Shown here piece by piece: positions 1 to 61,932 of a DNA stretch of 61,932 bases. Numbering within the stretch: the first letter of the stretch is position 1; each line of letters starts with the position of its first letter. The notes under the pieces are model-generated. The model was not told the DNA's origin. It searched no databases and worked only from the letters and a program-made list of their open reading frames with translations. The position numbers were made by a program, and so were the translations under genes. Source of the DNA: a virus (lineage: Duplodnaviria; Caudoviricetes); the IMG/VR virus record IMGVR_UViG_3300020578_003649, positions 1 to 61,932 of that record. One strand, 5' to 3'.

Positions 1-17
1 ATTTTTTTGATAGGATC

Positions 18-221
18 CTAATTTTTTGGCAACTTTTTTTCTAAAGTTTTTCTGCGCGCTTTTAGCTTCCGGATCTCTAATTTGCGAAGGTATGGTCCGT
101 GGTTATATGTACTACCTTCCCAAGCCATTGTCCAGACTGTCTTATCTGTCTTAAGGAATTCAATGCGATTGTCAATCTTTGTAATCGTGTCCTGGATTTC
201 TTGTGTCGTCATATCTCTCAT
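18..221 (-). CDS. small hypothetical protein
   Basis: ORF track; coupled to the upstream ORF; true start may be the internal ATG (MTTQE) after AAAATGAGAGAT. Confidence 0.6.
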   Translation of the reverse strand: MRDMTTQEIQDTITKIDNRIEFLKTDKTVWTMAWEGSTYNHGPYLRKLEIRKLKARRKTLEKKLPKN

Positions 222-403
222 TTTGTAAAGCTTACTTGATATTCACAACTACCACTCCAGGATTCTCTAAGAGTTACTCGATAACCCTTGAAGCGGCCCA
301 ATTGCTGCACATAATCTAAAAACGACAGCCTGTCTTCGGGATGAGCTTTAGCCTGATAAAGGCCATATTCTTCAAATAATTGCTTTTCTAATTTCTTCTT
401 CAT
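218..403 (-). CDS. small hypothetical protein
   Basis: ORF track; preceded by the recurrent leader AAAAATAAGAGAC-ATG. Confidence 0.65.
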   Translation of the reverse strand: MKKKLEKQLFEEYGLYQAKAHPEDRLSFLDYVQQLGRFKGYRVTLRESWSGSCEYQVSFTK

Positions 404-408
404 GTCTC

Positions 409-567
409 TTATTTTTCTAATTGGTAAATAGCTTCTTTAACCGTGCCAATCAAATAGCCGTAACAATATGCTGCGGCGGCTGGACCTTTTTCATCCCATT
501 GCTGTTGTGCGGCACCTAATTGCTTTTTCAACATTGCCACTAATTCTTTTTTCTGTGCTTTTGTCAT
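409..567 (-). CDS. 52-aa hypothetical protein (not in ORF track)
   Basis: Manual translation MTKAQKKELVAMLKKQLGAAQQQWDEKGPAAAAYCYGYLIGTVKEAIYQLEK; leader AAAAATAAGAGAT-ATG and promoter-like element upstream. Confidence 0.7.
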   Translation of the reverse strand: MTKAQKKELVAMLKKQLGAAQQQWDEKGPAAAAYCYGYLIGTVKEAIYQLEK

Positions 568-653
568 ATCTCTTATTTTTATACTATAAATTTAAGGAAT
601 TAATCAATGCGATCCTAATCTTTTTCAAGAAAAGTTACAGAAAAGTTTGCTGG

Positions 654-1043
654 CTAATTAAAGCCAACAAACCCTACTTTGAGTGGTAACTCCAACTCTT
701 CTGCAATCTCTTTGAGACGGTATAATGGAGCATCTTCTATCTCATTCATTACTATTCCAGCTACGCGCTCCATGTCATAGCCAAAGCCAAAGCTATAAAC
801 AGTAACGGCTCTTTGGATGCGCTTAAGCTCCGGAGTTGCTTCATCACTCCACTCTAATTCAAACAATGCATAGTCAACAATATCAGACTCTAATTTCTCC
901 TCAAATGCATTCATTGCATTCTCCCATTGTTGAGTTACTAATACACGGACTGCTGCCGCAACCATGTCATTGTGCTCATACATTTCCTTGCTCCAAGGTT
1001 TAACAATTTGGATTCCGTACTGTGTTTTGATTTCTTTTTTCAT
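654..1043 (-). CDS. hypothetical protein
   Basis: 129-aa ORF with leader AAAAATAAGAGAT-ATG and TTGGA-type promoter. Confidence 0.75.
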   Translation of the reverse strand: MKKEIKTQYGIQIVKPWSKEMYEHNDMVAAAVRVLVTQQWENAMNAFEEKLESDIVDYALFELEWSDEATPELKRIQRAVTVYSFGFGYDMERVAGIVMNEIEDAPLYRLKEIAEELELPLKVGFVGFN

Positions 1044-1096
1044 ATCTCTTATTTTTTATTATACTTAAAGATAAGCATTTTTTCAATGCGATCCAA
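1044..1096 (-). promoter_or_regulatory. class I phage promoter (TTGGAW...TWATWWTA), representative copy
   Basis: Minus strand TTGGATCGCATTGAAAAAATGCTTATCTTTAAGTATAAT; near-identical copy at ~575-617; same architecture recurs at ~1601, 3127, 5069, 8473, 11660, 13771, 15892, 17152, 17301, 22604, 27896, 38967, 48592, 55945, 59755, always just upstream of a minus-strand start. Confidence 0.7.
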
Positions 1097-1166
1097 GCAT
1101 TTCATGAAAAAAGTTTCATAAAATGTTTTTATGGAAAACAGGATCCTTATAAATGGTGTCTATGGA

Positions 1167-1318
1167 AATCTACTTAAAGCTTTGGTTGAACTTAAACCAT
1201 CGATTGAACTAGACCGGGTTAATCTACTTAAACCATTGGTTGAACTTAAACCATCGATTGAACTAGACCGGGTTAATCTACTTAAACCATTGGTTGAACT
1301 TAAACCATCGATTGAACT
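1167..1318. repeat. 54-bp tandem repeat (~2.8 copies) built from 18-bp monomers
   Basis: Unit ACTTAAACCATTGGTTGA-ACTTAAACCATCGATTGA-ACTAGACCGGGTTAATCT repeated directly. Confidence 0.9.
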
Positions 1319-1319
1319 G

Positions 1320-1346
1320 TAAAAAAGGGAGCCATTACGACTCCCT
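1320..1346 (-). terminator. intrinsic terminator
   Basis: AGGGAGTC-GTAA-TGGCTCCCT hairpin followed by a T run on minus strand. Confidence 0.8.
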
Positions 1347-1466
1347 AACGTGCACGCCTGGGAAATAAGAGAGAGAAACCAGGTCTAGCGAATGCCGTCC
1401 AGGCTGAGGTGTTCATCGAGCCGCCAACAGAGAGCATCGACTGTGGTTACAACCTGGACTAACGTT
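1347..1466 (-). ncRNA. putative structured RNA / 3' UTR-derived sRNA
   Basis: GC-rich island; stems GUCCAGGUUG/CAGCCUGGAC (1450-1459 with 1397-1406), CCUGG/CCAGG enclosing a pyrimidine loop, AACGU/ACGUU closing pair; ends at terminator. Confidence 0.5.
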
Positions 1467-1554
1467 ATTTTCTAGGACGGATAAAGTCCTTCCATATTCC
1501 AATTGCAAATAGACTCGCAATCATTATTACGGCTATTACTCCTACTATAGGCAT
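1465..1554 (-). CDS. 29-aa single-pass membrane peptide (not in ORF track)
   Basis: MPIVGVIAVIMIASLFAIGIWKDFIRPRK; AAAGGA upstream; class I promoter at ~1570-1605. Confidence 0.6.
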   Translation of the reverse strand: MPIVGVIAVIMIASLFAIGIWKDFIRPRK

Positions 1555-1699
1555 ATCATTTCCTTTTTACTCTTATATTATATGAAATGCTCTGCGAGAA
1601 TCCAACCGGATCGAGCTAAATGTTACGGCATATGTTTACTCTCAATAGCTAGGAAACCGAATCGAAACCGCACTATAGCACCTAAAAGCACATACCAAT

Positions 1700-2220
1700 C
1701 TAAAAATAAAACGCAATACAAACTAAAAATAAACGGCTATTGCTCTAAAAATAGCCTAAAAATAACGCATATTGGACTAAAAATAACGCATATCCATCTA
1801 AAAATAGACGCGTTCAGTATACTATATATAGAGAGACAACGCAATCTAAAAATAGGACTAAAAATAAAACCTGATATTGTACTAAAAATAGAATGCATTT
1901 TGGACTAAAAATAACATCACTTTGGACTAAAAATAAAACGCACTTTGGACTAAAAATAAACCAGGGAGGGAGGAGATGGACTAAAAATAGCCGGATATTG
2001 CTCTAAAAATAACATGCCCCTTAGAGTTCGTTTAAGAACATCGAGGGCCTAGATATGCTAGATATCCATCGAGTCAGCGATAAAGAGCATACGCCCCATT
2101 AAAACTAAAAGGACAGGCAGGGAGATATATAACCTTTCCACTCTGATGCTACTAGACACTAAAACCACAATTACGTCTAAAAATACGACTAGTACTTTTA
2201 CCATATTCAAACTAAAAATA
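1700..2220. repeat. array of 16 CTAAAAATA direct repeats in a non-coding region (candidate origin, packaging or terminal region)
   Basis: Copies start at 1700,1723,1745,1756,1777,1798,1846,1858,1882,1905,1927,1950,1981,2003,2177,2212; spacings mostly 11-12 or 21-24 bp. Confidence 0.85.
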
Positions 2221-2461
2221 GCAGGGTGGGGAAGATGCTACTAGACTCTATCCTCTATTTCTATGCTATAGTAAGCGTCTATGGAAACACCTGGGTAATA
2301 GGGAATCTTTATATGTATGTGTATATACTCTCTTATATACATTATACTTAATAATACTTATGTCTCTATATGTTGTATTCTTTGTATTTGCATACTATGT
2401 ATTCTTCTGCAGTACCCGTAACATTACATTCCTACGGATACTAATTAGTTTGGGTGCATAG

Positions 2462-2492
2462 TAAAAAAGAGCCACAACAATGCGACTCTTTC
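2462..2492 (-). terminator. intrinsic terminator
   Basis: AAGAGTCGCA-TTGT-TGTGGCTCTT followed by T run. Confidence 0.7.
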
Positions 2493-2521
2493 AGCTTGAC
2501 TGGCAGTATTATCTTGTCATC

Positions 2522-2815
2522 TTATTCTGTATTAGATTCTGGCCAATCTGAGAACTTCAATCCATATTGCAAAGAGAACCATTGCATCTCTCGCTCTGCT
2601 GCTTTAGCTGGAGTGCGTAATGTCTTTTGCAAGTAACGCTTTCCCCACTCTTGCCATTCCGTGTTTTGAGCTACAGTCATAGTCCATTGTTGGAACCAAT
2701 TATCTGTTCGTCCCTTTACGTCCTCAAAGGTTACCGCATGTCCTGCAATGCGAAACATTTCATTGATAAGGTCTTCGCCTGCCTTTTCTCGTTTTTGTTC
2801 TCGGGTTAGTCTCAT
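2522..2815 (-). CDS. hypothetical protein
   Basis: 97-aa ORF, ATGA overlap with upstream ORF. Confidence 0.75.
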   Translation of the reverse strand: MRLTREQKREKAGEDLINEMFRIAGHAVTFEDVKGRTDNWFQQWTMTVAQNTEWQEWGKRYLQKTLRTPAKAAEREMQWFSLQYGLKFSDWPESNTE

Positions 2816-2919
2816 CTGTATTTTGGTTTTAATACGACGTCATAATAGTCGACTTCGACAGGATCCTGTCCTTGTATGTAAATGGTACTACGTTTAGGAT
2901 TCAACTCTTTGCATTGCAT
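2812..2919 (-). CDS. 35-aa hypothetical peptide (not in ORF track)
   Basis: MQCKELNPKRSTIYIQGQDPVEVDYYDVVLKPKYR; TAATG and ATGA overlaps on both sides. Confidence 0.5.
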   Translation of the reverse strand: MQCKELNPKRSTIYIQGQDPVEVDYYDVVLKPKYR

Positions 2920-3083
2920 TACCCGTTCCTTTCTGGTGCCTTTGGTTCCTCAGGTGCCAATTCAGATCTCAATGAATCTGCTTTGCGTTGTGCTGCTCGA
3001 ATGATGCTAGCACTGTATATATGTCCTTTTGCAGCAAGTTTTTCATATGCTACAATCAACTCACGTATCTCATCATTTGTCAT
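2919..3083 (-). CDS. 54-aa hypothetical protein (not in ORF track)
   Basis: MTNDEIRELIVAYEKLAAKGHIYSASIIRAAQRKADSLRSELAPEEPKAPERNG; class I promoter at ~3100-3131. Confidence 0.65.
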   Translation of the reverse strand: MTNDEIRELIVAYEKLAAKGHIYSASIIRAAQRKADSLRSELAPEEPKAPERNG

Positions 3084-3135
3084 TGTTATCTTTATTTCCT
3101 GTATAATAAGAAATAAAAATCAATTATCCAACCTT

Positions 3136-3291
3136 TTAGCCAATACGAATTTCAAAGCCCCATTTACCCCAAATAAAGTCAATGCTGGTATAACCATGAA
3201 GCCATTTGTCGTGAGTAACTTTGCAGGTAGGTATTACATAGAATTGATATGCAACATGGAACCTTTGGAACCTTCTATTCTGTCGTGCCAT
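3136..3291 (-). CDS. small hypothetical protein
   Basis: 3' part of track ORF 3136..3402; start moved to MARQNRR to reduce overlap. Confidence 0.5.
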   Translation of the reverse strand: MARQNRRFQRFHVAYQFYVIPTCKVTHDKWLHGYTSIDFIWGKWGFEIRIG

Positions 3292-3691
3292 AACAAACAA
3301 TTTCATAACCTTCTTCAAGGCGGTTGAAACTATGCACAATCTTGCCAGCAAACTCTGGTGAAAATGATTCCATATTGTTGCCACGAGCAATGTAAGGTCC
3401 ACCTGATGGATCTACCATATCGATAGTATCCTTATCGGAATAGACATATTGTCCATATTTTTTTGCAAGGTCAGTGTAAGTACCCTTCTCATCATCCCAC
3501 TCGTGAACTAGCTTCATGAACGACTCCAAACTCTCAGTGCCACCATCTTCTTGGTATTTTGCATATGCTTTATCATACACGTTAGGCCAACTACTTCGGC
3601 ACCATTTGAAATTACCAGTCCATAAGATGTTACCATTTGGCATGAGACTAAACTCATATCGGTCTCCATATCGGTTTGTGTAGTTTGTCAT
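3275..3691 (-). CDS. hypothetical protein
   Basis: 138-aa ORF with DMVDPSGGPYI motif; coupled to neighbours. Confidence 0.75.
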   Translation of the reverse strand: MTNYTNRYGDRYEFSLMPNGNILWTGNFKWCRSSWPNVYDKAYAKYQEDGGTESLESFMKLVHEWDDEKGTYTDLAKKYGQYVYSDKDTIDMVDPSGGPYIARGNNMESFSPEFAGKIVHSFNRLEEGYEIVCYGTTE

Positions 3692-3876
3692 TACTCGCCA
3701 AATAAGTTATCAAACATTCTGTTATAAGCTTCAATTGCCGGATACAAAACTAATAGGCCTGCTACTCCATATAACACACTTGTATATGATATTGGAGATA
3801 AAAAGAACTTTGCAGTTGCCATTGCTCCTGAAAATGCCATTAATACGGCAGCGAATTTTTTAAGATATTTTTTCAT
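3691..3876 (-). CDS. small membrane protein
   Basis: Two hydrophobic segments. Confidence 0.65.
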   Translation of the reverse strand: MKKYLKKFAAVLMAFSGAMATAKFFLSPISYTSVLYGVAGLLVLYPAIEAYNRMFDNLFGE

Positions 3877-3877
3877 G

Positions 3878-4075
3878 TTATTTAAACCATTTATTTATTG
3901 TGGTACGTATTGGCTCTGGTAAAGCCTTCTTCTTTTTCTTTTTGTCTGTAAGTTGTTTAGGTTTGCGAAATTGCTCATAAGCTGATTTAAGTTGACCTCT
4001 CATTACTTCAGAGTAAGGCGTATGAGTTTTCTTTTCATTGTCAAAATTAAGATTGGGTTCATGAACTACACTCAT
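3878..4075 (-). CDS. small basic hypothetical protein
   Basis: ORF track; poly-Lys tract. Confidence 0.6.
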   Translation of the reverse strand: MSVVHEPNLNFDNEKKTHTPYSEVMRGQLKSAYEQFRKPKQLTDKKKKKKALPEPIRTTINKWFK

Positions 4076-4083
4076 CTAGTTTC

Positions 4084-4278
4084 TTATATTCTTTGTTTTA
4101 CCTTTTCCCAATAGATTACCAACGGAGTAATGTCATCATTGGGAATTGAATCTCTAATGAAATCACATATTACATCACACGCTGCCATTGCACATTCTTT
4201 TGTCTGCCAAAAATCAATTGACATATCTACCGTCATTTTCTCTAGCAAATGTGATGCTTGTTCTTCTATTGTTCTCAT
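4084..4278 (-). CDS. hypothetical protein
   Basis: ORF track, packed in operon. Confidence 0.65.
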   Translation of the reverse strand: MRTIEEQASHLLEKMTVDMSIDFWQTKECAMAACDVICDFIRDSIPNDDITPLVIYWEKVKQRI

Positions 4279-4309
4279 ACCTTATAATAAGAAATATTAT
4301 TTAATCTTC

Positions 4310-4525
4310 TTATTCTCCACATCCTTCAACATAATTTAAGTCAGCGGATGGATCTTGATAGTACATAACCATTTTGCGCAGAAGTTTATTTTCTCGCTTC
4401 AATATTTCACATTTTTTATATTCTCGTGCCATTGACATTGACATCATAATGCCAATAACAACTCCTAGAAATACCCCAACAGCTGCGGAGATTCCAAATT
4501 CTTTTTTATTCAACGGTTCTATCAT
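4310..4525 (-). CDS. small membrane-anchored protein
   Basis: N-terminal TM helix plus short coiled coil. Confidence 0.6.
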   Translation of the reverse strand: MIEPLNKKEFGISAAVGVFLGVVIGIMMSMSMAREYKKCEILKRENKLLRKMVMYYQDPSADLNYVEGCGE

Positions 4526-4781
4526 TTTCTTGTTCTGTTTCGTTTTGAAGCTTAGTTAATTCAAATTCATATCGTTCCGTAATCCAACGACGTTGAGCTG
4601 AGCTACGTTCTGATTTTTTTGCTTGAACTAAATCATATTCTGATTTAAGTGTTTGCATATCCATTCGAGCTACTTCGCGAATCGAAGGAGGCATATAATC
4701 GATTGGATCAATATTTTTTGTTAATTCTTGTAAGAATGCATTGTATTGTTCTTGCTGTTCTGGAGTTAAATCTGATGACAT
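4506..4781 (-). CDS. hypothetical protein
   Basis: ORF track. Confidence 0.65.
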   Translation of the reverse strand: MSSDLTPEQQEQYNAFLQELTKNIDPIDYMPPSIREVARMDMQTLKSEYDLVQAKKSERSSAQRRWITERYEFELTKLQNETEQENDRTVE

Positions 4782-4793
4782 ATATTTGATTAT

Positions 4794-5027
4794 TTATTTT
4801 TTAACATCTTTATGTATCTCACGCCAGATATGTAACTCTGTTTCAAACGTATTGCCTTCGAATATCGGCTTCTTAGTTAAACGAGTATATTGTGTTGTAG
4901 TTCCATCTGGATTAAGTGTTTTGCTAATTCGGATACGACGAGTTTGTTCTTTAGAACGTCTACATAACAAGCCTCTACGGCGTAACGATAATTTAAATCT
5001 TGATTTTAATTTTTTAATGAAAGTCAT
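4794..5027 (-). CDS. basic hypothetical protein
   Basis: Leader GAAAATAAAGAGTT-ATG with class I promoter at ~5042-5073. Confidence 0.65.
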   Translation of the reverse strand: MTFIKKLKSRFKLSLRRRGLLCRRSKEQTRRIRISKTLNPDGTTTQYTRLTKKPIFEGNTFETELHIWREIHKDVKK

Positions 5028-5094
5028 AACTCTTTATTTTCTATAATATAAGAAATAATGAGTTAATATCCAACCGACATGGAAGAAAACTTTG

Positions 5095-5388
5095 TTATCC
5101 TTTAATTAATTTTTTATCTTCTTTGTTTAAACAAAATTTTGGATCTGACAACAATTTATCAAATCGACGATCAACGTATGAATTTAATTCATCAATTCGT
5201 CGATGCATCGACTCTTCGATATGCTCATTGCTTCGATATAAATTACTAATTGACTCGTTCATACAACGATCTAACATTTCTAAGCTTTTTTTTAATTTCA
5301 GTACCTTCACAGTACTATATACAGCAATAGCAGCAAGTGCCACCAAAACCATTGTTAGTACCCCAAAAGCAAACATTAATGTTTCCAT
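5095..5388 (-). CDS. membrane-anchored coiled-coil protein
   Basis: N-terminal TM helix; GGAGG upstream. Confidence 0.7.
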   Translation of the reverse strand: METLMFAFGVLTMVLVALAAIAVYSTVKVLKLKKSLEMLDRCMNESISNLYRSNEHIEESMHRRIDELNSYVDRRFDKLLSDPKFCLNKEDKKLIKG

Positions 5389-5401
5389 AATTTTCCTCCG
5401 T

Positions 5402-5427
5402 ATGTCAAAGAACTCCCATGTCGGGGA
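5402..5427 (-). promoter_or_regulatory. hairpin + boxA-like antitermination element
   Basis: TCCC-CGACAT-GGGA hairpin directly followed by GTTCTTTGACAT, resembling rRNA-operon boxA. Confidence 0.4.
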
Positions 5428-5429
5428 TA

Positions 5430-5765
5430 TTATACTGGATTACCAGTTGCTTCTGCGTATAGTTTACGCAATGTGTATATGCTATTTTTTGTTTTAAACA
5501 CAATCACATCTGCCGTTTGCTCTGTGATTTCAGTTACCGTAGTTGTTTGCCATGTAAAGAAATCATTGAATGGAGACATAAGCAATGATCGACCTTCGGC
5601 CGGCTCATCATGTTTTGCTTTGAATCGTCCTTCATCAGTCCATTCAATCCAAATGATGCCAACAGACCGTTTAGTCAACCCATCATGTTCTCTTACTAAC
5701 TCCCAGTTATTTGCCGGAGCTTCTTCAATGTGAACTGGTATTGCTATTCTATCTATTTTACTCAT
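5430..5765 (-). CDS. hypothetical protein
   Basis: 111-aa ORF with WQTTxV...FKTKNSIY motif common in large phages. Confidence 0.75.
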   Translation of the reverse strand: MSKIDRIAIPVHIEEAPANNWELVREHDGLTKRSVGIIWIEWTDEGRFKAKHDEPAEGRSLLMSPFNDFFTWQTTTVTEITEQTADVIVFKTKNSIYTLRKLYAEATGNPV

Positions 5766-5940
5766 AACTATTTTTTATATGTTCATAATCATCTATACAA
5801 ATGGCTACTTCCATTCCATCCAAAGTTCCAATTACTTCGCGAAGCAATCTATACTTATATTTAAACTTCGTAACATCGATTTCAACAACTTTTTTGTATG
5901 GGTCATGTCCTAATACACGAATCATTACCATTTGTTTCAT
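5758..5940 (-). CDS. small hypothetical protein
   Basis: ORF track. Confidence 0.55.
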   Translation of the reverse strand: MKQMVMIRVLGHDPYKKVVEIDVTKFKYKYRLLREVIGTLDGMEVAICIDDYEHIKNSYE

Positions 5941-5978
5941 TTTAACTCCGATATGTTTACTAATAATAAAAAAACTAT

Positions 5979-7949
5979 TTAACGAATCAAACCAAAATGT
6001 CCAAATACTTGTTGACGATAATCAGTTTGCGTATCTCCAAATGATACTTGATATGTATAAGTTCCATCTTGAACTGGTCGTAATGCATAAGTGCCATCCC
6101 AACCTTCTGTGTGATCATGTGACTCAAATACCATTTCTCCCCAACGGTTGAATACTTGCAAATGATAATCATATGGATCAAAGCCGTTAGTGAATACTGG
6201 TAACCACGTTTGATTGTGTTCATTGCCATCAGGTGTAAATGAGTTAGGAATGTAAAACAATAACTCAAGACAACGAGCAATGGTTATTATAGTTTGTTGC
6301 TGTGATGATGCGCATCCATTTACCCAAGCCGTTACTGTGAGTGTAAACTGTCCTGGTGCAGTAAATGCAATAGATATATTGTCTTGTTGATATGTAGTTC
6401 CCATGTATTGCCATTCTGAATATCCTGGAATACTGCTTTGAGCTGAGAATGTTAATAATACTGAGTCGCCTTCGCATATCTCATAAAAAGGATTATAAGG
6501 TGCAATTGAATCTAATATGGGCTGAGGGTATGTTGTAATGTCTGTAGTAACATCAAACACACAACCGCTTTGAATGTATGTGTATGTTATTGTGTTTGTG
6601 CCAACCGCTTGGCTTGGTTCAAAGTTATTGCCCACTACTCCCGTTCCTGAGAATACTCCGCCTACGGGTTGTGCTTGTAATGTAACAAACTCATCATATA
6701 AACAGAAAGGTCCTTCGGGTTGTATTGTAGGCGTCACACTGAATATAGTAATATCAATATCCACAGGCAATCCTAAACAGCCATTGGCTTCTGGGGTTAC
6801 TTGTATAGCTCCAGGAATAAAACTCGCAGGAAACGCACTAAAATCAACCTCTATAACGCTTGTTCCTTGACCTGACAGGATAGGTGCAACACTACTCCAC
6901 AATAAGTTGTATCCGGGTTGAGTGGCTACATCGTATACTTCGAGTGTAGATCCAATACATATAGTATCAGTGCCATTGATTGGTCCTAACACAGGAATAG
7001 GATTGCCTGGTATCACTAACACAGTATCTGGACCATTACTTGTACCACCATTACATTGCGACCAACCTGCATTACATGTAGGATATGTGAGATGACAAGT
7101 ATACTGAGTAGGACCATTAGGTGTAACTGTTAGAGTAGGTCCAGTACCTAATGCAACAAGATTTCCTACTTGGTACCATGTTAACGTTGGCGTTACTGTA
7201 GGACCATTTGGAGTCCATTGCCAAGCATCATTTGTAGCAGTCCATTGCGATGAATTGCGTCCTGGTACGGTAACTGCTGCGGTTCCTGCAGCATTATGAA
7301 CTCCTTGTGTTGCAGTTCCATTTTGCCATTGCAGACAAGCAGGTTTGCTTTGTATGTGATTTTCAATAACGTTGCTTGACTCATGTATCACAATATGGAA
7401 TGTACCTTGATTACCCGTACATGAAAACATTGGTACTCCAATCCAACTCACAACCAATTTGCGACATGGAGCCACACCTTGCACTTGATATCTAATCTGT
7501 CCTCCTAATCCAGGATGCCAATCTTGCCAAGGCCCCATTACGCAGTTCTTTGGTACAAGAGCATTTGCTGTAGGAATAGTTTGAGTTGTAAATGTAGTTG
7601 GTTGTCCCGCACTAAATGAAATCCATCCATTGGATCCTACCCAAAACTGAGTATAGGTTTGCCCATAAAAACAAAATGTGAATCCAATATTGAAAGGACC
7701 TTGCTGTGAGTCATCTGTCATGAATAGCTGAGTGCCGGTATTGGTTTGAGCCACATATGGAATGGAAGCAACCTGGTATGTGGTTGTTTGCTTTGGATTG
7801 ACACCGATGCCACATTGTGTCAAATCTGCTGTGAGTGTTGTTGTCCCTTGACCGCAAGGTAGAATCTGATCTGGACCTAATGCCGGACAATATTGAGAAT
7901 AGGACGTAATGCTCACAAGCATTAGTATAAGTGTGTATAAGTGCTTCAT
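5979..7949 (-). CDS. secreted protein with T9SS type B (gliding motility-associated / CHU_C) C-terminal domain
   Basis: Signal peptide MKHLYTLILMLVSITSYSQ; Ig/PKD-like Thr/Gly/Cys-rich body; C-terminal YIPNSFTPDGN...VFNRWGEMVFES...GWDGT...DGTYTY. Confidence 0.85.
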   Translation of the reverse strand: MKHLYTLILMLVSITSYSQYCPALGPDQILPCGQGTTTLTADLTQCGIGVNPKQTTTYQVASIPYVAQTNTGTQLFMTDDSQQGPFNIGFTFCFYGQTYTQFWVGSNGWISFSAGQPTTFTTQTIPTANALVPKNCVMGPWQDWHPGLGGQIRYQVQGVAPCRKLVVSWIGVPMFSCTGNQGTFHIVIHESSNVIENHIQSKPACLQWQNGTATQGVHNAAGTAAVTVPGRNSSQWTATNDAWQWTPNGPTVTPTLTWYQVGNLVALGTGPTLTVTPNGPTQYTCHLTYPTCNAGWSQCNGGTSNGPDTVLVIPGNPIPVLGPINGTDTICIGSTLEVYDVATQPGYNLLWSSVAPILSGQGTSVIEVDFSAFPASFIPGAIQVTPEANGCLGLPVDIDITIFSVTPTIQPEGPFCLYDEFVTLQAQPVGGVFSGTGVVGNNFEPSQAVGTNTITYTYIQSGCVFDVTTDITTYPQPILDSIAPYNPFYEICEGDSVLLTFSAQSSIPGYSEWQYMGTTYQQDNISIAFTAPGQFTLTVTAWVNGCASSQQQTIITIARCLELLFYIPNSFTPDGNEHNQTWLPVFTNGFDPYDYHLQVFNRWGEMVFESHDHTEGWDGTYALRPVQDGTYTYQVSFGDTQTDYRQQVFGHFGLIR

Positions 7950-7962
7950 AGAACCTTTATTA

Positions 7963-7970
7963 ATAAATAT
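7963..7970 (-). promoter_or_regulatory. class II (probably late) promoter ATATTTAT, representative copy
   Basis: Same octamer 5-30 nt upstream of starts at 21014, 24273, 27509, 29817, 46305, 51687, and at 8089 upstream of a structured RNA. Confidence 0.6.
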
Positions 7971-7977
7971 GTATAGT

Positions 7978-8085
7978 AAAAAACCCAAGCAGTTTCTGCT
8001 GATGAGGCAGTCTTACTTGGGTTGATATTACGACTCTGAAAACCGTATCTTCAGAGGGACCTAAGATACTATCTTAAGTGGGGTA
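7978..8085 (-). ncRNA. putative three-hairpin small RNA ending in a terminator
   Basis: UAAGAUA/UAUCUUA, CUCUGAA/UUCAGAG and AACCCAAG...CUUGGGUU+U6 stems; ATATTTAT at 8089-8096. Confidence 0.4.
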
Positions 8086-8097
8086 CAAATAAATATG

Positions 8098-8170
8098 AGC
8101 CTTCGATAGGATTCGAACCTGCGATCCTAGCTTATGAGACTAAGCGGATAACCAACTTCCACACTCAAGC
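8098..8170 (-). tRNA. tRNA-like gene, anticodon CAT (Met), mismatched or chimeric; possible pseudo-tRNA
   Basis: D arm TGGA/TCCG, anticodon loop CTCATAA, GGTTCGAATCC; two mismatches in acceptor stem and one in T stem. Confidence 0.6.
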
Positions 8171-8178
8171 GATATTTG

Positions 8179-8250
8179 TAGTCCCACGGAGAATCGAACT
8201 CCGCTTTTCAGGATGAAAACCTGATGTCCTGACCGATAGACGATGGGACC
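8179..8250 (-). tRNA. tRNA-Glu (TTC)
   Basis: Full cloverleaf GGTCCCA...TGGGACT-A, anticodon arm TCAGG-TTTTCAT-CCTGA, T loop GTTCGATTC; CCA not encoded. Confidence 0.9.
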
Positions 8251-8264
8251 GTATAAAATACATT

Positions 8265-8435
8265 TTAAAATCCAGCCATTGTTAAAAATGCACTATAAAG
8301 ACTTTCTTCTTCTTCTCGACATAAATCTGCTAACCGATCAACACATTCATCATGCGTACCCGTTAATAGAATTTCGCCTTGCCCATTTACAAGTTGAAAT
8401 ACATCTTTCTTTGAATCTATACAAACAATCTCCAT
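8265..8435 (-). CDS. 56-aa hypothetical protein (not in ORF track)
   Basis: MEIVCIDSKKDVFQLVNGQGEILLTGTHDECVDRLADLCREEEESLYSAFLTMAGF; class I promoter at ~8445-8477. Confidence 0.6.
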   Translation of the reverse strand: MEIVCIDSKKDVFQLVNGQGEILLTGTHDECVDRLADLCREEEESLYSAFLTMAGF

Positions 8436-8482
8436 AATCTTTTTTTATATATTATGAAATTATTACATTCATTCCAACCAGA

Positions 8483-8797
8483 TTAGATAAATTGTAATAA
8501 AAAATAACTTAGTTTATATCCAACATATGCTCCTAATGCTGATGGTATAGGAAATACAATCAATTTACCTAACTCAGTAACATACTTGGGACGATTCACA
8601 ATTCTACCCATAAATGCATAATATGCTAAATAACCAAGCAATACAGCTAAATCTGTACGAGTTGCAATAAATACTACTAGTATTGCACCAAGGAAACCAA
8701 ATGTAAAATTGTCTCTAACTCCTTCCCATATTTCTTTATTAGATGCATTCTTGTACTCAATGTATATACGTTTATACCTAGATGGGGTCTTTTTCAT
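8483..8797 (-). CDS. membrane protein
   Basis: About three TM segments. Confidence 0.7.
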   Translation of the reverse strand: MKKTPSRYKRIYIEYKNASNKEIWEGVRDNFTFGFLGAILVVFIATRTDLAVLLGYLAYYAFMGRIVNRPKYVTELGKLIVFPIPSALGAYVGYKLSYFLLQFI

Positions 8798-8821
8798 TTC
8801 GTATTTTTCTTAGTTTGTAAA

Positions 8822-9151
8822 TCACTCAATAATTTTTTCAACATAGGTACAAGTTTCTCCTGGATCAAAACCTTTTTCAATCAATAAAGGTAAACTTGCA
8901 GGTTTGCACCAAGCAAATACCAGCCACCCTGAGTATTTGGATTGTACATATTTCCATCGGGCTTCCCATAACATTCTGAATATACCTCTGCGGCGATATT
9001 CTTCATGCACCCAAGCATCTAGGAATTTAATTTTTTGATCTTTTTCTCGCTCCATATAAATATGACCCACAATTTCTCCATTAATCATGGCAATCCAGGT
9101 TTCTAACTCTTGAGCATTACTTTTTAAATGTACAATTTTTATATCTTCCAT
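8822..9151 (-). CDS. GNAT family N-acetyltransferase
   Basis: Motif A WVHEEYRRRGIF; C-terminal LIEKGF. Confidence 0.85.
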   Translation of the reverse strand: MEDIKIVHLKSNAQELETWIAMINGEIVGHIYMEREKDQKIKFLDAWVHEEYRRRGIFRMLWEARWKYVQSKYSGWLVFAWCKPASLPLLIEKGFDPGETCTYVEKIIE

Positions 9152-9152
9152 T

Positions 9153-9524
9153 TTAAACTTTTAACCATTTATTATCGTGATTGTATTTAAAACTTGCTAT
9201 GTAATCTTGTGTCCATCTATTTGACTCAATCAACGATAAAAATAATTCGCCGTTATCTCTACTATACAAGTGGTACGTTTCATTGATTATTGGCTCAAAA
9301 TTGAATTTTGACTTATATACTAAATCGTTCCACTTATACTCATCAATTAGTTTTTGATACTCCTGCTTCAGTTCTTCAAACTTAGATAGAAATTGCTTGT
9401 TAACATTTGCAACACGAGGTTGCTTCCAGTGATTAATATCCTGCACTGCTATAGCAGGAGCACCAACGTTGCTAGCATAAGGTAGCAGACCTGGACTATC
9501 AGCAACGTTGTCTGGTTTTTCCAT
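9153..9524 (-). CDS. DUF2452-like protein
   Basis: LLPYASNVGAPAI...VYKSKFNFEPIINETYHLY...FLSLI pattern. Confidence 0.7.
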   Translation of the reverse strand: MEKPDNVADSPGLLPYASNVGAPAIAVQDINHWKQPRVANVNKQFLSKFEELKQEYQKLIDEYKWNDLVYKSKFNFEPIINETYHLYSRDNGELFLSLIESNRWTQDYIASFKYNHDNKWLKV

Positions 9525-9526
9525 AA

Positions 9527-9565
9527 CTAATTTGATAAAACGGCTTTAATTGCTGGGTGTGATTG
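9527..9565 (-). repeat. diverged copy 3 of thyA 3' end
   Basis: Reads QSHPAIKAVLSN-stop in the thyA-equivalent frame. Confidence 0.85.
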
Positions 9566-10124
9566 CATATCTTACTATACAAGCTCTAAATCCTTCTGGT
9601 CTATACTCTTCAGGATTTGTTAATACTCTCTCTAATAAGTCACGAATCATCTGTTTATCATCTTCATATGTTCTTTCAGGAGCATCAATGTCTTGTGGAA
9701 AATCAGGTGACCAAGTAATTGTAATGCTTTGTTTTGGTTCAAAGGTTGCAGGGTCATATACTGTTGGCGCAAAAACACAACCATCTTTTACTGGGGCATG
9801 TAGTTCTATTGGGTCATACATAACTGGAGTGAATAATACCTTATAAACATATCCTACCTTACCTGGATGTTTGGGATCTTCTTCACCTGCTAATTTGACT
9901 GATTTAGCTACTATTGGTTCATTATTTTCAGATAGTCCTGAAGGCAATTCCATCCATACAATTCTATCAAAACCGAAGTGCTTAATAAGCTCAGCTTCTA
10001 CTTGTATTCTTTGCTCTTCTGTTAGATTATCAATACCGAAAGTATTATCTAAACTGTGGTTGTTTTCAAGTGGAGCATTTGGAGCACAAATACTCATTAG
10101 TTTTTTTGTTAATTCTGTTGTCAT
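9546..10124 (-). CDS. hypothetical protein (cassette 2 behind thyA)
   Basis: 192-aa ORF; ends inside the thyA-tail copy in a shifted frame (AITPSN). Confidence 0.75.
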   Translation of the reverse strand: MTTELTKKLMSICAPNAPLENNHSLDNTFGIDNLTEEQRIQVEAELIKHFGFDRIVWMELPSGLSENNEPIVAKSVKLAGEEDPKHPGKVGYVYKVLFTPVMYDPIELHAPVKDGCVFAPTVYDPATFEPKQSITITWSPDFPQDIDAPERTYEDDKQMIRDLLERVLTNPEEYRPEGFRACIVRYAITPSN

Positions 10125-10176
10125 AACTTATATTTTTTTAATTTGATAAAGGTGCTTTAATGGTTGGGTGTGATTG
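10122..10176 (-). repeat. diverged copy 2 of thyA 3' end plus downstream leader
   Basis: Reads QSHPTIKAPLSN-stop, then AAAAATATAAGTTATG identical to the sequence after thyA. Confidence 0.9.
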
Positions 10177-10330
10177 ATTTTTTAATCTGCTCTAATAAAA
10201 TATCCACCTGTTCATCCAGCATACTGATACCATGCATTTCTTTTATTGATTGGTATTCATTAAGACCAATTGTTGCGTTTGCTTCTTTTTCACCATCGGT
10301 GATTGTAATTTTGATTTGTAAATTTTCCAT
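10157..10330 (-). CDS. 57-aa hypothetical protein (cassette 1 behind thyA; not in ORF track)
   Basis: MENLQIKITITDGEKEANATIGLNEYQSIKEMHGISMLDEQVDILLEQIKKSITPNH. Confidence 0.7.
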   Translation of the reverse strand: MENLQIKITITDGEKEANATIGLNEYQSIKEMHGISMLDEQVDILLEQIKKSITPNH

Positions 10331-10343
10331 AACTTATATTTTT

Positions 10344-11441
10344 TTAATTTGATAAAGGGAATTTAATTGCTGGGTGAGATTCATATCCTTCAACATAAAA
10401 GTCTCTGGGTCTGATATCTTGTTGATCAAATACATTGGCATCTGGATTCCAGAATTCATTATTGATTATAAGTTTGCCTAATAACATCGGCGATCTTGTT
10501 AGCTGTTCTTTCACTCCATCAATTTGATCTAAGTAAATATGACAATCTCCTAAGTTACCTACTAATTCATCAGGAACCATATTAGTTTCCATTGCCAATA
10601 ACTCTAATAATAAAGCATATGATGCAATGTTGAAAGGTAAACCTAATGGAGTATCTACTGAGCGTTGATTCCACATTAGAGAGATTGCTCGTTTAGGTAT
10701 TCCAGCTTCATCACAAACTTTATGCATTTCAGTATCAGCATCAATTGTTTCGTAATTACCTTCTTTAATAGATTCATATAGTCTAGTGCTTCCATTAGAT
10801 CCTAAAGCAGTTCTTTCTTTAGCACTCAACTCTCTTGTATAAACTTGAAATCCATAATGACAAGGTGGAAGTGTCATATGATGTAACTCTCCTACATTCC
10901 AAGCTGATACCATTAACCGTCTAGAGTTTGGGTTTGTTTTGAGTGATTGAATAAGAATTTTGATTTGGTCAATTGGGCCAAAGTATCCATTAACTTCAGG
11001 GAAACTCCAAGCTCTCCACTGCTTACCATAAATTGGTCCTAATTCACCAAATTTATTAGCAAACTCATTATCGGTTTTGATTTTGTTAATGAACCATTCT
11101 TTTATATTTACCATCTGACCAGCATCGCTAATCATTTGTTCATCTGCGTTTGGGTTATTTTTTATGTAGTTAGCAAAACAATCACCATCCCATACATGAC
11201 AATTATTATCAACGAGATACTTGATATTAGTATCACCTCGCAAGAACCACAATAACTCAGTTACAATGCTTTTCCAAGCCATTTTCTTTGTTGTGAGTAG
11301 TGGAAAACCTAAACTCATATCATGACGAATCTGTCTTCCAAACACTGACCTAGTACCAGTACCTGTTCTGTCTGCCTTCTCTACTCCATTGTCTAGAATG
11401 TCTTTGAGTAGCTTGAGGTAATCATGTTCTATGTTTTTCAT
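10344..11441 (-). CDS. thyA: thymidylate synthase
   Basis: DRTGTGT, FPLLTTKK, ELLWFL, LPPCH, QRSVD..LGLPFNIASY, GDCHIY; start moved to MKNIEHDY. Confidence 0.97.
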   Translation of the reverse strand: MKNIEHDYLKLLKDILDNGVEKADRTGTGTRSVFGRQIRHDMSLGFPLLTTKKMAWKSIVTELLWFLRGDTNIKYLVDNNCHVWDGDCFANYIKNNPNADEQMISDAGQMVNIKEWFINKIKTDNEFANKFGELGPIYGKQWRAWSFPEVNGYFGPIDQIKILIQSLKTNPNSRRLMVSAWNVGELHHMTLPPCHYGFQVYTRELSAKERTALGSNGSTRLYESIKEGNYETIDADTEMHKVCDEAGIPKRAISLMWNQRSVDTPLGLPFNIASYALLLELLAMETNMVPDELVGNLGDCHIYLDQIDGVKEQLTRSPMLLGKLIINNEFWNPDANVFDQQDIRPRDFYVEGYESHPAIKFPLSN

Positions 11442-11608
11442 ATTTTTTTGTAAAATGATATGCCAAAGTCCCACATTAAAAAGCTAATGCTGATTACTAA
11501 GAATTTAGTTGTTTCGAATTTATTACTCGTTATGAATACGGTAGGAATCAATGCCAGTTGTTTGAAACGACCGCCCCATACGGTATGTAAATAAAATTTA
11601 ATCTTCAT
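11438..11608 (-). CDS. 56-aa hypothetical protein (not in ORF track)
   Basis: MKIKFYLHTVWGGRFKQLALIPTVFITSNKFETTKFLVISISFLMWDFGISFYKKI; ATGA overlap with thyA. Confidence 0.55.
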   Translation of the reverse strand: MKIKFYLHTVWGGRFKQLALIPTVFITSNKFETTKFLVISISFLMWDFGISFYKKI

Positions 11609-11667
11609 CGTGAATCATGTATTTATATAAATGATATCCTAACCAAATTAGGCTTATAATCCAACCG

Positions 11668-11888
11668 CTAATCAATACTATCGATGTCCATTTCATATTC
11701 AGCATCCTGTATAGTTTCACAAAACATAAAGTGAGTATCTGATCTTAATACATGATCACATTCTCGCCATTGCATATACAATTGTACATGTTCCATATTA
11801 GGTTCTTCATCTAATCGTTTAGCAAAATGATTGATTGGTTTTTGATCTTTGATAATGTATGCATTATCTCCGTGACAATATATCGATC

Positions 11889-11901
<13 letters not shown>
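11668..11901 (-). CDS. hypothetical protein
   Basis: ORF track. Confidence 0.7.
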
Positions 11902-13729
<1,828 letters not shown>

Positions 13730-13757
13730 TTATAACTTTTATTTATAATATATATAA

Positions 13758-15851
13758 CTATTGAGCAATCTCCAAGAATTTTGTATTCAATGTTCTGGAT
13801 ACTTGCAACATATTTTTTGGATCAATAAACTCCGAATCCATACCGTACATCTTTTGGAACATTTCACGATCTGATTCATGGTAGTGACTATTCGAATCAT
13901 ATGTGATGAAATAGCTTATGATATTGATATTATTTTCACGGAAGTTATTGATAACTCGACGCGTGAAGTTAACACCATTATAATATTGAGCACAACCATA
14001 TACATTGGTTGGAGCACCATCTGAATAATTCACAAAGATACACTCATCGCCTTTTGCATCAGCCTTGATATACTTCTCGATACTCTTGAAAGACAATCCT
14101 TCTGGAGTACAACCAAAGCAATCCAAGTAACGGAACATGTTGCGAATCTTACTCATCTTGTCTTTTGCAGAGTCATATGCATACACAGTAACACAACGCT
14201 CTTTACCACTTTGTGAGTCAGTGCCTCGTAGTGAAATTTGCACTCGGATACCTGTCGTCATGGAAGCTGCTTGTGCAACTGCTACTGCTGACGTGATTGA
14301 GTTGTAAAACTTCAAACCATCCATTGAGCCTGATGCATCAATTGAAATGTGAATGAAATAATTCTTGAAACGATCTGTTACAATGCGATGGAATACATTT
14401 GCATTGTCATAGCCAAGCTGTGAAATCAATCTGCGATCAATCTTACCTGATTCAAGTCGAGTGCTTTTCAAACTGCGATCTGCATTACGAAGCTGCAGCT
14501 TCTTGCCAAGTTGCTTGCCTAATACCAAACCACGATCAACTGCTTCTTGATTCTTACGAATGTCTCTTGAATAATATGAGTCACGATTAATGTCATCATT
14601 AAAGTCTAGGGTACCATTTATGTATTCTGCAGCATAGTTTGCAAATAGTCTCGGCATTGCTGTAATGATAGCAGGAGTCAATTTGCGAATAACAATTGCA
14701 TCAATGATATCTGCATTGCCAGCACCAGTAGCTACTTGTACCGTCTCGGTGCCTGATTCTTGGATTGCTTTTACAATGCTGGCTTGCGCATTAGTCAACC
14801 GACCTGTCTTTTTCAAAATGCCTTTAACAAACTTGCGTTGTGCCTCAATAGCTTTGTCAAGTTTCTTTTGCTCGGATGGAGATAATGTCGAAGCATTTTT
14901 GGAATTGATATCTCCTTCATCACCATCACCTTCAGAATCTTCATCATCTTCTGAATCTTCATCATCATTGCCACTGCCTTTGTTGGTACCTTCGTAATTA
15001 TTGTCACTTTGTGAACCATCACCATTATCTGAATCATCCTGTTGTGCTTGCTCAGGTGTTGCTGCAACTGCCGCTTTGATCTGCTTATAAATCTCAATTG
15101 CAACTCGAAGAGCATCCTCGGTAGTTTTAAGTCGATTGATATTGCGAAGATCAATAGTATTCCAAATAGCTTTCAAAGCACCGAGTGCATTCAAATCGCG
15201 ATTAGGATTAGTGAAGTTAATGATGTGAAAGAAATAATCATCCCAAGTCTCCTGTGTCTTTTCACCATTACGAAGAGCTTTATCAATAATCTTATCATTG
15301 AAATAAGCATCATACATTGCTTCATAATACATGCGGTAACCTGGAGCTGTCTTGTAAATGTGAAAGTCGATGCGCCGGTCTTCAATCCAATTGAGTAGAT
15401 CCTTGACCACTGCATAATCGCGTTCAGTCATTGTCATATCCGGATCAATACCTGAATATTGACAAATCTGAGCCATCTTAGTATTACCTAAATAGCTTGT
15501 ATAACCGCCTGTTACGGATTTGAATAGCGAAAAGTCTGTGAGTGCAATATGCGAGCCTTCATGTAATGCCAATCCAACTGCAGGGTCAAAATTCTTGCCA
15601 TCTAATTTAGTGCCAATAACAACCTTTTCGCCGTCGGTGTAACTATTATCACTACTTTGGAATACTACTGGAATTGCACGACCGGTAACAATATTTACAA
15701 AGTTACCAATTGCACGTTGCGTTGCAGCTAACTTGGTATAGTCAATACCTGTTTCTGATTTGAAAGTGGTATCAAAATCATCATTGAGCCAAAAGCTTGA
15801 TGCTTGAGTGTCTTTATACTTGCCGCCTAATATTTTATCGATAATACTCAT
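13758..15851 (-). CDS. VWA-domain protein with N-terminal HExxH domain (CobT-like partner of MoxR ATPase)
   Basis: ALHEGSH, IEDRRI, acidic linker, GKIDRRLI, MIDAS DASGSM. Confidence 0.85.
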   Translation of the reverse strand: MSIIDKILGGKYKDTQASSFWLNDDFDTTFKSETGIDYTKLAATQRAIGNFVNIVTGRAIPVVFQSSDNSYTDGEKVVIGTKLDGKNFDPAVGLALHEGSHIALTDFSLFKSVTGGYTSYLGNTKMAQICQYSGIDPDMTMTERDYAVVKDLLNWIEDRRIDFHIYKTAPGYRMYYEAMYDAYFNDKIIDKALRNGEKTQETWDDYFFHIINFTNPNRDLNALGALKAIWNTIDLRNINRLKTTEDALRVAIEIYKQIKAAVAATPEQAQQDDSDNGDGSQSDNNYEGTNKGSGNDDEDSEDDEDSEGDGDEGDINSKNASTLSPSEQKKLDKAIEAQRKFVKGILKKTGRLTNAQASIVKAIQESGTETVQVATGAGNADIIDAIVIRKLTPAIITAMPRLFANYAAEYINGTLDFNDDINRDSYYSRDIRKNQEAVDRGLVLGKQLGKKLQLRNADRSLKSTRLESGKIDRRLISQLGYDNANVFHRIVTDRFKNYFIHISIDASGSMDGLKFYNSITSAVAVAQAASMTTGIRVQISLRGTDSQSGKERCVTVYAYDSAKDKMSKIRNMFRYLDCFGCTPEGLSFKSIEKYIKADAKGDECIFVNYSDGAPTNVYGCAQYYNGVNFTRRVINNFRENNINIISYFITYDSNSHYHESDREMFQKMYGMDSEFIDPKNMLQVSRTLNTKFLEIAQ

Positions 15852-15906
15852 AACTCTTATTTTCTATATTATAAGAAATTAAATTCAAGTATCCAACCTG
15901 TACAGT

Positions 15907-15936
15907 AAAAAAGGGCGACATTTCTGCCACCCTCTT
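15907..15936 (-). terminator. intrinsic terminator
   Basis: AGGGTGGCA-GAAA-TGTCGCCCT + T6. Confidence 0.8.
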
Positions 15937-15952
15937 TTGAGCTATGAAAAAT

Positions 15953-17110
15953 TTAAAGAGAATTAGATTCCTCAGTCTCTACATCCGCTGCATTGAAGAT
16001 GTCATTCATCTCCGTAGCCATATGTTTCTGGATAATTTGTTTAACGAAAACACGTTCTGAATCCGTTCCGCCCGATGCATCAAAGAAAGGAAGGATTGCT
16101 ACCTCTGCTGCTTCTGTAAGCGAAAACCCATCTGCTAACAATTCACACAATCTAACTGTCATACGAGTTGATACCATTGTGGTAAGTTTACCATCTTCCG
16201 ATCTCCATTCTTTGCGTGTTGCATCTGCAATATCAGCAACTGCGTGGATAAGAGCTGACGATACATTATCTTTAAAGCGACGAGACAATAAATCTTCTTC
16301 TTGAGAAAGAGTCAAGATATCAACCTCAATGATTTCAAAACGATCCATTAATGCTCGGTCCAATACTCGGGTCGATGTATACTCCGTACCAATGTTTGCT
16401 GTAGCAATAAAGGATACTCCTTGTGCAACGTGAATAGTCGGTGCATTGATATCTTCATCAAGTCGAAGGTAACGCTGACCTTCATCTAATACTGTCATTA
16501 AGATATTCCATGCTTCTGGATGCGCACGAGATAACTCATCTAAAAGCACGACTGCATTCTCGGTTTGAATTGCTTTTACAAATGCAGACTCATCAAATGT
16601 TGTCTGTCCATCTTTAAAGTGAGTGTTACCAATAAGCGTCGCTCTAGGATCTTGAGTTGCACCCAAGTTAAAATAAAAGAAAGGACGATTAGTTGCCTTA
16701 GGAAGATCCTTTGCTGCTTGTGTCTTACCACAACCTGCAGGCCCAACCATCATGATATTTTTTCCGCGAACTGCTGAACGAACTAAATATTTCCATTTAA
16801 CATCAGACATTTCTAATGTTGCAGGTTTGATCTTATGAGCATTCTGAATAAGTTGCATTACTGGATCAAGTTCTTTTTTCACTGACGACTCTGGTTGGGG
16901 TTTAGGTAAATCTTCTAATTCTAGGCCTTGTTTATTCATACGCTTCGCGCGACCCGATTCTTCATCAAATAAAAGAATTTCGTCATTATTGAATGCGTGC
17001 TGAATCATGATAGGACGGAACAACGCCGTTATATCTTTATCAGTACCAAATTCGATGATTACTTGTTTGCCGTTGACAATGGTTGGCACTCCAATTTTCT
17101 TGTTTTTCAT
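15953..17110 (-). CDS. MoxR/CbbQ/CobS-like AAA+ ATPase
   Basis: Walker A GPAGCGKT, Walker B LLDELSRA, ATAN, LDRALMDRF. Confidence 0.92.
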   Translation of the reverse strand: MKNKKIGVPTIVNGKQVIIEFGTDKDITALFRPIMIQHAFNNDEILLFDEESGRAKRMNKQGLELEDLPKPQPESSVKKELDPVMQLIQNAHKIKPATLEMSDVKWKYLVRSAVRGKNIMMVGPAGCGKTQAAKDLPKATNRPFFYFNLGATQDPRATLIGNTHFKDGQTTFDESAFVKAIQTENAVVLLDELSRAHPEAWNILMTVLDEGQRYLRLDEDINAPTIHVAQGVSFIATANIGTEYTSTRVLDRALMDRFEIIEVDILTLSQEEDLLSRRFKDNVSSALIHAVADIADATRKEWRSEDGKLTTMVSTRMTVRLCELLADGFSLTEAAEVAILPFFDASGGTDSERVFVKQIIQKHMATEMNDIFNAADVETEESNSL

Positions 17111-17144
17111 AACTCTTTATTTTCTATATTATATGAAATAAGAG

Positions 17145-17270
17145 TTAAGAATCCAATCTTTCGTCAACTTTTTTATGTTTCTTTTTGCGTGTATATGATT
17201 TTTTGTTCTTATGCACCACAGGCCGCGTTGCCTGCCAAATTTCCTGCATAGTTACTTCAATCTTTTCCAT
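17145..17270 (-). CDS. 41-aa ArfA-like basic peptide (not in ORF track)
   Basis: MEKIEVTMQEIWQATRPVVHKNKKSYTRKKKHKKVDERLDS; own class I promoter at ~17276-17305. Confidence 0.6.
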   Translation of the reverse strand: MEKIEVTMQEIWQATRPVVHKNKKSYTRKKKHKKVDERLDS

Positions 17271-17306
17271 GATGTTATTATAGGAAAAAGGATACAAAGA
17301 TCCAAA

Positions 17307-18224
17307 TTACCACTTACGGCAAGACCAATATCTTGCAGATGTTCTGTCTTTGGCAGTATGACAACGGTGTCTTGCTCTAAACGAACGTCTACGTGCTGGA
17401 TCGCTCTTACGTATTCTCATATTAGGGTCGCCGAAGTTAACCTTTACAACGTTGCCTTTAGCATTTTTAACGTAGACTTTGAATTTCTTAACATCGCCGC
17501 GCATTGGTTTACCTAATTGTACTTTGCGTCCTTGATATTCTGCTTCTGTAATTACATCAAATTTACCTGCTTTGATGTCTTCCATCATTGCAATTGCACA
17601 TTCTGTACAGATTGACATTTCTTCCATATTTTCCTTTTTCATTCTTCCGCGTTTCATGTTAAGATTCCATTGAGCCATTTTTTGTCGTTCGCCTGTGGAA
17701 TTTTTTGCAATTTTTTCTAATTGCGAAATTGACATTTCTTGACTCACTCCAACTCGTTTAGATATTCCTTTACGCCCCGGATTCTTACCATCAGCAAAAT
17801 TTTCTTCTATTTCTTCATTCTTAGATTTTTTACCCCAATTCTTTGCACCTTTTTTTCTACAAGCTGAAAGTGCTAATGAACCATATGCCGACGGCCATGT
17901 ACCGCCATCGCGAGTATAACGAGCTTTTACTTTGCGATAACAAGCATCTCGTTTTGCTTTTTTCTCTTCATCAATAACAGTTTCAGCTTTTGGAGTACGT
18001 TTACCCATTCCAACTCTACGTTTTTGAGCAACTAATGCATCTTTTTCTTTTTTATCAAATGAGCTCCAAGTTTTCGGAGTGTCTGAAGAAACTTTTTTGC
18101 TAGGTCGACATTTCTTTACACCTTTAGTTTTGTCATTGCCGCAAGGTCTACCATGTTGGTCTACCCATTTTTCTTTAACCCAACGACGTAAATCTTCATT
18201 CATCAAATTTTGAAGTTTAATCAT
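17307..18224 (-). CDS. basic multi-module protein, probably virion-internal
   Basis: Start MIKLQNLMNE; modules RRWVKEKWVD..PCG..CRP, DACYRKVK..WPSAY, KKFKVYVK..VNFGD..SFRARHRC..YWSC. Confidence 0.75.
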   Translation of the reverse strand: MIKLQNLMNEDLRRWVKEKWVDQHGRPCGNDKTKGVKKCRPSKKVSSDTPKTWSSFDKKEKDALVAQKRRVGMGKRTPKAETVIDEEKKAKRDACYRKVKARYTRDGGTWPSAYGSLALSACRKKGAKNWGKKSKNEEIEENFADGKNPGRKGISKRVGVSQEMSISQLEKIAKNSTGERQKMAQWNLNMKRGRMKKENMEEMSICTECAIAMMEDIKAGKFDVITEAEYQGRKVQLGKPMRGDVKKFKVYVKNAKGNVVKVNFGDPNMRIRKSDPARRRSFRARHRCHTAKDRTSARYWSCRKW

Positions 18225-18973
18225 TGTACCTCCTGTCGAATTCCTAATTGTGGAATACGTTTTTTCCATACTGATAAAATTTTTGTTTTATCTTCCGGAG
18301 TTATTGATTTGTTATTCACCCATATATCTAAATAATCGTTAACAACTTTAGAAAATGGAGTTCTTGTTTTTTTAGCTCGTAAATATAAACCTTGAATCAT
18401 TGCATCTATTTCTTTAGGCAATGTAAAATATCGAGCTGGGGGCAATGCGCCTGCTTCTATTTTAGATCGAACAGCTTGGTCTGATGGAATAAATTTACTA
18501 TCAATTGTATTCCACCCCGATTGTGTTATATGTTCAATTTCATGACGAAGCGTGTCTCGCAAATCCATTGCGACTTCTGATAATAACTTAGGATATTCTG
18601 CAGGATCCATTTTGAAACGAATTTCAATAAGCGGCAATTCATCAGAGTGTCGTTTTGTATTATTATACGCATCACCTCCTACATGTAAGTCATTGTAACC
18701 TTCAATCCATTGAATTTTTAATTCTAAATAAAATTCAACCGGGATATCTGTATTTTCTACTTCTTCAAAATATATGTTATCAAATGCAGCCGGATCTTCT
18801 ATATTGGGTACTGGTTCGCCTTGTTTAAAATAAATTTTTTCGCCGCCGAAGAAACCTTCCGGATCATCTTTTGATGCAAAACTATCTTTAATTACATGTA
18901 GCAAAGTTTTTGATAGTTTAGTAACTAATCCATCATAACGGCCTTCTGCAATTAATTTTTTTAATGATATCAT
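18221..18973 (-). CDS. HExxH zincin-like protein, probably virion-internal
   Basis: LRHEIEH plus downstream EIDA; N-terminus MISLKKLIAE. Confidence 0.7.
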   Translation of the reverse strand: MISLKKLIAEGRYDGLVTKLSKTLLHVIKDSFASKDDPEGFFGGEKIYFKQGEPVPNIEDPAAFDNIYFEEVENTDIPVEFYLELKIQWIEGYNDLHVGGDAYNNTKRHSDELPLIEIRFKMDPAEYPKLLSEVAMDLRDTLRHEIEHITQSGWNTIDSKFIPSDQAVRSKIEAGALPPARYFTLPKEIDAMIQGLYLRAKKTRTPFSKVVNDYLDIWVNNKSITPEDKTKILSVWKKRIPQLGIRQEVQ

Positions 18974-21009
18974 AATAAATCTTTTAGTTTAATAACACCG
19001 TCAGCTATATTTTTCATTTTAAGTATTTCACTTTTATTTGATCGCAATTGTTTTACTATCTGAGATACTAGTTGTTTATATTGTTTCGGAGAATTTGCAT
19101 GCAACGTATTAAATAATGTCTCCGTAGATCGATTTGTACCAAATTGTGACGTAGTTTTACTAAAAAGTAATTTCCGAACATCATTAGTAAAATACTTTGA
19201 ATTGTCTGTTGTAAAATATTTAATTGCATCATCTAAAACTTGCAAAGTTTTTTTCTTACCTGCAGTTTTAGCTAATTTATTTGTTCCATATACAATTTGT
19301 TCTAATGCCTGTGGCCTAAGTGCACTTTGTTCAAAATCATGAAAATAATAGTTTTTAAACCAATTTTTTGTTGGATTTTTAGCATCTGGTTGGAATGTCC
19401 AACGCATCCCCGCGCGCGGATCATATGATACATTTAATTTTTTACTTTGCGTAATAGCAGGATCTTTTATGTGGGCTAATTCGTGAGTTAATACACTTTT
19501 GAATTGTTGTTTATTAATTGTACCAGATTTAGTCATAAATCTTTCAGGTACCATATATATTTCGCCAGCATCGGTTGCCCAACCGCGTGATGTTTTCTCG
19601 CCGAGAGTTTCAGCCCTAGATAAAGTTACCATATGTACTTTAACATCTCGTGTTATCATACGGGGTTGGCCTGGCAGAATTTTAGTATGTTTTTGTCCTA
19701 TATTTGTTGGACTAGGAAATTCATATCTAGCAGCCATTGGTGCTCGTACATTTGCATTTTTTATGTTATATGTTTTAAAATATATTTCATACCAATTTTC
19801 TGGCGAGCCTTTTTGACTTAATTTAAATACATCATCTGCAATTTGATCTAAACTTTGTAATTCTGTAGGCGAAAATTTAATTCCAGCAGTGATGCCTAAG
19901 CCTTGCGCAGCAAATTTCTTTTCAGCCATTTGTTTTATATCTTGGTAAGTATATTTACCATTAAATATTCCAGATTGTACAGACTGCCATTCTTCAGGTG
20001 TTAACGATTTTTTATATGCTTGAAGTTTTGGATCTTTAAGAATAGCTTTCCATGTTTCAGCAGGTGTTTTTACTGAATCATATAAAAACTTTTCATGTTG
20101 TTGAAATTGTCTAATTAGATTTGCTTCGTCATCCGGTAAAGATGCCAATTCTTTCTCAGTAATACTTTTAAAGGATCCTGTTTTGTTAAAACTTTTAAAT
20201 TTTGAAATCTTTGCACCTAATTTTGCTAACGCTGCCCTTTTAAATTTTTGTACTGCAGGAATTCTTTGTACAACACGACTAATAAATGGTAATGCTGCAA
20301 AAAATGCAGAAACGCCGGCTCCAAATTTATTTCCTTCATCCCAATAAAGTTTTGCATCAGCTGTCATGGCTAAACTAGCTAAGCCAATGCCAACCGGGCC
20401 AGCAAAATAAAGTAATGATGCTGCATTTTCAATTCCAGCGTGCATTTCATGAGATTTAAATGCTGATAATAAATTAGTTGTATATGGCGCGTACAACGCC
20501 GGGTCCATTAACATTTTATACAACAAATCTTTTTTTATTGAATTTTTTTTCGATGCCCAATTGTTAAATAACATTTGCAATGTCTGAGCTTCAGATGGTC
20601 TTCGGCTACTACTAGGAACCATTCCTGCAGCGCCCGGGCGCCGATAACTAATCTCTTCGATTAAGTCTTCCCAAGTAAAAACTTTCTTAACTGTCCAGAA
20701 CCAATCTTTTTGAGGTAATACTTTTACTAAATGTTCAGCTACTTTATATAAGTCTCTGAAATCCATGAATTCGTGGAGATATTCTCCTAATCCACGATTA
20801 CCTGTTAATTTCTGCAATTCTCTATTAACTAGTTTATATTGTTCAATTGATAATATTTGTTTTATAGAGCTTAATGCTCCCTTTTCATTATCTAAAAAAA
20901 TACCTTTTGAATCATATATTTGTTGTGCTAGTTTTTTCGCAGCTTCTTGCTTTACTTGTTGTTGAGATTTGAATTTTTGTTCATCGAGTAAATTTACTAG
21001 CTGTATCAT
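18970..21009 (-). CDS. multidomain protein: annexin-like repeat, hydrophobic hairpin, HExxH domain
   Basis: Start MIQLVNLLDE; hydrophobic LLYFAGPVGIGL...AFFAALPF; LTHELAH; ends VIKLKDLL. Confidence 0.7.
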   Translation of the reverse strand: MIQLVNLLDEQKFKSQQQVKQEAAKKLAQQIYDSKGIFLDNEKGALSSIKQILSIEQYKLVNRELQKLTGNRGLGEYLHEFMDFRDLYKVAEHLVKVLPQKDWFWTVKKVFTWEDLIEEISYRRPGAAGMVPSSSRRPSEAQTLQMLFNNWASKKNSIKKDLLYKMLMDPALYAPYTTNLLSAFKSHEMHAGIENAASLLYFAGPVGIGLASLAMTADAKLYWDEGNKFGAGVSAFFAALPFISRVVQRIPAVQKFKRAALAKLGAKISKFKSFNKTGSFKSITEKELASLPDDEANLIRQFQQHEKFLYDSVKTPAETWKAILKDPKLQAYKKSLTPEEWQSVQSGIFNGKYTYQDIKQMAEKKFAAQGLGITAGIKFSPTELQSLDQIADDVFKLSQKGSPENWYEIYFKTYNIKNANVRAPMAARYEFPSPTNIGQKHTKILPGQPRMITRDVKVHMVTLSRAETLGEKTSRGWATDAGEIYMVPERFMTKSGTINKQQFKSVLTHELAHIKDPAITQSKKLNVSYDPRAGMRWTFQPDAKNPTKNWFKNYYFHDFEQSALRPQALEQIVYGTNKLAKTAGKKKTLQVLDDAIKYFTTDNSKYFTNDVRKLLFSKTTSQFGTNRSTETLFNTLHANSPKQYKQLVSQIVKQLRSNKSEILKMKNIADGVIKLKDLL

Positions 21010-21020
21010 ATTAATAAATA

Positions 21021-21575
21021 TCACTCAAGTAAATTGTAATTCCAATATTTTTCTTTTTCTTCATTATACGGATTACCTGTTTGTTGATAATAACAATTTA
21101 GACAAAGCATTTGTAAATTTGCAACAACGTGATTAGTTTCGTCACCATCTAGATGATCTAGTTTCAATGGCACTGTATCATCTGTTATTCTTCGTTCTGA
21201 ATAACCACAACTTGCACATTCTTCTTTAAAGATTCCTAATGCCAATAATCTATTTCGAAGTTTCCAAGAAGGATAGTTAGGATGCTTACCTGACAATATA
21301 TTATCAATAGAGTAGATACCTTTTGATGCTTTCTGAACATCTTTAGGGATACCTACTCCAAATTGATTTTTATGTAGCTCATATAATGTTTTACCAGTAT
21401 CTCGATCTGTATATAATCGAGCATACTTTTTATAAGTAGTAAATGATACTTTAAGAAAGCGAGCGGCTTCTGCATTAGACTTTGTATTTTCCATTGCATA
21501 ACGAATTTCACTTTCTGGTATATCTAAAGCAGTTTTGCCTATACCATATACATACTTATATTGTTTATCTGCCAT
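21021..21575 (-). CDS. HNH-type nuclease with N-terminal HTH
   Basis: CASCG...LKLDHLDGDETNHVVANLQMLCLNC. Confidence 0.8.
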   Translation of the reverse strand: MADKQYKYVYGIGKTALDIPESEIRYAMENTKSNAEAARFLKVSFTTYKKYARLYTDRDTGKTLYELHKNQFGVGIPKDVQKASKGIYSIDNILSGKHPNYPSWKLRNRLLALGIFKEECASCGYSERRITDDTVPLKLDHLDGDETNHVVANLQMLCLNCYYQQTGNPYNEEKEKYWNYNLLE

Positions 21576-21961
21576 TAATAAACTCCATGTTTACGAAGCT
21601 CTGACACAGCATCGCGAGGCATCGTTTTTGTATCATACATTTCTAAAAGCATTGATTTTAATTTAATTGCTTGATCATTAAAAAATGATGAATGCACTTT
21701 AGATTGTTTTTGAACTTCAGCAATCCAAAATGAATAAACTGGAAATGCATCATCAAATCTATCAGCATCGGTTCGATTCTCCCAATATTCAATTTGATCT
21801 TTCAATGGCCACATATGAATTGGAAGATCTGGATCTTTTCTGATACCGGGTTTACGTACTAAATGTTTTTCTTTATTCATATTCTTTGATATGAATTTGT
21901 CCATAATGTTAATTGAACGATCCTTCGGCGATTCGCCAGTGTGTGCAGATTTTCTACCCAT
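21575..21961 (-). CDS. hypothetical protein
   Basis: ORF track. Confidence 0.7.
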   Translation of the reverse strand: MGRKSAHTGESPKDRSINIMDKFISKNMNKEKHLVRKPGIRKDPDLPIHMWPLKDQIEYWENRTDADRFDDAFPVYSFWIAEVQKQSKVHSSFFNDQAIKLKSMLLEMYDTKTMPRDAVSELRKHGVY

Positions 21962-22139
21962 TTGTTTTTATTTTATTTGTTAGTATAACTATTTTACGCC
22001 ATGCATCTTCTGCTGCATAGATATATTTTTTAAAATTTATGATGTCTCTTGATTCGCGGGCTTTGTCAGCTCGTTTCATATTTCTATGATATGTTGCATG
22101 TAACAACCCAATTTTTATTTTTATAATAAATGTAATCAT
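21954..22139 (-). CDS. small hypothetical protein
   Basis: ORF track, coupled. Confidence 0.6.
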   Translation of the reverse strand: MITFIIKIKIGLLHATYHRNMKRADKARESRDIINFKKYIYAAEDAWRKIVILTNKIKTNG

Positions 22140-22402
22140 TTTACTTGTTTTTTAACTATAGTTTTCAATTTACATTGATTAAGTATATTACTAACATGCA
22201 TACATTCTTCATAACTATCTGCGTATATCGCACACAGTTTTGCTTGATCAACTATTATTGCACATTGATATGCTTGCAATTCATTAAAATCACAGTATGA
22301 CATCAAACAATCTACAACATGATCAAATGTAATTCGATCATCATTGTATAAGACTACTTCATGAAGTCCTTTGTTAGATTTTTTGTAAACTTTCTTTGAC
22401 AT
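22136..22402 (-). CDS. clpS: ClpS-like N-degron adaptor
   Basis: VVLYNDDRITFDHVVDCL...QAYQCAIIV. Confidence 0.8.
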   Translation of the reverse strand: MSKKVYKKSNKGLHEVVLYNDDRITFDHVVDCLMSYCDFNELQAYQCAIIVDQAKLCAIYADSYEECMHVSNILNQCKLKTIVKKQVK

Positions 22403-22574
22403 CTCTAATTATTACACATTGTTCAAACAATTCGCGATCTTCTGCAAAACGCAATGATTCGTTTAAAAATTTCATTTTACGTTCAGTATCCCAATATTCA
22501 GGCCAATCCCATTTATCAGTAGCCATTACGTTGATAGAATCAACAAATAAACGTTCTATGAAATTATGATCCAT
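22374..22574 (-). CDS. small hypothetical protein (UVR-like C-terminus)
   Basis: ELFEQCVIIRD. Confidence 0.6.
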   Translation of the reverse strand: MDHNFIERLFVDSINVMATDKWDWPEYWDTERKMKFLNESLRFAEDRELFEQCVIIRDVKESLQKI

Positions 22575-22599
22575 AACTTATTATATGAAAAATTAAATA

Positions 22600-23043
22600 T
22601 CAATCCAAATCAAAATATTTTTTTAATTGATTGATTGTATCTTGTACATTATTAGGATTATGTTTAATACCAATACCTTTTTTCATTTCCCACGCATTAA
22701 TATTATCTAAACTGTCATCAATAAGTATAGATTTTGGATTTGCATAAATATTTTTACTAATACCGGTTGCTACAAATTTGACATCAGGTGTTGGTTTTAA
22801 GTATTGATTAATTTGATCTCGTTTAGTCTTTTCATTGGCAACTCGATTTGATGTACCTACTGCTGAAAGTATTATTGGATCTAAATTTTTTATTTTATCC
22901 CAAAGTGCTGCGCCAATATACTCAGTTTTATTTCCATTACCTCCTACATCGGCACTCATTTTTTTAAATAACACATCACCCATATCAACATATAATGTAT
23001 ATGTAGCTAATTCTTCATTTAATAAAGATTTTAAACGTATCAT
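22600..23043 (-). CDS. HAD-fold 5'(3')-deoxyribonucleotidase-like protein with altered motif I
   Basis: YVDMGDVL (canonical DMDGVL), ILIDD..NI..W...GIGI.H; N-terminus MIRLKSLLNE. Confidence 0.7.
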   Translation of the reverse strand: MIRLKSLLNEELATYTLYVDMGDVLFKKMSADVGGNGNKTEYIGAALWDKIKNLDPIILSAVGTSNRVANEKTKRDQINQYLKPTPDVKFVATGISKNIYANPKSILIDDSLDNINAWEMKKGIGIKHNPNNVQDTINQLKKYFDLD

Positions 23044-23054
23044 ATTATTACTTA

Positions 23055-23936
23055 TTATGTAATTACTAACTTAAGATCATGGTCTAAAGAAGAATCACTA
23101 GTATTTATCATTAAAATATATGTACCTGGCGACGCCGGCGCTTCAAATTTTAATATTCCTTGTTGTACATTATCCCAATGATGCTCATCAACCATTTGGC
23201 CAAACAATTTATAAATTTTTATATCAATTGAATCAATTGGTAATATGTTAGATGATACTTTTATTGTAATTGCATCTCCAGGCTTTGCTGGATTCGGATA
23301 CATAGTATAATTAGAATCTGATTTTTTATTAGATGTATTATCTTTTGCTGTAGTTGTATTAGATGATACATTACTTTTTATAAATTTGTCAATCTTTAAA
23401 GCATTATCGATACGTTGTTGTTTGCTGCCTGGTATTGGTTTAAAAACATTATCCATTAAATTTGCAGCACTAGCTGCAATATCTCCAGATACTATACTAC
23501 GATCATATTTTTTAACATATTCTTTTGATAAACCTTTATATGTACCATCTTCTTGTTTGTAATACATCAATGCTTTATCAATACCAGGTATTGGTTTGTC
23601 GTACCATAAGTAACCATTTTTTAATTCACATTTCATGAAATCTAATTGAGTTGATAATGCACTTTTAGATTTTCCAATATGTTTTGCAAATGCAGTTAAT
23701 GCTTGTTTACGTCCATAGCCCGGATCCCATTGACATAATCCATAACCGCCGGTACCGCCTGCTTCAGTGGTATCTGGATCGCAACCCGATTCATGTGATA
23801 TGTTACCAGCTAATGCTACCGCACCAGTATAACTAAAACCGCGGGCTTGTAAACCTTTTACAATTTCTTTAGCTTTTTCTAGTTCGCCAGGAGCATTTAG
23901 ATCAAATTCTAACAATAAAGATTTAAGGCGTATCAT
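23055..23936 (-). CDS. phage tail-type lysozyme domain fused to T9SS type A-like C-terminal domain
   Basis: ALAGNISHESG..P...GYGLCQW...QLDF..EL; C-terminal MYPNPA...IKIYKLFGQMV...PGTYILMI...KLVI. Confidence 0.75.
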   Translation of the reverse strand: MIRLKSLLLEFDLNAPGELEKAKEIVKGLQARGFSYTGAVALAGNISHESGCDPDTTEAGGTGGYGLCQWDPGYGRKQALTAFAKHIGKSKSALSTQLDFMKCELKNGYLWYDKPIPGIDKALMYYKQEDGTYKGLSKEYVKKYDRSIVSGDIAASAANLMDNVFKPIPGSKQQRIDNALKIDKFIKSNVSSNTTTAKDNTSNKKSDSNYTMYPNPAKPGDAITIKVSSNILPIDSIDIKIYKLFGQMVDEHHWDNVQQGILKFEAPASPGTYILMINTSDSSLDHDLKLVIT

Positions 23937-24268
23937 TATTTGCCTTTTGTCTCACGAATAATCAATTCACCTAAAACTTCTAATCGGCCTACTTCTCTTT
24001 GAAACTCAATTTGTGTCATGGATGTAGATATTTTTTTATATGTAACATCATATTCTTTTTTAGCTTCATCTAAATTAAATTTTCCAGCAGCTGCTTTTTT
24101 ATAATATGGAAGTTTAACTTTGAAATGATGCCATGTTAAAAGAGCTAAGCCTCCTTTTTTCTTTGCATTGTTAACAATCTTCTCAGCACCAGCTTCTCTA
24201 GTGTCAGCAAATGTTTCAAAAGTTTCTTTTTTATCTTTTGATTCAAAAAGTAAATTCATTAGTTTCAT
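23936..24268 (-). CDS. hypothetical protein, probably virion-internal
   Basis: N-terminus MKLMNLLFE; ATATTTAT upstream. Confidence 0.7.
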   Translation of the reverse strand: MKLMNLLFESKDKKETFETFADTREAGAEKIVNNAKKKGGLALLTWHHFKVKLPYYKKAAAGKFNLDEAKKEYDVTYKKISTSMTQIEFQREVGRLEVLGELIIRETKGK

Positions 24269-24281
24269 ATTAATAAATATA

Positions 24282-24683
24282 TTACCACATTTCTTCTTGA
24301 GTATATATACAAACTATTTCTTCATCCCGTTCAATATCGCGGATTGCTACAAATTCATCTAAAGTTAAATCGTGAATAACATTTGGAGAATCAGAATGAT
24401 TTACAAAATATGCTAAATTAATATTATTTGGTGTACGAGATAAAAATATTCCGTCAGATGTAGAATTACACATTGTATTTAAATATGATTTTACATCTTC
24501 ATGCAAACCTGAAAGTTCTGTCCACTGAATAAATATAGTATCAGCAGTAACATCATGTAGTAATACATCTCCTTTTCTTATCGGACGTATTGCAAATAAA
24601 CCAACTCCAGAGCAAACCTTAGATGGTTTCAAACGAAGATTAGTATTATGAAGTATGTTTTGAATTATTTCCCGTTTCGTCAT
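24282..24683 (-). CDS. SET-domain methyltransferase
   Basis: GVGLFAIRPIRKG, FVNHSDSPN, AIRDIERDEEIVCIY. Confidence 0.88.
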   Translation of the reverse strand: MTKREIIQNILHNTNLRLKPSKVCSGVGLFAIRPIRKGDVLLHDVTADTIFIQWTELSGLHEDVKSYLNTMCNSTSDGIFLSRTPNNINLAYFVNHSDSPNVIHDLTLDEFVAIRDIERDEEIVCIYTQEEMW

Positions 24684-25308
24684 CTTGAGTTGTAAAATTA
24701 GTTATATAATTATAGTCAGTTTCAAAACCACCTTTACCTTCAACGGTATAGATATTCATATCAATTCTATATCCTGGATTTTTGTCAATGCGTTTAAATG
24801 TCCAAGCATTATCCATCCATATGATTCTATTATTAGGATAAATAAAAAAGTTACCATTATCCATCTTGAATACATGGCCACATTTGTGTTCTGGGGTTTC
24901 TGAGAAATTAGTATCTAATACATTTCTATTTTCATGAGACCAATCTAATGTAAACATATATATACCTTGCCGTTTAACACCCGTAATGGAAATTAAATCA
25001 GCTCGTAAACCAGATAAACGTTCTCTAATTTGTACATCAATATATGATGAAAAACAATCCCAATATACATGTTCTGTTAAAGGAAGAATTTCGGCATCCT
25101 TTTTCCAACAAAATGCATGGATAGGTCTTCGAGTCCAATTAACTCCATTTTCTAAAAAAGCCTCAAAGAGAGGTGTTCTTTTTTGTATAGATGCTACACT
25201 ATGCACGTCAGCTAAAGTAAATTCTGCATGTCCACGTTCGTGATTAAACATGAATTCATTTCGTATATAACATGTAATAGTTGGAATGTTTGCATTTAAA
25301 TATGCCAT
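24646..25308 (-). CDS. conserved phage hypothetical protein
   Basis: 220-aa ORF, YLNANIP...WDCFS...EHKCGH...YPNNR. Confidence 0.75.
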   Translation of the reverse strand: MAYLNANIPTITCYIRNEFMFNHERGHAEFTLADVHSVASIQKRTPLFEAFLENGVNWTRRPIHAFCWKKDAEILPLTEHVYWDCFSSYIDVQIRERLSGLRADLISITGVKRQGIYMFTLDWSHENRNVLDTNFSETPEHKCGHVFKMDNGNFFIYPNNRIIWMDNAWTFKRIDKNPGYRIDMNIYTVEGKGGFETDYNYITNFTTQDDETGNNSKHTS

Positions 25309-25314
25309 ATAACT

Positions 25315-25782
25315 TTATTTTTTATGTTTTGATATTTCAACTGCTGCCAATTGAGCTAATGCTGCTTTTTTAGATTTAGGACGTTTAGATAATCTTCTGC
25401 CAGTTTCCGTTGTAGCAAAATATCCTGATTCTGTTTTTTCAATGCGTTCTGGCATCAATTGTTTTAAATGATTCTTGAAGTTAGCAGGAACGAATTGAGG
25501 TTGTTGCATATTATATGAATCTTGTTCCGATCCGTGATGCATTTCATTCATTAAAAAATCGCCTACCTCTTGAATATCATCTTTCGATGTAGCAATATGA
25601 TCTGCTGCCCAATCGTGTCCATCACTCAATATTTCTTGAACTTGATTTGGATCTAATTCTAACAATGCATCTACATATTTCTTGATTGTTTTTAAATTGC
25701 CAAAGAACATGTAATTGCTATTGTTATCATTACATCCGCTGTTTCCGCCGCAACCGCAGCTACATTCATTTAATTTTTTCAT
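25315..25782 (-). CDS. hypothetical protein, probably virion-internal
   Basis: MKKLNECSCGCGG; NYMFF..L; DGHDWAADHI; basic C-terminal module. Confidence 0.7.
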   Translation of the reverse strand: MKKLNECSCGCGGNSGCNDNNSNYMFFGNLKTIKKYVDALLELDPNQVQEILSDGHDWAADHIATSKDDIQEVGDFLMNEMHHGSEQDSYNMQQPQFVPANFKNHLKQLMPERIEKTESGYFATTETGRRLSKRPKSKKAALAQLAAVEISKHKK

Positions 25783-25785
25783 TTA

Positions 25786-26292
25786 CTATCCTCCTGCGGT
25801 GAACTCAGGGCTTGCGAGCCATTGCGAACCATCATGAATATACAAAACACCGGTGCTAAAACTCCAATATATACTGCCGCGCGCCGGACTACTTGGCTGA
25901 GTTGTTGGTAAAATAAAATTACCCGAACTGCCTAATGTGCCCAAATTCATAATCAATGTACTAGACCCCGTTATATTACCAGCTAATGGACCATTAACAC
26001 TTAAACTACCAGTTACACCTAATGAACCAGTAATTCTAGCAGATCCTGTAAATGGAAAACTAGATGCATTTGCTACAAATGAAGCCGTCGTTGCAAATGA
26101 TGCAGTCGTTGCAAATGATGCAGTCGTTGCAAATGATGCAGTCGTTGCAATACCAGTTAATGAACCACTAAAAGAACCAGTTGCAATAATAGTATCTGTA
26201 CTTACTCCGCTTAATGCATCGATTGCACGTGTAATGTGTTCAGCTTGAACTGTACCACCATTAGTAATACCGGTTTTATTTATTACTGCCAT
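25786..26292 (-). CDS. fibre-like structural protein with ATTASF repeats
   Basis: TGSFSGSLTG, (ATTASF)x4, GSIYW...LYIHDGSQW. Confidence 0.7.
   Translation of the reverse strand: MAVINKTGITNGGTVQAEHITRAIDALSGVSTDTIIATGSFSGSLTGIATTASFATTASFATTASFATTASFVANASSFPFTGSARITGSLGVTGSLSVNGPLAGNITGSSTLIMNLGTLGSSGNFILPTTQPSSPARGSIYWSFSTGVLYIHDGSQWLASPEFTAGG
26077..26150. repeat. 18-bp coding tandem repeat (~4 copies)
   Basis: GTCGTTGCAAATGATGCA units. Confidence 0.85.
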
Positions 26293-26467
26293 TTACATTC
26301 CTTTTTTTATAAATAGGCCAATTCTTAGTTTTTTCATTTAGCCATTCTTGTCGATCATCGCACCCGCAATCTTCATTTAAAATTTGAGCAATACGCTTTG
26401 CAATTTGATCTAACTTGGTTACACTAGTTATTTTTTTAATATCATCACCCAAACCTTTACTTGACAT
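26276..26467 (-). CDS. small hypothetical protein
   Basis: SKGLGD.I...DCGCDDRQEWLN motif; start moved to MSSKG. Confidence 0.7.
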   Translation of the reverse strand: MSSKGLGDDIKKITSVTKLDQIAKRIAQILNEDCGCDDRQEWLNEKTKNWPIYKKRNVNGSNK

Positions 26468-27503
26468 AACGTGCTCCATTTTTAATCTTATTCATTAATT
26501 GAATCATCATTGTTTGCCATTGTGGTGTTCTAGGTATTTCAAATACCATAGTACCTGGAAATTGATATGATTGTTCTGGTTTCATTAGTTGCATATGACC
26601 CATATCATCGATACCTAAAACTTGATGTGGTACATTTTTCATTGTAATTTGATTGCTAGGTATCATGGTACATTGACCTGGATGATTCCATTGACCCATT
26701 GCATCTTGTACTGCATTAGTATGTTTCATTACATGATGCCAATCTTCCGTAGTCATACGTTTTTCTTGCATAATATGTTTTGATAATAAATCAGTTACTG
26801 TGTCAGCATCCGTACTTTCAATAGTTAATTGTCGTACGGTGTTTTGTTGCAACAATTCTTTCAAATGTTCAATCAAACCTTTATTTCTGAGATACTTGAA
26901 TGCTAAATTTTCAATTGAATATTCGCCTTCTGTTTCTAATCCAGCTTGGCGCAATTCTCGTATCCTTAGTAATATTTCTCGAATTCTTTTTTCTAAATTC
27001 GGATGATCTTTTTTTAGATTGGTAATTTCATATTCAAATGGTTCTGCTTTCATTTGAATTAATGCATCATCAATTGATATAAGATCTGGCTGTGGACGAT
27101 TTATCCATTTTTGTTGCATAACAGAATAGATGCCAACCGATGAATGTAAATTCTCATTTTTATCTTGTGCATACAACTCAATATCAATTCCTTTGTATTT
27201 TAAAGGAAAATTATGAGTCCATATTGCTTTTTTTAAATGAAGATAATTTTTTGTCATATGCAAATTATCACTAACTTGCATGAAATTAATTACAACATGT
27301 AAATCAATATCACTATACTTAGTCCAATTATAGTTTGCATTACTACCAATCAAAATTACATCTAATATTGGTGCATTGATTTCTAAAAACTCATAAAATT
27401 TTTCTGCAATTTTCATGAAATTTTTATGAAGTCCAGACCGTAGTTCGCCATCTTTCCATATTGCAGGATTCAATTCACTATGTGTTTGATATTCTTTTAG
27501 CAT
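26457..27503 (-). CDS. Pol-beta superfamily nucleotidyltransferase with C-terminal accessory domain
   Basis: IGSNANYNWTKYSDIDLHV...DIELYAQD...GEYSIENLAFK. Confidence 0.8.
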   Translation of the reverse strand: MLKEYQTHSELNPAIWKDGELRSGLHKNFMKIAEKFYEFLEINAPILDVILIGSNANYNWTKYSDIDLHVVINFMQVSDNLHMTKNYLHLKKAIWTHNFPLKYKGIDIELYAQDKNENLHSSVGIYSVMQQKWINRPQPDLISIDDALIQMKAEPFEYEITNLKKDHPNLEKRIREILLRIRELRQAGLETEGEYSIENLAFKYLRNKGLIEHLKELLQQNTVRQLTIESTDADTVTDLLSKHIMQEKRMTTEDWHHVMKHTNAVQDAMGQWNHPGQCTMIPSNQITMKNVPHQVLGIDDMGHMQLMKPEQSYQFPGTMVFEIPRTPQWQTMMIQLMNKIKNGARYVK

Positions 27504-27518
27504 CTATTATAAATATCT

Positions 27519-27866
27519 CTATTTCCAAAATAGCTGTACTAAAATAAGAGAGAATGCTAATATTAATGATACGGCTGTTTTCATATTGATTCCTTCATCT
27601 TTAAACAAATATGTCATCAAAGTAAAAATCAATATTCCAGAAACAAATGATAAAAATCTACCGGGCCAAAATAATCCTGAAAACCCGCTGACAGAAAAAC
27701 GTGTTGCTTCCATGAATGCCCATGTAATAGGAATGCCTGCTAACATCAATATCCAACGATATGTTTTCGCCCATGGCCATATTAGCGGGCCATTAGTTTG
27801 AACCCAAACGATTACTTGCCCAAATAAAAATATTAAAAATGCGTAGATTAAATGTTTGTAGTTCAT
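27519..27866 (-). CDS. four-TM membrane protein (SMR/EamA-like size)
   Basis: Four hydrophobic helices. Confidence 0.7.
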   Translation of the reverse strand: MNYKHLIYAFLIFLFGQVIVWVQTNGPLIWPWAKTYRWILMLAGIPITWAFMEATRFSVSGFSGLFWPGRFLSFVSGILIFTLMTYLFKDEGINMKTAVSLILAFSLILVQLFWK

Positions 27867-27901
27867 AATAAATAATAAAGAATAATTAAACGTATTCCAA
27901 A

Positions 27902-28327
27902 TTATTTACGATCGCCTTTGTGTAGATCTATTTTATCAAGAATTGTATTTAATGCTGCTATATCTATGAACCCAGATATTGAAGCATTTTTAAGTGCACT
28001 TATCAATTGAAAAACAATAAAAGGGACTAGAATAGTTTCACTCAACCAACTAGTCCCTTTAAATCCTTGTTCTACCATTAACAATGTTGTAAGCAGGATA
28101 ATCCATGTTACAAGAGTTTTTAAAACTTTAAGTGCCTTGCAAGTCTGAAATCCTTCTCGTTTAATACCAGCAATTACACCAAAGAAGCCATCTGCCATTA
28201 CTACTCCAACCAGTGCCAAGTATTGATCTGAATTTGACATTGCCAAATTGAAAAAATAAGTGCATATGAATGCCATAATCGTACCCAATGAATATATCCC
28301 CGCTGTTGCTAATGTAGTTGTTTTCAT
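27902..28327 (-). CDS. holin (phage holin family 4-like)
   Basis: Three TM helices, DGFFGVIAG, QLISALKNA; next to endolysins. Confidence 0.7.
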   Translation of the reverse strand: MKTTTLATAGIYSLGTIMAFICTYFFNLAMSNSDQYLALVGVVMADGFFGVIAGIKREGFQTCKALKVLKTLVTWIILLTTLLMVEQGFKGTSWLSETILVPFIVFQLISALKNASISGFIDIAALNTILDKIDLHKGDRK

Positions 28328-28920
28328 TACTTAATATCTGCTGATTCAATTAATGTATATGTAAATGATTTACCATGAATAGCTGCCGCTTTACGACAAA
28401 TAGTCATAAATGATTCAAAATCAGACGCCTTTTTAAAAACTTGACAACCTTCACTCCAATTTTCTACATAAGTAGAATCTGCGCCTGCTTTGTGAATATT
28501 AATTCCAAATACTCCTTCAGCTATTTTATTCTCATCATAAGTCATATCACGATTTGCGTCACGATAAACTTTAACTGGCTTTTGTTGTCTTAATGCTTCA
28601 TATTTGCCTTGATGTAAACCTAAAGTATGTGAGCCTCTGTATTGACCTTCAACTAAACGAGCAACTCCGCCTGCCGCTTTACCTTCCAACATACCTTTTT
28701 TACCTGGGTCTGTAGTAGCGGGCCAACAATGTGATTTCCATTCGCCGCCTTCTTTATAAGAAACAGTAATGCAATCATCAAATACATTAGTTACTTTATT
28801 TCCAGTTGCAGAGTTTCTAACTCCAACAATATTTACATCAAAATCTTTTGCACCTTCAAACCAAACATATCCTTTGGCTTTAACAGCAGTTTCAATTTGT
28901 TCTTTTGTATAACAACTCAT
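28327..28920 (-). CDS. L,D-transpeptidase/YkuD-like cysteine peptidase (cell-wall enzyme)
   Basis: GINIHKAG...WSEGCQV His/Ser-x-Gly-Cys motif. Confidence 0.65.
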   Translation of the reverse strand: MSCYTKEQIETAVKAKGYVWFEGAKDFDVNIVGVRNSATGNKVTNVFDDCITVSYKEGGEWKSHCWPATTDPGKKGMLEGKAAGGVARLVEGQYRGSHTLGLHQGKYEALRQQKPVKVYRDANRDMTYDENKIAEGVFGINIHKAGADSTYVENWSEGCQVFKKASDFESFMTICRKAAAIHGKSFTYTLIESADIK

Positions 28921-28936
28921 ACTAATTTCCTCAATA

Positions 28937-29548
28937 TTATTTTACGTATTCGTAATATTTTTTAGTTTTTGCTTTTCTATCTTCTAAACCATGAGTTCCG
29001 CCATTGATACGCTTGGTAAGCGCTAGTATAGCTGCATCATTAACTCCCCGATCACAAATCGACCAAAGTTTGTTGCGATCAAAGAAAAACATTGCAGATT
29101 CAAATGCATAAGTAGTTGCTACTAGATCTGGAGTATCTAATATTTCTGGTTTCTTAAGATATTCTGCAAATGCTTTGTAATTTGATTTTCCTGTGAGTTG
29201 TAGTGCACCTCGGCCACGATATTTCCAACCATCCCCCGATGCTTCATCTCCATTACCCATTCGGCTTGCATACACTCGGTTGGCAATTTTTTCTGGTTGC
29301 CGCGCATAAGACTCTTCTAATGTTCCAGGAAAGTATTTTCCAAAAATGCCTTGTAGGCCTTGTGCTGAATAGTTTAGGTTTTCGCTAAATGCTTTGAACC
29401 CACCTGTTTCATGTGATGTCTGAGCAAAGAAATGCGAAGCACGTACTGGTGTTAACTTGTAATAAGCCATAGCAGCTTTCAATGTTCCAGGACCAAATGC
29501 TCCATCGGCAGTAACACCTACTTTTTCTTGTAAACTTTTTAAACTCAT
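28937..29548 (-). CDS. GH19 endolysin with short peptidoglycan-binding N-terminus
   Basis: ADGAFGPGT; FFAQTSHETGGF..ENLNYS; YRGRGALQLTGKSNY; INGG. Confidence 0.92.
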   Translation of the reverse strand: MSLKSLQEKVGVTADGAFGPGTLKAAMAYYKLTPVRASHFFAQTSHETGGFKAFSENLNYSAQGLQGIFGKYFPGTLEESYARQPEKIANRVYASRMGNGDEASGDGWKYRGRGALQLTGKSNYKAFAEYLKKPEILDTPDLVATTYAFESAMFFFDRNKLWSICDRGVNDAAILALTKRINGGTHGLEDRKAKTKKYYEYVK

Positions 29549-29799
29549 TATTCTTCCTCGTTAGTAGTTTCTTTTCCTTTACCTGCAAATTTTTCTAAAC
29601 CTGCAATACCTAAACTACCTAATGTTACAACTACAAATGAATTATAGATATATTCATTCAATTTCAATTCGCTACCAAGGTAACCAGTAATTAAATCGAC
29701 AAACATTGCAATTGTCATTACTGCAAATGACATAAAACCAATAATAGTTTTTTCATTAAAGTCATTTGAATTTTTAAAAATGTCTGTAAACTTTGCCAT
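29548..29799 (-). CDS. two-TM membrane protein, possible holin or antiholin
   Basis: Two TM helices, first gene of lysis operon. Confidence 0.65.
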   Translation of the reverse strand: MAKFTDIFKNSNDFNEKTIIGFMSFAVMTIAMFVDLITGYLGSELKLNEYIYNSFVVVTLGSLGIAGLEKFAGKGKETTNEEE

Positions 29800-29837
29800 A
29801 TATTCTCCCTTTTTGTATAAATATATGACAAAAGAGA

Positions 29838-30998
29838 TTACCGGCAGTTAATGAGTTCTTTTACGAGGTCTTGTATGTGTAATATAGTTATTTTTAAATT
29901 GCCCAATTGAAACATTCCAACTTCGCCTGAATCTTGTATGATTGCTGAAAGATTTTCTATTATGTTATAATCTTGTTGAGTAAATTGGTTGCCATTAATT
30001 TCTACTATAATATCATCATAATCATAACGATCAGTGTTTGTTAGCGAATGACAACGTTTTCTTAAATCATATTTAGTTTTTGATTGTTCTAACGTAATAT
30101 ATTTCATCCATTCGGCGTCTGAATATATTCTATCACACCATGGCTCTAATAAACGCAATATATCTTGCGAACAATTTTCTACTCGAAATGCAATATTATA
30201 TTTAGGAAGAATAACGGGATGTTGCCATTCGTTATTTTTAATCCAACACCCCCATTTCCTTAAATAATTTCTACCTGCTTTTTCAGATACTTGTTTAAAG
30301 TAATCATCATCCCGACCAACTTCTTCTGTCCATCGGTGGCCTCTACATGTTAAATGATATACAAATGCATCCCGACTTTGAATTAATTCATATCCTGCTA
30401 ATATCCAACGTTGAAATATATCCGAATCTTCATATGGAAATGGTGCAAACAATGGATCATGGCCGCCGATTGCTTGAAAATCTGATTTATATAAAATCCA
30501 TGGAGCAAACATTCCGTATGTTATGCGATCTAATTGAGTTTCCTGTTCATTGATAACAAATTGTTCAAATGCATCAATATCTAACGTATCAAAGTCTTGA
30601 CCGAAGTCCATTATTACTTTTTCATTTCCCGGAGGGTGTAAAGGTGGCTCGATACGGGTTGCACAGACAACTTTTCCTGGCTCTAAGTGCTTAACTAAAT
30701 TTTCTATATAACTTGGCCCAATAATCATATCGGCGTGTAAAATACCCACTATATCATTTGTAGCAAGTTCAATACCTTTATCATATAGAATAGTATGACC
30801 GATTCGGTCTTCACTGCGGAATATTCTAGTTTGATTTCCGGGCTGAGTTTCTACATGTTGCATCCACTCCCACGTTCCATCTGTAGAACCATCATCTAAT
30901 AAAATAACTTCTGCCTCCGGGGCATGTTTTTGAATACTTGCATACACATTTTTTACGTGTCGCAAATTATTGTAACTAGGTATAATTAATGATATCAT
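29838..30998 (-). CDS. GT2 glycosyltransferase with C-terminal extension
   Basis: SLIIPSYN, LDDGSTDGT, LHADM, EDSD; start moved to MISLII. Confidence 0.9.
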   Translation of the reverse strand: MISLIIPSYNNLRHVKNVYASIQKHAPEAEVILLDDGSTDGTWEWMQHVETQPGNQTRIFRSEDRIGHTILYDKGIELATNDIVGILHADMIIGPSYIENLVKHLEPGKVVCATRIEPPLHPPGNEKVIMDFGQDFDTLDIDAFEQFVINEQETQLDRITYGMFAPWILYKSDFQAIGGHDPLFAPFPYEDSDIFQRWILAGYELIQSRDAFVYHLTCRGHRWTEEVGRDDDYFKQVSEKAGRNYLRKWGCWIKNNEWQHPVILPKYNIAFRVENCSQDILRLLEPWCDRIYSDAEWMKYITLEQSKTKYDLRKRCHSLTNTDRYDYDDIIVEINGNQFTQQDYNIIENLSAIIQDSGEVGMFQLGNLKITILHIQDLVKELINCR

Positions 30999-31684
30999 AA
31001 TTTTTGTATTGTTACGCCCCAAATAACGTTAGGCGTATATATGTTATAATGTGAATAATATTTAGGATCATTGATTTCAGAAGTCATTTCTTCCCAATTT
31101 GTAAAATCTGATGAGTAATAAAACTTTTCATCAGAAACAAAATAACCATTTCTTTGTAATTCTCGTTTAATTATATTTTGACGCCGTAGGTCATAATATC
31201 TTAAAAATGGTTCGCCAGATTCTTCATAATTCATATATGGGCCAGCTGGCAATGTAATAATTAATTTAGAATTAGTATCCTTAAGTAGTTTGCAGGCTTT
31301 ATTAATTCCCAATATATCGTGATTCCATCGACATGTATCATCTTCAGCTAATCCGTTTGCCATACGATTACCAGCAAACCAAAAACCAAAATGTTCGAAT
31401 ACAGAAATTGAAATTATAAAATCATATTTATTAGATTCATCAAATTCTATAAAATCACATTGTATATGTTTCCAATTGGTATTTTTTCGTAGCCAATAAT
31501 GCGGTTCCGATGGCATGATGTCTGTAGTATTAACGTTAATAAAACCCTTTTCATGTATTGTTTCCGAAACCCCTTCGATGCCGCCCCGACATTCGCCTAT
31601 AATTAATACTGACTTAGTATTATCAATTAATTGATTAGCAAAGTATGGTACTTCTACTATTTTTGTTCCTTGTAACTGTATCAT
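30995..31684 (-). CDS. class I SAM-dependent methyltransferase-like protein
   Basis: YDFIISISVFEHFG, LIITLP. Confidence 0.7.
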   Translation of the reverse strand: MIQLQGTKIVEVPYFANQLIDNTKSVLIIGECRGGIEGVSETIHEKGFINVNTTDIMPSEPHYWLRKNTNWKHIQCDFIEFDESNKYDFIISISVFEHFGFWFAGNRMANGLAEDDTCRWNHDILGINKACKLLKDTNSKLIITLPAGPYMNYEESGEPFLRYYDLRRQNIIKRELQRNGYFVSDEKFYYSSDFTNWEEMTSEINDPKYYSHYNIYTPNVIWGVTIQKL

Positions 31685-32403
31685 ACCGTATATGTTTCTC
31701 CGTAACGTCTCATATCAGAATATAATAAATTAAATTCCGAATTCAAAAAATAAGTATTCATATTATTTTCTGCATTTCGGCAAAATTCATCAACCCCAAT
31801 GTTTATTTTATTTTCTTTAAATGTTAAAGAATTCATATGAGTAATTGTATTATTATCAGAAACAATTGTTTTAAAATTCATAGTTTCGCCAATACATCCG
31901 GTATAAAAATCTACACCCCAACCATAAATTAATTCTGCAGGATATTGTTGTATTTTTTCTAGAATATCTCTACGTATCAACGGTGCTTGAAAATCAATCC
32001 ATCGCACTTCCCGAAGTCCCTTACCCCAATTCCACATCTGTTTCCATCTGCATTGATCAATTGATGCATTGATAACAGTTGACGAATATACAGCTGCATC
32101 GGATTGAGTTGCTTCCCGAAGCGACGTTGTTAAAAAAGATGGTCCATGGAATACTAAATCATTATTTAAAAAATAAAGATAATCATGATTTGTTGATAAA
32201 AAATAATCTAGTACTACATTAAATCCGCCGCCGAAGAACGCATTTTCATCTAAACGATGTGTTGTTGTTTTTGCCAATGATTCTGATGAACCGTTATCTA
32301 ATACCATCAATTCACATTGTTCGAATAATGGATCTCGTTTTAATTGATTAACTAAATTATCTGTCCAAATTGGCAGATTATGATTAAGTGTTGCTATTAA
32401 CAT
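31681..32403 (-). CDS. GT2-like glycosyltransferase
   Basis: VLDNGS, FLNND, YGWGVD. Confidence 0.8.
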   Translation of the reverse strand: MLIATLNHNLPIWTDNLVNQLKRDPLFEQCELMVLDNGSSESLAKTTTHRLDENAFFGGGFNVVLDYFLSTNHDYLYFLNNDLVFHGPSFLTTSLREATQSDAAVYSSTVINASIDQCRWKQMWNWGKGLREVRWIDFQAPLIRRDILEKIQQYPAELIYGWGVDFYTGCIGETMNFKTIVSDNNTITHMNSLTFKENKINIGVDEFCRNAENNMNTYFLNSEFNLLYSDMRRYGETYTV

Positions 32404-32405
32404 AT

Positions 32406-33212
32406 TTAAAACCTTAATTGATTTGTTTCTTTGCTAGGCATAACTATTCCTAAAAAATTCTTTGCAATTGTTTGTTCTGTGTTTCCTTGTTGTTTAAAAT
32501 CATTTAATTGTTCTAAATAATGAAATGGCTTAAACCAAGATTCGCATGGAACTAATCTAATAGCTTCTGACGCTAAAACATATTCACCATACCAAATAAG
32601 CTCGCCAGGAATCACATGTAATAACTGTTCAAATGTCAATTCATTTGGCTCTAAATAATTTTTTTTCATATGTTCAAATACTTTAACTGACCATAAGTTT
32701 GGACATGTCCAATCGTAGAATTTTCCGGTTCGTCCAAACAGATCCATAACCGTTTTTCTATCATGTTCATATGATTGTTTTACATTATCTAATAGATTTC
32801 CTTTAGTAGCCATCCATTGAAATAAATCTTTATTTTCATGCATTGTAGTATATGGAGTTTCTTCATCAAACATAAAATCATTAATAAAAAAATCTCGAAT
32901 AAAATATGAATCGCCATCTACCCATAGATAGTTATTACATAATCCAGTTTCACTAAATTTCATTTTTACCAATTGTTGCGAAAACCAATTTTGATGAACA
33001 GTATCTTGAATGATATCTTCATCAAATATCATATTATAACCATCAGTTCCGATAATATCTTTAAACAATTGTTCTTGTTGTTTAGGTATTGATAAGTATA
33101 CTGGAATATTATCTTTGTTATATTCTGCAGTAGTTTCAATAAGTTGTTTAGTATAGTGTACATGCGGAGCATGTGATTTAAATAAAAAAACTAAATTATC
33201 CATATTAATCAA
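32406..33212 (-). CDS. GT-A fold protein (DUF6492-like)
   Basis: WFSQQLVKM, LWVDGDSYFIR. Confidence 0.65.
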   Translation of the reverse strand: MINMDNLVFLFKSHAPHVHYTKQLIETTAEYNKDNIPVYLSIPKQQEQLFKDIIGTDGYNMIFDEDIIQDTVHQNWFSQQLVKMKFSETGLCNNYLWVDGDSYFIRDFFINDFMFDEETPYTTMHENKDLFQWMATKGNLLDNVKQSYEHDRKTVMDLFGRTGKFYDWTCPNLWSVKVFEHMKKNYLEPNELTFEQLLHVIPGELIWYGEYVLASEAIRLVPCESWFKPFHYLEQLNDFKQQGNTEQTIAKNFLGIVMPSKETNQLRF

Positions 33213-33840
33213 ATAAATTCAAAATTTTATATTTTTCGATATAATGTATCTTCTTTTTAGAACATTGAAAATCACTGTGAAATGCTCGTAATACATCTTT
33301 CGTAAAATAATACCGATGTTGTTGACTTTTAAACATTTTTAATGCATCTAATTTTTTATCATAAAATGGCTCTATATCTACATATAAATTAGATCTCCAT
33401 GCATCTTGAGTACTAGGTGTATAATATTGAACTAAACTAATTTTACTATTACGAATCAATGCCGGCCCGAAGCCAGATATGTATCGATGTTCAAAATGCG
33501 AATCTGTTTCATTTGGTAAAAAAATTGCATCGAATTCTATTTCTGAATTTTTAATTATATTTTCAATTAATTGAATCCAATTTTCTTCTGAAAGTTCTTT
33601 AATAAATTTATAAGGAGTATTTATAATAGTTAAATTATTACAGCCGGCGGCAGCCCATACGTTTTCAACTTCTACTAAACGATGTTGTCCAGTTGATTCA
33701 TCACAATCACCCCCTTGTGCTAATTGCAATAAATTAAATTTTGTGTCAGTATATTTTAATATAGTTCCTAACATACTGTATTCGACATCATCCGGGTGAG
33801 GTGATAAACAAAGTACGTTATTAAAATTTAGAAATTTCAT
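33205..33840 (-). CDS. PIG-L/LmbE family deacetylase
   Basis: SPHPDD, DSHFEH, KSQ. Confidence 0.85.
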   Translation of the reverse strand: MKFLNFNNVLCLSPHPDDVEYSMLGTILKYTDTKFNLLQLAQGGDCDESTGQHRLVEVENVWAAAGCNNLTIINTPYKFIKELSEENWIQLIENIIKNSEIEFDAIFLPNETDSHFEHRYISGFGPALIRNSKISLVQYYTPSTQDAWRSNLYVDIEPFYDKKLDALKMFKSQQHRYYFTKDVLRAFHSDFQCSKKKIHYIEKYKILNLFD

Positions 33841-34387
33841 ATAAATGCTCCAATGTGTGAATTTTATTCATATCTTGTTGATATATAACTTGTATGTCTT
33901 GCATATTAAATAATTCTTCATTTAAATAATCTTTACCGCCTTGTCCTGCTAAATATGTAGTAGCTCCATAATATTTACATAAATCTACTAATCTAGCATT
34001 AGAAGTTAAAGATGTTTCATAATCTTCTACTATAATGGTATCGATATTTAATTTTTTAATTAGATATCGAATAATCGATGAATTTGTTTGATATAAATTA
34101 TCTGTTATTAAATTATCCATCTCAGATAAAATATGTTTATATTTAGGTAATGAATTTTTAATTCGTTCCCAATCCTTTGAGGGATCAATGTATTGTTTTT
34201 TATTAATATTATCAATTCCTTTTCGTACACTCATCGTATTCCAACGGCCATCTAAATTAAATCTATTTTGAAACCCATTTTTTTCAAATTGGCAATTACC
34301 TAATAAAACAAATATATCAGCTTGTTGTATCTTTTGAAAAAAAGGATACCATGGTACGAAATTTGGCTGATGTATTGTAACTATCAT
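33821..34387 (-). CDS. WbqC family protein
   Basis: IHQPNFVPWYPFFQKI...QNR...GATTYLAG.GGKDYL. Confidence 0.85.
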   Translation of the reverse strand: MIVTIHQPNFVPWYPFFQKIQQADIFVLLGNCQFEKNGFQNRFNLDGRWNTMSVRKGIDNINKKQYIDPSKDWERIKNSLPKYKHILSEMDNLITDNLYQTNSSIIRYLIKKLNIDTIIVEDYETSLTSNARLVDLCKYYGATTYLAGQGGKDYLNEELFNMQDIQVIYQQDMNKIHTLEHLYEISKF

Positions 34388-35070
34388 ATACCTAACTTAT
34401 CTCGTTGTTCTTTCGTTAATTGATTAATATGACTAGCTGTTCCCCCATATCGCTCAATTAATCGAACCATTTGATTATAATCTAAATCATATCCTGCGGG
34501 CTGGGCTGCAGTTCCTTGTCCAGCAAATGATGGTTGACCATTATCATCTAATTTTCTATTTTCAAATACCGGATGATAACCCCCATTCGGATCGATACCA
34601 GCAAAGATAAATTCTTTATAATTTAGAAATTTTGCAAGAAAATTAGCAGCAGTTACACCACAAGATCCTGGCCATTCGTCTAAACTAGGTACTTGTGCAT
34701 TTTCGCTATTAGTTCTATGTTGTTCTTCTAATTTAGAATTATCACCTGGATGAAGTTCGTATAGATAAAAATCAATATCATTAAATCTGTCAGGGAATAT
34801 TTCAGTTAATTTAGAAAAATGTACATGTTGATTAACGCCGCCAAATCTAGGATTAAATTGAGAATGTAAAAAGCTAGGAACAATCATAGTTCTTACCTTT
34901 TTAAAATCATCATCTGATGTTAATTCCATCGGTTCAATATCATTAAAAAACACGTATGTCGGTTCTTCGCATAACCAAATTGCATTATTTAATGCAGCTA
35001 CATCATATTTATCTGATTTTGGTAAATATAGCGCACTAGGGCCTTTACCTAAAATTATAATTGGTTTCAT
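34384..35070 (-). CDS. GT42/Maf-like ulosonic acid transferase
   Basis: IIILGKGPS...YDVAALNN...YKEFIFAGID, paralleling CstII-type IIAGNGPS...YKEIYLSGID. Confidence 0.55.
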   Translation of the reverse strand: MKPIIILGKGPSALYLPKSDKYDVAALNNAIWLCEEPTYVFFNDIEPMELTSDDDFKKVRTMIVPSFLHSQFNPRFGGVNQHVHFSKLTEIFPDRFNDIDFYLYELHPGDNSKLEEQHRTNSENAQVPSLDEWPGSCGVTAANFLAKFLNYKEFIFAGIDPNGGYHPVFENRKLDDNGQPSFAGQGTAAQPAGYDLDYNQMVRLIERYGGTASHINQLTKEQRDKLGI

Positions 35071-35804
35071 TTATCTCCTAATTTGTTTAATATATAGTCA
35101 TATGTAAATTCGGGAGCAGATTCCCAATGTTTACTTAAAATATAATCATGATGATTCTTACAATAATCAGAATTTATATCATAGTAAATTGCAATTGCAT
35201 TATCATCTTTATCAGGAAATCTCATATCTATTAATTGCAACTCTGGTAAATAATTTAGTATATCCGATGGATCGAATGCTAAACTATTAGTAATACCAAT
35301 ATCTTCAATAATGTATACGCCATCTTTATTTAATTTTGTTTTGAAGTTATTGAACGTCTGAATCTGATCATTTAATTCATGTGAACCATCATCAATAATA
35401 ATGTGAAAATAACCATCTGGTATGCTTTCTAGAAATTTATTTCGTTCGAGCATACTATTAAAATCATTTGCACATGAATTAATTTGTATTAACTCTGTTC
35501 TAGGATATTCTTTTAATGTTTCTAAAACTTCATGGAACTTGCACCCAGGCCAATCTACTCGTTCAAATGTATCAGCTCCATAAATTTTTGCTTTAGTAAA
35601 GTATTCAGACCATAATTTTAGAGATGTGCCTCGCAAAATTCCAATTTCTAATATATTAATATCTTCATGTTGGTATATATGGAATAATCTATCATAAATC
35701 TCTAAGTATGTATGAGCGGGTATACTTTTATTTCCGCAATGCGGATCTTTATCACAATCCCACTTGTAGTGTTTTAATATATCTACTAATGTTTTATTTT
35801 TCAC
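35067..35804 (-). CDS. class I SAM-dependent (sugar O-)methyltransferase
   Basis: ILEIGILRG.SL..W, IIIDDGSH, GVYIIED. Confidence 0.85.
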   Translation of the reverse strand: MKNKTLVDILKHYKWDCDKDPHCGNKSIPAHTYLEIYDRLFHIYQHEDINILEIGILRGTSLKLWSEYFTKAKIYGADTFERVDWPGCKFHEVLETLKEYPRTELIQINSCANDFNSMLERNKFLESIPDGYFHIIIDDGSHELNDQIQTFNNFKTKLNKDGVYIIEDIGITNSLAFDPSDILNYLPELQLIDMRFPDKDDNAIAIYYDINSDYCKNHHDYILSKHWESAPEFTYDYILNKLGDK

Positions 35805-36684
35805 CCTGTTCCTTTATATAATTTAAAAATTTACGTATGCCAGTTTGTAAACTAGTTTTTGGAAACCATCCTATTTTTTTTAATTTATCACTATTACCGA
35901 TGCAACCGAATTGATCTCCAGGATGACTTCCAATATCATTGATTTGATATTCTTCAATTGATTTATCATTAGCTTGTATTAATGAATATATCAATTCCCG
36001 TATAGTAGTTTTAATACCAGTTGAGACATTAAATGTATCTGAATTATTATTTGTTAACATTAATAACAATGCATCTACAACATCATCAACATAAATTATA
36101 TCTCGATATCTATCTAGCGAACCAGTTACGTTAATCATATTACCTTTGATAACTTGATTTGCAAATGCAGATACTACACCTTTATATTCATTTGATAAAT
36201 CTTGTCCTGGGCCGTATGTGTTCCATAATCTTAAAATAGAATATGAAAAATTATGTTGTTGTGCGAATTTCTTAATGTAATACTCGCCTGATAATTTACT
36301 AACTGCATAATTAGATAATGGATCTAATAAATCTGATTCTATTGCATTATCATTATTACCATATACTGCCATCGTTGATGTATATACAATATGTTTAACT
36401 TGTTTATGTGCTGCTAAATAACAAATTTGTAACGTACCTCTAATATTATAATTTAAATCTAACTGCGGATCTATTTCAGAACCTCTACCATATGGCTGTG
36501 CTGCTAAATGATATATAATATCAATTGGGTCTTCAATTTGTAATAAATCATCTGAACTAATATCTAATACATAATCAGCGTTATGATTTAAATCTACAGT
36601 AATTACATTATGATTCATTTCTTTTAATTTCGATACTAAATTAGTACCAATTAAACCATGGCCGCCTGTTACTAATATATTCAT
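35794..36684 (-). CDS. NAD-dependent sugar epimerase/dehydratase
   Basis: VTGGHGLIG, HLAA, YAVSK, NTYGPGQ. Confidence 0.92.
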   Translation of the reverse strand: MNILVTGGHGLIGTNLVSKLKEMNHNVITVDLNHNADYVLDISSDDLLQIEDPIDIIYHLAAQPYGRGSEIDPQLDLNYNIRGTLQICYLAAHKQVKHIVYTSTMAVYGNNDNAIESDLLDPLSNYAVSKLSGEYYIKKFAQQHNFSYSILRLWNTYGPGQDLSNEYKGVVSAFANQVIKGNMINVTGSLDRYRDIIYVDDVVDALLLMLTNNNSDTFNVSTGIKTTIRELIYSLIQANDKSIEEYQINDIGSHPGDQFGCIGNSDKLKKIGWFPKTSLQTGIRKFLNYIKEQGEK

Positions 36685-37295
36685 ATGAATCTATAATTTA
36701 ATTCGCCTAAATCTTCTATAGTATGTTTAATAATATCATTTGATTTTACTATACAATCAACTTGAGGTCCGCCGTTTATTGTAGTAGGAGTTCCTGTTAA
36801 AATTATATCGCCTTTATTCAATTTAACAATTTTAGAAATATAACTTACAGATAGATATGGATTCAAAATCATATCCATTGTATTACCACGCTGTAATTCT
36901 ATTCCATTTATAAATGTTTTCATTTCTAAAGTTCGATTACGTAAATCTAAATGTTTAACATTCTTAGATATAGGACAAAAACCAGTTCTAGATTTAGAAA
37001 ATGCTAAATGATGATCTCTATTATAAATACTATTACAAGTAATATCTCCAGCTACAAAAAAACCAGAGATGACATCATATGCATCATCTTCTGAAATATT
37101 TTCGCAGTCTTGATTAATTAATATGCCTAATTCAACTTCAGTCCAAACTATATCAACTTTATATGTTGGGTATGTAACATTTGAATTTTCATATGTTAAA
37201 CAATTGGTAGATTTCAAAAAATATATCGGATCTTGATTTGATACCCCAATACCTCGATAATTTAATGCTAAACAATGTACATTATTGATGTTCAT
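36681..37295 (-). CDS. fumarylacetoacetate hydrolase family protein
   Basis: ALNY, FLKS, EVELG, FSKS, GDIILTGTP; start moved to MNINN. Confidence 0.85.
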   Translation of the reverse strand: MNINNVHCLALNYRGIGVSNQDPIYFLKSTNCLTYENSNVTYPTYKVDIVWTEVELGILINQDCENISEDDAYDVISGFFVAGDITCNSIYNRDHHLAFSKSRTGFCPISKNVKHLDLRNRTLEMKTFINGIELQRGNTMDMILNPYLSVSYISKIVKLNKGDIILTGTPTTINGGPQVDCIVKSNDIIKHTIEDLGELNYRFI

Positions 37296-37941
37296 GATTT
37301 CTTTTATATAAAATTTCTGCAATTTCAAAATCTAATGGAGTATCAATTTCTATACCTTCTGCTTCTTCAATTGGATAAAATAAACAATTGTTAGTAATTG
37401 CATTTTTTGTTTGTAATAAACTTTTAACTTCAGAAATCATTACATTAAATGTTGGCAATTTAATAGGTTCAAGATCTTGAGAATTTGGCGTATTTGCTAA
37501 ATCATAATTAATAGGCGAATCTTTAAACCATGCATGTTTTTTTGCAAATAATGCTGTTACTAACGAATCATACTGATCGGAATGATTTATAAACTCTTCA
37601 TAACAATTTTTTAATGTACTATCTTTTAATAATGGAGCTGTTGGTTGAAGAATCATTATATATTTTGTATCAACACTATTTCCTAAATATTCATAATATT
37701 GACTATTATTACATTCAGAACTAGCATAAAATTCCGGCCGGCGTACAAATTTTACTTCATATTTTTTAGCCATAGCTTCTGCTACTTCACTGTCAGAATC
37801 GATAACAACTGGCAATCCTAATGTTTTAGCTTGTTTAATTTTTATTTCTAACAAACTAGAATTAGCAAATGGTTTGAAATTTTTATTTTTTACCCGTGTT
37901 GATCCAGCTCTGCAAGGTATTACAATTGTGATGTTATCCAT
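37282..37941 (-). CDS. CMP-ulosonic acid synthetase (NeuA-like cytidylyltransferase)
   Basis: IPCRAGSTRVKNKN, LQPTAPL, EIDTPLDF. Confidence 0.88.
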   Translation of the reverse strand: MDNITIVIPCRAGSTRVKNKNFKPFANSSLLEIKIKQAKTLGLPVVIDSDSEVAEAMAKKYEVKFVRRPEFYASSECNNSQYYEYLGNSVDTKYIMILQPTAPLLKDSTLKNCYEEFINHSDQYDSLVTALFAKKHAWFKDSPINYDLANTPNSQDLEPIKLPTFNVMISEVKSLLQTKNAITNNCLFYPIEEAEGIEIDTPLDFEIAEILYKRNHEHQ

Positions 37942-38915
37942 TATAATAATCCACCATCTTTTAATTCATTAATACATGTATCCCAATCCGAAAAACGAAA
38001 TGCTTTATCATCAATATATGCTACAGCTCTAGGTTTTTCTGCAGTTACTTTAGAAATATATTTATCTAAACCATGTTGTTCTAACCATTCCCAAACTAAT
38101 TGCGTACCAGTTTTGCCATTAACTAATCCTCGATCTGGTTTTGCTTTAGCAGTATAACAAATTAATGTATATTTTTCAGATAATGTTTTCAATGCATCTT
38201 CGATTCCATCTACTGGGGTATCATATATAGTTCCATCATGATAACCTTTTGAATTCTTATGAATTACACCATCAAAATCAATTCCTAAATTAATAGTTTC
38301 ATCTGGATAAGAATGTTTACGAATTCCTTTATTCCAATTTAATTGTTTTAATTCATCTGGACGATTTTGGTTAATAGGTGGAGTTGCACAACCTGAGCCA
38401 TGAGTTAATTCATAAGTTAACAACAATGTTAAAACTTCTGCTGTATGATAATATTCTGCACCTAATTCTACAGTTGTACAATTTTCTACTTTTTCTGATA
38501 AAGGGTGAGATGTAATACAAGCAACATTTAATCCTCTTGTATTTGCCCATTGCAATGCTTTGATAATGTCTTTACTTCTACCTGAAGAACTAATACCTAA
38601 TACCAATGATTGCGAAATTTGTTCCTCTGTACGATTTCTAGTAAATGCTTCCATCCAAGAAACCATCCATTGATCCCAATCTGTATCATTTATAAATGAT
38701 GTTGCTAAAATTGCAGAACCCGGGGCTTGTGCTAAACGTTGTCCGTTTGATAATCTAGTGATGTCAGCGGCTGCGTGATCTGCAACTGCTAAATTACCAC
38801 CATGTCCTAAAATGTAAATGTTGTTAGATTTGTTAAATTTGTGTTGTAAGTCGGACCATTCTTTAGAATGAATTACTTCTTCAAATCTACCAATTAAGTT
38901 TTCATAGTTTAACAT
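37941..38915 (-). CDS. SIS (GmhA-like sugar-phosphate isomerase) + HAD phosphatase fusion
   Basis: GHGGNLAVADH, GISSSGRS; then IDFDGVI...KP.A..YIDDKA. Confidence 0.8.
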   Translation of the reverse strand: MLNYENLIGRFEEVIHSKEWSDLQHKFNKSNNIYILGHGGNLAVADHAAADITRLSNGQRLAQAPGSAILATSFINDTDWDQWMVSWMEAFTRNRTEEQISQSLVLGISSSGRSKDIIKALQWANTRGLNVACITSHPLSEKVENCTTVELGAEYYHTAEVLTLLLTYELTHGSGCATPPINQNRPDELKQLNWNKGIRKHSYPDETINLGIDFDGVIHKNSKGYHDGTIYDTPVDGIEDALKTLSEKYTLICYTAKAKPDRGLVNGKTGTQLVWEWLEQHGLDKYISKVTAEKPRAVAYIDDKAFRFSDWDTCINELKDGGLL

Positions 38916-38960
38916 AATATACCTTTTTATTGTTTATAACTTATAATATTTAATTTTTTG

Positions 38961-39677
38961 TCAAAGTCCAAATTTATTGTAACATTTTAAACTAGTATCT
39001 ACTAATATTGGAACTTGTGATATTGATTGTATTTCTTTTATACTTCCAGGTTTGACATTCGGATTTCGTTGTAGACCAAATTCATAAAATGATTTTCGAT
39101 CGCCGCCAATATGTGTAATTCCAATTTGATTGCTTACAACTGCATCGGCAATAATTGGTACTAAATTATCAATATATTCTTTTGATGACCATTTATCAAT
39201 GTATGCAGTATCAAATGGAAAATCTTTATCGCAAAATTCCGTACGAATACTTAATGAATTTTCATGACATGAAACAATATATTCTCCTGCTGCTTTAGTT
39301 TTTGAATATTTTGTTAAAGGATTGATTTGATCGTTGATATCATACATACCTTTTTTGCCATCAAAGACGTGCGACGTTGAAATAAATATGAGTCTGATAT
39401 TATAGTTAATACATAATTTTACGATGTTCGTAGTTCCAATAATATTGGTATCTAATGCTAATATTGGATCTTTTTCAACATCTGCAAATTTTGCAATTGC
39501 TGCACAATGAACTATAATATCAGGTATATTATTTTTAATTAAACTATCAAGTTGTTCATAATTTATGATATTAAATTCGGAATGCGATGGCGTTATACAT
39601 GATACATTTCTAGATTGAAATTCTTGAGATAAATTTGAACCTAATAATCCAGATGCGCCTGTTATTAAAATTTTCAT
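38961..39677 (-). CDS. RmlD-like NDP-4-keto-sugar reductase
   Basis: ITGASGLLG, HCAA, ISTSHVFDG, YSKTK. Confidence 0.85.
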   Translation of the reverse strand: MKILITGASGLLGSNLSQEFQSRNVSCITPSHSEFNIINYEQLDSLIKNNIPDIIVHCAAIAKFADVEKDPILALDTNIIGTTNIVKLCINYNIRLIFISTSHVFDGKKGMYDINDQINPLTKYSKTKAAGEYIVSCHENSLSIRTEFCDKDFPFDTAYIDKWSSKEYIDNLVPIIADAVVSNQIGITHIGGDRKSFYEFGLQRNPNVKPGSIKEIQSISQVPILVDTSLKCYNKFGL

Positions 39678-40627
39678 ATAACTTCTTTAAAGATTTCAAT
39701 ATTGTAAAATTCCGGTGTACAAAAATCATAATTAGAAAAATCAATTTTTTCAAAAATTTCTTTAATAGTATCATTAGGTGTATATCTAGGTTGATACCCT
39801 AATAATGATTGAATCTTTTCAGTACTAACTTTATAATTTCTAATATCCGGATTATGTAGTATTTCTAAATCTACATGATAGCCTCGCGCTGTTAATTCAG
39901 ATGCTACAATGTTTCCTAATTCTCCAATTGTATAATTGAATCCAGATAAATTAAAAACACCTGATATTGATAAATCAGATTCTAATGCTAAACGATATCC
40001 TTGTATGACATCTCTAATATCAATTAATGGTCTCCATAAATTTGCGCTATTAACTGTAATTTTCCCTTTAGATAATCCAGACATAATCATGGTATTGACT
40101 ACTAAATCATAACGCATTCTTGGAGAAAAGCCGCCTACGGTACCTTTACGAAACATAATTGGTTTAAAGTTATCATCCTCTAAAATCATTAATCCATTTT
40201 CGCATTGTAATTTTGAAATTCCATATGCGTATGCTGGCTTAACAAAATCAGTTTCAGTTAATGTCTGATTGTCAGTAAAACCATATACACTACATGAACT
40301 AGCACAAATAAATCGTTTGATGCCGGCTTGTTTACAAATATATGCTAAATATGTTGGTATTGAGCAATTTCCATTAAAATTTAAATCTGGACGGAATTGT
40401 GCCATTGGATCATTTGATAATCCTCCTAAAAATATCATTGCATCAAAACCATTTAAATCTTCCACTCGAATTTCAGCTAAATCTTTTTTTATTCTAGTTA
40501 TATTTTCAGATAAATAATCTCCAAACCAAAATAAATCTACAACAGTAATATCATAATCATTAGCTAATTCATTACAAAAACGAGAACCAATATATCCAGC
40601 TCCGCCGGCGACTAATATCTTTTTCAT
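39674..40627 (-). CDS. NAD-dependent sugar epimerase/dehydratase
   Basis: AGGAGYIG, ASSCSVYG, YGISK, RMRYDLVVN. Confidence 0.9.
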   Translation of the reverse strand: MKKILVAGGAGYIGSRFCNELANDYDITVVDLFWFGDYLSENITRIKKDLAEIRVEDLNGFDAMIFLGGLSNDPMAQFRPDLNFNGNCSIPTYLAYICKQAGIKRFICASSCSVYGFTDNQTLTETDFVKPAYAYGISKLQCENGLMILEDDNFKPIMFRKGTVGGFSPRMRYDLVVNTMIMSGLSKGKITVNSANLWRPLIDIRDVIQGYRLALESDLSISGVFNLSGFNYTIGELGNIVASELTARGYHVDLEILHNPDIRNYKVSTEKIQSLLGYQPRYTPNDTIKEIFEKIDFSNYDFCTPEFYNIEIFKEVI

Positions 40628-40629
40628 AT

Positions 40630-41175
40630 TTAAAATTTAGGATTTTGTTTATATTCTGTGAATGATTGTGCATTTTTATCTTTTTCTGATAAAATCATAT
40701 CTAAAATATCAATTGGAAATTCTAAATTTAATTCTGAAGATAATGGATTAATGCAACCATCGGCAAAACTATTATAATATGCTGATGTTTTATATATTAA
40801 ATGAGTATCATCTTGTAAAGATAAAAATCCATGGGCATAATGACCTGGAATCCATATAATATTAAAATTTTTATCAGATAATGGGATCGTAATATATTGA
40901 CCAAATGATGGTGAGTCTTTTCTTATATCTACAATGAAATCGATACCAGAACCTTTAACTACTCGTACTAACTTACCCATAGGTTTATCCCATTGATAAT
41001 GTAATCCTCGAAATACATTTTTTTTAGATAATGAATGATTATCTTGCAAAAATTCAATATTGAGATGATCTTGTAATTGTTGATTAAATGATTCTAAAAA
41101 AAAGCCTCTATCATCATAATATACTGCAGGTGTAAATATAAATACATCGTCGAAATTAGTTTGCGTTATTGTCAT
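40630..41175 (-). CDS. rmlC: dTDP-4-dehydrorhamnose 3,5-epimerase
   Basis: DDRGFFLESF, QDNHS.S, RGLHYQ, VDIRKDSPSFG, AHGF. Confidence 0.92.
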   Translation of the reverse strand: MTITQTNFDDVFIFTPAVYYDDRGFFLESFNQQLQDHLNIEFLQDNHSLSKKNVFRGLHYQWDKPMGKLVRVVKGSGIDFIVDIRKDSPSFGQYITIPLSDKNFNIIWIPGHYAHGFLSLQDDTHLIYKTSAYYNSFADGCINPLSSELNLEFPIDILDMILSEKDKNAQSFTEYKQNPKF

Positions 41176-42032
41176 ATGTTTACTCGTTTTAAAAAGTTAT
41201 CAGTATCTTCATACAATTCACCATTTAATGCAGCTTCATTAAACCAGTTACTAAATTTATCAATATCAATGACACCTGTATGTCTATCATTATGTTTGAA
41301 TATTTGTTGACTTTCTATTCGAAGTTGATAAATTAAATCAATATCAATTTTATCAAAATGAACTAAATATAAATCTGGATATTCATCTGTATTAGCATCT
41401 GGGTGTGTTTGTAATTCAGGATGTGCTTTAACATCCGCATGCGGCCACCTTCCGCATAATGTGCCATGGCGACCAATCATCCAATGTACTGGTTGTTGCA
41501 CTATACATGCTTTACTTTTAGACGGAAAATATCGTAAGTACTTACGCTGTTCATATAATGGTTTTGTATCGTCATATGACAGTTCATCTCCATATTGTAT
41601 TACTTCAATACCACGTGGTCGAATAACTGGTTCTGTAAATGTATTTAAAACTTCTCGTAAATTTGGATGATAAAGAATTTCATCTCTATCTAAAAATATT
41701 ACAACATCTACTCCTGATTCTAGTAATTTATGTTGAACTGCATTAATAATTGGAGCTTCTCTATCATGATACAACCCATAATCATATTCTTGTAAATCAT
41801 CCCACACAACGCATTGATTTGCATCATATATATCATCTATATTACTAACTCGTTTTGCATCGATATTATATCGTTCTTTTAACGAATCAACCATATTAAA
41901 ATTTGAGATATTATTTACTAAAAAAATTAGTTCACTCTCTTTAAATGTTCGAAGCCAATATTTAATTGCAATATCCATTAAATAATTTGGCGGACGTTCG
42001 CAATTTGTAATTAATTTAATTTTTCTTTCCAT
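41172..42032 (-). CDS. GT-A fold glycosyltransferase-like protein
   Basis: IFLDRDEIL, K..I...W..GRH, LVHF. Confidence 0.6.
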   Translation of the reverse strand: MERKIKLITNCERPPNYLMDIAIKYWLRTFKESELIFLVNNISNFNMVDSLKERYNIDAKRVSNIDDIYDANQCVVWDDLQEYDYGLYHDREAPIINAVQHKLLESGVDVVIFLDRDEILYHPNLREVLNTFTEPVIRPRGIEVIQYGDELSYDDTKPLYEQRKYLRYFPSKSKACIVQQPVHWMIGRHGTLCGRWPHADVKAHPELQTHPDANTDEYPDLYLVHFDKIDIDLIYQLRIESQQIFKHNDRHTGVIDIDKFSNWFNEAALNGELYEDTDNFLKRVNI

Positions 42033-42033
42033 A

Positions 42034-42876
42034 TTATTTTATTCCTTTTATCATACCATATTCATCAAATACTGGCATTTTACCCCATTTTTCTAACCAT
42101 TTTTTAGAATTTTCAGATTCTGCTTTTCGCTGTCGTTCTGATGATTGACCGTTATTTTCTTCTAATCTATGACTACCTCTAGCTCCAAAATGCCATACAA
42201 CGGAAGAAGCTGGTAAAATGAATCTTACGCCATGTTGAATCATTCTCAAAAATAAATCCATATCTTCCCAGCTGGCTGGTGCAAATCTTGGATCGTTGCC
42301 GCCTATTTCATCCCAAACTGATTTTTTAATTAAACCAGATACACCTTCCCCTTTTGGAATTTCAATATCCTTGTTTATTCTAATAAAATCCTCTGACCAC
42401 GCATCAAAATAATTAGAATCAAAATTATGAAAATATTCCCCAAACATATTCAATGGAACTATAACTGTTCCGGGTCTACTCGATGAATTATTAAACATAT
42501 TCGGTTCTACTCGATGTGGATTGATCCAAAGTTTTTCATCTGGATATTTTTCCTGAATATCTAAGAGTGATTTATCCCAATTTTTAGTTACATAAAAATC
42601 TGAATGAAGAAATAGAATATATTCTGTTTCAACGTGGTCTGCACAAACATTCATTCCGCCGCCGATTCCTCTAACTTTAATATTTTCAGGTTCAATGAGT
42701 AAAGTTAAATTATACTTATCTTGATTTTCAAATAACCATTCATTAGTTCCATCATTACAATTTTCTGCGTGTATTATAAATGGCGCATCTTTAAAATAAC
42801 TATTTTTTCTAACTGAATCTATAGCTATTTTAAGATATGGAAGATTATTATATGTTGAAATGCAAAACGTAATCAT
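42034..42876 (-). CDS. GT2 glycosyltransferase
   Basis: STYNNL, NDGT, LHSDF, EDMD; paralogous to 29838..30998. Confidence 0.88.
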   Translation of the reverse strand: MITFCISTYNNLPYLKIAIDSVRKNSYFKDAPFIIHAENCNDGTNEWLFENQDKYNLTLLIEPENIKVRGIGGGMNVCADHVETEYILFLHSDFYVTKNWDKSLLDIQEKYPDEKLWINPHRVEPNMFNNSSSRPGTVIVPLNMFGEYFHNFDSNYFDAWSEDFIRINKDIEIPKGEGVSGLIKKSVWDEIGGNDPRFAPASWEDMDLFLRMIQHGVRFILPASSVVWHFGARGSHRLEENNGQSSERQRKAESENSKKWLEKWGKMPVFDEYGMIKGIK

Positions 42877-42877
42877 A

Positions 42878-43522
42878 TTAACTTAATGTTATGAAATTTA
42901 CTAGTCCATCATAAAAATTATTTTGACGTTCTTGTCGTTCAATTGTTTTAGGATGATATAAAGCCCATTCTTCTTCTATAGGCAACATCCCATGATTCTT
43001 AAAACCATCTAATACTTCATGAACTTTATTTATCCATTTAATATCAGGAGTATTTTTATAAATTCGCATTTGCCAATCTGCCCAATTTACCCAACCTTTT
43101 TCATTTACATTCCAACCCCATTGTTTAATATGTTCTTCTGTTAAACCTTCAACAGTATTAACTCTAGGGACGCGGATCATATCTACAATTTGGTTTTCTT
43201 TTAATAATGCTGGCAAGTTTTCTATTAAATTGATATGTGGTATTTCATCTGCATCAATTTGAAAAATCCAATCTCCATAGCATAAACTATTTAGTTTATT
43301 TTTCCAATCTGCAAAATGATTTTGAAATTTTGCTTTATGCCAATGAAATTCATTATTTTGTGAATGTGATCTAAGAAATGCTTCAACTTCTTTATCTCCA
43401 TTTGTTTCATCAAATAAAATTACAATATTATCTTGAGATCGTTTATGTTTAACTAAAAAATTAACTAATCGTTGTATTTCTAAAAATTCATTACATACTG
43501 TAATAGCATAACTTATTGTCAT
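42878..43522 (-). CDS. GT2 glycosyltransferase
   Basis: ISYAITVCNE, WIFQIDADE, D.Q.RIY, VHE. Confidence 0.88.
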   Translation of the reverse strand: MTISYAITVCNEFLEIQRLVNFLVKHKRSQDNIVILFDETNGDKEVEAFLRSHSQNNEFHWHKAKFQNHFADWKNKLNSLCYGDWIFQIDADEIPHINLIENLPALLKENQIVDMIRVPRVNTVEGLTEEHIKQWGWNVNEKGWVNWADWQMRIYKNTPDIKWINKVHEVLDGFKNHGMLPIEEEWALYHPKTIERQERQNNFYDGLVNFITLS

Positions 43523-43523
43523 A

Positions 43524-44783
43524 TTATACTTTCTGAAGTTTTGGTAATTGTATTTTATTTAAAGATGGTAATTTTAAAGTTGCTAATTTAGGTATTGATT
43601 CTATTACTGTATCAATTTCTTTAAATACATCAGAATAAATTTTAGTAATTGCCACTTTATTGAAATTGCTGCGTGCAAAGAATCGTTGACGTTTTGCTAA
43701 TTCAGCCCATTTCTTATAATCTTTCTGCACACCTCGCAAACATTCAACTGCGTATTTATAATCTGGCGTAAACCACTTAGCTTCGCCAATTAACCAATCA
43801 TTTTGTGCACTAGGATGCACATTGGTTAATCCGCCTTTTACTTCACAAATAAAATCTTGTTTCAAGAAATCAGCAGGACCTGAAAAATATGGAGCAATAA
43901 TAGGTTTTGATGTTGTTGAAAATTCTAACAATGGACGTCCAAATCCTTCTGATTTAGTTAATGAATACATGGCTTTGACTTTTGGATGCATATACAATGC
44001 ATTCATTTCTGCATCACTTAATTCACCATGCAATAAATATATTTTTGGCAAACGATCTGTTTTTTTGAAAAGACTTGCAACTTGTTTGATTTTCTTTTCA
44101 ATCTCCATTCTGTCTGTAATTGAATAGGTTGCGCCACTAGTTTTTAATACTAATGCAGGTTGCGACTTTTGATTTTTAAATGCATCATAGAATGAATATA
44201 TTGTCCCGCTGATATTCTTGCGATCTTCACCTAATGCACCTTGTAACCAATGTCCGACTGTTAAGAATGTAAATGATTCTGGAATTTCATTTAATGCATC
44301 TAATGTTGTTTCATATTTACCAGTATATACTGCATCATCAAAGTATTCAGGAACAACATGAATTTTAGTAGTTATTGTTTTGTTCTTTTGTTTAGCTGTA
44401 TTTTCAAATACATATTTTGTAAATTCAGATGGCACTATAACCAATTGCATTTTATTTAAATCATCAATCCAGCTTTCAGGGCATAAATCTCCTTCAGTTC
44501 CCGCCGTAATACCAATATTATATTTGCCTACCGGTTGAAACTCATTTGGAATTGTAACTTGAATCCAAATGTCTGGTTGTTCTGTTAATGGTAATGGAAT
44601 GATTCTAGATTTTAAATCATCTGTCAATGGATATGTAAATGGAGTATGACCCCATGGCAATGAAACTAATCGTACATCCCATTCTTTACCTCGTTGTTCA
44701 ATTAATTGCGAAATGATTTCGCGAGCATGGTGTCCATAACCTGATTGTGTCGCAACTGGCGATGCTATAACTAATTTTCTCAT
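43524..44783 (-). CDS. GT4 glycosyltransferase
   Basis: SGYG, VPSEF, RKNI, EGFGRPLLE. Confidence 0.88.
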   Translation of the reverse strand: MRKLVIASPVATQSGYGHHAREIISQLIEQRGKEWDVRLVSLPWGHTPFTYPLTDDLKSRIIPLPLTEQPDIWIQVTIPNEFQPVGKYNIGITAGTEGDLCPESWIDDLNKMQLVIVPSEFTKYVFENTAKQKNKTITTKIHVVPEYFDDAVYTGKYETTLDALNEIPESFTFLTVGHWLQGALGEDRKNISGTIYSFYDAFKNQKSQPALVLKTSGATYSITDRMEIEKKIKQVASLFKKTDRLPKIYLLHGELSDAEMNALYMHPKVKAMYSLTKSEGFGRPLLEFSTTSKPIIAPYFSGPADFLKQDFICEVKGGLTNVHPSAQNDWLIGEAKWFTPDYKYAVECLRGVQKDYKKWAELAKRQRFFARSNFNKVAITKIYSDVFKEIDTVIESIPKLATLKLPSLNKIQLPKLQKV

Positions 44784-46273
44784 TATTCTACTATTCCTGT
44801 TTTTTCGTATTTTTTATGTTCTACTACATTCAATGTATATGATGGGCGTTGTTCTTTATTAATTTCAAACAAATAGTTAATCATTTCAATCATTTTGTTA
44901 CCCATTTGTTCTGCAGTTAATCCGTTTTGCAATGCCCAATTTCTACCAGCTTCTGCCATTTCACTTCTTCGATATAATGGAATATCATACCAATAACGAA
45001 TTGCTGCAGCAACATCTTCAAAATTCGCTCGGTCGTCAAAGATATATGGCGTTGCTGGAGAGCCTTGAAGTGATCTATTACTTGGAAATACTGGTTTAGC
45101 CCATAGCCCATGTTTTTTATAACGACCCATATGATTGGTTGCAAATTCGCCATCAAATCGAATCCACTCATCATTTTCATCTACAAACCCACATTGATCT
45201 TGCAATCCGCCCGTAACATTATTTACAATAGGGGTACCTGCTAAAATTGCCTCGGTTGAACTAAGTCCCCAACCTTCATTTGAACCAATATTAACAACAA
45301 CATCAGCTACATTGTACAATGCATTAAGATCTTGTGCAGATAATTTTTGTTCTGAGAAAATTATTTTACAATCTGGTGCTAAAACATCTCGTACTGCAAT
45401 TAAGTCCGTGCCATTTTCATCAACTGGTTGGGTATGCATTACTAAACCAACTTTAGAACGAGATTCTTCTGGTAATGAATCTACGAATGTTTTAAATGAT
45501 AAGATAAGATCACCTGGTTGTTTTCTTCTGATATTTCGATTATTCCAAAATACTATGAATTCAATATCATTTTGTTTTTTGAATTGATCATGCATTTTTT
45601 TATATGCATTATCTGATGAATCTAATGGTTTAAAATTATTATGATTAAGACCATGTGGTACATAACCCGTAACTACATCATTCCATTTTAGATTAAGCGG
45701 TGCTATATCAAATTCATCATAATCTACAACACCGAAACCGTTCTGTTTAAGAACTTCTCTGTGAATATTATCAGATTGCTTACTAATTCCCATAATTAAG
45801 TCACAACTACCGTAAAATGGAGCATTCCACATTGGATAAGGTAAATCATCCCATATTGAATAATAAATTAATGGAATTCCATAAGTTGTTTTAATTTCAT
45901 GCTCTAATGCATACAACCATGTCCAATATCTTGGATCAGTAAAATGAAAAATTGCATCTGGTTGTTCTTGATTTAACAATGCAAATAAAACATTGCGATC
46001 TCCATAACCTGACCATGGAATTAATTTTACTGATGCATCTGCAACGCCTGTTTCTTGTGCAATTTGTTGAGATAAATCTAAACCTTTGCCATGTTCTGGG
46101 TGTTGTAGTGCTGCACCTAATTGCACCCAATCATACGTTTTAACTGTATTGTAAATAATTTCTTTGCTAACCGTTCCAATACCTGATGGTAAACGAAAAT
46201 CATCTGCTAATAATAGAATCTTTTTTTTCTTAGGTTTGTTAGGATCGATTTTTTGTAATTTTGGTAATTGCAT
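44783..46273 (-). CDS. GT4 glycosyltransferase
   Basis: VPHG, NRNIRRK, EGWGLSSTEA. Confidence 0.88.
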   Translation of the reverse strand: MQLPKLQKIDPNKPKKKKILLLADDFRLPSGIGTVSKEIIYNTVKTYDWVQLGAALQHPEHGKGLDLSQQIAQETGVADASVKLIPWSGYGDRNVLFALLNQEQPDAIFHFTDPRYWTWLYALEHEIKTTYGIPLIYYSIWDDLPYPMWNAPFYGSCDLIMGISKQSDNIHREVLKQNGFGVVDYDEFDIAPLNLKWNDVVTGYVPHGLNHNNFKPLDSSDNAYKKMHDQFKKQNDIEFIVFWNNRNIRRKQPGDLILSFKTFVDSLPEESRSKVGLVMHTQPVDENGTDLIAVRDVLAPDCKIIFSEQKLSAQDLNALYNVADVVVNIGSNEGWGLSSTEAILAGTPIVNNVTGGLQDQCGFVDENDEWIRFDGEFATNHMGRYKKHGLWAKPVFPSNRSLQGSPATPYIFDDRANFEDVAAAIRYWYDIPLYRRSEMAEAGRNWALQNGLTAEQMGNKMIEMINYLFEINKEQRPSYTLNVVEHKKYEKTGIVE

Positions 46274-46315
46274 TCGTAACTTTTCCTTTTATTATAACTT
46301 TATTATAAATATGTA

Positions 46316-46720
46316 TTAACCTAGTATAACTACCGGTTTTTCTAGTTTTTTAGTGTTTGTATATGCTGTTTTGAGTACTGGATCTAATTGTGATTCGTTA
46401 GTCATGATAATCATATAATCACATCGTTCAGCAATTAATTTCATGCGATGATGAAGCTGACTAAAATGATAAGATTTTCCATAATATGATTCTGGCATTG
46501 CAGAATGTACATTGTAACCTGAAAATGATGGATTATATTCTTCATATTGCATTCCAAATTCTAAAGCAAACTTTCTTACCATGCTATTAGCGCCTTCCGC
46601 TCCGCCAGCGCCTAATACAACAACATCATCACCAAAACGTTGTTTTAGATTGCGAAGTGTTTCTTGAACCTTGCGTTTATTCTGCCAATTTGTATTTCCA
46701 ATTACTGCTACTCGTTTCAT
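46316..46720 (-). CDS. SLOG superfamily protein
   Basis: VAVIG, GAGGAEGANSM..FA, IAERCD, KPV. Confidence 0.7.
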   Translation of the reverse strand: MKRVAVIGNTNWQNKRKVQETLRNLKQRFGDDVVVLGAGGAEGANSMVRKFALEFGMQYEEYNPSFSGYNVHSAMPESYYGKSYHFSQLHHRMKLIAERCDYMIIMTNESQLDPVLKTAYTNTKKLEKPVVILG

Positions 46721-46929
46721 TTCTTTTCATATAAAAATTTAACGCCTTTTGGCATATGACCATAAACAATTCGAAGAGCTTCTTCTAGCAATTTTCTATT
46801 AGTTTTACTATTCGGGCCTTCATCATTGGTACATAATGTATATTGCATAGTAGTAACATGGCAGCCTGGCCACGTTGGATGATTCTTCATCTCAAATTGA
46901 TATACATAAATGTGCTTGTGTTGGAACAT
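46717..46929 (-). CDS. small hypothetical protein
   Basis: ORF track; promoter-like element upstream. Confidence 0.6.
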   Translation of the reverse strand: MFQHKHIYVYQFEMKNHPTWPGCHVTTMQYTLCTNDEGPNSKTNRKLLEEALRIVYGHMPKGVKFLYEKK

Positions 46930-46947
46930 ACTATATTATATAAAAAT

Positions 46948-47904
46948 TTATTCTCGAATCCTATTTTCTTTTGGACAATTTGCATAATCTGTTTTGAATG
47001 GACAATACTTACAATTCTTATCACCTTTACCTGATATTGCAAGATATTTTGCTTCGGCATTCTTGTTACCGTCTTGATCAAAACATTGTTCAACAAATGC
47101 ATCAATTTGACGCTGTACTTTCTTTTGGGTAACTGTACCTGATGATGGTCTAAAGTTTTGAATGCGCTTCTGCGGAAACATTGAATCCTCAATCATTTTG
47201 CGTTTCACAATAAAGAATTCAACATCAATATTTTCTTTAGGTACATTGAATTGTTTGGAAAAATAATTCTTATATGCAACTAATTGAGCGGCCTTTAAGC
47301 TATCTGCTTTTTGATATTTATTCCAACCTTGACGCGACGTCTTGATATCATATAATACAATGCGATTAGTTGGTACATGGCGCATAATAACATCGATGAA
47401 TCCATACCAATATACTGAAGGATTTGAATCTGATGCTTGAACACATAGATCCAATTCAATACCAACCAATTCCCAACCTTTGCTAGAAAAATATGCTGAG
47501 CGACGTTTCTTGAACCATTCTAATATTGCAACACCATCTTCTAAATATTCTGCTAATTGCAATGGATTCGAAAAATGTTCTCCACCCATATCCGTTACAC
47601 ATCGTACATATTCTTCTCGAAGCTTGTTTTGAAGGATGTTACGAAAATCTAAATTCTCAGCTTTCTTAACTGATTCGGTATACATTACTGTTAAGAAATG
47701 TTGAAATGTTTCATGAAATGCCGTTCCAAATGCTGTTTCAATTGATGCTTGAAATGGAGCTAAGCCATCAATATAAGCAAGTTTCCAAGATAATGGACAA
47801 CGCTCATACATGGACCATTGTGAATAAGATATCTTTCTAGGAACTGTTTCAGGATCACGAAGTGATAAACGGTATATTGGTGCAATGTATTGTCCTTGTT
47901 TCAT
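46948..47904 (-). CDS. PD-(D/E)XK nuclease (RecB/Cas4-like exonuclease)
   Basis: SYSQ..YERCP, FGTAFH, GFID, YDIKTS, QL..Y, CKYCPF; start moved to MKQGQ. Confidence 0.88.
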   Translation of the reverse strand: MKQGQYIAPIYRLSLRDPETVPRKISYSQWSMYERCPLSWKLAYIDGLAPFQASIETAFGTAFHETFQHFLTVMYTESVKKAENLDFRNILQNKLREEYVRCVTDMGGEHFSNPLQLAEYLEDGVAILEWFKKRRSAYFSSKGWELVGIELDLCVQASDSNPSVYWYGFIDVIMRHVPTNRIVLYDIKTSRQGWNKYQKADSLKAAQLVAYKNYFSKQFNVPKENIDVEFFIVKRKMIEDSMFPQKRIQNFRPSSGTVTQKKVQRQIDAFVEQCFDQDGNKNAEAKYLAISGKGDKNCKYCPFKTDYANCPKENRIRE

Positions 47905-47937
47905 ACTTATAATATAAGAAAAATAATTCAAGAACAC

Positions 47938-47966
47938 AAAAAAAGCTCGACATTTCTGCCGAGCTT
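47938..47966 (-). terminator. intrinsic terminator
   Basis: AAGCTCGGCA-GAAA-TGTCGAGCTT + T run. Confidence 0.8.
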
Positions 47967-47970
47967 GATA

Positions 47971-48549
47971 TTAATCTATTTGTTCCGTAAATGATAAAAC
48001 CCCATCTAACAATTCATCTTTTTTGTTAGACATTTCTTCATAAAAGGCATCTGTCCAACAACCATCTTCATCTCGATATTCTGGATCTTCAAAAAATTCT
48101 TCATCTGGATGAAAATATTCAATGTCTCGATATTGTTGATTCGAAGCAAATGCTCCAATGAAACAATAACCCTCATCATCAAAGGTTCCTTCAACTTTAG
48201 CTCCTGCATATTGTTCTCGAAGGAAATCGGTTAGTTTAAAAAACAATCCTTCTGGAAAGTCCCATGCACTAACAATGTGCAGATAAACGGTATCATCAGA
48301 TGCATCTATATCGTTTAGATAACACCATTTAGCACCAACGTTGTCAATCCACCATTCCCGCGTGTCTTCTGTGCCATCATATAAACTTTCAAAGAGACAA
48401 TTTGAACAAGCTTCTATGCGACTCATATATGTTGAATTTTCAGGCCATTTTTCTGAATTTGTTTCTAATCCAATCCACTCTAAAAATCTAGAAGTATCTT
48501 CCGGGTTTGGAAATTTAATTTCGAAAGTTGAATAAACGTGATTTGCCAT
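47971..48549 (-). CDS. DUF1281/YubB-like ferredoxin-fold protein
   Basis: MAN...WWIDNVGAKW...SAWDFP...DEG. Confidence 0.6.
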   Translation of the reverse strand: MANHVYSTFEIKFPNPEDTSRFLEWIGLETNSEKWPENSTYMSRIEACSNCLFESLYDGTEDTREWWIDNVGAKWCYLNDIDASDDTVYLHIVSAWDFPEGLFFKLTDFLREQYAGAKVEGTFDDEGYCFIGAFASNQQYRDIEYFHPDEEFFEDPEYRDEDGCWTDAFYEEMSNKKDELLDGVLSFTEQID

Positions 48550-48597
48550 TTTCTTATATTTTTCTATATTATAAAAAATTATTTTTGTGAATCCAAA

Positions 48598-48813
48598 TTA
48601 TTTGACTGAATCTCTATAATAATGTTGTTGCTCGATTAGATATATATCGATTAAATCTTTAGTTTTTTGCAAATCTTGTTCAAATAAACCCTTATGTCGA
48701 CATCTTACAATGCGTTTAATAATATCAAATTCATATGCATTCAACCCCCAATCTTTTGCAAATTTATATAAACTCTCGTTACCTTTGTAGTGTTTTTGTG
48801 TATTTACGCTCAC
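48598..48813 (-). CDS. DUF3310-like protein (T7 gp1.7/SaV-related)
   Basis: HY...IIKRIVRCRHKG..EQDLQK. Confidence 0.55.
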   Translation of the reverse strand: MSVNTQKHYKGNESLYKFAKDWGLNAYEFDIIKRIVRCRHKGLFEQDLQKTKDLIDIYLIEQQHYYRDSVK

Positions 48814-49259
48814 TTGATTCCTTTTAACATTTTCTTTTTCTCAGCATCATTATAACCATACATTGTCAAAATTCGGTCCAATGTAACTTTATCCATTAAA
48901 TCTGCATAATCTGAAGCTTCGGACTTACTAATCTGATAATGTTCTGCAAGTTGCGTAATTAAATCTTTATCAAATTTATCTTCCGATTTGCCTTTTATAT
49001 ATTTTGCAAAGCTTTTGTTTGTAGGCAAAAGTTCATAATACAATCGATATGTTTCTTGTGGTCGTAATAATCCAATTGTATATGTTTGTAATTCATTAAC
49101 TAATTCAGTTAATTCCATTCGCATAGACAACCAACGATTAACAATAAACGGAGAAAACTTCTTTTGATCCGTTTCGGACCATTTTTTCCATTCTCGTTTT
49201 TTATCCGTTACGCCTCCGATAAAATCAAAAATTGTTGCTGCTTTCTTTTCTTCTGCCAT
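48810..49259 (-). CDS. clamp loader small subunit (T4 gp62-like)
   Basis: IFDFI, FSPFIVNRWLS, FAKYIK, Y.IS..EA..Y. Confidence 0.8.
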   Translation of the reverse strand: MAEEKKAATIFDFIGGVTDKKREWKKWSETDQKKFSPFIVNRWLSMRMELTELVNELQTYTIGLLRPQETYRLYYELLPTNKSFAKYIKGKSEDKFDKDLITQLAEHYQISKSEASDYADLMDKVTLDRILTMYGYNDAEKKKMLKGIK

Positions 49260-49262
49260 TTA

Positions 49263-49478
49263 TTATAATTTATATTTTTTACGATATTGTTGTTCTAAAT
49301 ACGGTCCCATTCCCATTTCTAAAATAATTGCAGAATCCGGAATTCCTATGATGCGTTTTGCATCTAAAATATCATCTATAGATTTATTGCGAAATGTTTT
49401 TATCTTAGTTTTTGCATTACTACGATCAGATGTTTTAAAAATAATCGTAATTAAATCTTTATGATATGGAATTGACAT
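49263..49478 (-). CDS. small hypothetical protein
   Basis: ORF track. Confidence 0.65.
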   Translation of the reverse strand: MSIPYHKDLITIIFKTSDRSNAKTKIKTFRNKSIDDILDAKRIIGIPDSAIILEMGMGPYLEQQYRKKYKL

Positions 49479-49696
49479 TATTTTTTAATTTTTATGGGTT
49501 GAAATTCTTCCGGGATAGCACCACAATCGTCACATCTAAATACTGGAATTGGTACCATAGTATCTTTATCGTTTCCTGTTAAAAACTTAGAAACTTTATT
49601 AATTGCCATAACTTGACGAAAATACAATCCGTCACATTCTTTGCATTGAATTGGTTGCATATCGTTAGGACCAATATTAACATTCATTTTACTCAT
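49478..49696 (-). CDS. zinc-ribbon protein
   Basis: CKEC...CDDCG. Confidence 0.75.
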   Translation of the reverse strand: MSKMNVNIGPNDMQPIQCKECDGLYFRQVMAINKVSKFLTGNDKDTMVPIPVFRCDDCGAIPEEFQPIKIKK

Positions 49697-50619
49697 ATTT
49701 CTCCTAATAAATTTACAAACATTGCCATAATATTAATTTCTTTATCTACAACCGATGCATCTTTGTATTGTGCTTCTGCTATAATTAAAATACACGGAGC
49801 TACATGACCAGTTCCCCAATCATCTAATGTATCATAAAGAAATGTATATAATGGAGTGAAATCTTTTACTTTGCTATCTGCAATCGTTTGACGAATTTTA
49901 TTGAACGATGCTTTTTTGTCTTTAGCATTCTTTAATACCTCTAGAATTTCAGTCATATAATTTGCTTGAATAGCACTTGCTTTATCTAATTGTAATTTTC
50001 CATTAACTACAGATGCTTGTGCTGCATTAATTGCACGGCGGATATCTGGGTATGATGCATTGATAATTGCTGCAACATCTTTAATATCATATTCAACACC
50101 TTTATCTTCTAAAACTGTAACTAAACGTTTAGCTACATCTGTTTTGCTAGGCGGGGTGATTGCAAATGTTTGACAACGAGATTGAATTGGATCGATAATC
50201 TTTTCTACATAGTTACATGTAAGGATAAACCGTGTTGTTTTGCTATACGTTTCCATCAAGTTACGCAATGCTGCTTGTGCATTTGGTGTTAAATAATCAG
50301 CTTCATCTAAAATGATAATTTTCCAACGACGAAACCCAACTGTCGATGCATATCTTTTAATTTTATCTCGCACTGCATCTACTGAGTTTTCGTCTGATGC
50401 ATTAATATACATTAAGTCAGCATCAACGCTATTTGCGATAATCTTTGCCAAGGTAGTTTTACCAGTACCAGCTGAACCATAAAATAACAAATGCGGAACA
50501 TCTCCATTTTCAATGAAAATTTTAACTTTTTCAATGATGTGTTCATTACCAATATAACCTTCTAACGTATCCGGGCGAAATGATTCAACCCAAAGTGTAT
50601 TTTCTTGTTGTTTAAACAT
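49693..50619 (-). CDS. clamp loader ATPase subunit (RFC small / T4 gp44-like)
   Basis: WVESFRP, GSAGTGKTT, INASD, LDEAD, QSRC. Confidence 0.95.
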   Translation of the reverse strand: MFKQQENTLWVESFRPDTLEGYIGNEHIIEKVKIFIENGDVPHLLFYGSAGTGKTTLAKIIANSVDADLMYINASDENSVDAVRDKIKRYASTVGFRRWKIIILDEADYLTPNAQAALRNLMETYSKTTRFILTCNYVEKIIDPIQSRCQTFAITPPSKTDVAKRLVTVLEDKGVEYDIKDVAAIINASYPDIRRAINAAQASVVNGKLQLDKASAIQANYMTEILEVLKNAKDKKASFNKIRQTIADSKVKDFTPLYTFLYDTLDDWGTGHVAPCILIIAEAQYKDASVVDKEINIMAMFVNLLGEI

Positions 50620-50624
50620 ATTTT

Positions 50625-51053
50625 TTATTTACCTGTTGATCCGAAACCTTTTTCTCCACGCTTTGTGCCACCGATAAGTGAGCCTACTGCCTGCCAAGCA
50701 ATATGTTCAACTTTAGCTAATACTAATTGCGCAATTCGTTCGCCGATTTTAACTTGAAAATCTTCAGTTCCATGATTAATTAATATTACTCCTAATTCTC
50801 CACGATAATCTGAATCAATTGTGCCTGGACTATTTAATACAGTTACACTATATTTAAGTGCTAAACCACTTCTAGGTCTTACTTGTATTTCATAACCATA
50901 TGGAATTTCAACATATAATCCAGTTTTAATTAAAGCAGTTTTACCAGGTTCAATAATTACATTGTCATTGCTTCTAATATCCATTCCAACACTTCCCCCG
51001 GTTTCATACTGAGGGAGAGCATTGGCTGATTTATTTACTATCTTTATTAACAT
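50625..51053 (-). CDS. dut: trimeric dUTPase
   Basis: GMD, RPRSGLA, GTIDSDYRGE, RIAQLV, RGEKGFGSTG. Confidence 0.97.
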   Translation of the reverse strand: MLIKIVNKSANALPQYETGGSVGMDIRSNDNVIIEPGKTALIKTGLYVEIPYGYEIQVRPRSGLALKYSVTVLNSPGTIDSDYRGELGVILINHGTEDFQVKIGERIAQLVLAKVEHIAWQAVGSLIGGTKRGEKGFGSTGK

Positions 51054-51673
51054 TTATATAATTTATTTCTTAAAATATTTTCTTTCCATGGAATAAATCT
51101 TAAATTAGATATATCTCCAATAATATTAGGATCAATATTATCGCGGAAACCTTCGGATATCGGAATAATATGATCTAATTGATAATTATCGGTACCTTTT
51201 TTTGCTTTTCCGCGGTTTTCATGAAATTCTAAAGTATGTATTGCTTGTCGTTTTGTTATTTTATGAACTTCATTATAATATTTCTTTTTTTCGGATAATA
51301 CCTGCTCATATTCTATTTCACTTAAATTAGTTGCTAAACTATTTTGCATTCCTAATGATATATTATATCCATTCGGAATACGTTTTTTAGTTTCATATGC
51401 TTTTAGTAAACCTTCTGAAATTTTTTGCTTATGTATTATGCCTTTTGGTTTACCTGTCCAATATCCAATACAACCTGTATTTTTTTCTGAAACTGTTTTT
51501 TTCCTTTCTTCCGTTTTAGGTTTGCCGTATGATGGATTTTTTTCATTCAATTTTGAACAACTATAACATTCCCATTCTTGCATACGCTTTAACAAACCTG
51601 GAGTCATTCTTTTTGCTTTAGAATATTTAGGTGATCCGCAATTTGGGCAGTCACAAACATAATACCGTTCCAT
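51047..51673 (-). mobile_element. free-standing HNH homing endonuclease with NUMOD3-like repeats
   Basis: NPSYGKPKTEERKKTVS; YQLDHIIPIS...NLRFIPWKEN; sits between clamp and dUTPase with its own ATATTTAT. Confidence 0.75.
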
Positions 51674-51730
51674 ATTAACCTTTTAAATAAATATCATACG
51701 GTATTAGTTTTGTAACATTACTTTCCAAAT

Positions 51731-52441
51731 TTAATTCTGCAACATCACAAGCCAATATGTAGATTCAAAATCCGAACCAGTAAAATCAATACGAGCTAAA
51801 CCATCCGGAGATACCTTAAGATAACCAGAATCTCCTCGATTTGCTACAAGAACTTCTTTTAGTTTATCTGCAGAGAAACAAACCGGATCCATTGAGTTTT
51901 GATTTGCTGCTCCAACTTCAAATGAAATATTATCTGCATTTACGGTTGAATAATTGATAATGAATTTAATTTGTCCATTAACAATTTGAACTGCAAAGTT
52001 TTTCGCATCTGGTAATGCATTCTTTGCTTTAATGAATTTACTGATAAATTCTTCATTAACTGGAATGGTTACTTCATAATCTGGTTCTGCATTGATTGAA
52101 GGCACTGCTGGAATAACTGTCGTATCAGCCAACATAAAAGTTGCTTTAGTTGTTCCTTCTGAAATTTTCATTGCATAATTCTTACCAGCTGCATTTTGAA
52201 CTTCAATTTCAATATTCTCATTCAATGCACCAAGCATTTTAATTAATGCGCCGGTATGATTAATACCTAACATACCTGTCATAAATGGAGTGGTATTCCA
52301 TTTAATTTTACCTACAATGGTTTGATCCATATCAATTAGTTCACAACCAATTGATCCTTCTTGTTCTTTCAACGTAACCGCTTCGCAATTTCCTGCTAAG
52401 TAGTAACGATTAATAAACGATTGTAACTTGCTTTTTTCCAT
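51731..52441 (-). CDS. DNA sliding clamp (gp45/PCNA-like)
   Basis: 236 aa, two-domain beta-rich pattern, LADTTVIP linker, STYWLV end; near clamp loader. Confidence 0.75.
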   Translation of the reverse strand: MEKSKLQSFINRYYLAGNCEAVTLKEQEGSIGCELIDMDQTIVGKIKWNTTPFMTGMLGINHTGALIKMLGALNENIEIEVQNAAGKNYAMKISEGTTKATFMLADTTVIPAVPSINAEPDYEVTIPVNEEFISKFIKAKNALPDAKNFAVQIVNGQIKFIINYSTVNADNISFEVGAANQNSMDPVCFSADKLKEVLVANRGDSGYLKVSPDGLARIDFTGSDFESTYWLVMLQN

Positions 52442-52454
52442 TTTTTATTTCCAA

Positions 52455-53714
52455 TTAAAAAGTAAAGAATTTATTAAATTGTTCTGCATCGGTAGTTGAA
52501 ATACTGCTACCACCGAATTTTTTATATGTTTTGATGTATTTCTCATATACTTGAGGTGCGTTGTCTGGATCTGCAAACATTTCGTGTAATGATAAAACTA
52601 CATCATATAAATCTTTTGGAATTACTGTTTCTAGCAATTCAACGTGACTATCAACTAATTGATTGATTTCATTTGCAGCTTGTACATATAAATGTGTATT
52701 ATGTACAACCATTCTAGGCATAGCTTCTTGTGAATATCTATCTAAGCCTTCTGGCGTTTTTCCGCCTAATAATTCATAGGTAAAATCTGAGCATGCTGGG
52801 CAATTCATTGCGCAAGGTACGTGCTGAGTTAAATCAATTGCAACTTCGCCTGTCTTACCTTGTTTGATATGTGACTTTCTGCGGTATTCTGCATTCTTTG
52901 GAAAATATAATTCAGAGAATGTTTGTGTTTTATAATTCGTAGAATGAAGATACGTTCCAAATACCGGATATTGACCTGGAGAACTAGAATCTGTTGTAAT
53001 ATAAATTCTATTGCCTGTCAATTCATTCATTAACTTTTGCAATGTTGCTAAAATAAAGAAATCTGAAATTTTACTAATACCAAGTAAGTGAACATATTCT
53101 AATCGTTTATTTTCAAATTCTCTTTCTTTAAGCATCAAAGATACCGCAAACATAAAATCTACTAATTTTTGCGGACCTCCGATTGCCCAACCTTGAAAAT
53201 CAAAATGTTTAAATTTATGATACCACCAAGTATACTCATCTGTATTAGAACCTTGTAACATGTTCAAAAACTTAGTTTTGCCACTTTGATGTTTTTCAAA
53301 CCAAGCAAAGTTATCATAACTAATATCGGCACACTCAGCGAATTTGTTTTTATATTTTGTCTTGGGTGGAATATCGAGATTTGCTGCTACATCACTATTA
53401 GCTTCTAACCAATGAAAAATCTTTTCTCGCAATTCGTTACTATATGGTAATGCACCAGTTGCAATCTGATAACCGCCTGAGTCGCCAAATACTAATACAT
53501 CTTTTTCTAATCCTAATTGATCACGAAAATCCATTTTCTTGTAATGATGCCCTGCCGTAATCAAGAAATATGGATGACGCCATTTTTCTGGATAACGGGA
53601 ATCAAAGAACTTTACGGGATCGCCGTTTGTAAACTTCATATCTTTCTTAAATGCAGATACCATGGAACCTGCAGATAAAGATGGAAAGTATATGAATCTT
53701 TTGTTATCGCTCAT
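52455..53714 (-). CDS. dpdA: TGT-fold guanine transglycosylase, probable DNA 7-deazaguanine insertase
   Basis: GDSGGYQ, LDIPP, LQG, GWAIGG, VHLLG, DSSS, C..CPAC...HN; clustered with folE/queD/queE and replisome. Confidence 0.75.
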   Translation of the reverse strand: MSDNKRFIYFPSLSAGSMVSAFKKDMKFTNGDPVKFFDSRYPEKWRHPYFLITAGHHYKKMDFRDQLGLEKDVLVFGDSGGYQIATGALPYSNELREKIFHWLEANSDVAANLDIPPKTKYKNKFAECADISYDNFAWFEKHQSGKTKFLNMLQGSNTDEYTWWYHKFKHFDFQGWAIGGPQKLVDFMFAVSLMLKEREFENKRLEYVHLLGISKISDFFILATLQKLMNELTGNRIYITTDSSSPGQYPVFGTYLHSTNYKTQTFSELYFPKNAEYRRKSHIKQGKTGEVAIDLTQHVPCAMNCPACSDFTYELLGGKTPEGLDRYSQEAMPRMVVHNTHLYVQAANEINQLVDSHVELLETVIPKDLYDVVLSLHEMFADPDNAPQVYEKYIKTYKKFGGSSISTTDAEQFNKFFTF

Positions 53715-54729
53715 TATATTCCTTTAAATTATTAATTAAGTGTGTTGCCGAAAAAAAGTTATTATGTAATTTATCTACCAAATTAGCAATCTGTTCTGAT
53801 AAATCTTGTTGTTCATATTTTAATATTGCTTGAACTGTCTCATCTACAGTGTCTGCTTGTTTAAACATAGGGTGATACATTTCCGTATATGATAATCGAT
53901 TTGGAACAATTGGACATGCTCCAGCACAAGCCGATTCATACATAGAAATACCCAATGTTTCTTGATCTGCAAATGATACTGCAAATTTAGATCTTTGAAG
54001 CAATTCATGATATTCTTTTTTAGTTAAATTTATTTCCATTGCAACACAAAATTGATAATGTGCTAATTCAGGTCGTGATGCTAATTCTTGAAATAAATCT
54101 AAACGTTTCTCTGGGGCTATGCGATGCGGAAATACAATTATATCTTGTTTTTGCTGCCATGAAACAAATTGAATTATATCTCGTGTATATTCCATTGGCC
54201 AACCCGTACGATTAAATGTCGGATTCAAAAAGACATCATATGTTTTACACATCAAATCAAAATGTGCTTTAGTTGCAATCCAATTGTGATCATATGCGCC
54301 AATCATTGCTTGTTCAGTGTGTCTAATCCATGATTTATCTCCTACGAGACGACCTAAAAAATCATTTGGGTCATATGAACCCGCGTGCCATAAACCGTGT
54401 GTTACAACAGGTATATTTAAAAGCTCACTCATGTATTTTACATTGATAATGCCCGGGTGCCAAGCATCTGTAAAAATGATATGGTCGCCGGTTTGTATAT
54501 GACCTTTAGTAAACATATATGATAAAGTATGCACTTGCTTTGCTTTATACATATTAGTGCCACCGAAGTTTAAAAAGGCACCTGGTGTCGTTGCTTCTGG
54601 AATATTTAAATCTCCTTCAACTACAATAACTTCAAACCCAGCGTCTTCTAATAACTTCGGTACATGTGTCTTCCATTCGCAAGTATAACGAGTAGGAACT
54701 GATTCTATGTCAACTAAAAATATTTTCAT
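53704..54729 (-). CDS. GT-B (GT4-like) glycosyltransferase
   Basis: FPHRIAPEK, QETLGISMYE, PNRLSY.EM; start moved to MKIFLVD. Confidence 0.8.
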   Translation of the reverse strand: MKIFLVDIESVPTRYTCEWKTHVPKLLEDAGFEVIVVEGDLNIPEATTPGAFLNFGGTNMYKAKQVHTLSYMFTKGHIQTGDHIIFTDAWHPGIINVKYMSELLNIPVVTHGLWHAGSYDPNDFLGRLVGDKSWIRHTEQAMIGAYDHNWIATKAHFDLMCKTYDVFLNPTFNRTGWPMEYTRDIIQFVSWQQKQDIIVFPHRIAPEKRLDLFQELASRPELAHYQFCVAMEINLTKKEYHELLQRSKFAVSFADQETLGISMYESACAGACPIVPNRLSYTEMYHPMFKQADTVDETVQAILKYEQQDLSEQIANLVDKLHNNFFSATHLINNLKEYNER

Positions 54730-54730
54730 A

Positions 54731-55081
54731 TTATCTTTCAATGATTGCACCATTTTCCCAATCTTCCCAAACTTCTACTTTGTATAATTCTGGAAATCTC
54801 CATAACAACCATTCGCCAATTTTTTCACATGACATCGCACCAAATTCTAATACATTGATAACGCCAGTTTCAAATTGTCGTTGTAGTTGCGATTTTATTT
54901 CACGATTCAATAAAATAAACTCTTTATCGCGATCTGTGTGAGTTACTTTAGCATAACAACGGAAACCAAACATGTGTCGATGTCTATCTGATAAGAATGC
55001 TACTTCCGGAAATATGTCTTTTGCAGCAGGCCAATTATGAAAGCCTTCCATGCTAAATGTTACTACTACGCTGTATTTCAT
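54731..55081 (-). CDS. dpdL: QueD-paralogous T-fold protein, DpdL-like (predicted CDG decarboxylase)
   Basis: EGFHNW, LSDRHRHMF (LxxxHRHxF), SCE, VEVWED. Confidence 0.65.
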   Translation of the reverse strand: MKYSVVVTFSMEGFHNWPAAKDIFPEVAFLSDRHRHMFGFRCYAKVTHTDRDKEFILLNREIKSQLQRQFETGVINVLEFGAMSCEKIGEWLLWRFPELYKVEVWEDWENGAIIER

Positions 55082-55469
55082 CTGCTATTAATTTTTTAAA
55101 TTTAGTTGTAGACCAACCATGATTTCTATTTAAATAATGTATTGGAATATGTAGTTCCTTGCCGGTAAATTCTGCGGATATATAATCATCTCCTAGAAAT
55201 CTTACATCTGGTTCAATTGAACGTAATAAAAATGTTAATTCGGCTTCTGTATTGTAAGTTAAAATCATACAACCTTTAACCATATATGTTAACATTTCAC
55301 GTCGCTCTGCTATAGATAAAACTGGTTTTAGTTTTGTAGGTCGTTCGATTGTCGGATCATCATGTAATAATATTATTAGTTGATCGCAGTTTTCTTGACA
55401 TTGTTTAAACATATGAATATAACCTGGGTGTATACAATCAAAGTTACCTGCTATAACACCCGTCTTCAT
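55053..55469 (-). CDS. cytidylyltransferase-like protein (TagD/RfaE family)
   Basis: GNFDCIHPGY, KPV...ER, LGDDY, WSTT. Confidence 0.85.
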   Translation of the reverse strand: MKTGVIAGNFDCIHPGYIHMFKQCQENCDQLIILLHDDPTIERPTKLKPVLSIAERREMLTYMVKGCMILTYNTEAELTFLLRSIEPDVRFLGDDYISAEFTGKELHIPIHYLNRNHGWSTTKFKKLIADEIQRSSNI

Positions 55470-55915
55470 TGTTCGTATCTATCAAATTTATAATCATCTG
55501 GCAATACTTGTTGCATATTATGCACTGTCGTACAATATAATGAATAATCATTATATACAACTTTAATGCTATCTGTTTTCTTTAACAACCCAGCATCCTT
55601 CTCATTAAGCATTAACAATATATGAGCTCTGATACGAATCATAGGTGGAATCTTTTCAAGCATACCTGGTTCGACTTCGATCGAGACAAATTGTTTGTCT
55701 GACATCATATTGAATATATTGTTCCAATCAAAACCTTTGATTTGATTATTTACCAATTGTTTAGTTGCTGGAGAACAAATATAAACGTGTGCTACAGGTT
55801 TCCAAATTTCTTTACCTAATACTAATGTATTAAAATCGGAAACAAACATTGTTTCTACGTCAGTAAATCGTCCTTCAACTTCTTTACCAAACCATATGCT
55901 TTTATAACCAATCAT
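55466..55915 (-). CDS. hypothetical protein, first gene of the dpd operon
   Basis: WFGKEVEG...ETMFV; class I promoter at ~55918-55949. Confidence 0.75.
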   Translation of the reverse strand: MIGYKSIWFGKEVEGRFTDVETMFVSDFNTLVLGKEIWKPVAHVYICSPATKQLVNNQIKGFDWNNIFNMMSDKQFVSIEVEPGMLEKIPPMIRIRAHILLMLNEKDAGLLKKTDSIKVVYNDYSLYCTTVHNMQQVLPDDYKFDRYEQ

Positions 55916-55938
55916 ACTATATTATAATAAATTTATTA

Positions 55939-58455
55939 TTATTTTCCAAATGAAAAGAATTTAGCTACGTTATTATTTTCAGGAAATGCTCCCCAATTCA
56001 TTGCAGCATAAAAATCATCAAGTTTATTTTTTAATTCTTTTTCAAAAATTTTATTTCTATCAATATATTGTTCAACGAAATCTGCAATAACTTTTGGATC
56101 TTGGTAACCTCGCAATGCAATAGTATCAAAGCCATATGGATTATCTGACAAATAAGCCCATTTAACTTTTTCGCCGTCTGTTATCATTTCTACATCTGTT
56201 ATTTTATGCATTGATAACAAATCATTAAAATTGATTGCAGCTTTAACGTGTGCTGGAGTACCCGATAAATAACCTGTAAATGGTTTACGACGTTTAGTAT
56301 ATTTAGAAATTTCTTTTACTCCGGAGTTTTTCATTACATTGAGTATTGGAGATTTCTTAAGATCTGTTTTAAATTTATGGATCATATCCGTAGTTTGAGT
56401 TTTATCTCGTTCTTTAAGAATATGCCATAATGTTTCTTTCATGATCTTTTTAAAATCTTCCGGAAAGCTTGATCTAACAACATCTAATCCTTTGATATCT
56501 AATTTATCCGTAGATTTGCCTTCTTTGAAAATTACCCATTGTGCATATCGTTTCTTTGCAATCCATAAACCAGACTTTGCAACATATTCTTGTTTAATTT
56601 GCCAACGATGTGTTGCTGTATTATGGAAAACTTCAGCATAACGATCATACATTTTATTAACTAATGCTTGAACTTCAGATGCAATTGTATTTGTTTGATC
56701 AATCATAAATTGTTCATCCGATTCATCAAATCCTGGAAATCGTTTTTTAATTAATGGCAAACTGGATACAAAGGTTGAATCTGTATCAGTATAAAATGCA
56801 AATTCTGCTTTGCCATTTGTTGCATTAATAAAATGATCTTGACCTGTTTCTTTTGCATAATGATTATTGATAACCTTTGCAGAAAATTTAATTACTGCTT
56901 GACCGGTTGCTGTAATAGCACCTGCATTATCTAAATCATGGAAACGAAATGTCTTAAGTCCTAATACTCCATAAAATGAATTGAGCAATACTTTTTGTGT
57001 TAATTGAAGTGCATCATAAAATTTATATTGTTCAGAACCAACTTCAAATTCATCTCGTTTATCTTTATAAATAACACGCTCCTCAAACCATTTTTCTAGA
57101 ATGGTTGGTAAGAATCCTTTACGAGCCGTTTGATATACAGTACCATTACTTGCAACTGTATAACTATTATCTAATAGCCACGCTTTAACGTGTAGGATAT
57201 GTGTACCATCTTGCAATGTTACTTCTTGTGGTTTTGATTTTAACAAACATTCTTGATCCCAATTTTTAATAACACCTATTTTAGTTTCTGGAGAAATATT
57301 AAGTGTCATGATAATACTTGGATATAGTGATGTTAAATCTAAGTCATATATCCATTTATACAAACCTGGGACAGGATCTTTTACATATGCTCCTGCTAAT
57401 GCATCTGCTTCAGTTTCTTCTTCAATAAATCTAAATTGTTTATTTGGTGCAACTAATCCATTGCGTTTTAAATCCACGATAGCAGCACCATCTAAATATT
57501 TAGATGCATAATAAACATCTTCATACGGAACATGTCCTTTATGACATATGGTTCGAGCAAGATTAAGAAGTTGTGTCTTTTCATCTAGATCTTGAACTAG
57601 ATTAACGTCAACCATGTTATATTCAACAAACTTGTGAATATTAGTTGCAAAAAGTTGATTTAAATCTCCTTCATATTCAACTTTGCCTCGACCTAATTCA
57701 AATTTAGCAACTGTGTCTAAACGATAATTTGGAAGTTCTGTATATGTAAATTTTTTATAAAGTGTCAAATAATCTAAACTTGATACCCCGAAGATTTTAT
57801 ATCGTTCACGATTCTTGTTCCATTCAACAATTCCTGCTGGAGATAATTTTTTTATTGACTGTGCACCTAATACATTTTTACAACGATTAATAAGATATGG
57901 GATATCATAATTGTCTGTATTCCATCCTGTGATAACCGTTGGTTGAACTGCTGCAAATATATTAATAAAACGTGTTAACATATCTGCTTCACTACGAAAT
58001 ATTTCTACTTCATAATCAGTTTCTGAAAAACCGGTTGTTGTAACTCGTTTTTCTTCATCTAATAACAATACTCTGCGGTCATTACCGGCTTTATCATAAT
58101 ATGCAATAGATGTAATTTTTAATCGAGCTTCTACTGGTGTTGAATAACCATTTTCATCTCGCTCAGACTCAATATCAAAGAAAAAGTCTCGATGTCCTTT
58201 TGATGGCTCATCTGATTCATAATACAAATCAATCAATGTTCGTACTTCTTCATTTAAATCAGATTCATATGCCGTTCGATTGTCTTTGTGATTGCCAGGT
58301 ACTTTATTTAAAATTGCACCATCTAATGATTTATATTGTCCGTTTGAATCTGGTAAATATGCATATGGTTGAAATGTAAACTTTTGATGTCCCAATTCAT
58401 CATCCCACACGTGCATGATACCATTCTTTTTATCGTAACCTATTGATTGGTACAT
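55939..58455 (-). CDS. family B DNA polymerase
   Basis: ExoI FDIE, ExoII GWNTDNYD, DLTSLYPS, K..LNSFYG, YTDTDS, KKRY. Confidence 0.97.
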   Translation of the reverse strand: MYQSIGYDKKNGIMHVWDDELGHQKFTFQPYAYLPDSNGQYKSLDGAILNKVPGNHKDNRTAYESDLNEEVRTLIDLYYESDEPSKGHRDFFFDIESERDENGYSTPVEARLKITSIAYYDKAGNDRRVLLLDEEKRVTTTGFSETDYEVEIFRSEADMLTRFINIFAAVQPTVITGWNTDNYDIPYLINRCKNVLGAQSIKKLSPAGIVEWNKNRERYKIFGVSSLDYLTLYKKFTYTELPNYRLDTVAKFELGRGKVEYEGDLNQLFATNIHKFVEYNMVDVNLVQDLDEKTQLLNLARTICHKGHVPYEDVYYASKYLDGAAIVDLKRNGLVAPNKQFRFIEEETEADALAGAYVKDPVPGLYKWIYDLDLTSLYPSIIMTLNISPETKIGVIKNWDQECLLKSKPQEVTLQDGTHILHVKAWLLDNSYTVASNGTVYQTARKGFLPTILEKWFEERVIYKDKRDEFEVGSEQYKFYDALQLTQKVLLNSFYGVLGLKTFRFHDLDNAGAITATGQAVIKFSAKVINNHYAKETGQDHFINATNGKAEFAFYTDTDSTFVSSLPLIKKRFPGFDESDEQFMIDQTNTIASEVQALVNKMYDRYAEVFHNTATHRWQIKQEYVAKSGLWIAKKRYAQWVIFKEGKSTDKLDIKGLDVVRSSFPEDFKKIMKETLWHILKERDKTQTTDMIHKFKTDLKKSPILNVMKNSGVKEISKYTKRRKPFTGYLSGTPAHVKAAINFNDLLSMHKITDVEMITDGEKVKWAYLSDNPYGFDTIALRGYQDPKVIADFVEQYIDRNKIFEKELKNKLDDFYAAMNWGAFPENNNVAKFFSFGK

Positions 58456-58458
58456 ATA

Positions 58459-58962
58459 TTATATTTCGTAAATATCTAATAATTCTCGTTTAATTCCGTT
58501 ATCGTCAAGCCCATAACCCACTACCCATTGGTCTTCAATTTCAAATGCATAAAAATCTGTCATGAGCGGACTAGATTTTCTTTTAAGCAATGTTACTACT
58601 TTAACATCGGCAGCATATCGAGAATTAACTAAATGCAATGCTTCAAACATTGTAGCACCCGTATCTAAAATATCATCTACAATATAAACTCGTTTACCAT
58701 GTAAATCTAATTCAATGTCTTTGATTACTTTAACTCCGCAGCTGTTGTCTTGTCCTTCATATGATTTTAATCGAATACAATCAATTTCGCAAAAAATTGA
58801 CATCGATCTTGTTAAATCTGAAAAGAAATGTAATGCGCCATTTAACACACAGATCATCACTGGGGGCAGCGCATTGCCAGATTTCATATGATCTACTGAT
58901 ATTGCATCTGCTAATTGTTGAACTCGGTCTCGTATTTGTTCTTTTGTGATGATTTTTTCCAT
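58459..58962 (-). CDS. hpt: hypoxanthine/guanine phosphoribosyltransferase
   Basis: CVLNGA..FFSDL, IVDDILDTGAT, WVVGYGLD. Confidence 0.92.
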   Translation of the reverse strand: MEKIITKEQIRDRVQQLADAISVDHMKSGNALPPVMICVLNGALHFFSDLTRSMSIFCEIDCIRLKSYEGQDNSCGVKVIKDIELDLHGKRVYIVDDILDTGATMFEALHLVNSRYAADVKVVTLLKRKSSPLMTDFYAFEIEDQWVVGYGLDDNGIKRELLDIYEI

Positions 58963-59168
58963 GTTTCGTATATTCCAAATAAATTAATTGAAATGATAAT
59001 AGCACTCAATGCTAAATGACTAAAATTGTCTATGAAGATATCATATGTTATCCAACCAATATCTCCAACAATCCAAGCTATCATAGCCGGCGTTCTTAAA
59101 CATTTAGCATTGAGTATGTATCCTATTAATACTAATAAAGTGCTAATCCAGCCTAATGCTTCAATCAT
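58911..59168 (-). CDS. small three-TM membrane protein (PnuC-like half transporter)
   Basis: GWIST..V..GY...WIVGD..W...GIY.W. Confidence 0.55.
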   Translation of the reverse strand: MIEALGWISTLLVLIGYILNAKCLRTPAMIAWIVGDIGWITYDIFIDNFSHLALSAIIISINLFGIYETWKKSSQKNKYETEFNN

Positions 59169-59464
59169 TGAGCTGAATTTACAAGACCGATTTCAGATTC
59201 GCGAATCAACATATAATCTGTATCATCTAGAATAATACTTTTGTTTTCGCCTAGGTTTGATTTGTATACAAACACTTCATCACCTGTTTTTACTGTCATC
59301 GGAATACGATCTCCAGTTTGCGTAAATAAACCTTGGCCTGTTGCTACAACAACTCCTTTAGTAAAATTCATATCGCGGTCTACTAAGATAATTCCGCCTT
59401 TTGTTTTCTCTGAAACTTTTTCTACTTTAATTAAAACTTGATCTCCAATTGGTGTCCAATTCAT
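59165..59464 (-). CDS. groS: co-chaperonin GroES
   Basis: PIGDQVLI, KTKGGIIL, GVVVATG.G, VKTGD.V, LIRESEI. Confidence 0.93.
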   Translation of the reverse strand: MNWTPIGDQVLIKVEKVSEKTKGGIILVDRDMNFTKGVVVATGQGLFTQTGDRIPMTVKTGDEVFVYKSNLGENKSIILDDTDYMLIRESEIGLVNSAQ

Positions 59465-59476
59465 AACTTATTTCTT

Positions 59477-59725
59477 TTATTGATTAAATAATTCTACAAT
59501 TCTTTCTTGTGTGATGTTATTGCCAATTAACCGGCCTACTTCATTGCCAGCTCGCGTAACGATGATTGTAGGAACATTGCGAATTGAATATTTTCCAACT
59601 GCTTCTGAATTTGTATCTACATCTAAGATAGTTATTGGTAATTGACTTTGCATTGCCTGAATTTGAGGCTTTAACAACTTACATGGGCCGCACCATGTTG
59701 CTGTAAAGTATAATATCTGTTTCAT
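59477..59725 (-). CDS. thioredoxin
   Basis: WCGPC, VPT. Confidence 0.93.
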   Translation of the reverse strand: MKQILYFTATWCGPCKLLKPQIQAMQSQLPITILDVDTNSEAVGKYSIRNVPTIIVTRAGNEVGRLIGNNITQERIVELFNQ

Positions 59726-59780
59726 ACTATATGATATATAATTTTAACATTATTTCCAAATGTTGTTGTTACTGTCCAAT

Positions 59781-59978
59781 TCATTTTCTATCTCTTTGTG
59801 AAATCCAAAAGCGTAATTCTGATGTTGCAGGAACTTTTGTTAAATCAAAATAACGAACATATTCATCTGCTAAATATGCTGGCATATTAACTGTTTCGTA
59901 AGTTAATTGATTCCATGTTACCATACTTAAATGGTCTTTTTTACGTTTTGTACGTTTTAGTGGTTTTTCTCGTTTCAT
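59781..59978 (-). CDS. small hypothetical protein
   Basis: ORF track. Confidence 0.6.
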   Translation of the reverse strand: MKREKPLKRTKRKKDHLSMVTWNQLTYETVNMPAYLADEYVRYFDLTKVPATSELRFWISQRDRK

Positions 59979-60124
59979 TATATTTTTTTAAAAAAATTTG
60001 TAATAAAATAGTTCATTGTGTTAAGATTAAGATTATTTTGATAATTTACAAAAATTAAATCTAACAAATCAATATGAGACATATTATCTGGGCAAATTCC
60101 GATGATATGAAGAATTTCGTGCAT
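59978..60124 (-). CDS. 48-aa hypothetical protein (not in ORF track)
   Basis: MHEILHIIGICPDNMSHIDLLDL...; fills gap with TAATG coupling. Confidence 0.55.
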   Translation of the reverse strand: MHEILHIIGICPDNMSHIDLLDLIFVNYQNNLNLNTMNYFITNFFKKI

Positions 60125-60125
60125 G

Positions 60126-60902
60126 TTATACTCCTCTTTTTGTATTATAACTTATTATGTGATCGCGACCAGTCATGTTATAGCCTTTTTCAGCACACAT
60201 TTCGAATACGATAGGGTACATTTTAATAAGCTCGTCACGCGTATCACCTGCGGGCATAATATATGTCTTATTTTTAGGAATGTTAAACAATACCCTAAAT
60301 TCTTCAATTTCTTCTAAATTATATGCAGTGCCATCCCAAACTGGTTTATAATGGTAATCGGCATGAAATGATATCATTTGCTTAATAGCTTCCGTGTTTA
60401 ATCTGAACTTGTTATGCTGTTTAACCATTTTTTCATCTGTAATAGTACCTTGTGGAGTTGCAACACCTACAACTGGGATACTATTGCTAAACTTAGGACT
60501 AAGGCTAATAAGTCCAATTGGATAATCAGTCTCAATAAAATGAGATCCTTCAGTCTCAATTGTGATAAGAATACCTCTTTCATGAGCGAAATGTGTTAAT
60601 TCATTTACTAATGCAGGGTGCATGGTTGGAGACCCGCCTGTTAACATCATTTCCGTAATATGTGGATTCTCATCATAAATCTTAATGATGTCATTAAAAC
60701 AAAAGGTGCCTTTTTCAGGATGTATACTTGTATACCATGAGTCGCACCACCCACCCTCGCCAAAATAGCAACGATGCGTGCAACCTGTAGTTCTAACTGC
60801 AATAGTAGGTCGGCCAAACCGACTGCCTTCGGATTGTACGCAACGATACAATTCTACTATTGGTAATGTTTTTGTGTAATCTGTAATTCTTCCTGGTTTC
60901 AT
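60126..60902 (-). CDS. queE: 7-carboxy-7-deazaguanine synthase (radical SAM)
   Basis: VQSEG..GRP, RTTGCTHRC...WCDS, TGGSP, IETEG, SPK; start moved to MKPGR. Confidence 0.9.
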   Translation of the reverse strand: MKPGRITDYTKTLPIVELYRCVQSEGSRFGRPTIAVRTTGCTHRCYFGEGGWCDSWYTSIHPEKGTFCFNDIIKIYDENPHITEMMLTGGSPTMHPALVNELTHFAHERGILITIETEGSHFIETDYPIGLISLSPKFSNSIPVVGVATPQGTITDEKMVKQHNKFRLNTEAIKQMISFHADYHYKPVWDGTAYNLEEIEEFRVLFNIPKNKTYIMPAGDTRDELIKMYPIVFEMCAEKGYNMTGRDHIISYNTKRGV

Positions 60903-60909
60903 AATAGGA

Positions 60910-61257
60910 TTAAAAAGGTAATTCATCATCATTGGCATCGACATGATCTAATTTTTTTATTAGTTCGTTAAATTTTTCTTCTAATGCAGTTAGTTTATCA
61001 AACAATGCGTTCAAAGTTACTGGATCTATCATTGTATACTTAACATCATTGCCAAAATATTTATTTAGAAATGATCTAGGATATGTTGCAACTCGAGAAA
61101 AATTTTCGCGACTCATGTCCGGAGGTAAATCACGCCAAACAATTTTGATGCCTTCTTTTAAGGCAGCATCCATTATTTCGCGACCTACATTATTAAGTGT
61201 AGCAGATTTACCTGTATACTCGTAAATTGATACATACATTTCATTAATATTGTTCAT
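60910..61257 (-). CDS. hypothetical protein with coiled coil and SSB-like acidic tip
   Basis: Ends DANDDELPF. Confidence 0.7.
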   Translation of the reverse strand: MNNINEMYVSIYEYTGKSATLNNVGREIMDAALKEGIKIVWRDLPPDMSRENFSRVATYPRSFLNKYFGNDVKYTMIDPVTLNALFDKLTALEEKFNELIKKLDHVDANDDELPF

Positions 61258-61711
61258 AACTTGCTGAATTTCGTTCGTGTTCGTATACTTCTACTTTTGT
61301 AGCTTTAACTCTTCCTTCAGTTTCTTCCTTGAGGAATGCATTGATTATTTCAAATAAAAACTCTGCAAATCTCTCACAGCCAGTTGCTGGTAATACTCTA
61401 AGTTGTATGATTCCATCTTTGTCCATTTGTATAAATTTTTGTAAGTATGGATCATCTTCAGCTACAATAGTTGTGTGATCTAGCAACCAAGCAAAGTATT
61501 CTTTTGGTGACATACCTAAGATGGTAGAGTTAGCTCTTTTCATACCGCCGAAATCCCATACCCAATTGCGTTCATCTAGTTCACCTTCAAACCATACTCG
61601 GAATGAAATTGCATAGCCATGTAGGTATTTACAATGTGTGCCATCTGCTTTCCATTGACGGAAACATGCTGAGTACCCATCATATAATTTAGTTGAAATG
61701 TAACGTGCCAT
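61244..61711 (-). CDS. queD: 6-carboxytetrahydropterin synthase
   Basis: HCKYLHGY, WVWDFG, LDH, CERFA, VYEH..NSA. Confidence 0.9.
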   Translation of the reverse strand: MARYISTKLYDGYSACFRQWKADGTHCKYLHGYAISFRVWFEGELDERNWVWDFGGMKRANSTILGMSPKEYFAWLLDHTTIVAEDDPYLQKFIQMDKDGIIQLRVLPATGCERFAEFLFEIINAFLKEETEGRVKATKVEVYEHERNSASYEQY

Positions 61712-61932
61712 TATTTTTGTTTGTTAATAATTGATAAAAACTCTTTACGTGCTTCGGGATCTGTTTTAAAACATCCTCCCATTTTGCTTGTTACCGTATC
61801 AGAATTAACATCTTGTATTCCTCGCGATTTTACACAATAATGTGTTGCTTCTATAATTATGCCAATATCCTCTGTTTCTAAAATATAACTTAAAGCATAA
61901 TAAATTTGTTCGGTTAATCTTTCTTGTATTTG
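61711..61932 (-). CDS. folE: GTP cyclohydrolase I, 3' part (truncated by window edge)
   Basis: Manual translation QIQERLTEQI...EATHYCVKSRGIQD...TVTSKMGGCF....ARKEFL. Confidence 0.92.
   Translation of the reverse strand, partial: QIQERLTEQIYYALSYILETEDIGIIIEATHYCVKSRGIQDVNSDTVTSKMGGCFKTDPEARKEFLSIINKQK

Follow-up and report, generated by a model that had tools for sequence, protein, structure and literature searches.

In eukaryotes, DNMT1 and UNG2 are recruited to PCNA through PIP boxes, and in bacteriophage T4 the α-glucosyltransferase (α-GT) was reportedly found by Sommer et al. in 2004 to bind gp45. As described in excerpts of PMC2988020, T4 gp43, gp55, and gp33 bind gp45 by highly similar, interchangeable C-terminal motifs, the conserved C-terminal epitope of gp55 being carried on a divergent 17-residue connector. 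According to an excerpt of a 2026 report (PMC13216743), α-GT co-purifies with gp45, an interaction confirmed by pull-down, and the proportion of glucosylation due to α-GT is governed mainly by factors other than gp45 binding. Phage DpdA proteins are grouped into subfamilies DpdA1, DpdA2, DpdA3, and DpdA4 (PMC6884629, PMC10516641), and DpdA3 of Cellulophaga phage phiST is credited with complete G replacement (PMC10516641, excerpt). Our literature search returned no report of a DpdA–clamp connection, and the word “clamp” has 0 occurrences in PMC10516641. Here we describe a phage locus in which a DpdA-like enzyme is probably tethered to the sliding clamp via a polymerase-like tail and would thereby exchange guanine at or behind the replication fork.

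The window, i.e., the whole 61,932-nucleotide stretch of DNA that was analysed (IMG/VR record IMGVR_UViG_3300020578_003649, positions 1 to 61,932; Caudoviricetes), encodes on its minus strand, to which all coordinates below refer, a family-B (T4 gp43-type) DNA polymerase of 838 aa (55939..58455; PF00136 2.4e-38, PF03104 3.9e-22, phrog_262 9e-183) ending in NNVAKFFSFGK, and a TGT-fold, DpdA-like transglycosylase of 419 aa (52455..53714) ending in EQFNKFFTF. Among named polymerases, the closest is that of Microcystis phage Mel-JY01, which is 44% identical and has the tail NLSKFFNFK. The transglycosylase stop is separated by 13 nt from the start of a gene for a 236-aa gp45/PCNA-like sliding clamp (51731..52441), which is predicted to form two βαβββ domains (pLDDT 94.5, pTM 0.90); Foldseek matched this model to PCNA/gp45 with probability 1.00 and TM 0.69–0.77, T4 gp45 entries 6drt_A, 3u61_F, and 1czd_A being among the matches, and the NCBIfam PCNA match is weak (E 5.3e-5). 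The large, gp44/RFC-like AAA+ subunit of the clamp loader (49693..50619; phrog_168 9e-86, PF00004, PF13177) and the small, gp62-like one (48810..49259; PF16790 Phage_clamp_A 4.7e-8, phrog_225 1.7e-19) follow. The preliminary description of this DNA had pointed to the two protein tails and to a transglycosylase gene directly upstream of that of the clamp, all of which are borne out. The arrangement recurs elsewhere: in 48/60 distinct rows the distance from the TGT stop to the start of a clamp ORF is between −91 and +38 nt, and of the 12 lineage representatives with an identified clamp, nine have it directly after the transglycosylase, supporting that the transglycosylase gene sits within the polymerase–clamp–loader module in divergent lineages.

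The polymerase and the transglycosylase share their tail beyond chance expectation. Among 105 non-overlapping window ORFs (19,828 aa), KFF.F occurs twice, both times in the last 12 residues, while the chance expectation is about 0.16 occurrences over all positions and 0.007 for tails; the looser FF.F occurs three times, two of which are these same tails. We then scanned 200 related loci for a stringent tail signature, defined as FFx[FYWL] or [LMI]Fx[FYW] plus at most two residues to the end: it is found in 107/114 complete polymerases and 99/186 complete TGT-like ORFs, compared with 3/2,448 other same-strand ORFs of at least 100 aa. In a complete 159.6-kb relative, scanned with TAA/TGA stops only, the only real ORFs ending in FFxF plus at most two residues encode the polymerase, the TGT-like protein, and a baseplate-hub-like protein. 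In lineage L122, moreover, a second enzyme bears such a tail, a LicD-family protein of the same modification cluster that ends in INNFFKF.

The proposed clamp-docking peptide of the transglycosylase, comprising linker and motif (residues ~402–419, SSISTTDAEQFNKFFTF, encoded at 52455..52511), consists of a short linear motif preceded by a variable linker that is modelled with low confidence. The last 19 residues have a pLDDT of about 48–53, with a short helix at 410–416, and in an alignment of 41 family sequences (mean column identity 43%) F417 never varies and the conservation of F416 is 90% or more, whereas the linker before them is gap-rich and variable in length. The tail is conserved across homologs: 117 of 120 close ones end in aromatic-F-x-F/Y and all 120 have the aromatic pair, and at greater distance [FLMIYH]F is found in the last 10 residues of 93/119 full-length 50%-cluster representatives (~30–48% identical to the query) and of 124/135 unique locus copies, vs 199/1,875 background ORFs. 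In members that appear to lack a tail, the motif is internal and followed by a hydrophilic extension (NEYFDF, EEFFNF, TEFFDY).

Furthermore, the transglycosylase tail tracks that of the cognate polymerase as both diverge, as seen in the paired tails of the two proteins, KKINNLFKF/KKINSLFKF (L122), VVKMDALF/MIKMDGLF (L135), IETFFDF/IESFFEF (L116), NTYNSLFE/NTFNSLFD (L138), and LKEIF/LKTMF (L150). Tail similarity was 18.6 for cognate and 13.6 for non-cognate pairs in 18 lineages (permutation p ~1e-4), and 24.1 vs 17.6 in a second comparison of 16 lineages (p ~4e-5), these statistics being drawn from metagenome sequences that are phylogenetically non-independent. The TGT-like tail is the most polymerase-like among all locus ORFs in 10/18 loci, and the lineage’s own polymerase tail ranked first in only 4/16 lineages; part of the tracking could stem from a lineage-wide consensus (N-x-F-F). 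Retention of the tail in lineages down to ~25% identity, together with its tracking of the polymerase there, implies sustained selection on the contact.

What is observed in these comparisons is a shared, co-varying peptide rather than its binding target, and the tail might instead address another common partner, such as the clamp loader, helicase/primase, or single-strand-binding protein, or a phage replication compartment. T4 gp45 itself has at least two tail attachment sites, and the loader uses the same face (PMC2988020, excerpt). We nevertheless consider another partner very improbable, given that the hydrophobic C-terminal tail of the polymerase binds the clamp in every T4-type system studied according to the same excerpted source, that the genes for transglycosylase and clamp are immediate neighbours in most lineages, and that in a complex model whose controls score 0.00 the aromatic side of the tail occupies the canonical pocket of the clamp. 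This model, of the clamp with transglycosylase residues 375–419, scored 0.64, the best of three controls reaching 0.00; the score mark is passed by 58/80 solved complexes and 2/110 mismatched pairs, counts that are only a rough guide here because custom alignments were used. Agreement between runs is at least 57% of contacts, with a partner pLDDT of at least 52. Contacts come from residues 407–419, with the lowest error at F413, F416, F417, and F419, and the modelled pocket comprises D39–V43, A112–P120 (the interdomain loop), D213–L215, and W230–Q235 of the clamp. Of the 19 clamp residues contacted in the model, just four (G214, V232, D39, P120) are invariant or nearly so, vs ~2 expected by chance, so that there is no clear enrichment of conserved positions in the pocket, and the model may have passed by reproducing PCNA–PIP and gp45–peptide complexes that are already solved (entries such as 6drt, 1rxm, and 1isq). 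Taken together, the folds, the tail anatomy and conservation, the polymerase tracking, the synteny, and the complex model offer good in silico support for clamp docking by a tail that behaves like a T4-type clamp-binding motif, and from the modelling we infer that the transglycosylase tail binds the clamp.

The TGT assignment of the enzyme is structural. Its AlphaFold2 model (pLDDT 90.2, catalytic core at about residues 1–400) matches human and bacterial TGT (VIA-align Z 25.0; for 7nq4_A, 309 residues aligned with an rmsd of 3.8; Foldseek vs TGT, E 1.5e-9), such that the TGT-fold label of the preliminary description holds by structure and the 419-aa protein can be classed, from its predicted fold, as a DpdA-like phage member of the TGT superfamily. 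D78 (in GDSGGYQ), D114, H209, G212, and D242-S243-S244 are invariant in the 41 sequences; the protein also has a CxxxCxxC…H pattern (C301, C305, C308, H338), whose zinc cysteines are absent from some aligned family members. PF01702 matches 21/41 of these members, the window protein itself having no Pfam match, PF01702 included, and as its sole NCBIfam match archaeal tRNA TgtA (E 0.0012). No match to DpdA2 or DpdA3 was obtained, the family profile having found nothing in the records of nt-1 (DpdA2), CP220, and phiST (DpdA3) (0/3) and hhalign having given a probability of 2.6% against phiST DpdA3. The lineage may already be listed among the DpdA members in the supplements of PMC6884629/PMC10516641.

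The genes near that of the transglycosylase include predicted 7-deazaguanine precursor functions. The end of a gene for a 349-aa GT1-like glycosyltransferase (53704..54753; phrog_4356, weak PF00534 at 5e-5, below cut-off; viral GT1-like in its Atlas clusters) overlaps the transglycosylase start by 11 nt, and homologs are found in 15/18 lineage representatives, mostly just upstream of the transglycosylase. It is preceded by a 116-aa QueD-like protein (54731..55081) that is 41% identical over 100% of the query (tblastn) to proteins of Cellulophaga phages phiST, phi13:1, and phi19:2; the phiST homolog, CGPG_00067, is DpdL, a predicted 7-carboxy-7-deazaguanine decarboxylase (PMC10516641, excerpt). 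A 138-aa cytidylyl/adenylyltransferase-like protein (55053..55469; PF01467 3.3e-10, phrog_7878 1.7e-30, TIGR02199 1.3e-11, the latter below cut-off) and a 149-aa protein of the same operon (55466..55915), with no match in Pfam, PHROGs, NCBIfam, or Atlas and homologs in 5/18 lineage representatives, complete the interval up to the polymerase. Further upstream are a QueE-like radical-SAM 7-carboxy-7-deazaguanine synthase (60126..60944; TIGR03365 9.9e-15, below cut-off), which the CP220 rSAM gene CPT_0017 matches at 9.4e-14, a QueD-like 6-carboxytetrahydropterin synthase (61244..61711; TIGR03367 9.2e-6, below cut-off), and a GTP cyclohydrolase I (FolE) gene that is truncated at the contig end, leaving only the part for its C terminus (61711..61932; NF006824 1.9e-27, TIGR00063 4e-25).

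This context bears on whether the enzyme could act on tRNA, as a phage tRNA-guanine transglycosylase, or be a relative without catalytic activity, with a tail irrelevant to DNA modification. The top structural matches are tRNA TGTs, as is the TgtA hit, no described DpdA subfamily was matched by hhalign or the family profile, and some members lack the zinc cysteines. However, the catalytic-type aspartates are invariant, and the gene shares one overlapping operon with those for the polymerase, the clamp, the DpdL homolog, and the glycosyltransferase, with FolE, QueD, and QueE adjoining. PF01702 found nothing in 9g, nt-1, CP220, and phiST either, suggesting that phage DpdAs are generally too divergent for this profile, and a clamp-type tail would make little sense on a tRNA enzyme. 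We regard a tRNA-directed or inactive enzyme as an even more remote prospect than a different tail partner, and DNA rather than tRNA as a substrate reasonably inferred from gene context and tail.

Based on these elements, a tail common to transglycosylase and polymerase suggests that the enzyme rides the clamp and modifies DNA at the fork. In this model, FolE, QueD, and QueE would make 7-carboxy-7-deazaguanine (CDG), which the DpdL-like protein is predicted to decarboxylate to 7-deazaguanine. The FNKFFTF tail of the transglycosylase, carried on a flexible linker, and the KFFSFGK tail of the polymerase are motifs of the same kind, and both would insert into a hydrophobic pocket that the interdomain loop and C-terminal strands of the gp45/PCNA-like clamp form on its C-face. 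The clamp would hold the transglycosylase on freshly replicated duplex behind the fork, where the tethered enzyme would swap guanine for a 7-deazaguanine base; the timing at the fork, the base inserted, and the extent of G replacement are presumed.

Alternatively, the tail may bind the clamp for loose recruitment only, raising the local enzyme concentration on phage DNA with no processive or fork-coupled role, while expression and enzyme activity, or a pre-replicative nucleotide route, would set bulk modification. T4 α-GT offers a parallel, as it binds gp45, yet its alpha/beta ratio was reported to depend on the strength of promoter and translation (PMC13216743, excerpt). A nucleotide-level, pre-replicative route has room here because a gene for a 167-aa hypoxanthine/guanine phosphoribosyltransferase (HGPRT)-like protein (58459..58962; PF00156 2.9e-22; TIGR01203 6.3e-41, 139.9 bits vs a cut-off of 150) lies 3 nt upstream of the polymerase gene. 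Homologs are found in 7/18 lineage representatives, in four of them just upstream of the polymerase (L178, L111, L197, L119). This enzyme might make a deazaguanine nucleotide for incorporation by the polymerase, the transglycosylase clearing residual G, and an ADG nucleoside has been noted in the cytoplasm of CP220-infected cells (quoted in PMC10516641, excerpt). The HGPRT could equally salvage guanine freed by base exchange, though, and we identified no deaza-nucleotide-specific kinase or reductase in this analysis. The phiST DpdA3 ends in YLRELLKK, with no aromatic tail, and replaces all G, so that full replacement in that phage does not require a clamp tail. Against mere recruitment stands the selection implied by a tail that follows the polymerase’s to ~25% identity, and we think it unlikely, at an appreciable but minor probability. 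For clamp-tethered exchange, these data divide what the preliminary description had proposed: the tether is supported in silico, and its use to explain processive, genome-wide G replacement is not, in view of the tail-less phiST enzyme, the unmatched DpdA3 subfamily, and the α-GT share that is not mainly gp45-driven in the excerpted report. The statement that some DpdA subfamilies replace essentially all guanines stands for DpdA3 as excerpted from PMC10516641, a subfamily that the window enzyme did not match.

Compared with described systems, the locus resembles those of the DpdA subfamilies in encoding a TGT-superfamily protein beside 7-deazaguanine precursor genes, and that of phiST in having FolE, QueD, QueE, and a DpdL homolog with no QueC; the window enzyme is longer than phiST DpdA3 (419 vs 259 aa) and retains GDSGGxQ and zinc motifs of canonical form. 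Like the motifs of T4 gp43, gp55, and gp33 and the peptide of the RB69 gp45–polymerase complex, its tail is a short hydrophobic motif at the extreme C terminus on a flexible connector, divergent as in gp55. It is also common to polymerase and non-polymerase clients, and modelled in the C-face hydrophobic patch of the clamp. Whereas gp55 and gp33 are transcription factors, the client here is a predicted DNA base-exchange enzyme, and its motif is basic/polar-aromatic (N-K-F-F-x-F) rather than “hydrophobic and acidic” as excerpted for T4, with binding predicted only. The binding of α-GT to gp45 provides a precedent for a clamp-bound phage DNA-modification enzyme, proposed to modify DNA during replication (PMC13216743, excerpt), the contact here being a model. 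Unlike the TGT-fold base exchanger, α-GT is a glycosyltransferase acting on 5-hmC, and the excerpt of PMC13216743 describes no polymerase-like terminal motif for it. By analogy only, the logic is that of a DNA-modifying or repair enzyme coupled to replication by a clamp-binding peptide, as for DNMT1 and UNG2, from which the phage system differs in domain of life, chemistry, and motif class.

The family-B, gp43-type DNA polymerase (838 aa; 55939-58455, minus strand; PF00136, PF03104 and phrog_262) ends NNVAKFFSFGK, and the 419-aa transglycosylase encoded at 52455-53714 on the same strand ends EQFNKFFTF. The preliminary description had drawn attention to this shared ending, and the observation is confirmed: among the 105 non-overlapping ORFs of the window (19,828 aa), these two tails hold the only occurrences of KFF.F, with about 0.16 expected anywhere. 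The aromatic pair is also conserved, being present in 120/120 homologs at or above 73% identity, 117 of which end in aromatic-F-x-F/Y. In a 41-sequence alignment with a mean column identity of 43%, F417 is invariant and F416 is at least 90% conserved, and the pair is preceded by a gap-rich linker, variable in length and sequence. Of the full-length sequences (119 of 150) representing 50%-identity clusters, 53 contain FF and 93 contain [FLMIYH]F within the last 10 residues; the corresponding counts are 105 and 124 for the 135 unique copies in the fetched loci, and 14 and 199 for a background of 1,875 unique other ORFs. A strict tail pattern was found in 107/114 polymerases, 99/186 TGT-like ORFs and 3/2,448 other ORFs. 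Seemingly tail-less members carry the motif slightly further in (NEYFDF, EEFFNF, TEFFDY, HEFF), ahead of an extension rich in lysine or acidic residues. The window count and the strict-pattern counts in the related loci rule out chance similarity of the tails. The structural model has a pLDDT of about 50 across roughly the final 19 transglycosylase residues, where a short helix covers the motif. Sequence and model together suggest a motif of the T4 C-terminal type, that is, short and hydrophobic, borne on a variable connector and similar to the end of the cognate polymerase.

The protein carrying this tail matched no Pfam family, PF01702 included, at E values up to 0.1, and searching the PDB by sequence gave marginal matches only. 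PF01702 is matched by 21 of its 41 aligned relatives (best E 1.9e-11). The structural model (pLDDT 90.2) aligns with 7nq4_A over 309 residues in VIA-align (Z 25.0, rmsd 3.8) and with bacterial and archaeal TGTs at Z of about 22-24, and Foldseek matches it to TGTs with an E value of 1.5e-9 and a probability of 1.00, consistent with a TGT fold comprising a TIM barrel and a C-terminal zinc subdomain. D78 (in GDSGGYQ), D114 and D242-S243-S244 are invariant across the 41 sequences, and we infer the roles of individual catalytic residues by analogy. C301, C305, C308 and H338 form a zinc-type CxxxCxxC...H pattern in the window protein. The zinc cysteines are lost in seven rows of the family alignment (L108, L111, L120, L125, P0143, P0163 and P0168), which still retain both the catalytic aspartates and the aromatic motif at the C-terminus. 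On conserved residues and modelled fold, we assign the 419-aa protein to the TGT superfamily as an enzyme with an intact catalytic signature. A megablast search of the phage collection with this region gave no match, and tblastn with the transglycosylase gave matches at only 20-34% identity (Pseudomonas, Vibrio, Sinorhizobium, Xanthomonas and other phages).

The 236-aa product of the next gene (51731-52441, minus strand) gave no match in Pfam and PHROG searches and only a weak NCBIfam PCNA match. As the homologs retrieved by a search were all at least 82% identical, diverse clamps were taken from the fetched loci instead, and the protein was folded as a monomer using an alignment that comprised 24 homologs of these related loci. 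The resulting model (pLDDT 94.5) has two beta-alpha-beta-beta-beta domains and matches PCNAs and T4 gp45 in Foldseek with a probability of 1.00 and TM scores of 0.69-0.77, which identifies the protein, by its modelled fold, as a sliding clamp of the gp45/PCNA type. We then folded the clamp together with transglycosylase residues 375-419, each with its own family alignment. The complex scored 0.64, compared with 0.00 for the best of three controls; the mark for this score is reached by 58/80 solved complexes and 2/110 mismatched pairs, counts that are only rough since our own alignments were used. Across runs, contact agreement was at least 57% and partner pLDDT at least 52. The modelled contacts place F413, F416, F417 and F419 against clamp residues D39-V43, A112-P120 (interdomain loop), D213-L215 and W230-Q235, which correspond to the canonical pocket of PCNA-PIP structures. 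Because PCNA-peptide complexes have already been solved, this score may mirror likeness to them rather than prove binding of this particular pair. Docking of the tail on the clamp, the tethering put forward in the preliminary description, is well supported in silico.

To compare the transglycosylase and polymerase tails, loci with both genes were clustered at under 70% identity, giving 18 lineages. Tail similarity was 18.6 for cognate and 13.6 for non-cognate pairs (permutation p about 1e-4), and in 10/18 loci no ORF at least 80 aa long had a more polymerase-like tail than the TGT-like ORF. Comparing the last 45 residues, which catches internal motifs, gave 24.1 for cognate versus 17.6 for non-cognate pairs (p about 4e-5) over 16 lineages, two having been removed once short polymerase ORFs were noticed; the own polymerase tail ranked first in 4 of these 16. 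As the metagenomic lineages in these comparisons are not fully independent and a common N-x-F-F consensus gives part of the signal, the tracking of the polymerase tail is strong but not conclusive. It is clearest where both proteins depart together from the FF consensus, the transglycosylase and polymerase ending, respectively, in KKINNLFKF and KKINSLFKF (locus L122), VVKMDALF and MIKMDGLF (L135), NTYNSLFE and NTFNSLFD (L138), LKEIF and LKTMF (L150), and IETFFDF and IESFFEF (L116).

In the window, a single 61.9-kb contig whose genes lie on the minus strand, the genes concerned form a tight operon running from an HGPRT-like gene through the clamp gene and on to HNH, dUTPase and clamp-loader genes, so that the clamp is encoded together with both loader subunits and the polymerase. 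The HGPRT-like gene (58459-58962; TIGR01203, 6.3e-41, just under the cut-off) stops 3 nt ahead of the polymerase gene and has homologs in 7/18 lineage representatives; its product could salvage the guanine freed by base exchange or activate a deazaguanine base to the nucleotide. The polymerase gene is followed by genes for a 149-aa protein in which no family was detected (55466-55915), a cytidylyl/adenylyltransferase-like protein (55053-55469), a 116-aa QueD-like protein (54731-55081) and a GT1-like protein (53704-54753), all on the minus strand. The last of these, which has a homolog in 15/18 lineage representatives, overlaps the start of the transglycosylase gene by 11 nt. The GT1-like, cytidylyl/adenylyltransferase-like and 149-aa proteins may bring additional hypermodification, such as a sugar or phospho-alcohol, on top of the base exchange. 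A 13-nt spacer separates the transglycosylase gene from the clamp gene. Between the clamp and dUTPase genes lies a 208-aa zinc-ribbon/HNH-like ORF (51047-51673, minus strand; phrog_5104), which is missing from all 18 lineage representatives and is therefore probably a mobile homing endonuclease. The large (49693-50619) and small (48810-49259) subunits of the clamp loader are encoded downstream of dUTPase on the minus strand. Upstream of the operon lie the genes for thioredoxin, GroES, QueE and QueD and the end of the FolE gene, with FolE, QueD and QueE within 8 kb upstream of the transglycosylase gene. Elsewhere in the window, a low-GC (27-30%) island at about 29800-46300 (minus strand) encodes a sugar-nucleotide/glycan pathway with GT2 and GT1/GT4 glycosyltransferases, NAD-dependent epimerases/dehydratases and a SIS-domain protein. 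PADLOC gave no meaningful match on the window.

Along its whole length, the 116-aa QueD-like protein shares 41% identity with CGPG_00067 of Cellulophaga phage phiST, which is predicted, in the account given in PMC10516641, to be DpdL, a decarboxylase making 7-deazaguanine. QueC was not found in four near-complete relatives, in a search that was positive for 14/14 control genomes. From the DpdL homolog and the missing QueC in these relatives, the predicted base is 7-deazaguanine (dDG) or CDG, as in phiST. A phage-encoded enzyme with FolE, QueD and QueE upstream and a DpdL homolog in its operon has the genomic context of a DpdA, and exchange of DNA guanine for 7-deazaguanine is the activity predicted from these neighbors. 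Assignment to DpdA3 was not supported, as hhalign of the family alignment against phiST CGPG_00065 gave a probability of 2.6% (E 0.017), and the family HMM had no match in the phiST and CP220 records, in a search that is insensitive for phage TGTs. For DpdA2, the HMM had no match in the record of nt-1, whose DpdA2 is YP_008125322, in a search of doubtful sensitivity. A PF01702 control on 9g, nt-1, CP220, phiST and a close relative found 0/5, and because it missed every phage DpdA, only the phiST comparison carries weight. By sequence, the enzyme belongs to a DpdA-like family unmatched to DpdA2 or DpdA3, the two subfamilies that the comparison covered. Unlike the window transglycosylase, phiST DpdA3 has no aromatic tail. 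In CP220, which is T4-like and fully modified, we found a QueE-like gene and a polymerase ending ...ETETLEEW. Its DpdA3 was not located, phmmer with phiST DpdA3 matching 0/19 neighboring CDS, none of which has a polymerase-like tail; tblastn with the same query did not reach Campylobacter phages.

The arrangement is not peculiar to the window. The transglycosylase module, with 7-deazaguanine precursor genes, recurs across the 18 lineage representatives; the clamp ORF comes directly after the TGT gene in 9/12 of those in which a clamp was found, and in 48/60 distinct rows it starts -91 to +38 nt from the TGT stop, negative values reflecting over-long ORF calls. Two loci, L125 and L131, have the polymerase gene between the TGT and clamp genes. 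The nearest named polymerase, from Microcystis phage Mel-JY01 (PP395634; 44% identity), has the tail NLSKFFNFK. Positions 9001-14036 of that phage hold the polymerase gene, an unannotated 250-aa ORF at the clamp position and then annotated clamp-loader genes, with no transglycosylase between the genes of this polymerase/loader region. Since these replication genes occur without a transglycosylase, the modification genes seem to have been inserted into the replication module, and the Mel-JY01 order would be the arrangement that preceded it.

In locus L122, a LicD-family protein (8247-8939, plus strand; PF04991, 6e-12) ends YEKINNFFKF, resembling the polymerase and transglycosylase tails of that locus; its cluster (3544-10005) also encodes a methyltransferase, an NTP-transferase/aminotransferase fusion, a Gfo/Idh/MocA oxidoreductase and an ADH-like protein. 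In a complete 159.6-kb relative, the sole extra real ORF with an FFxF ending, in a search covering that motif followed by at most 2 residues and TAA or TGA stops, encodes a baseplate-hub-like protein (68-829 of locus L235, minus strand; phrog_150; ...GADFFWF), probably structural and unrelated to the clamp. No further clamp client with the same tail was found in the window. Equivalents of gp55 and gp33 were not identified there because the ORFs at 47971-48549 and 3691-3876 have no PHROG match. The latter, a 61-aa ORF on the minus strand, ends ...NRMFDNLFGE, a hydrophobic-acidic end that recalls T4-type clamp-binding ends, and from its sequence it might be a candidate gp33-like co-activator.

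If the transglycosylase tail co-evolves with that of the polymerase, base exchange would occur on nascent fork DNA, and docking might in turn lead to the processive, genome-wide replacement envisaged in the preliminary description. We advance, with a confidence just short of even, the broader proposal that a large uncultured T4-like clade uses the clamp as a hypermodification toolbelt, a copy of the polymerase tail being carried by the transglycosylase (and, in at least one lineage, by a LicD protein too), co-evolving with it and coupling modification to the fork. A 2023 survey proposes that all such deazaguanine modifications are post-replicative and reports attempts to get DpdA3 and DpdA4 working in E. 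coli as failures (PMC10516641); the word "clamp" is absent from it. If our proposal is true, 7-deazaguanine insertion in these phages would be co-replicative, not simply post-replicative, and the failure of such enzymes in heterologous hosts without the phage clamp would be accounted for; co-expressing phage clamp and loader is a practical fix that we suggest for reconstitution. With a clamp tail on a DpdA-like enzyme, coupling of base exchange to the fork acquires a concrete mechanism that can be tested, one that bears on the means by which phage DpdAs achieve high or complete guanine replacement and on their timing relative to replication. Likeness to the cognate polymerase tail could further serve as a sequence signature for finding replisome-tethered modification enzymes in metagenomes.

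A full-text literature search, judged by titles and abstracts, returned no link between DpdA and a sliding clamp, and none of the papers returned on clamp-binding phage DNA modification concerned DpdA. The closest precedents come from T4-type phages. According to PMC2988020, T4 gp43, gp55 and gp33 have C-terminal clamp-binding motifs in common, which are interchangeable, the gp55 motif sits on a divergent 17-residue connector, and the RB69 clamp was crystallised with the last 11 polymerase residues at a C-face patch. For a modification enzyme, gp45 co-purifies with T4 alpha-GT, a contact reported not to be the main determinant of the alpha-GT share of glucosylation (PMC13216743). Set beside these systems, the known T4-type clamp toolbelt is best seen as gaining a new class of client in the transglycosylase and a variant motif in its tail.
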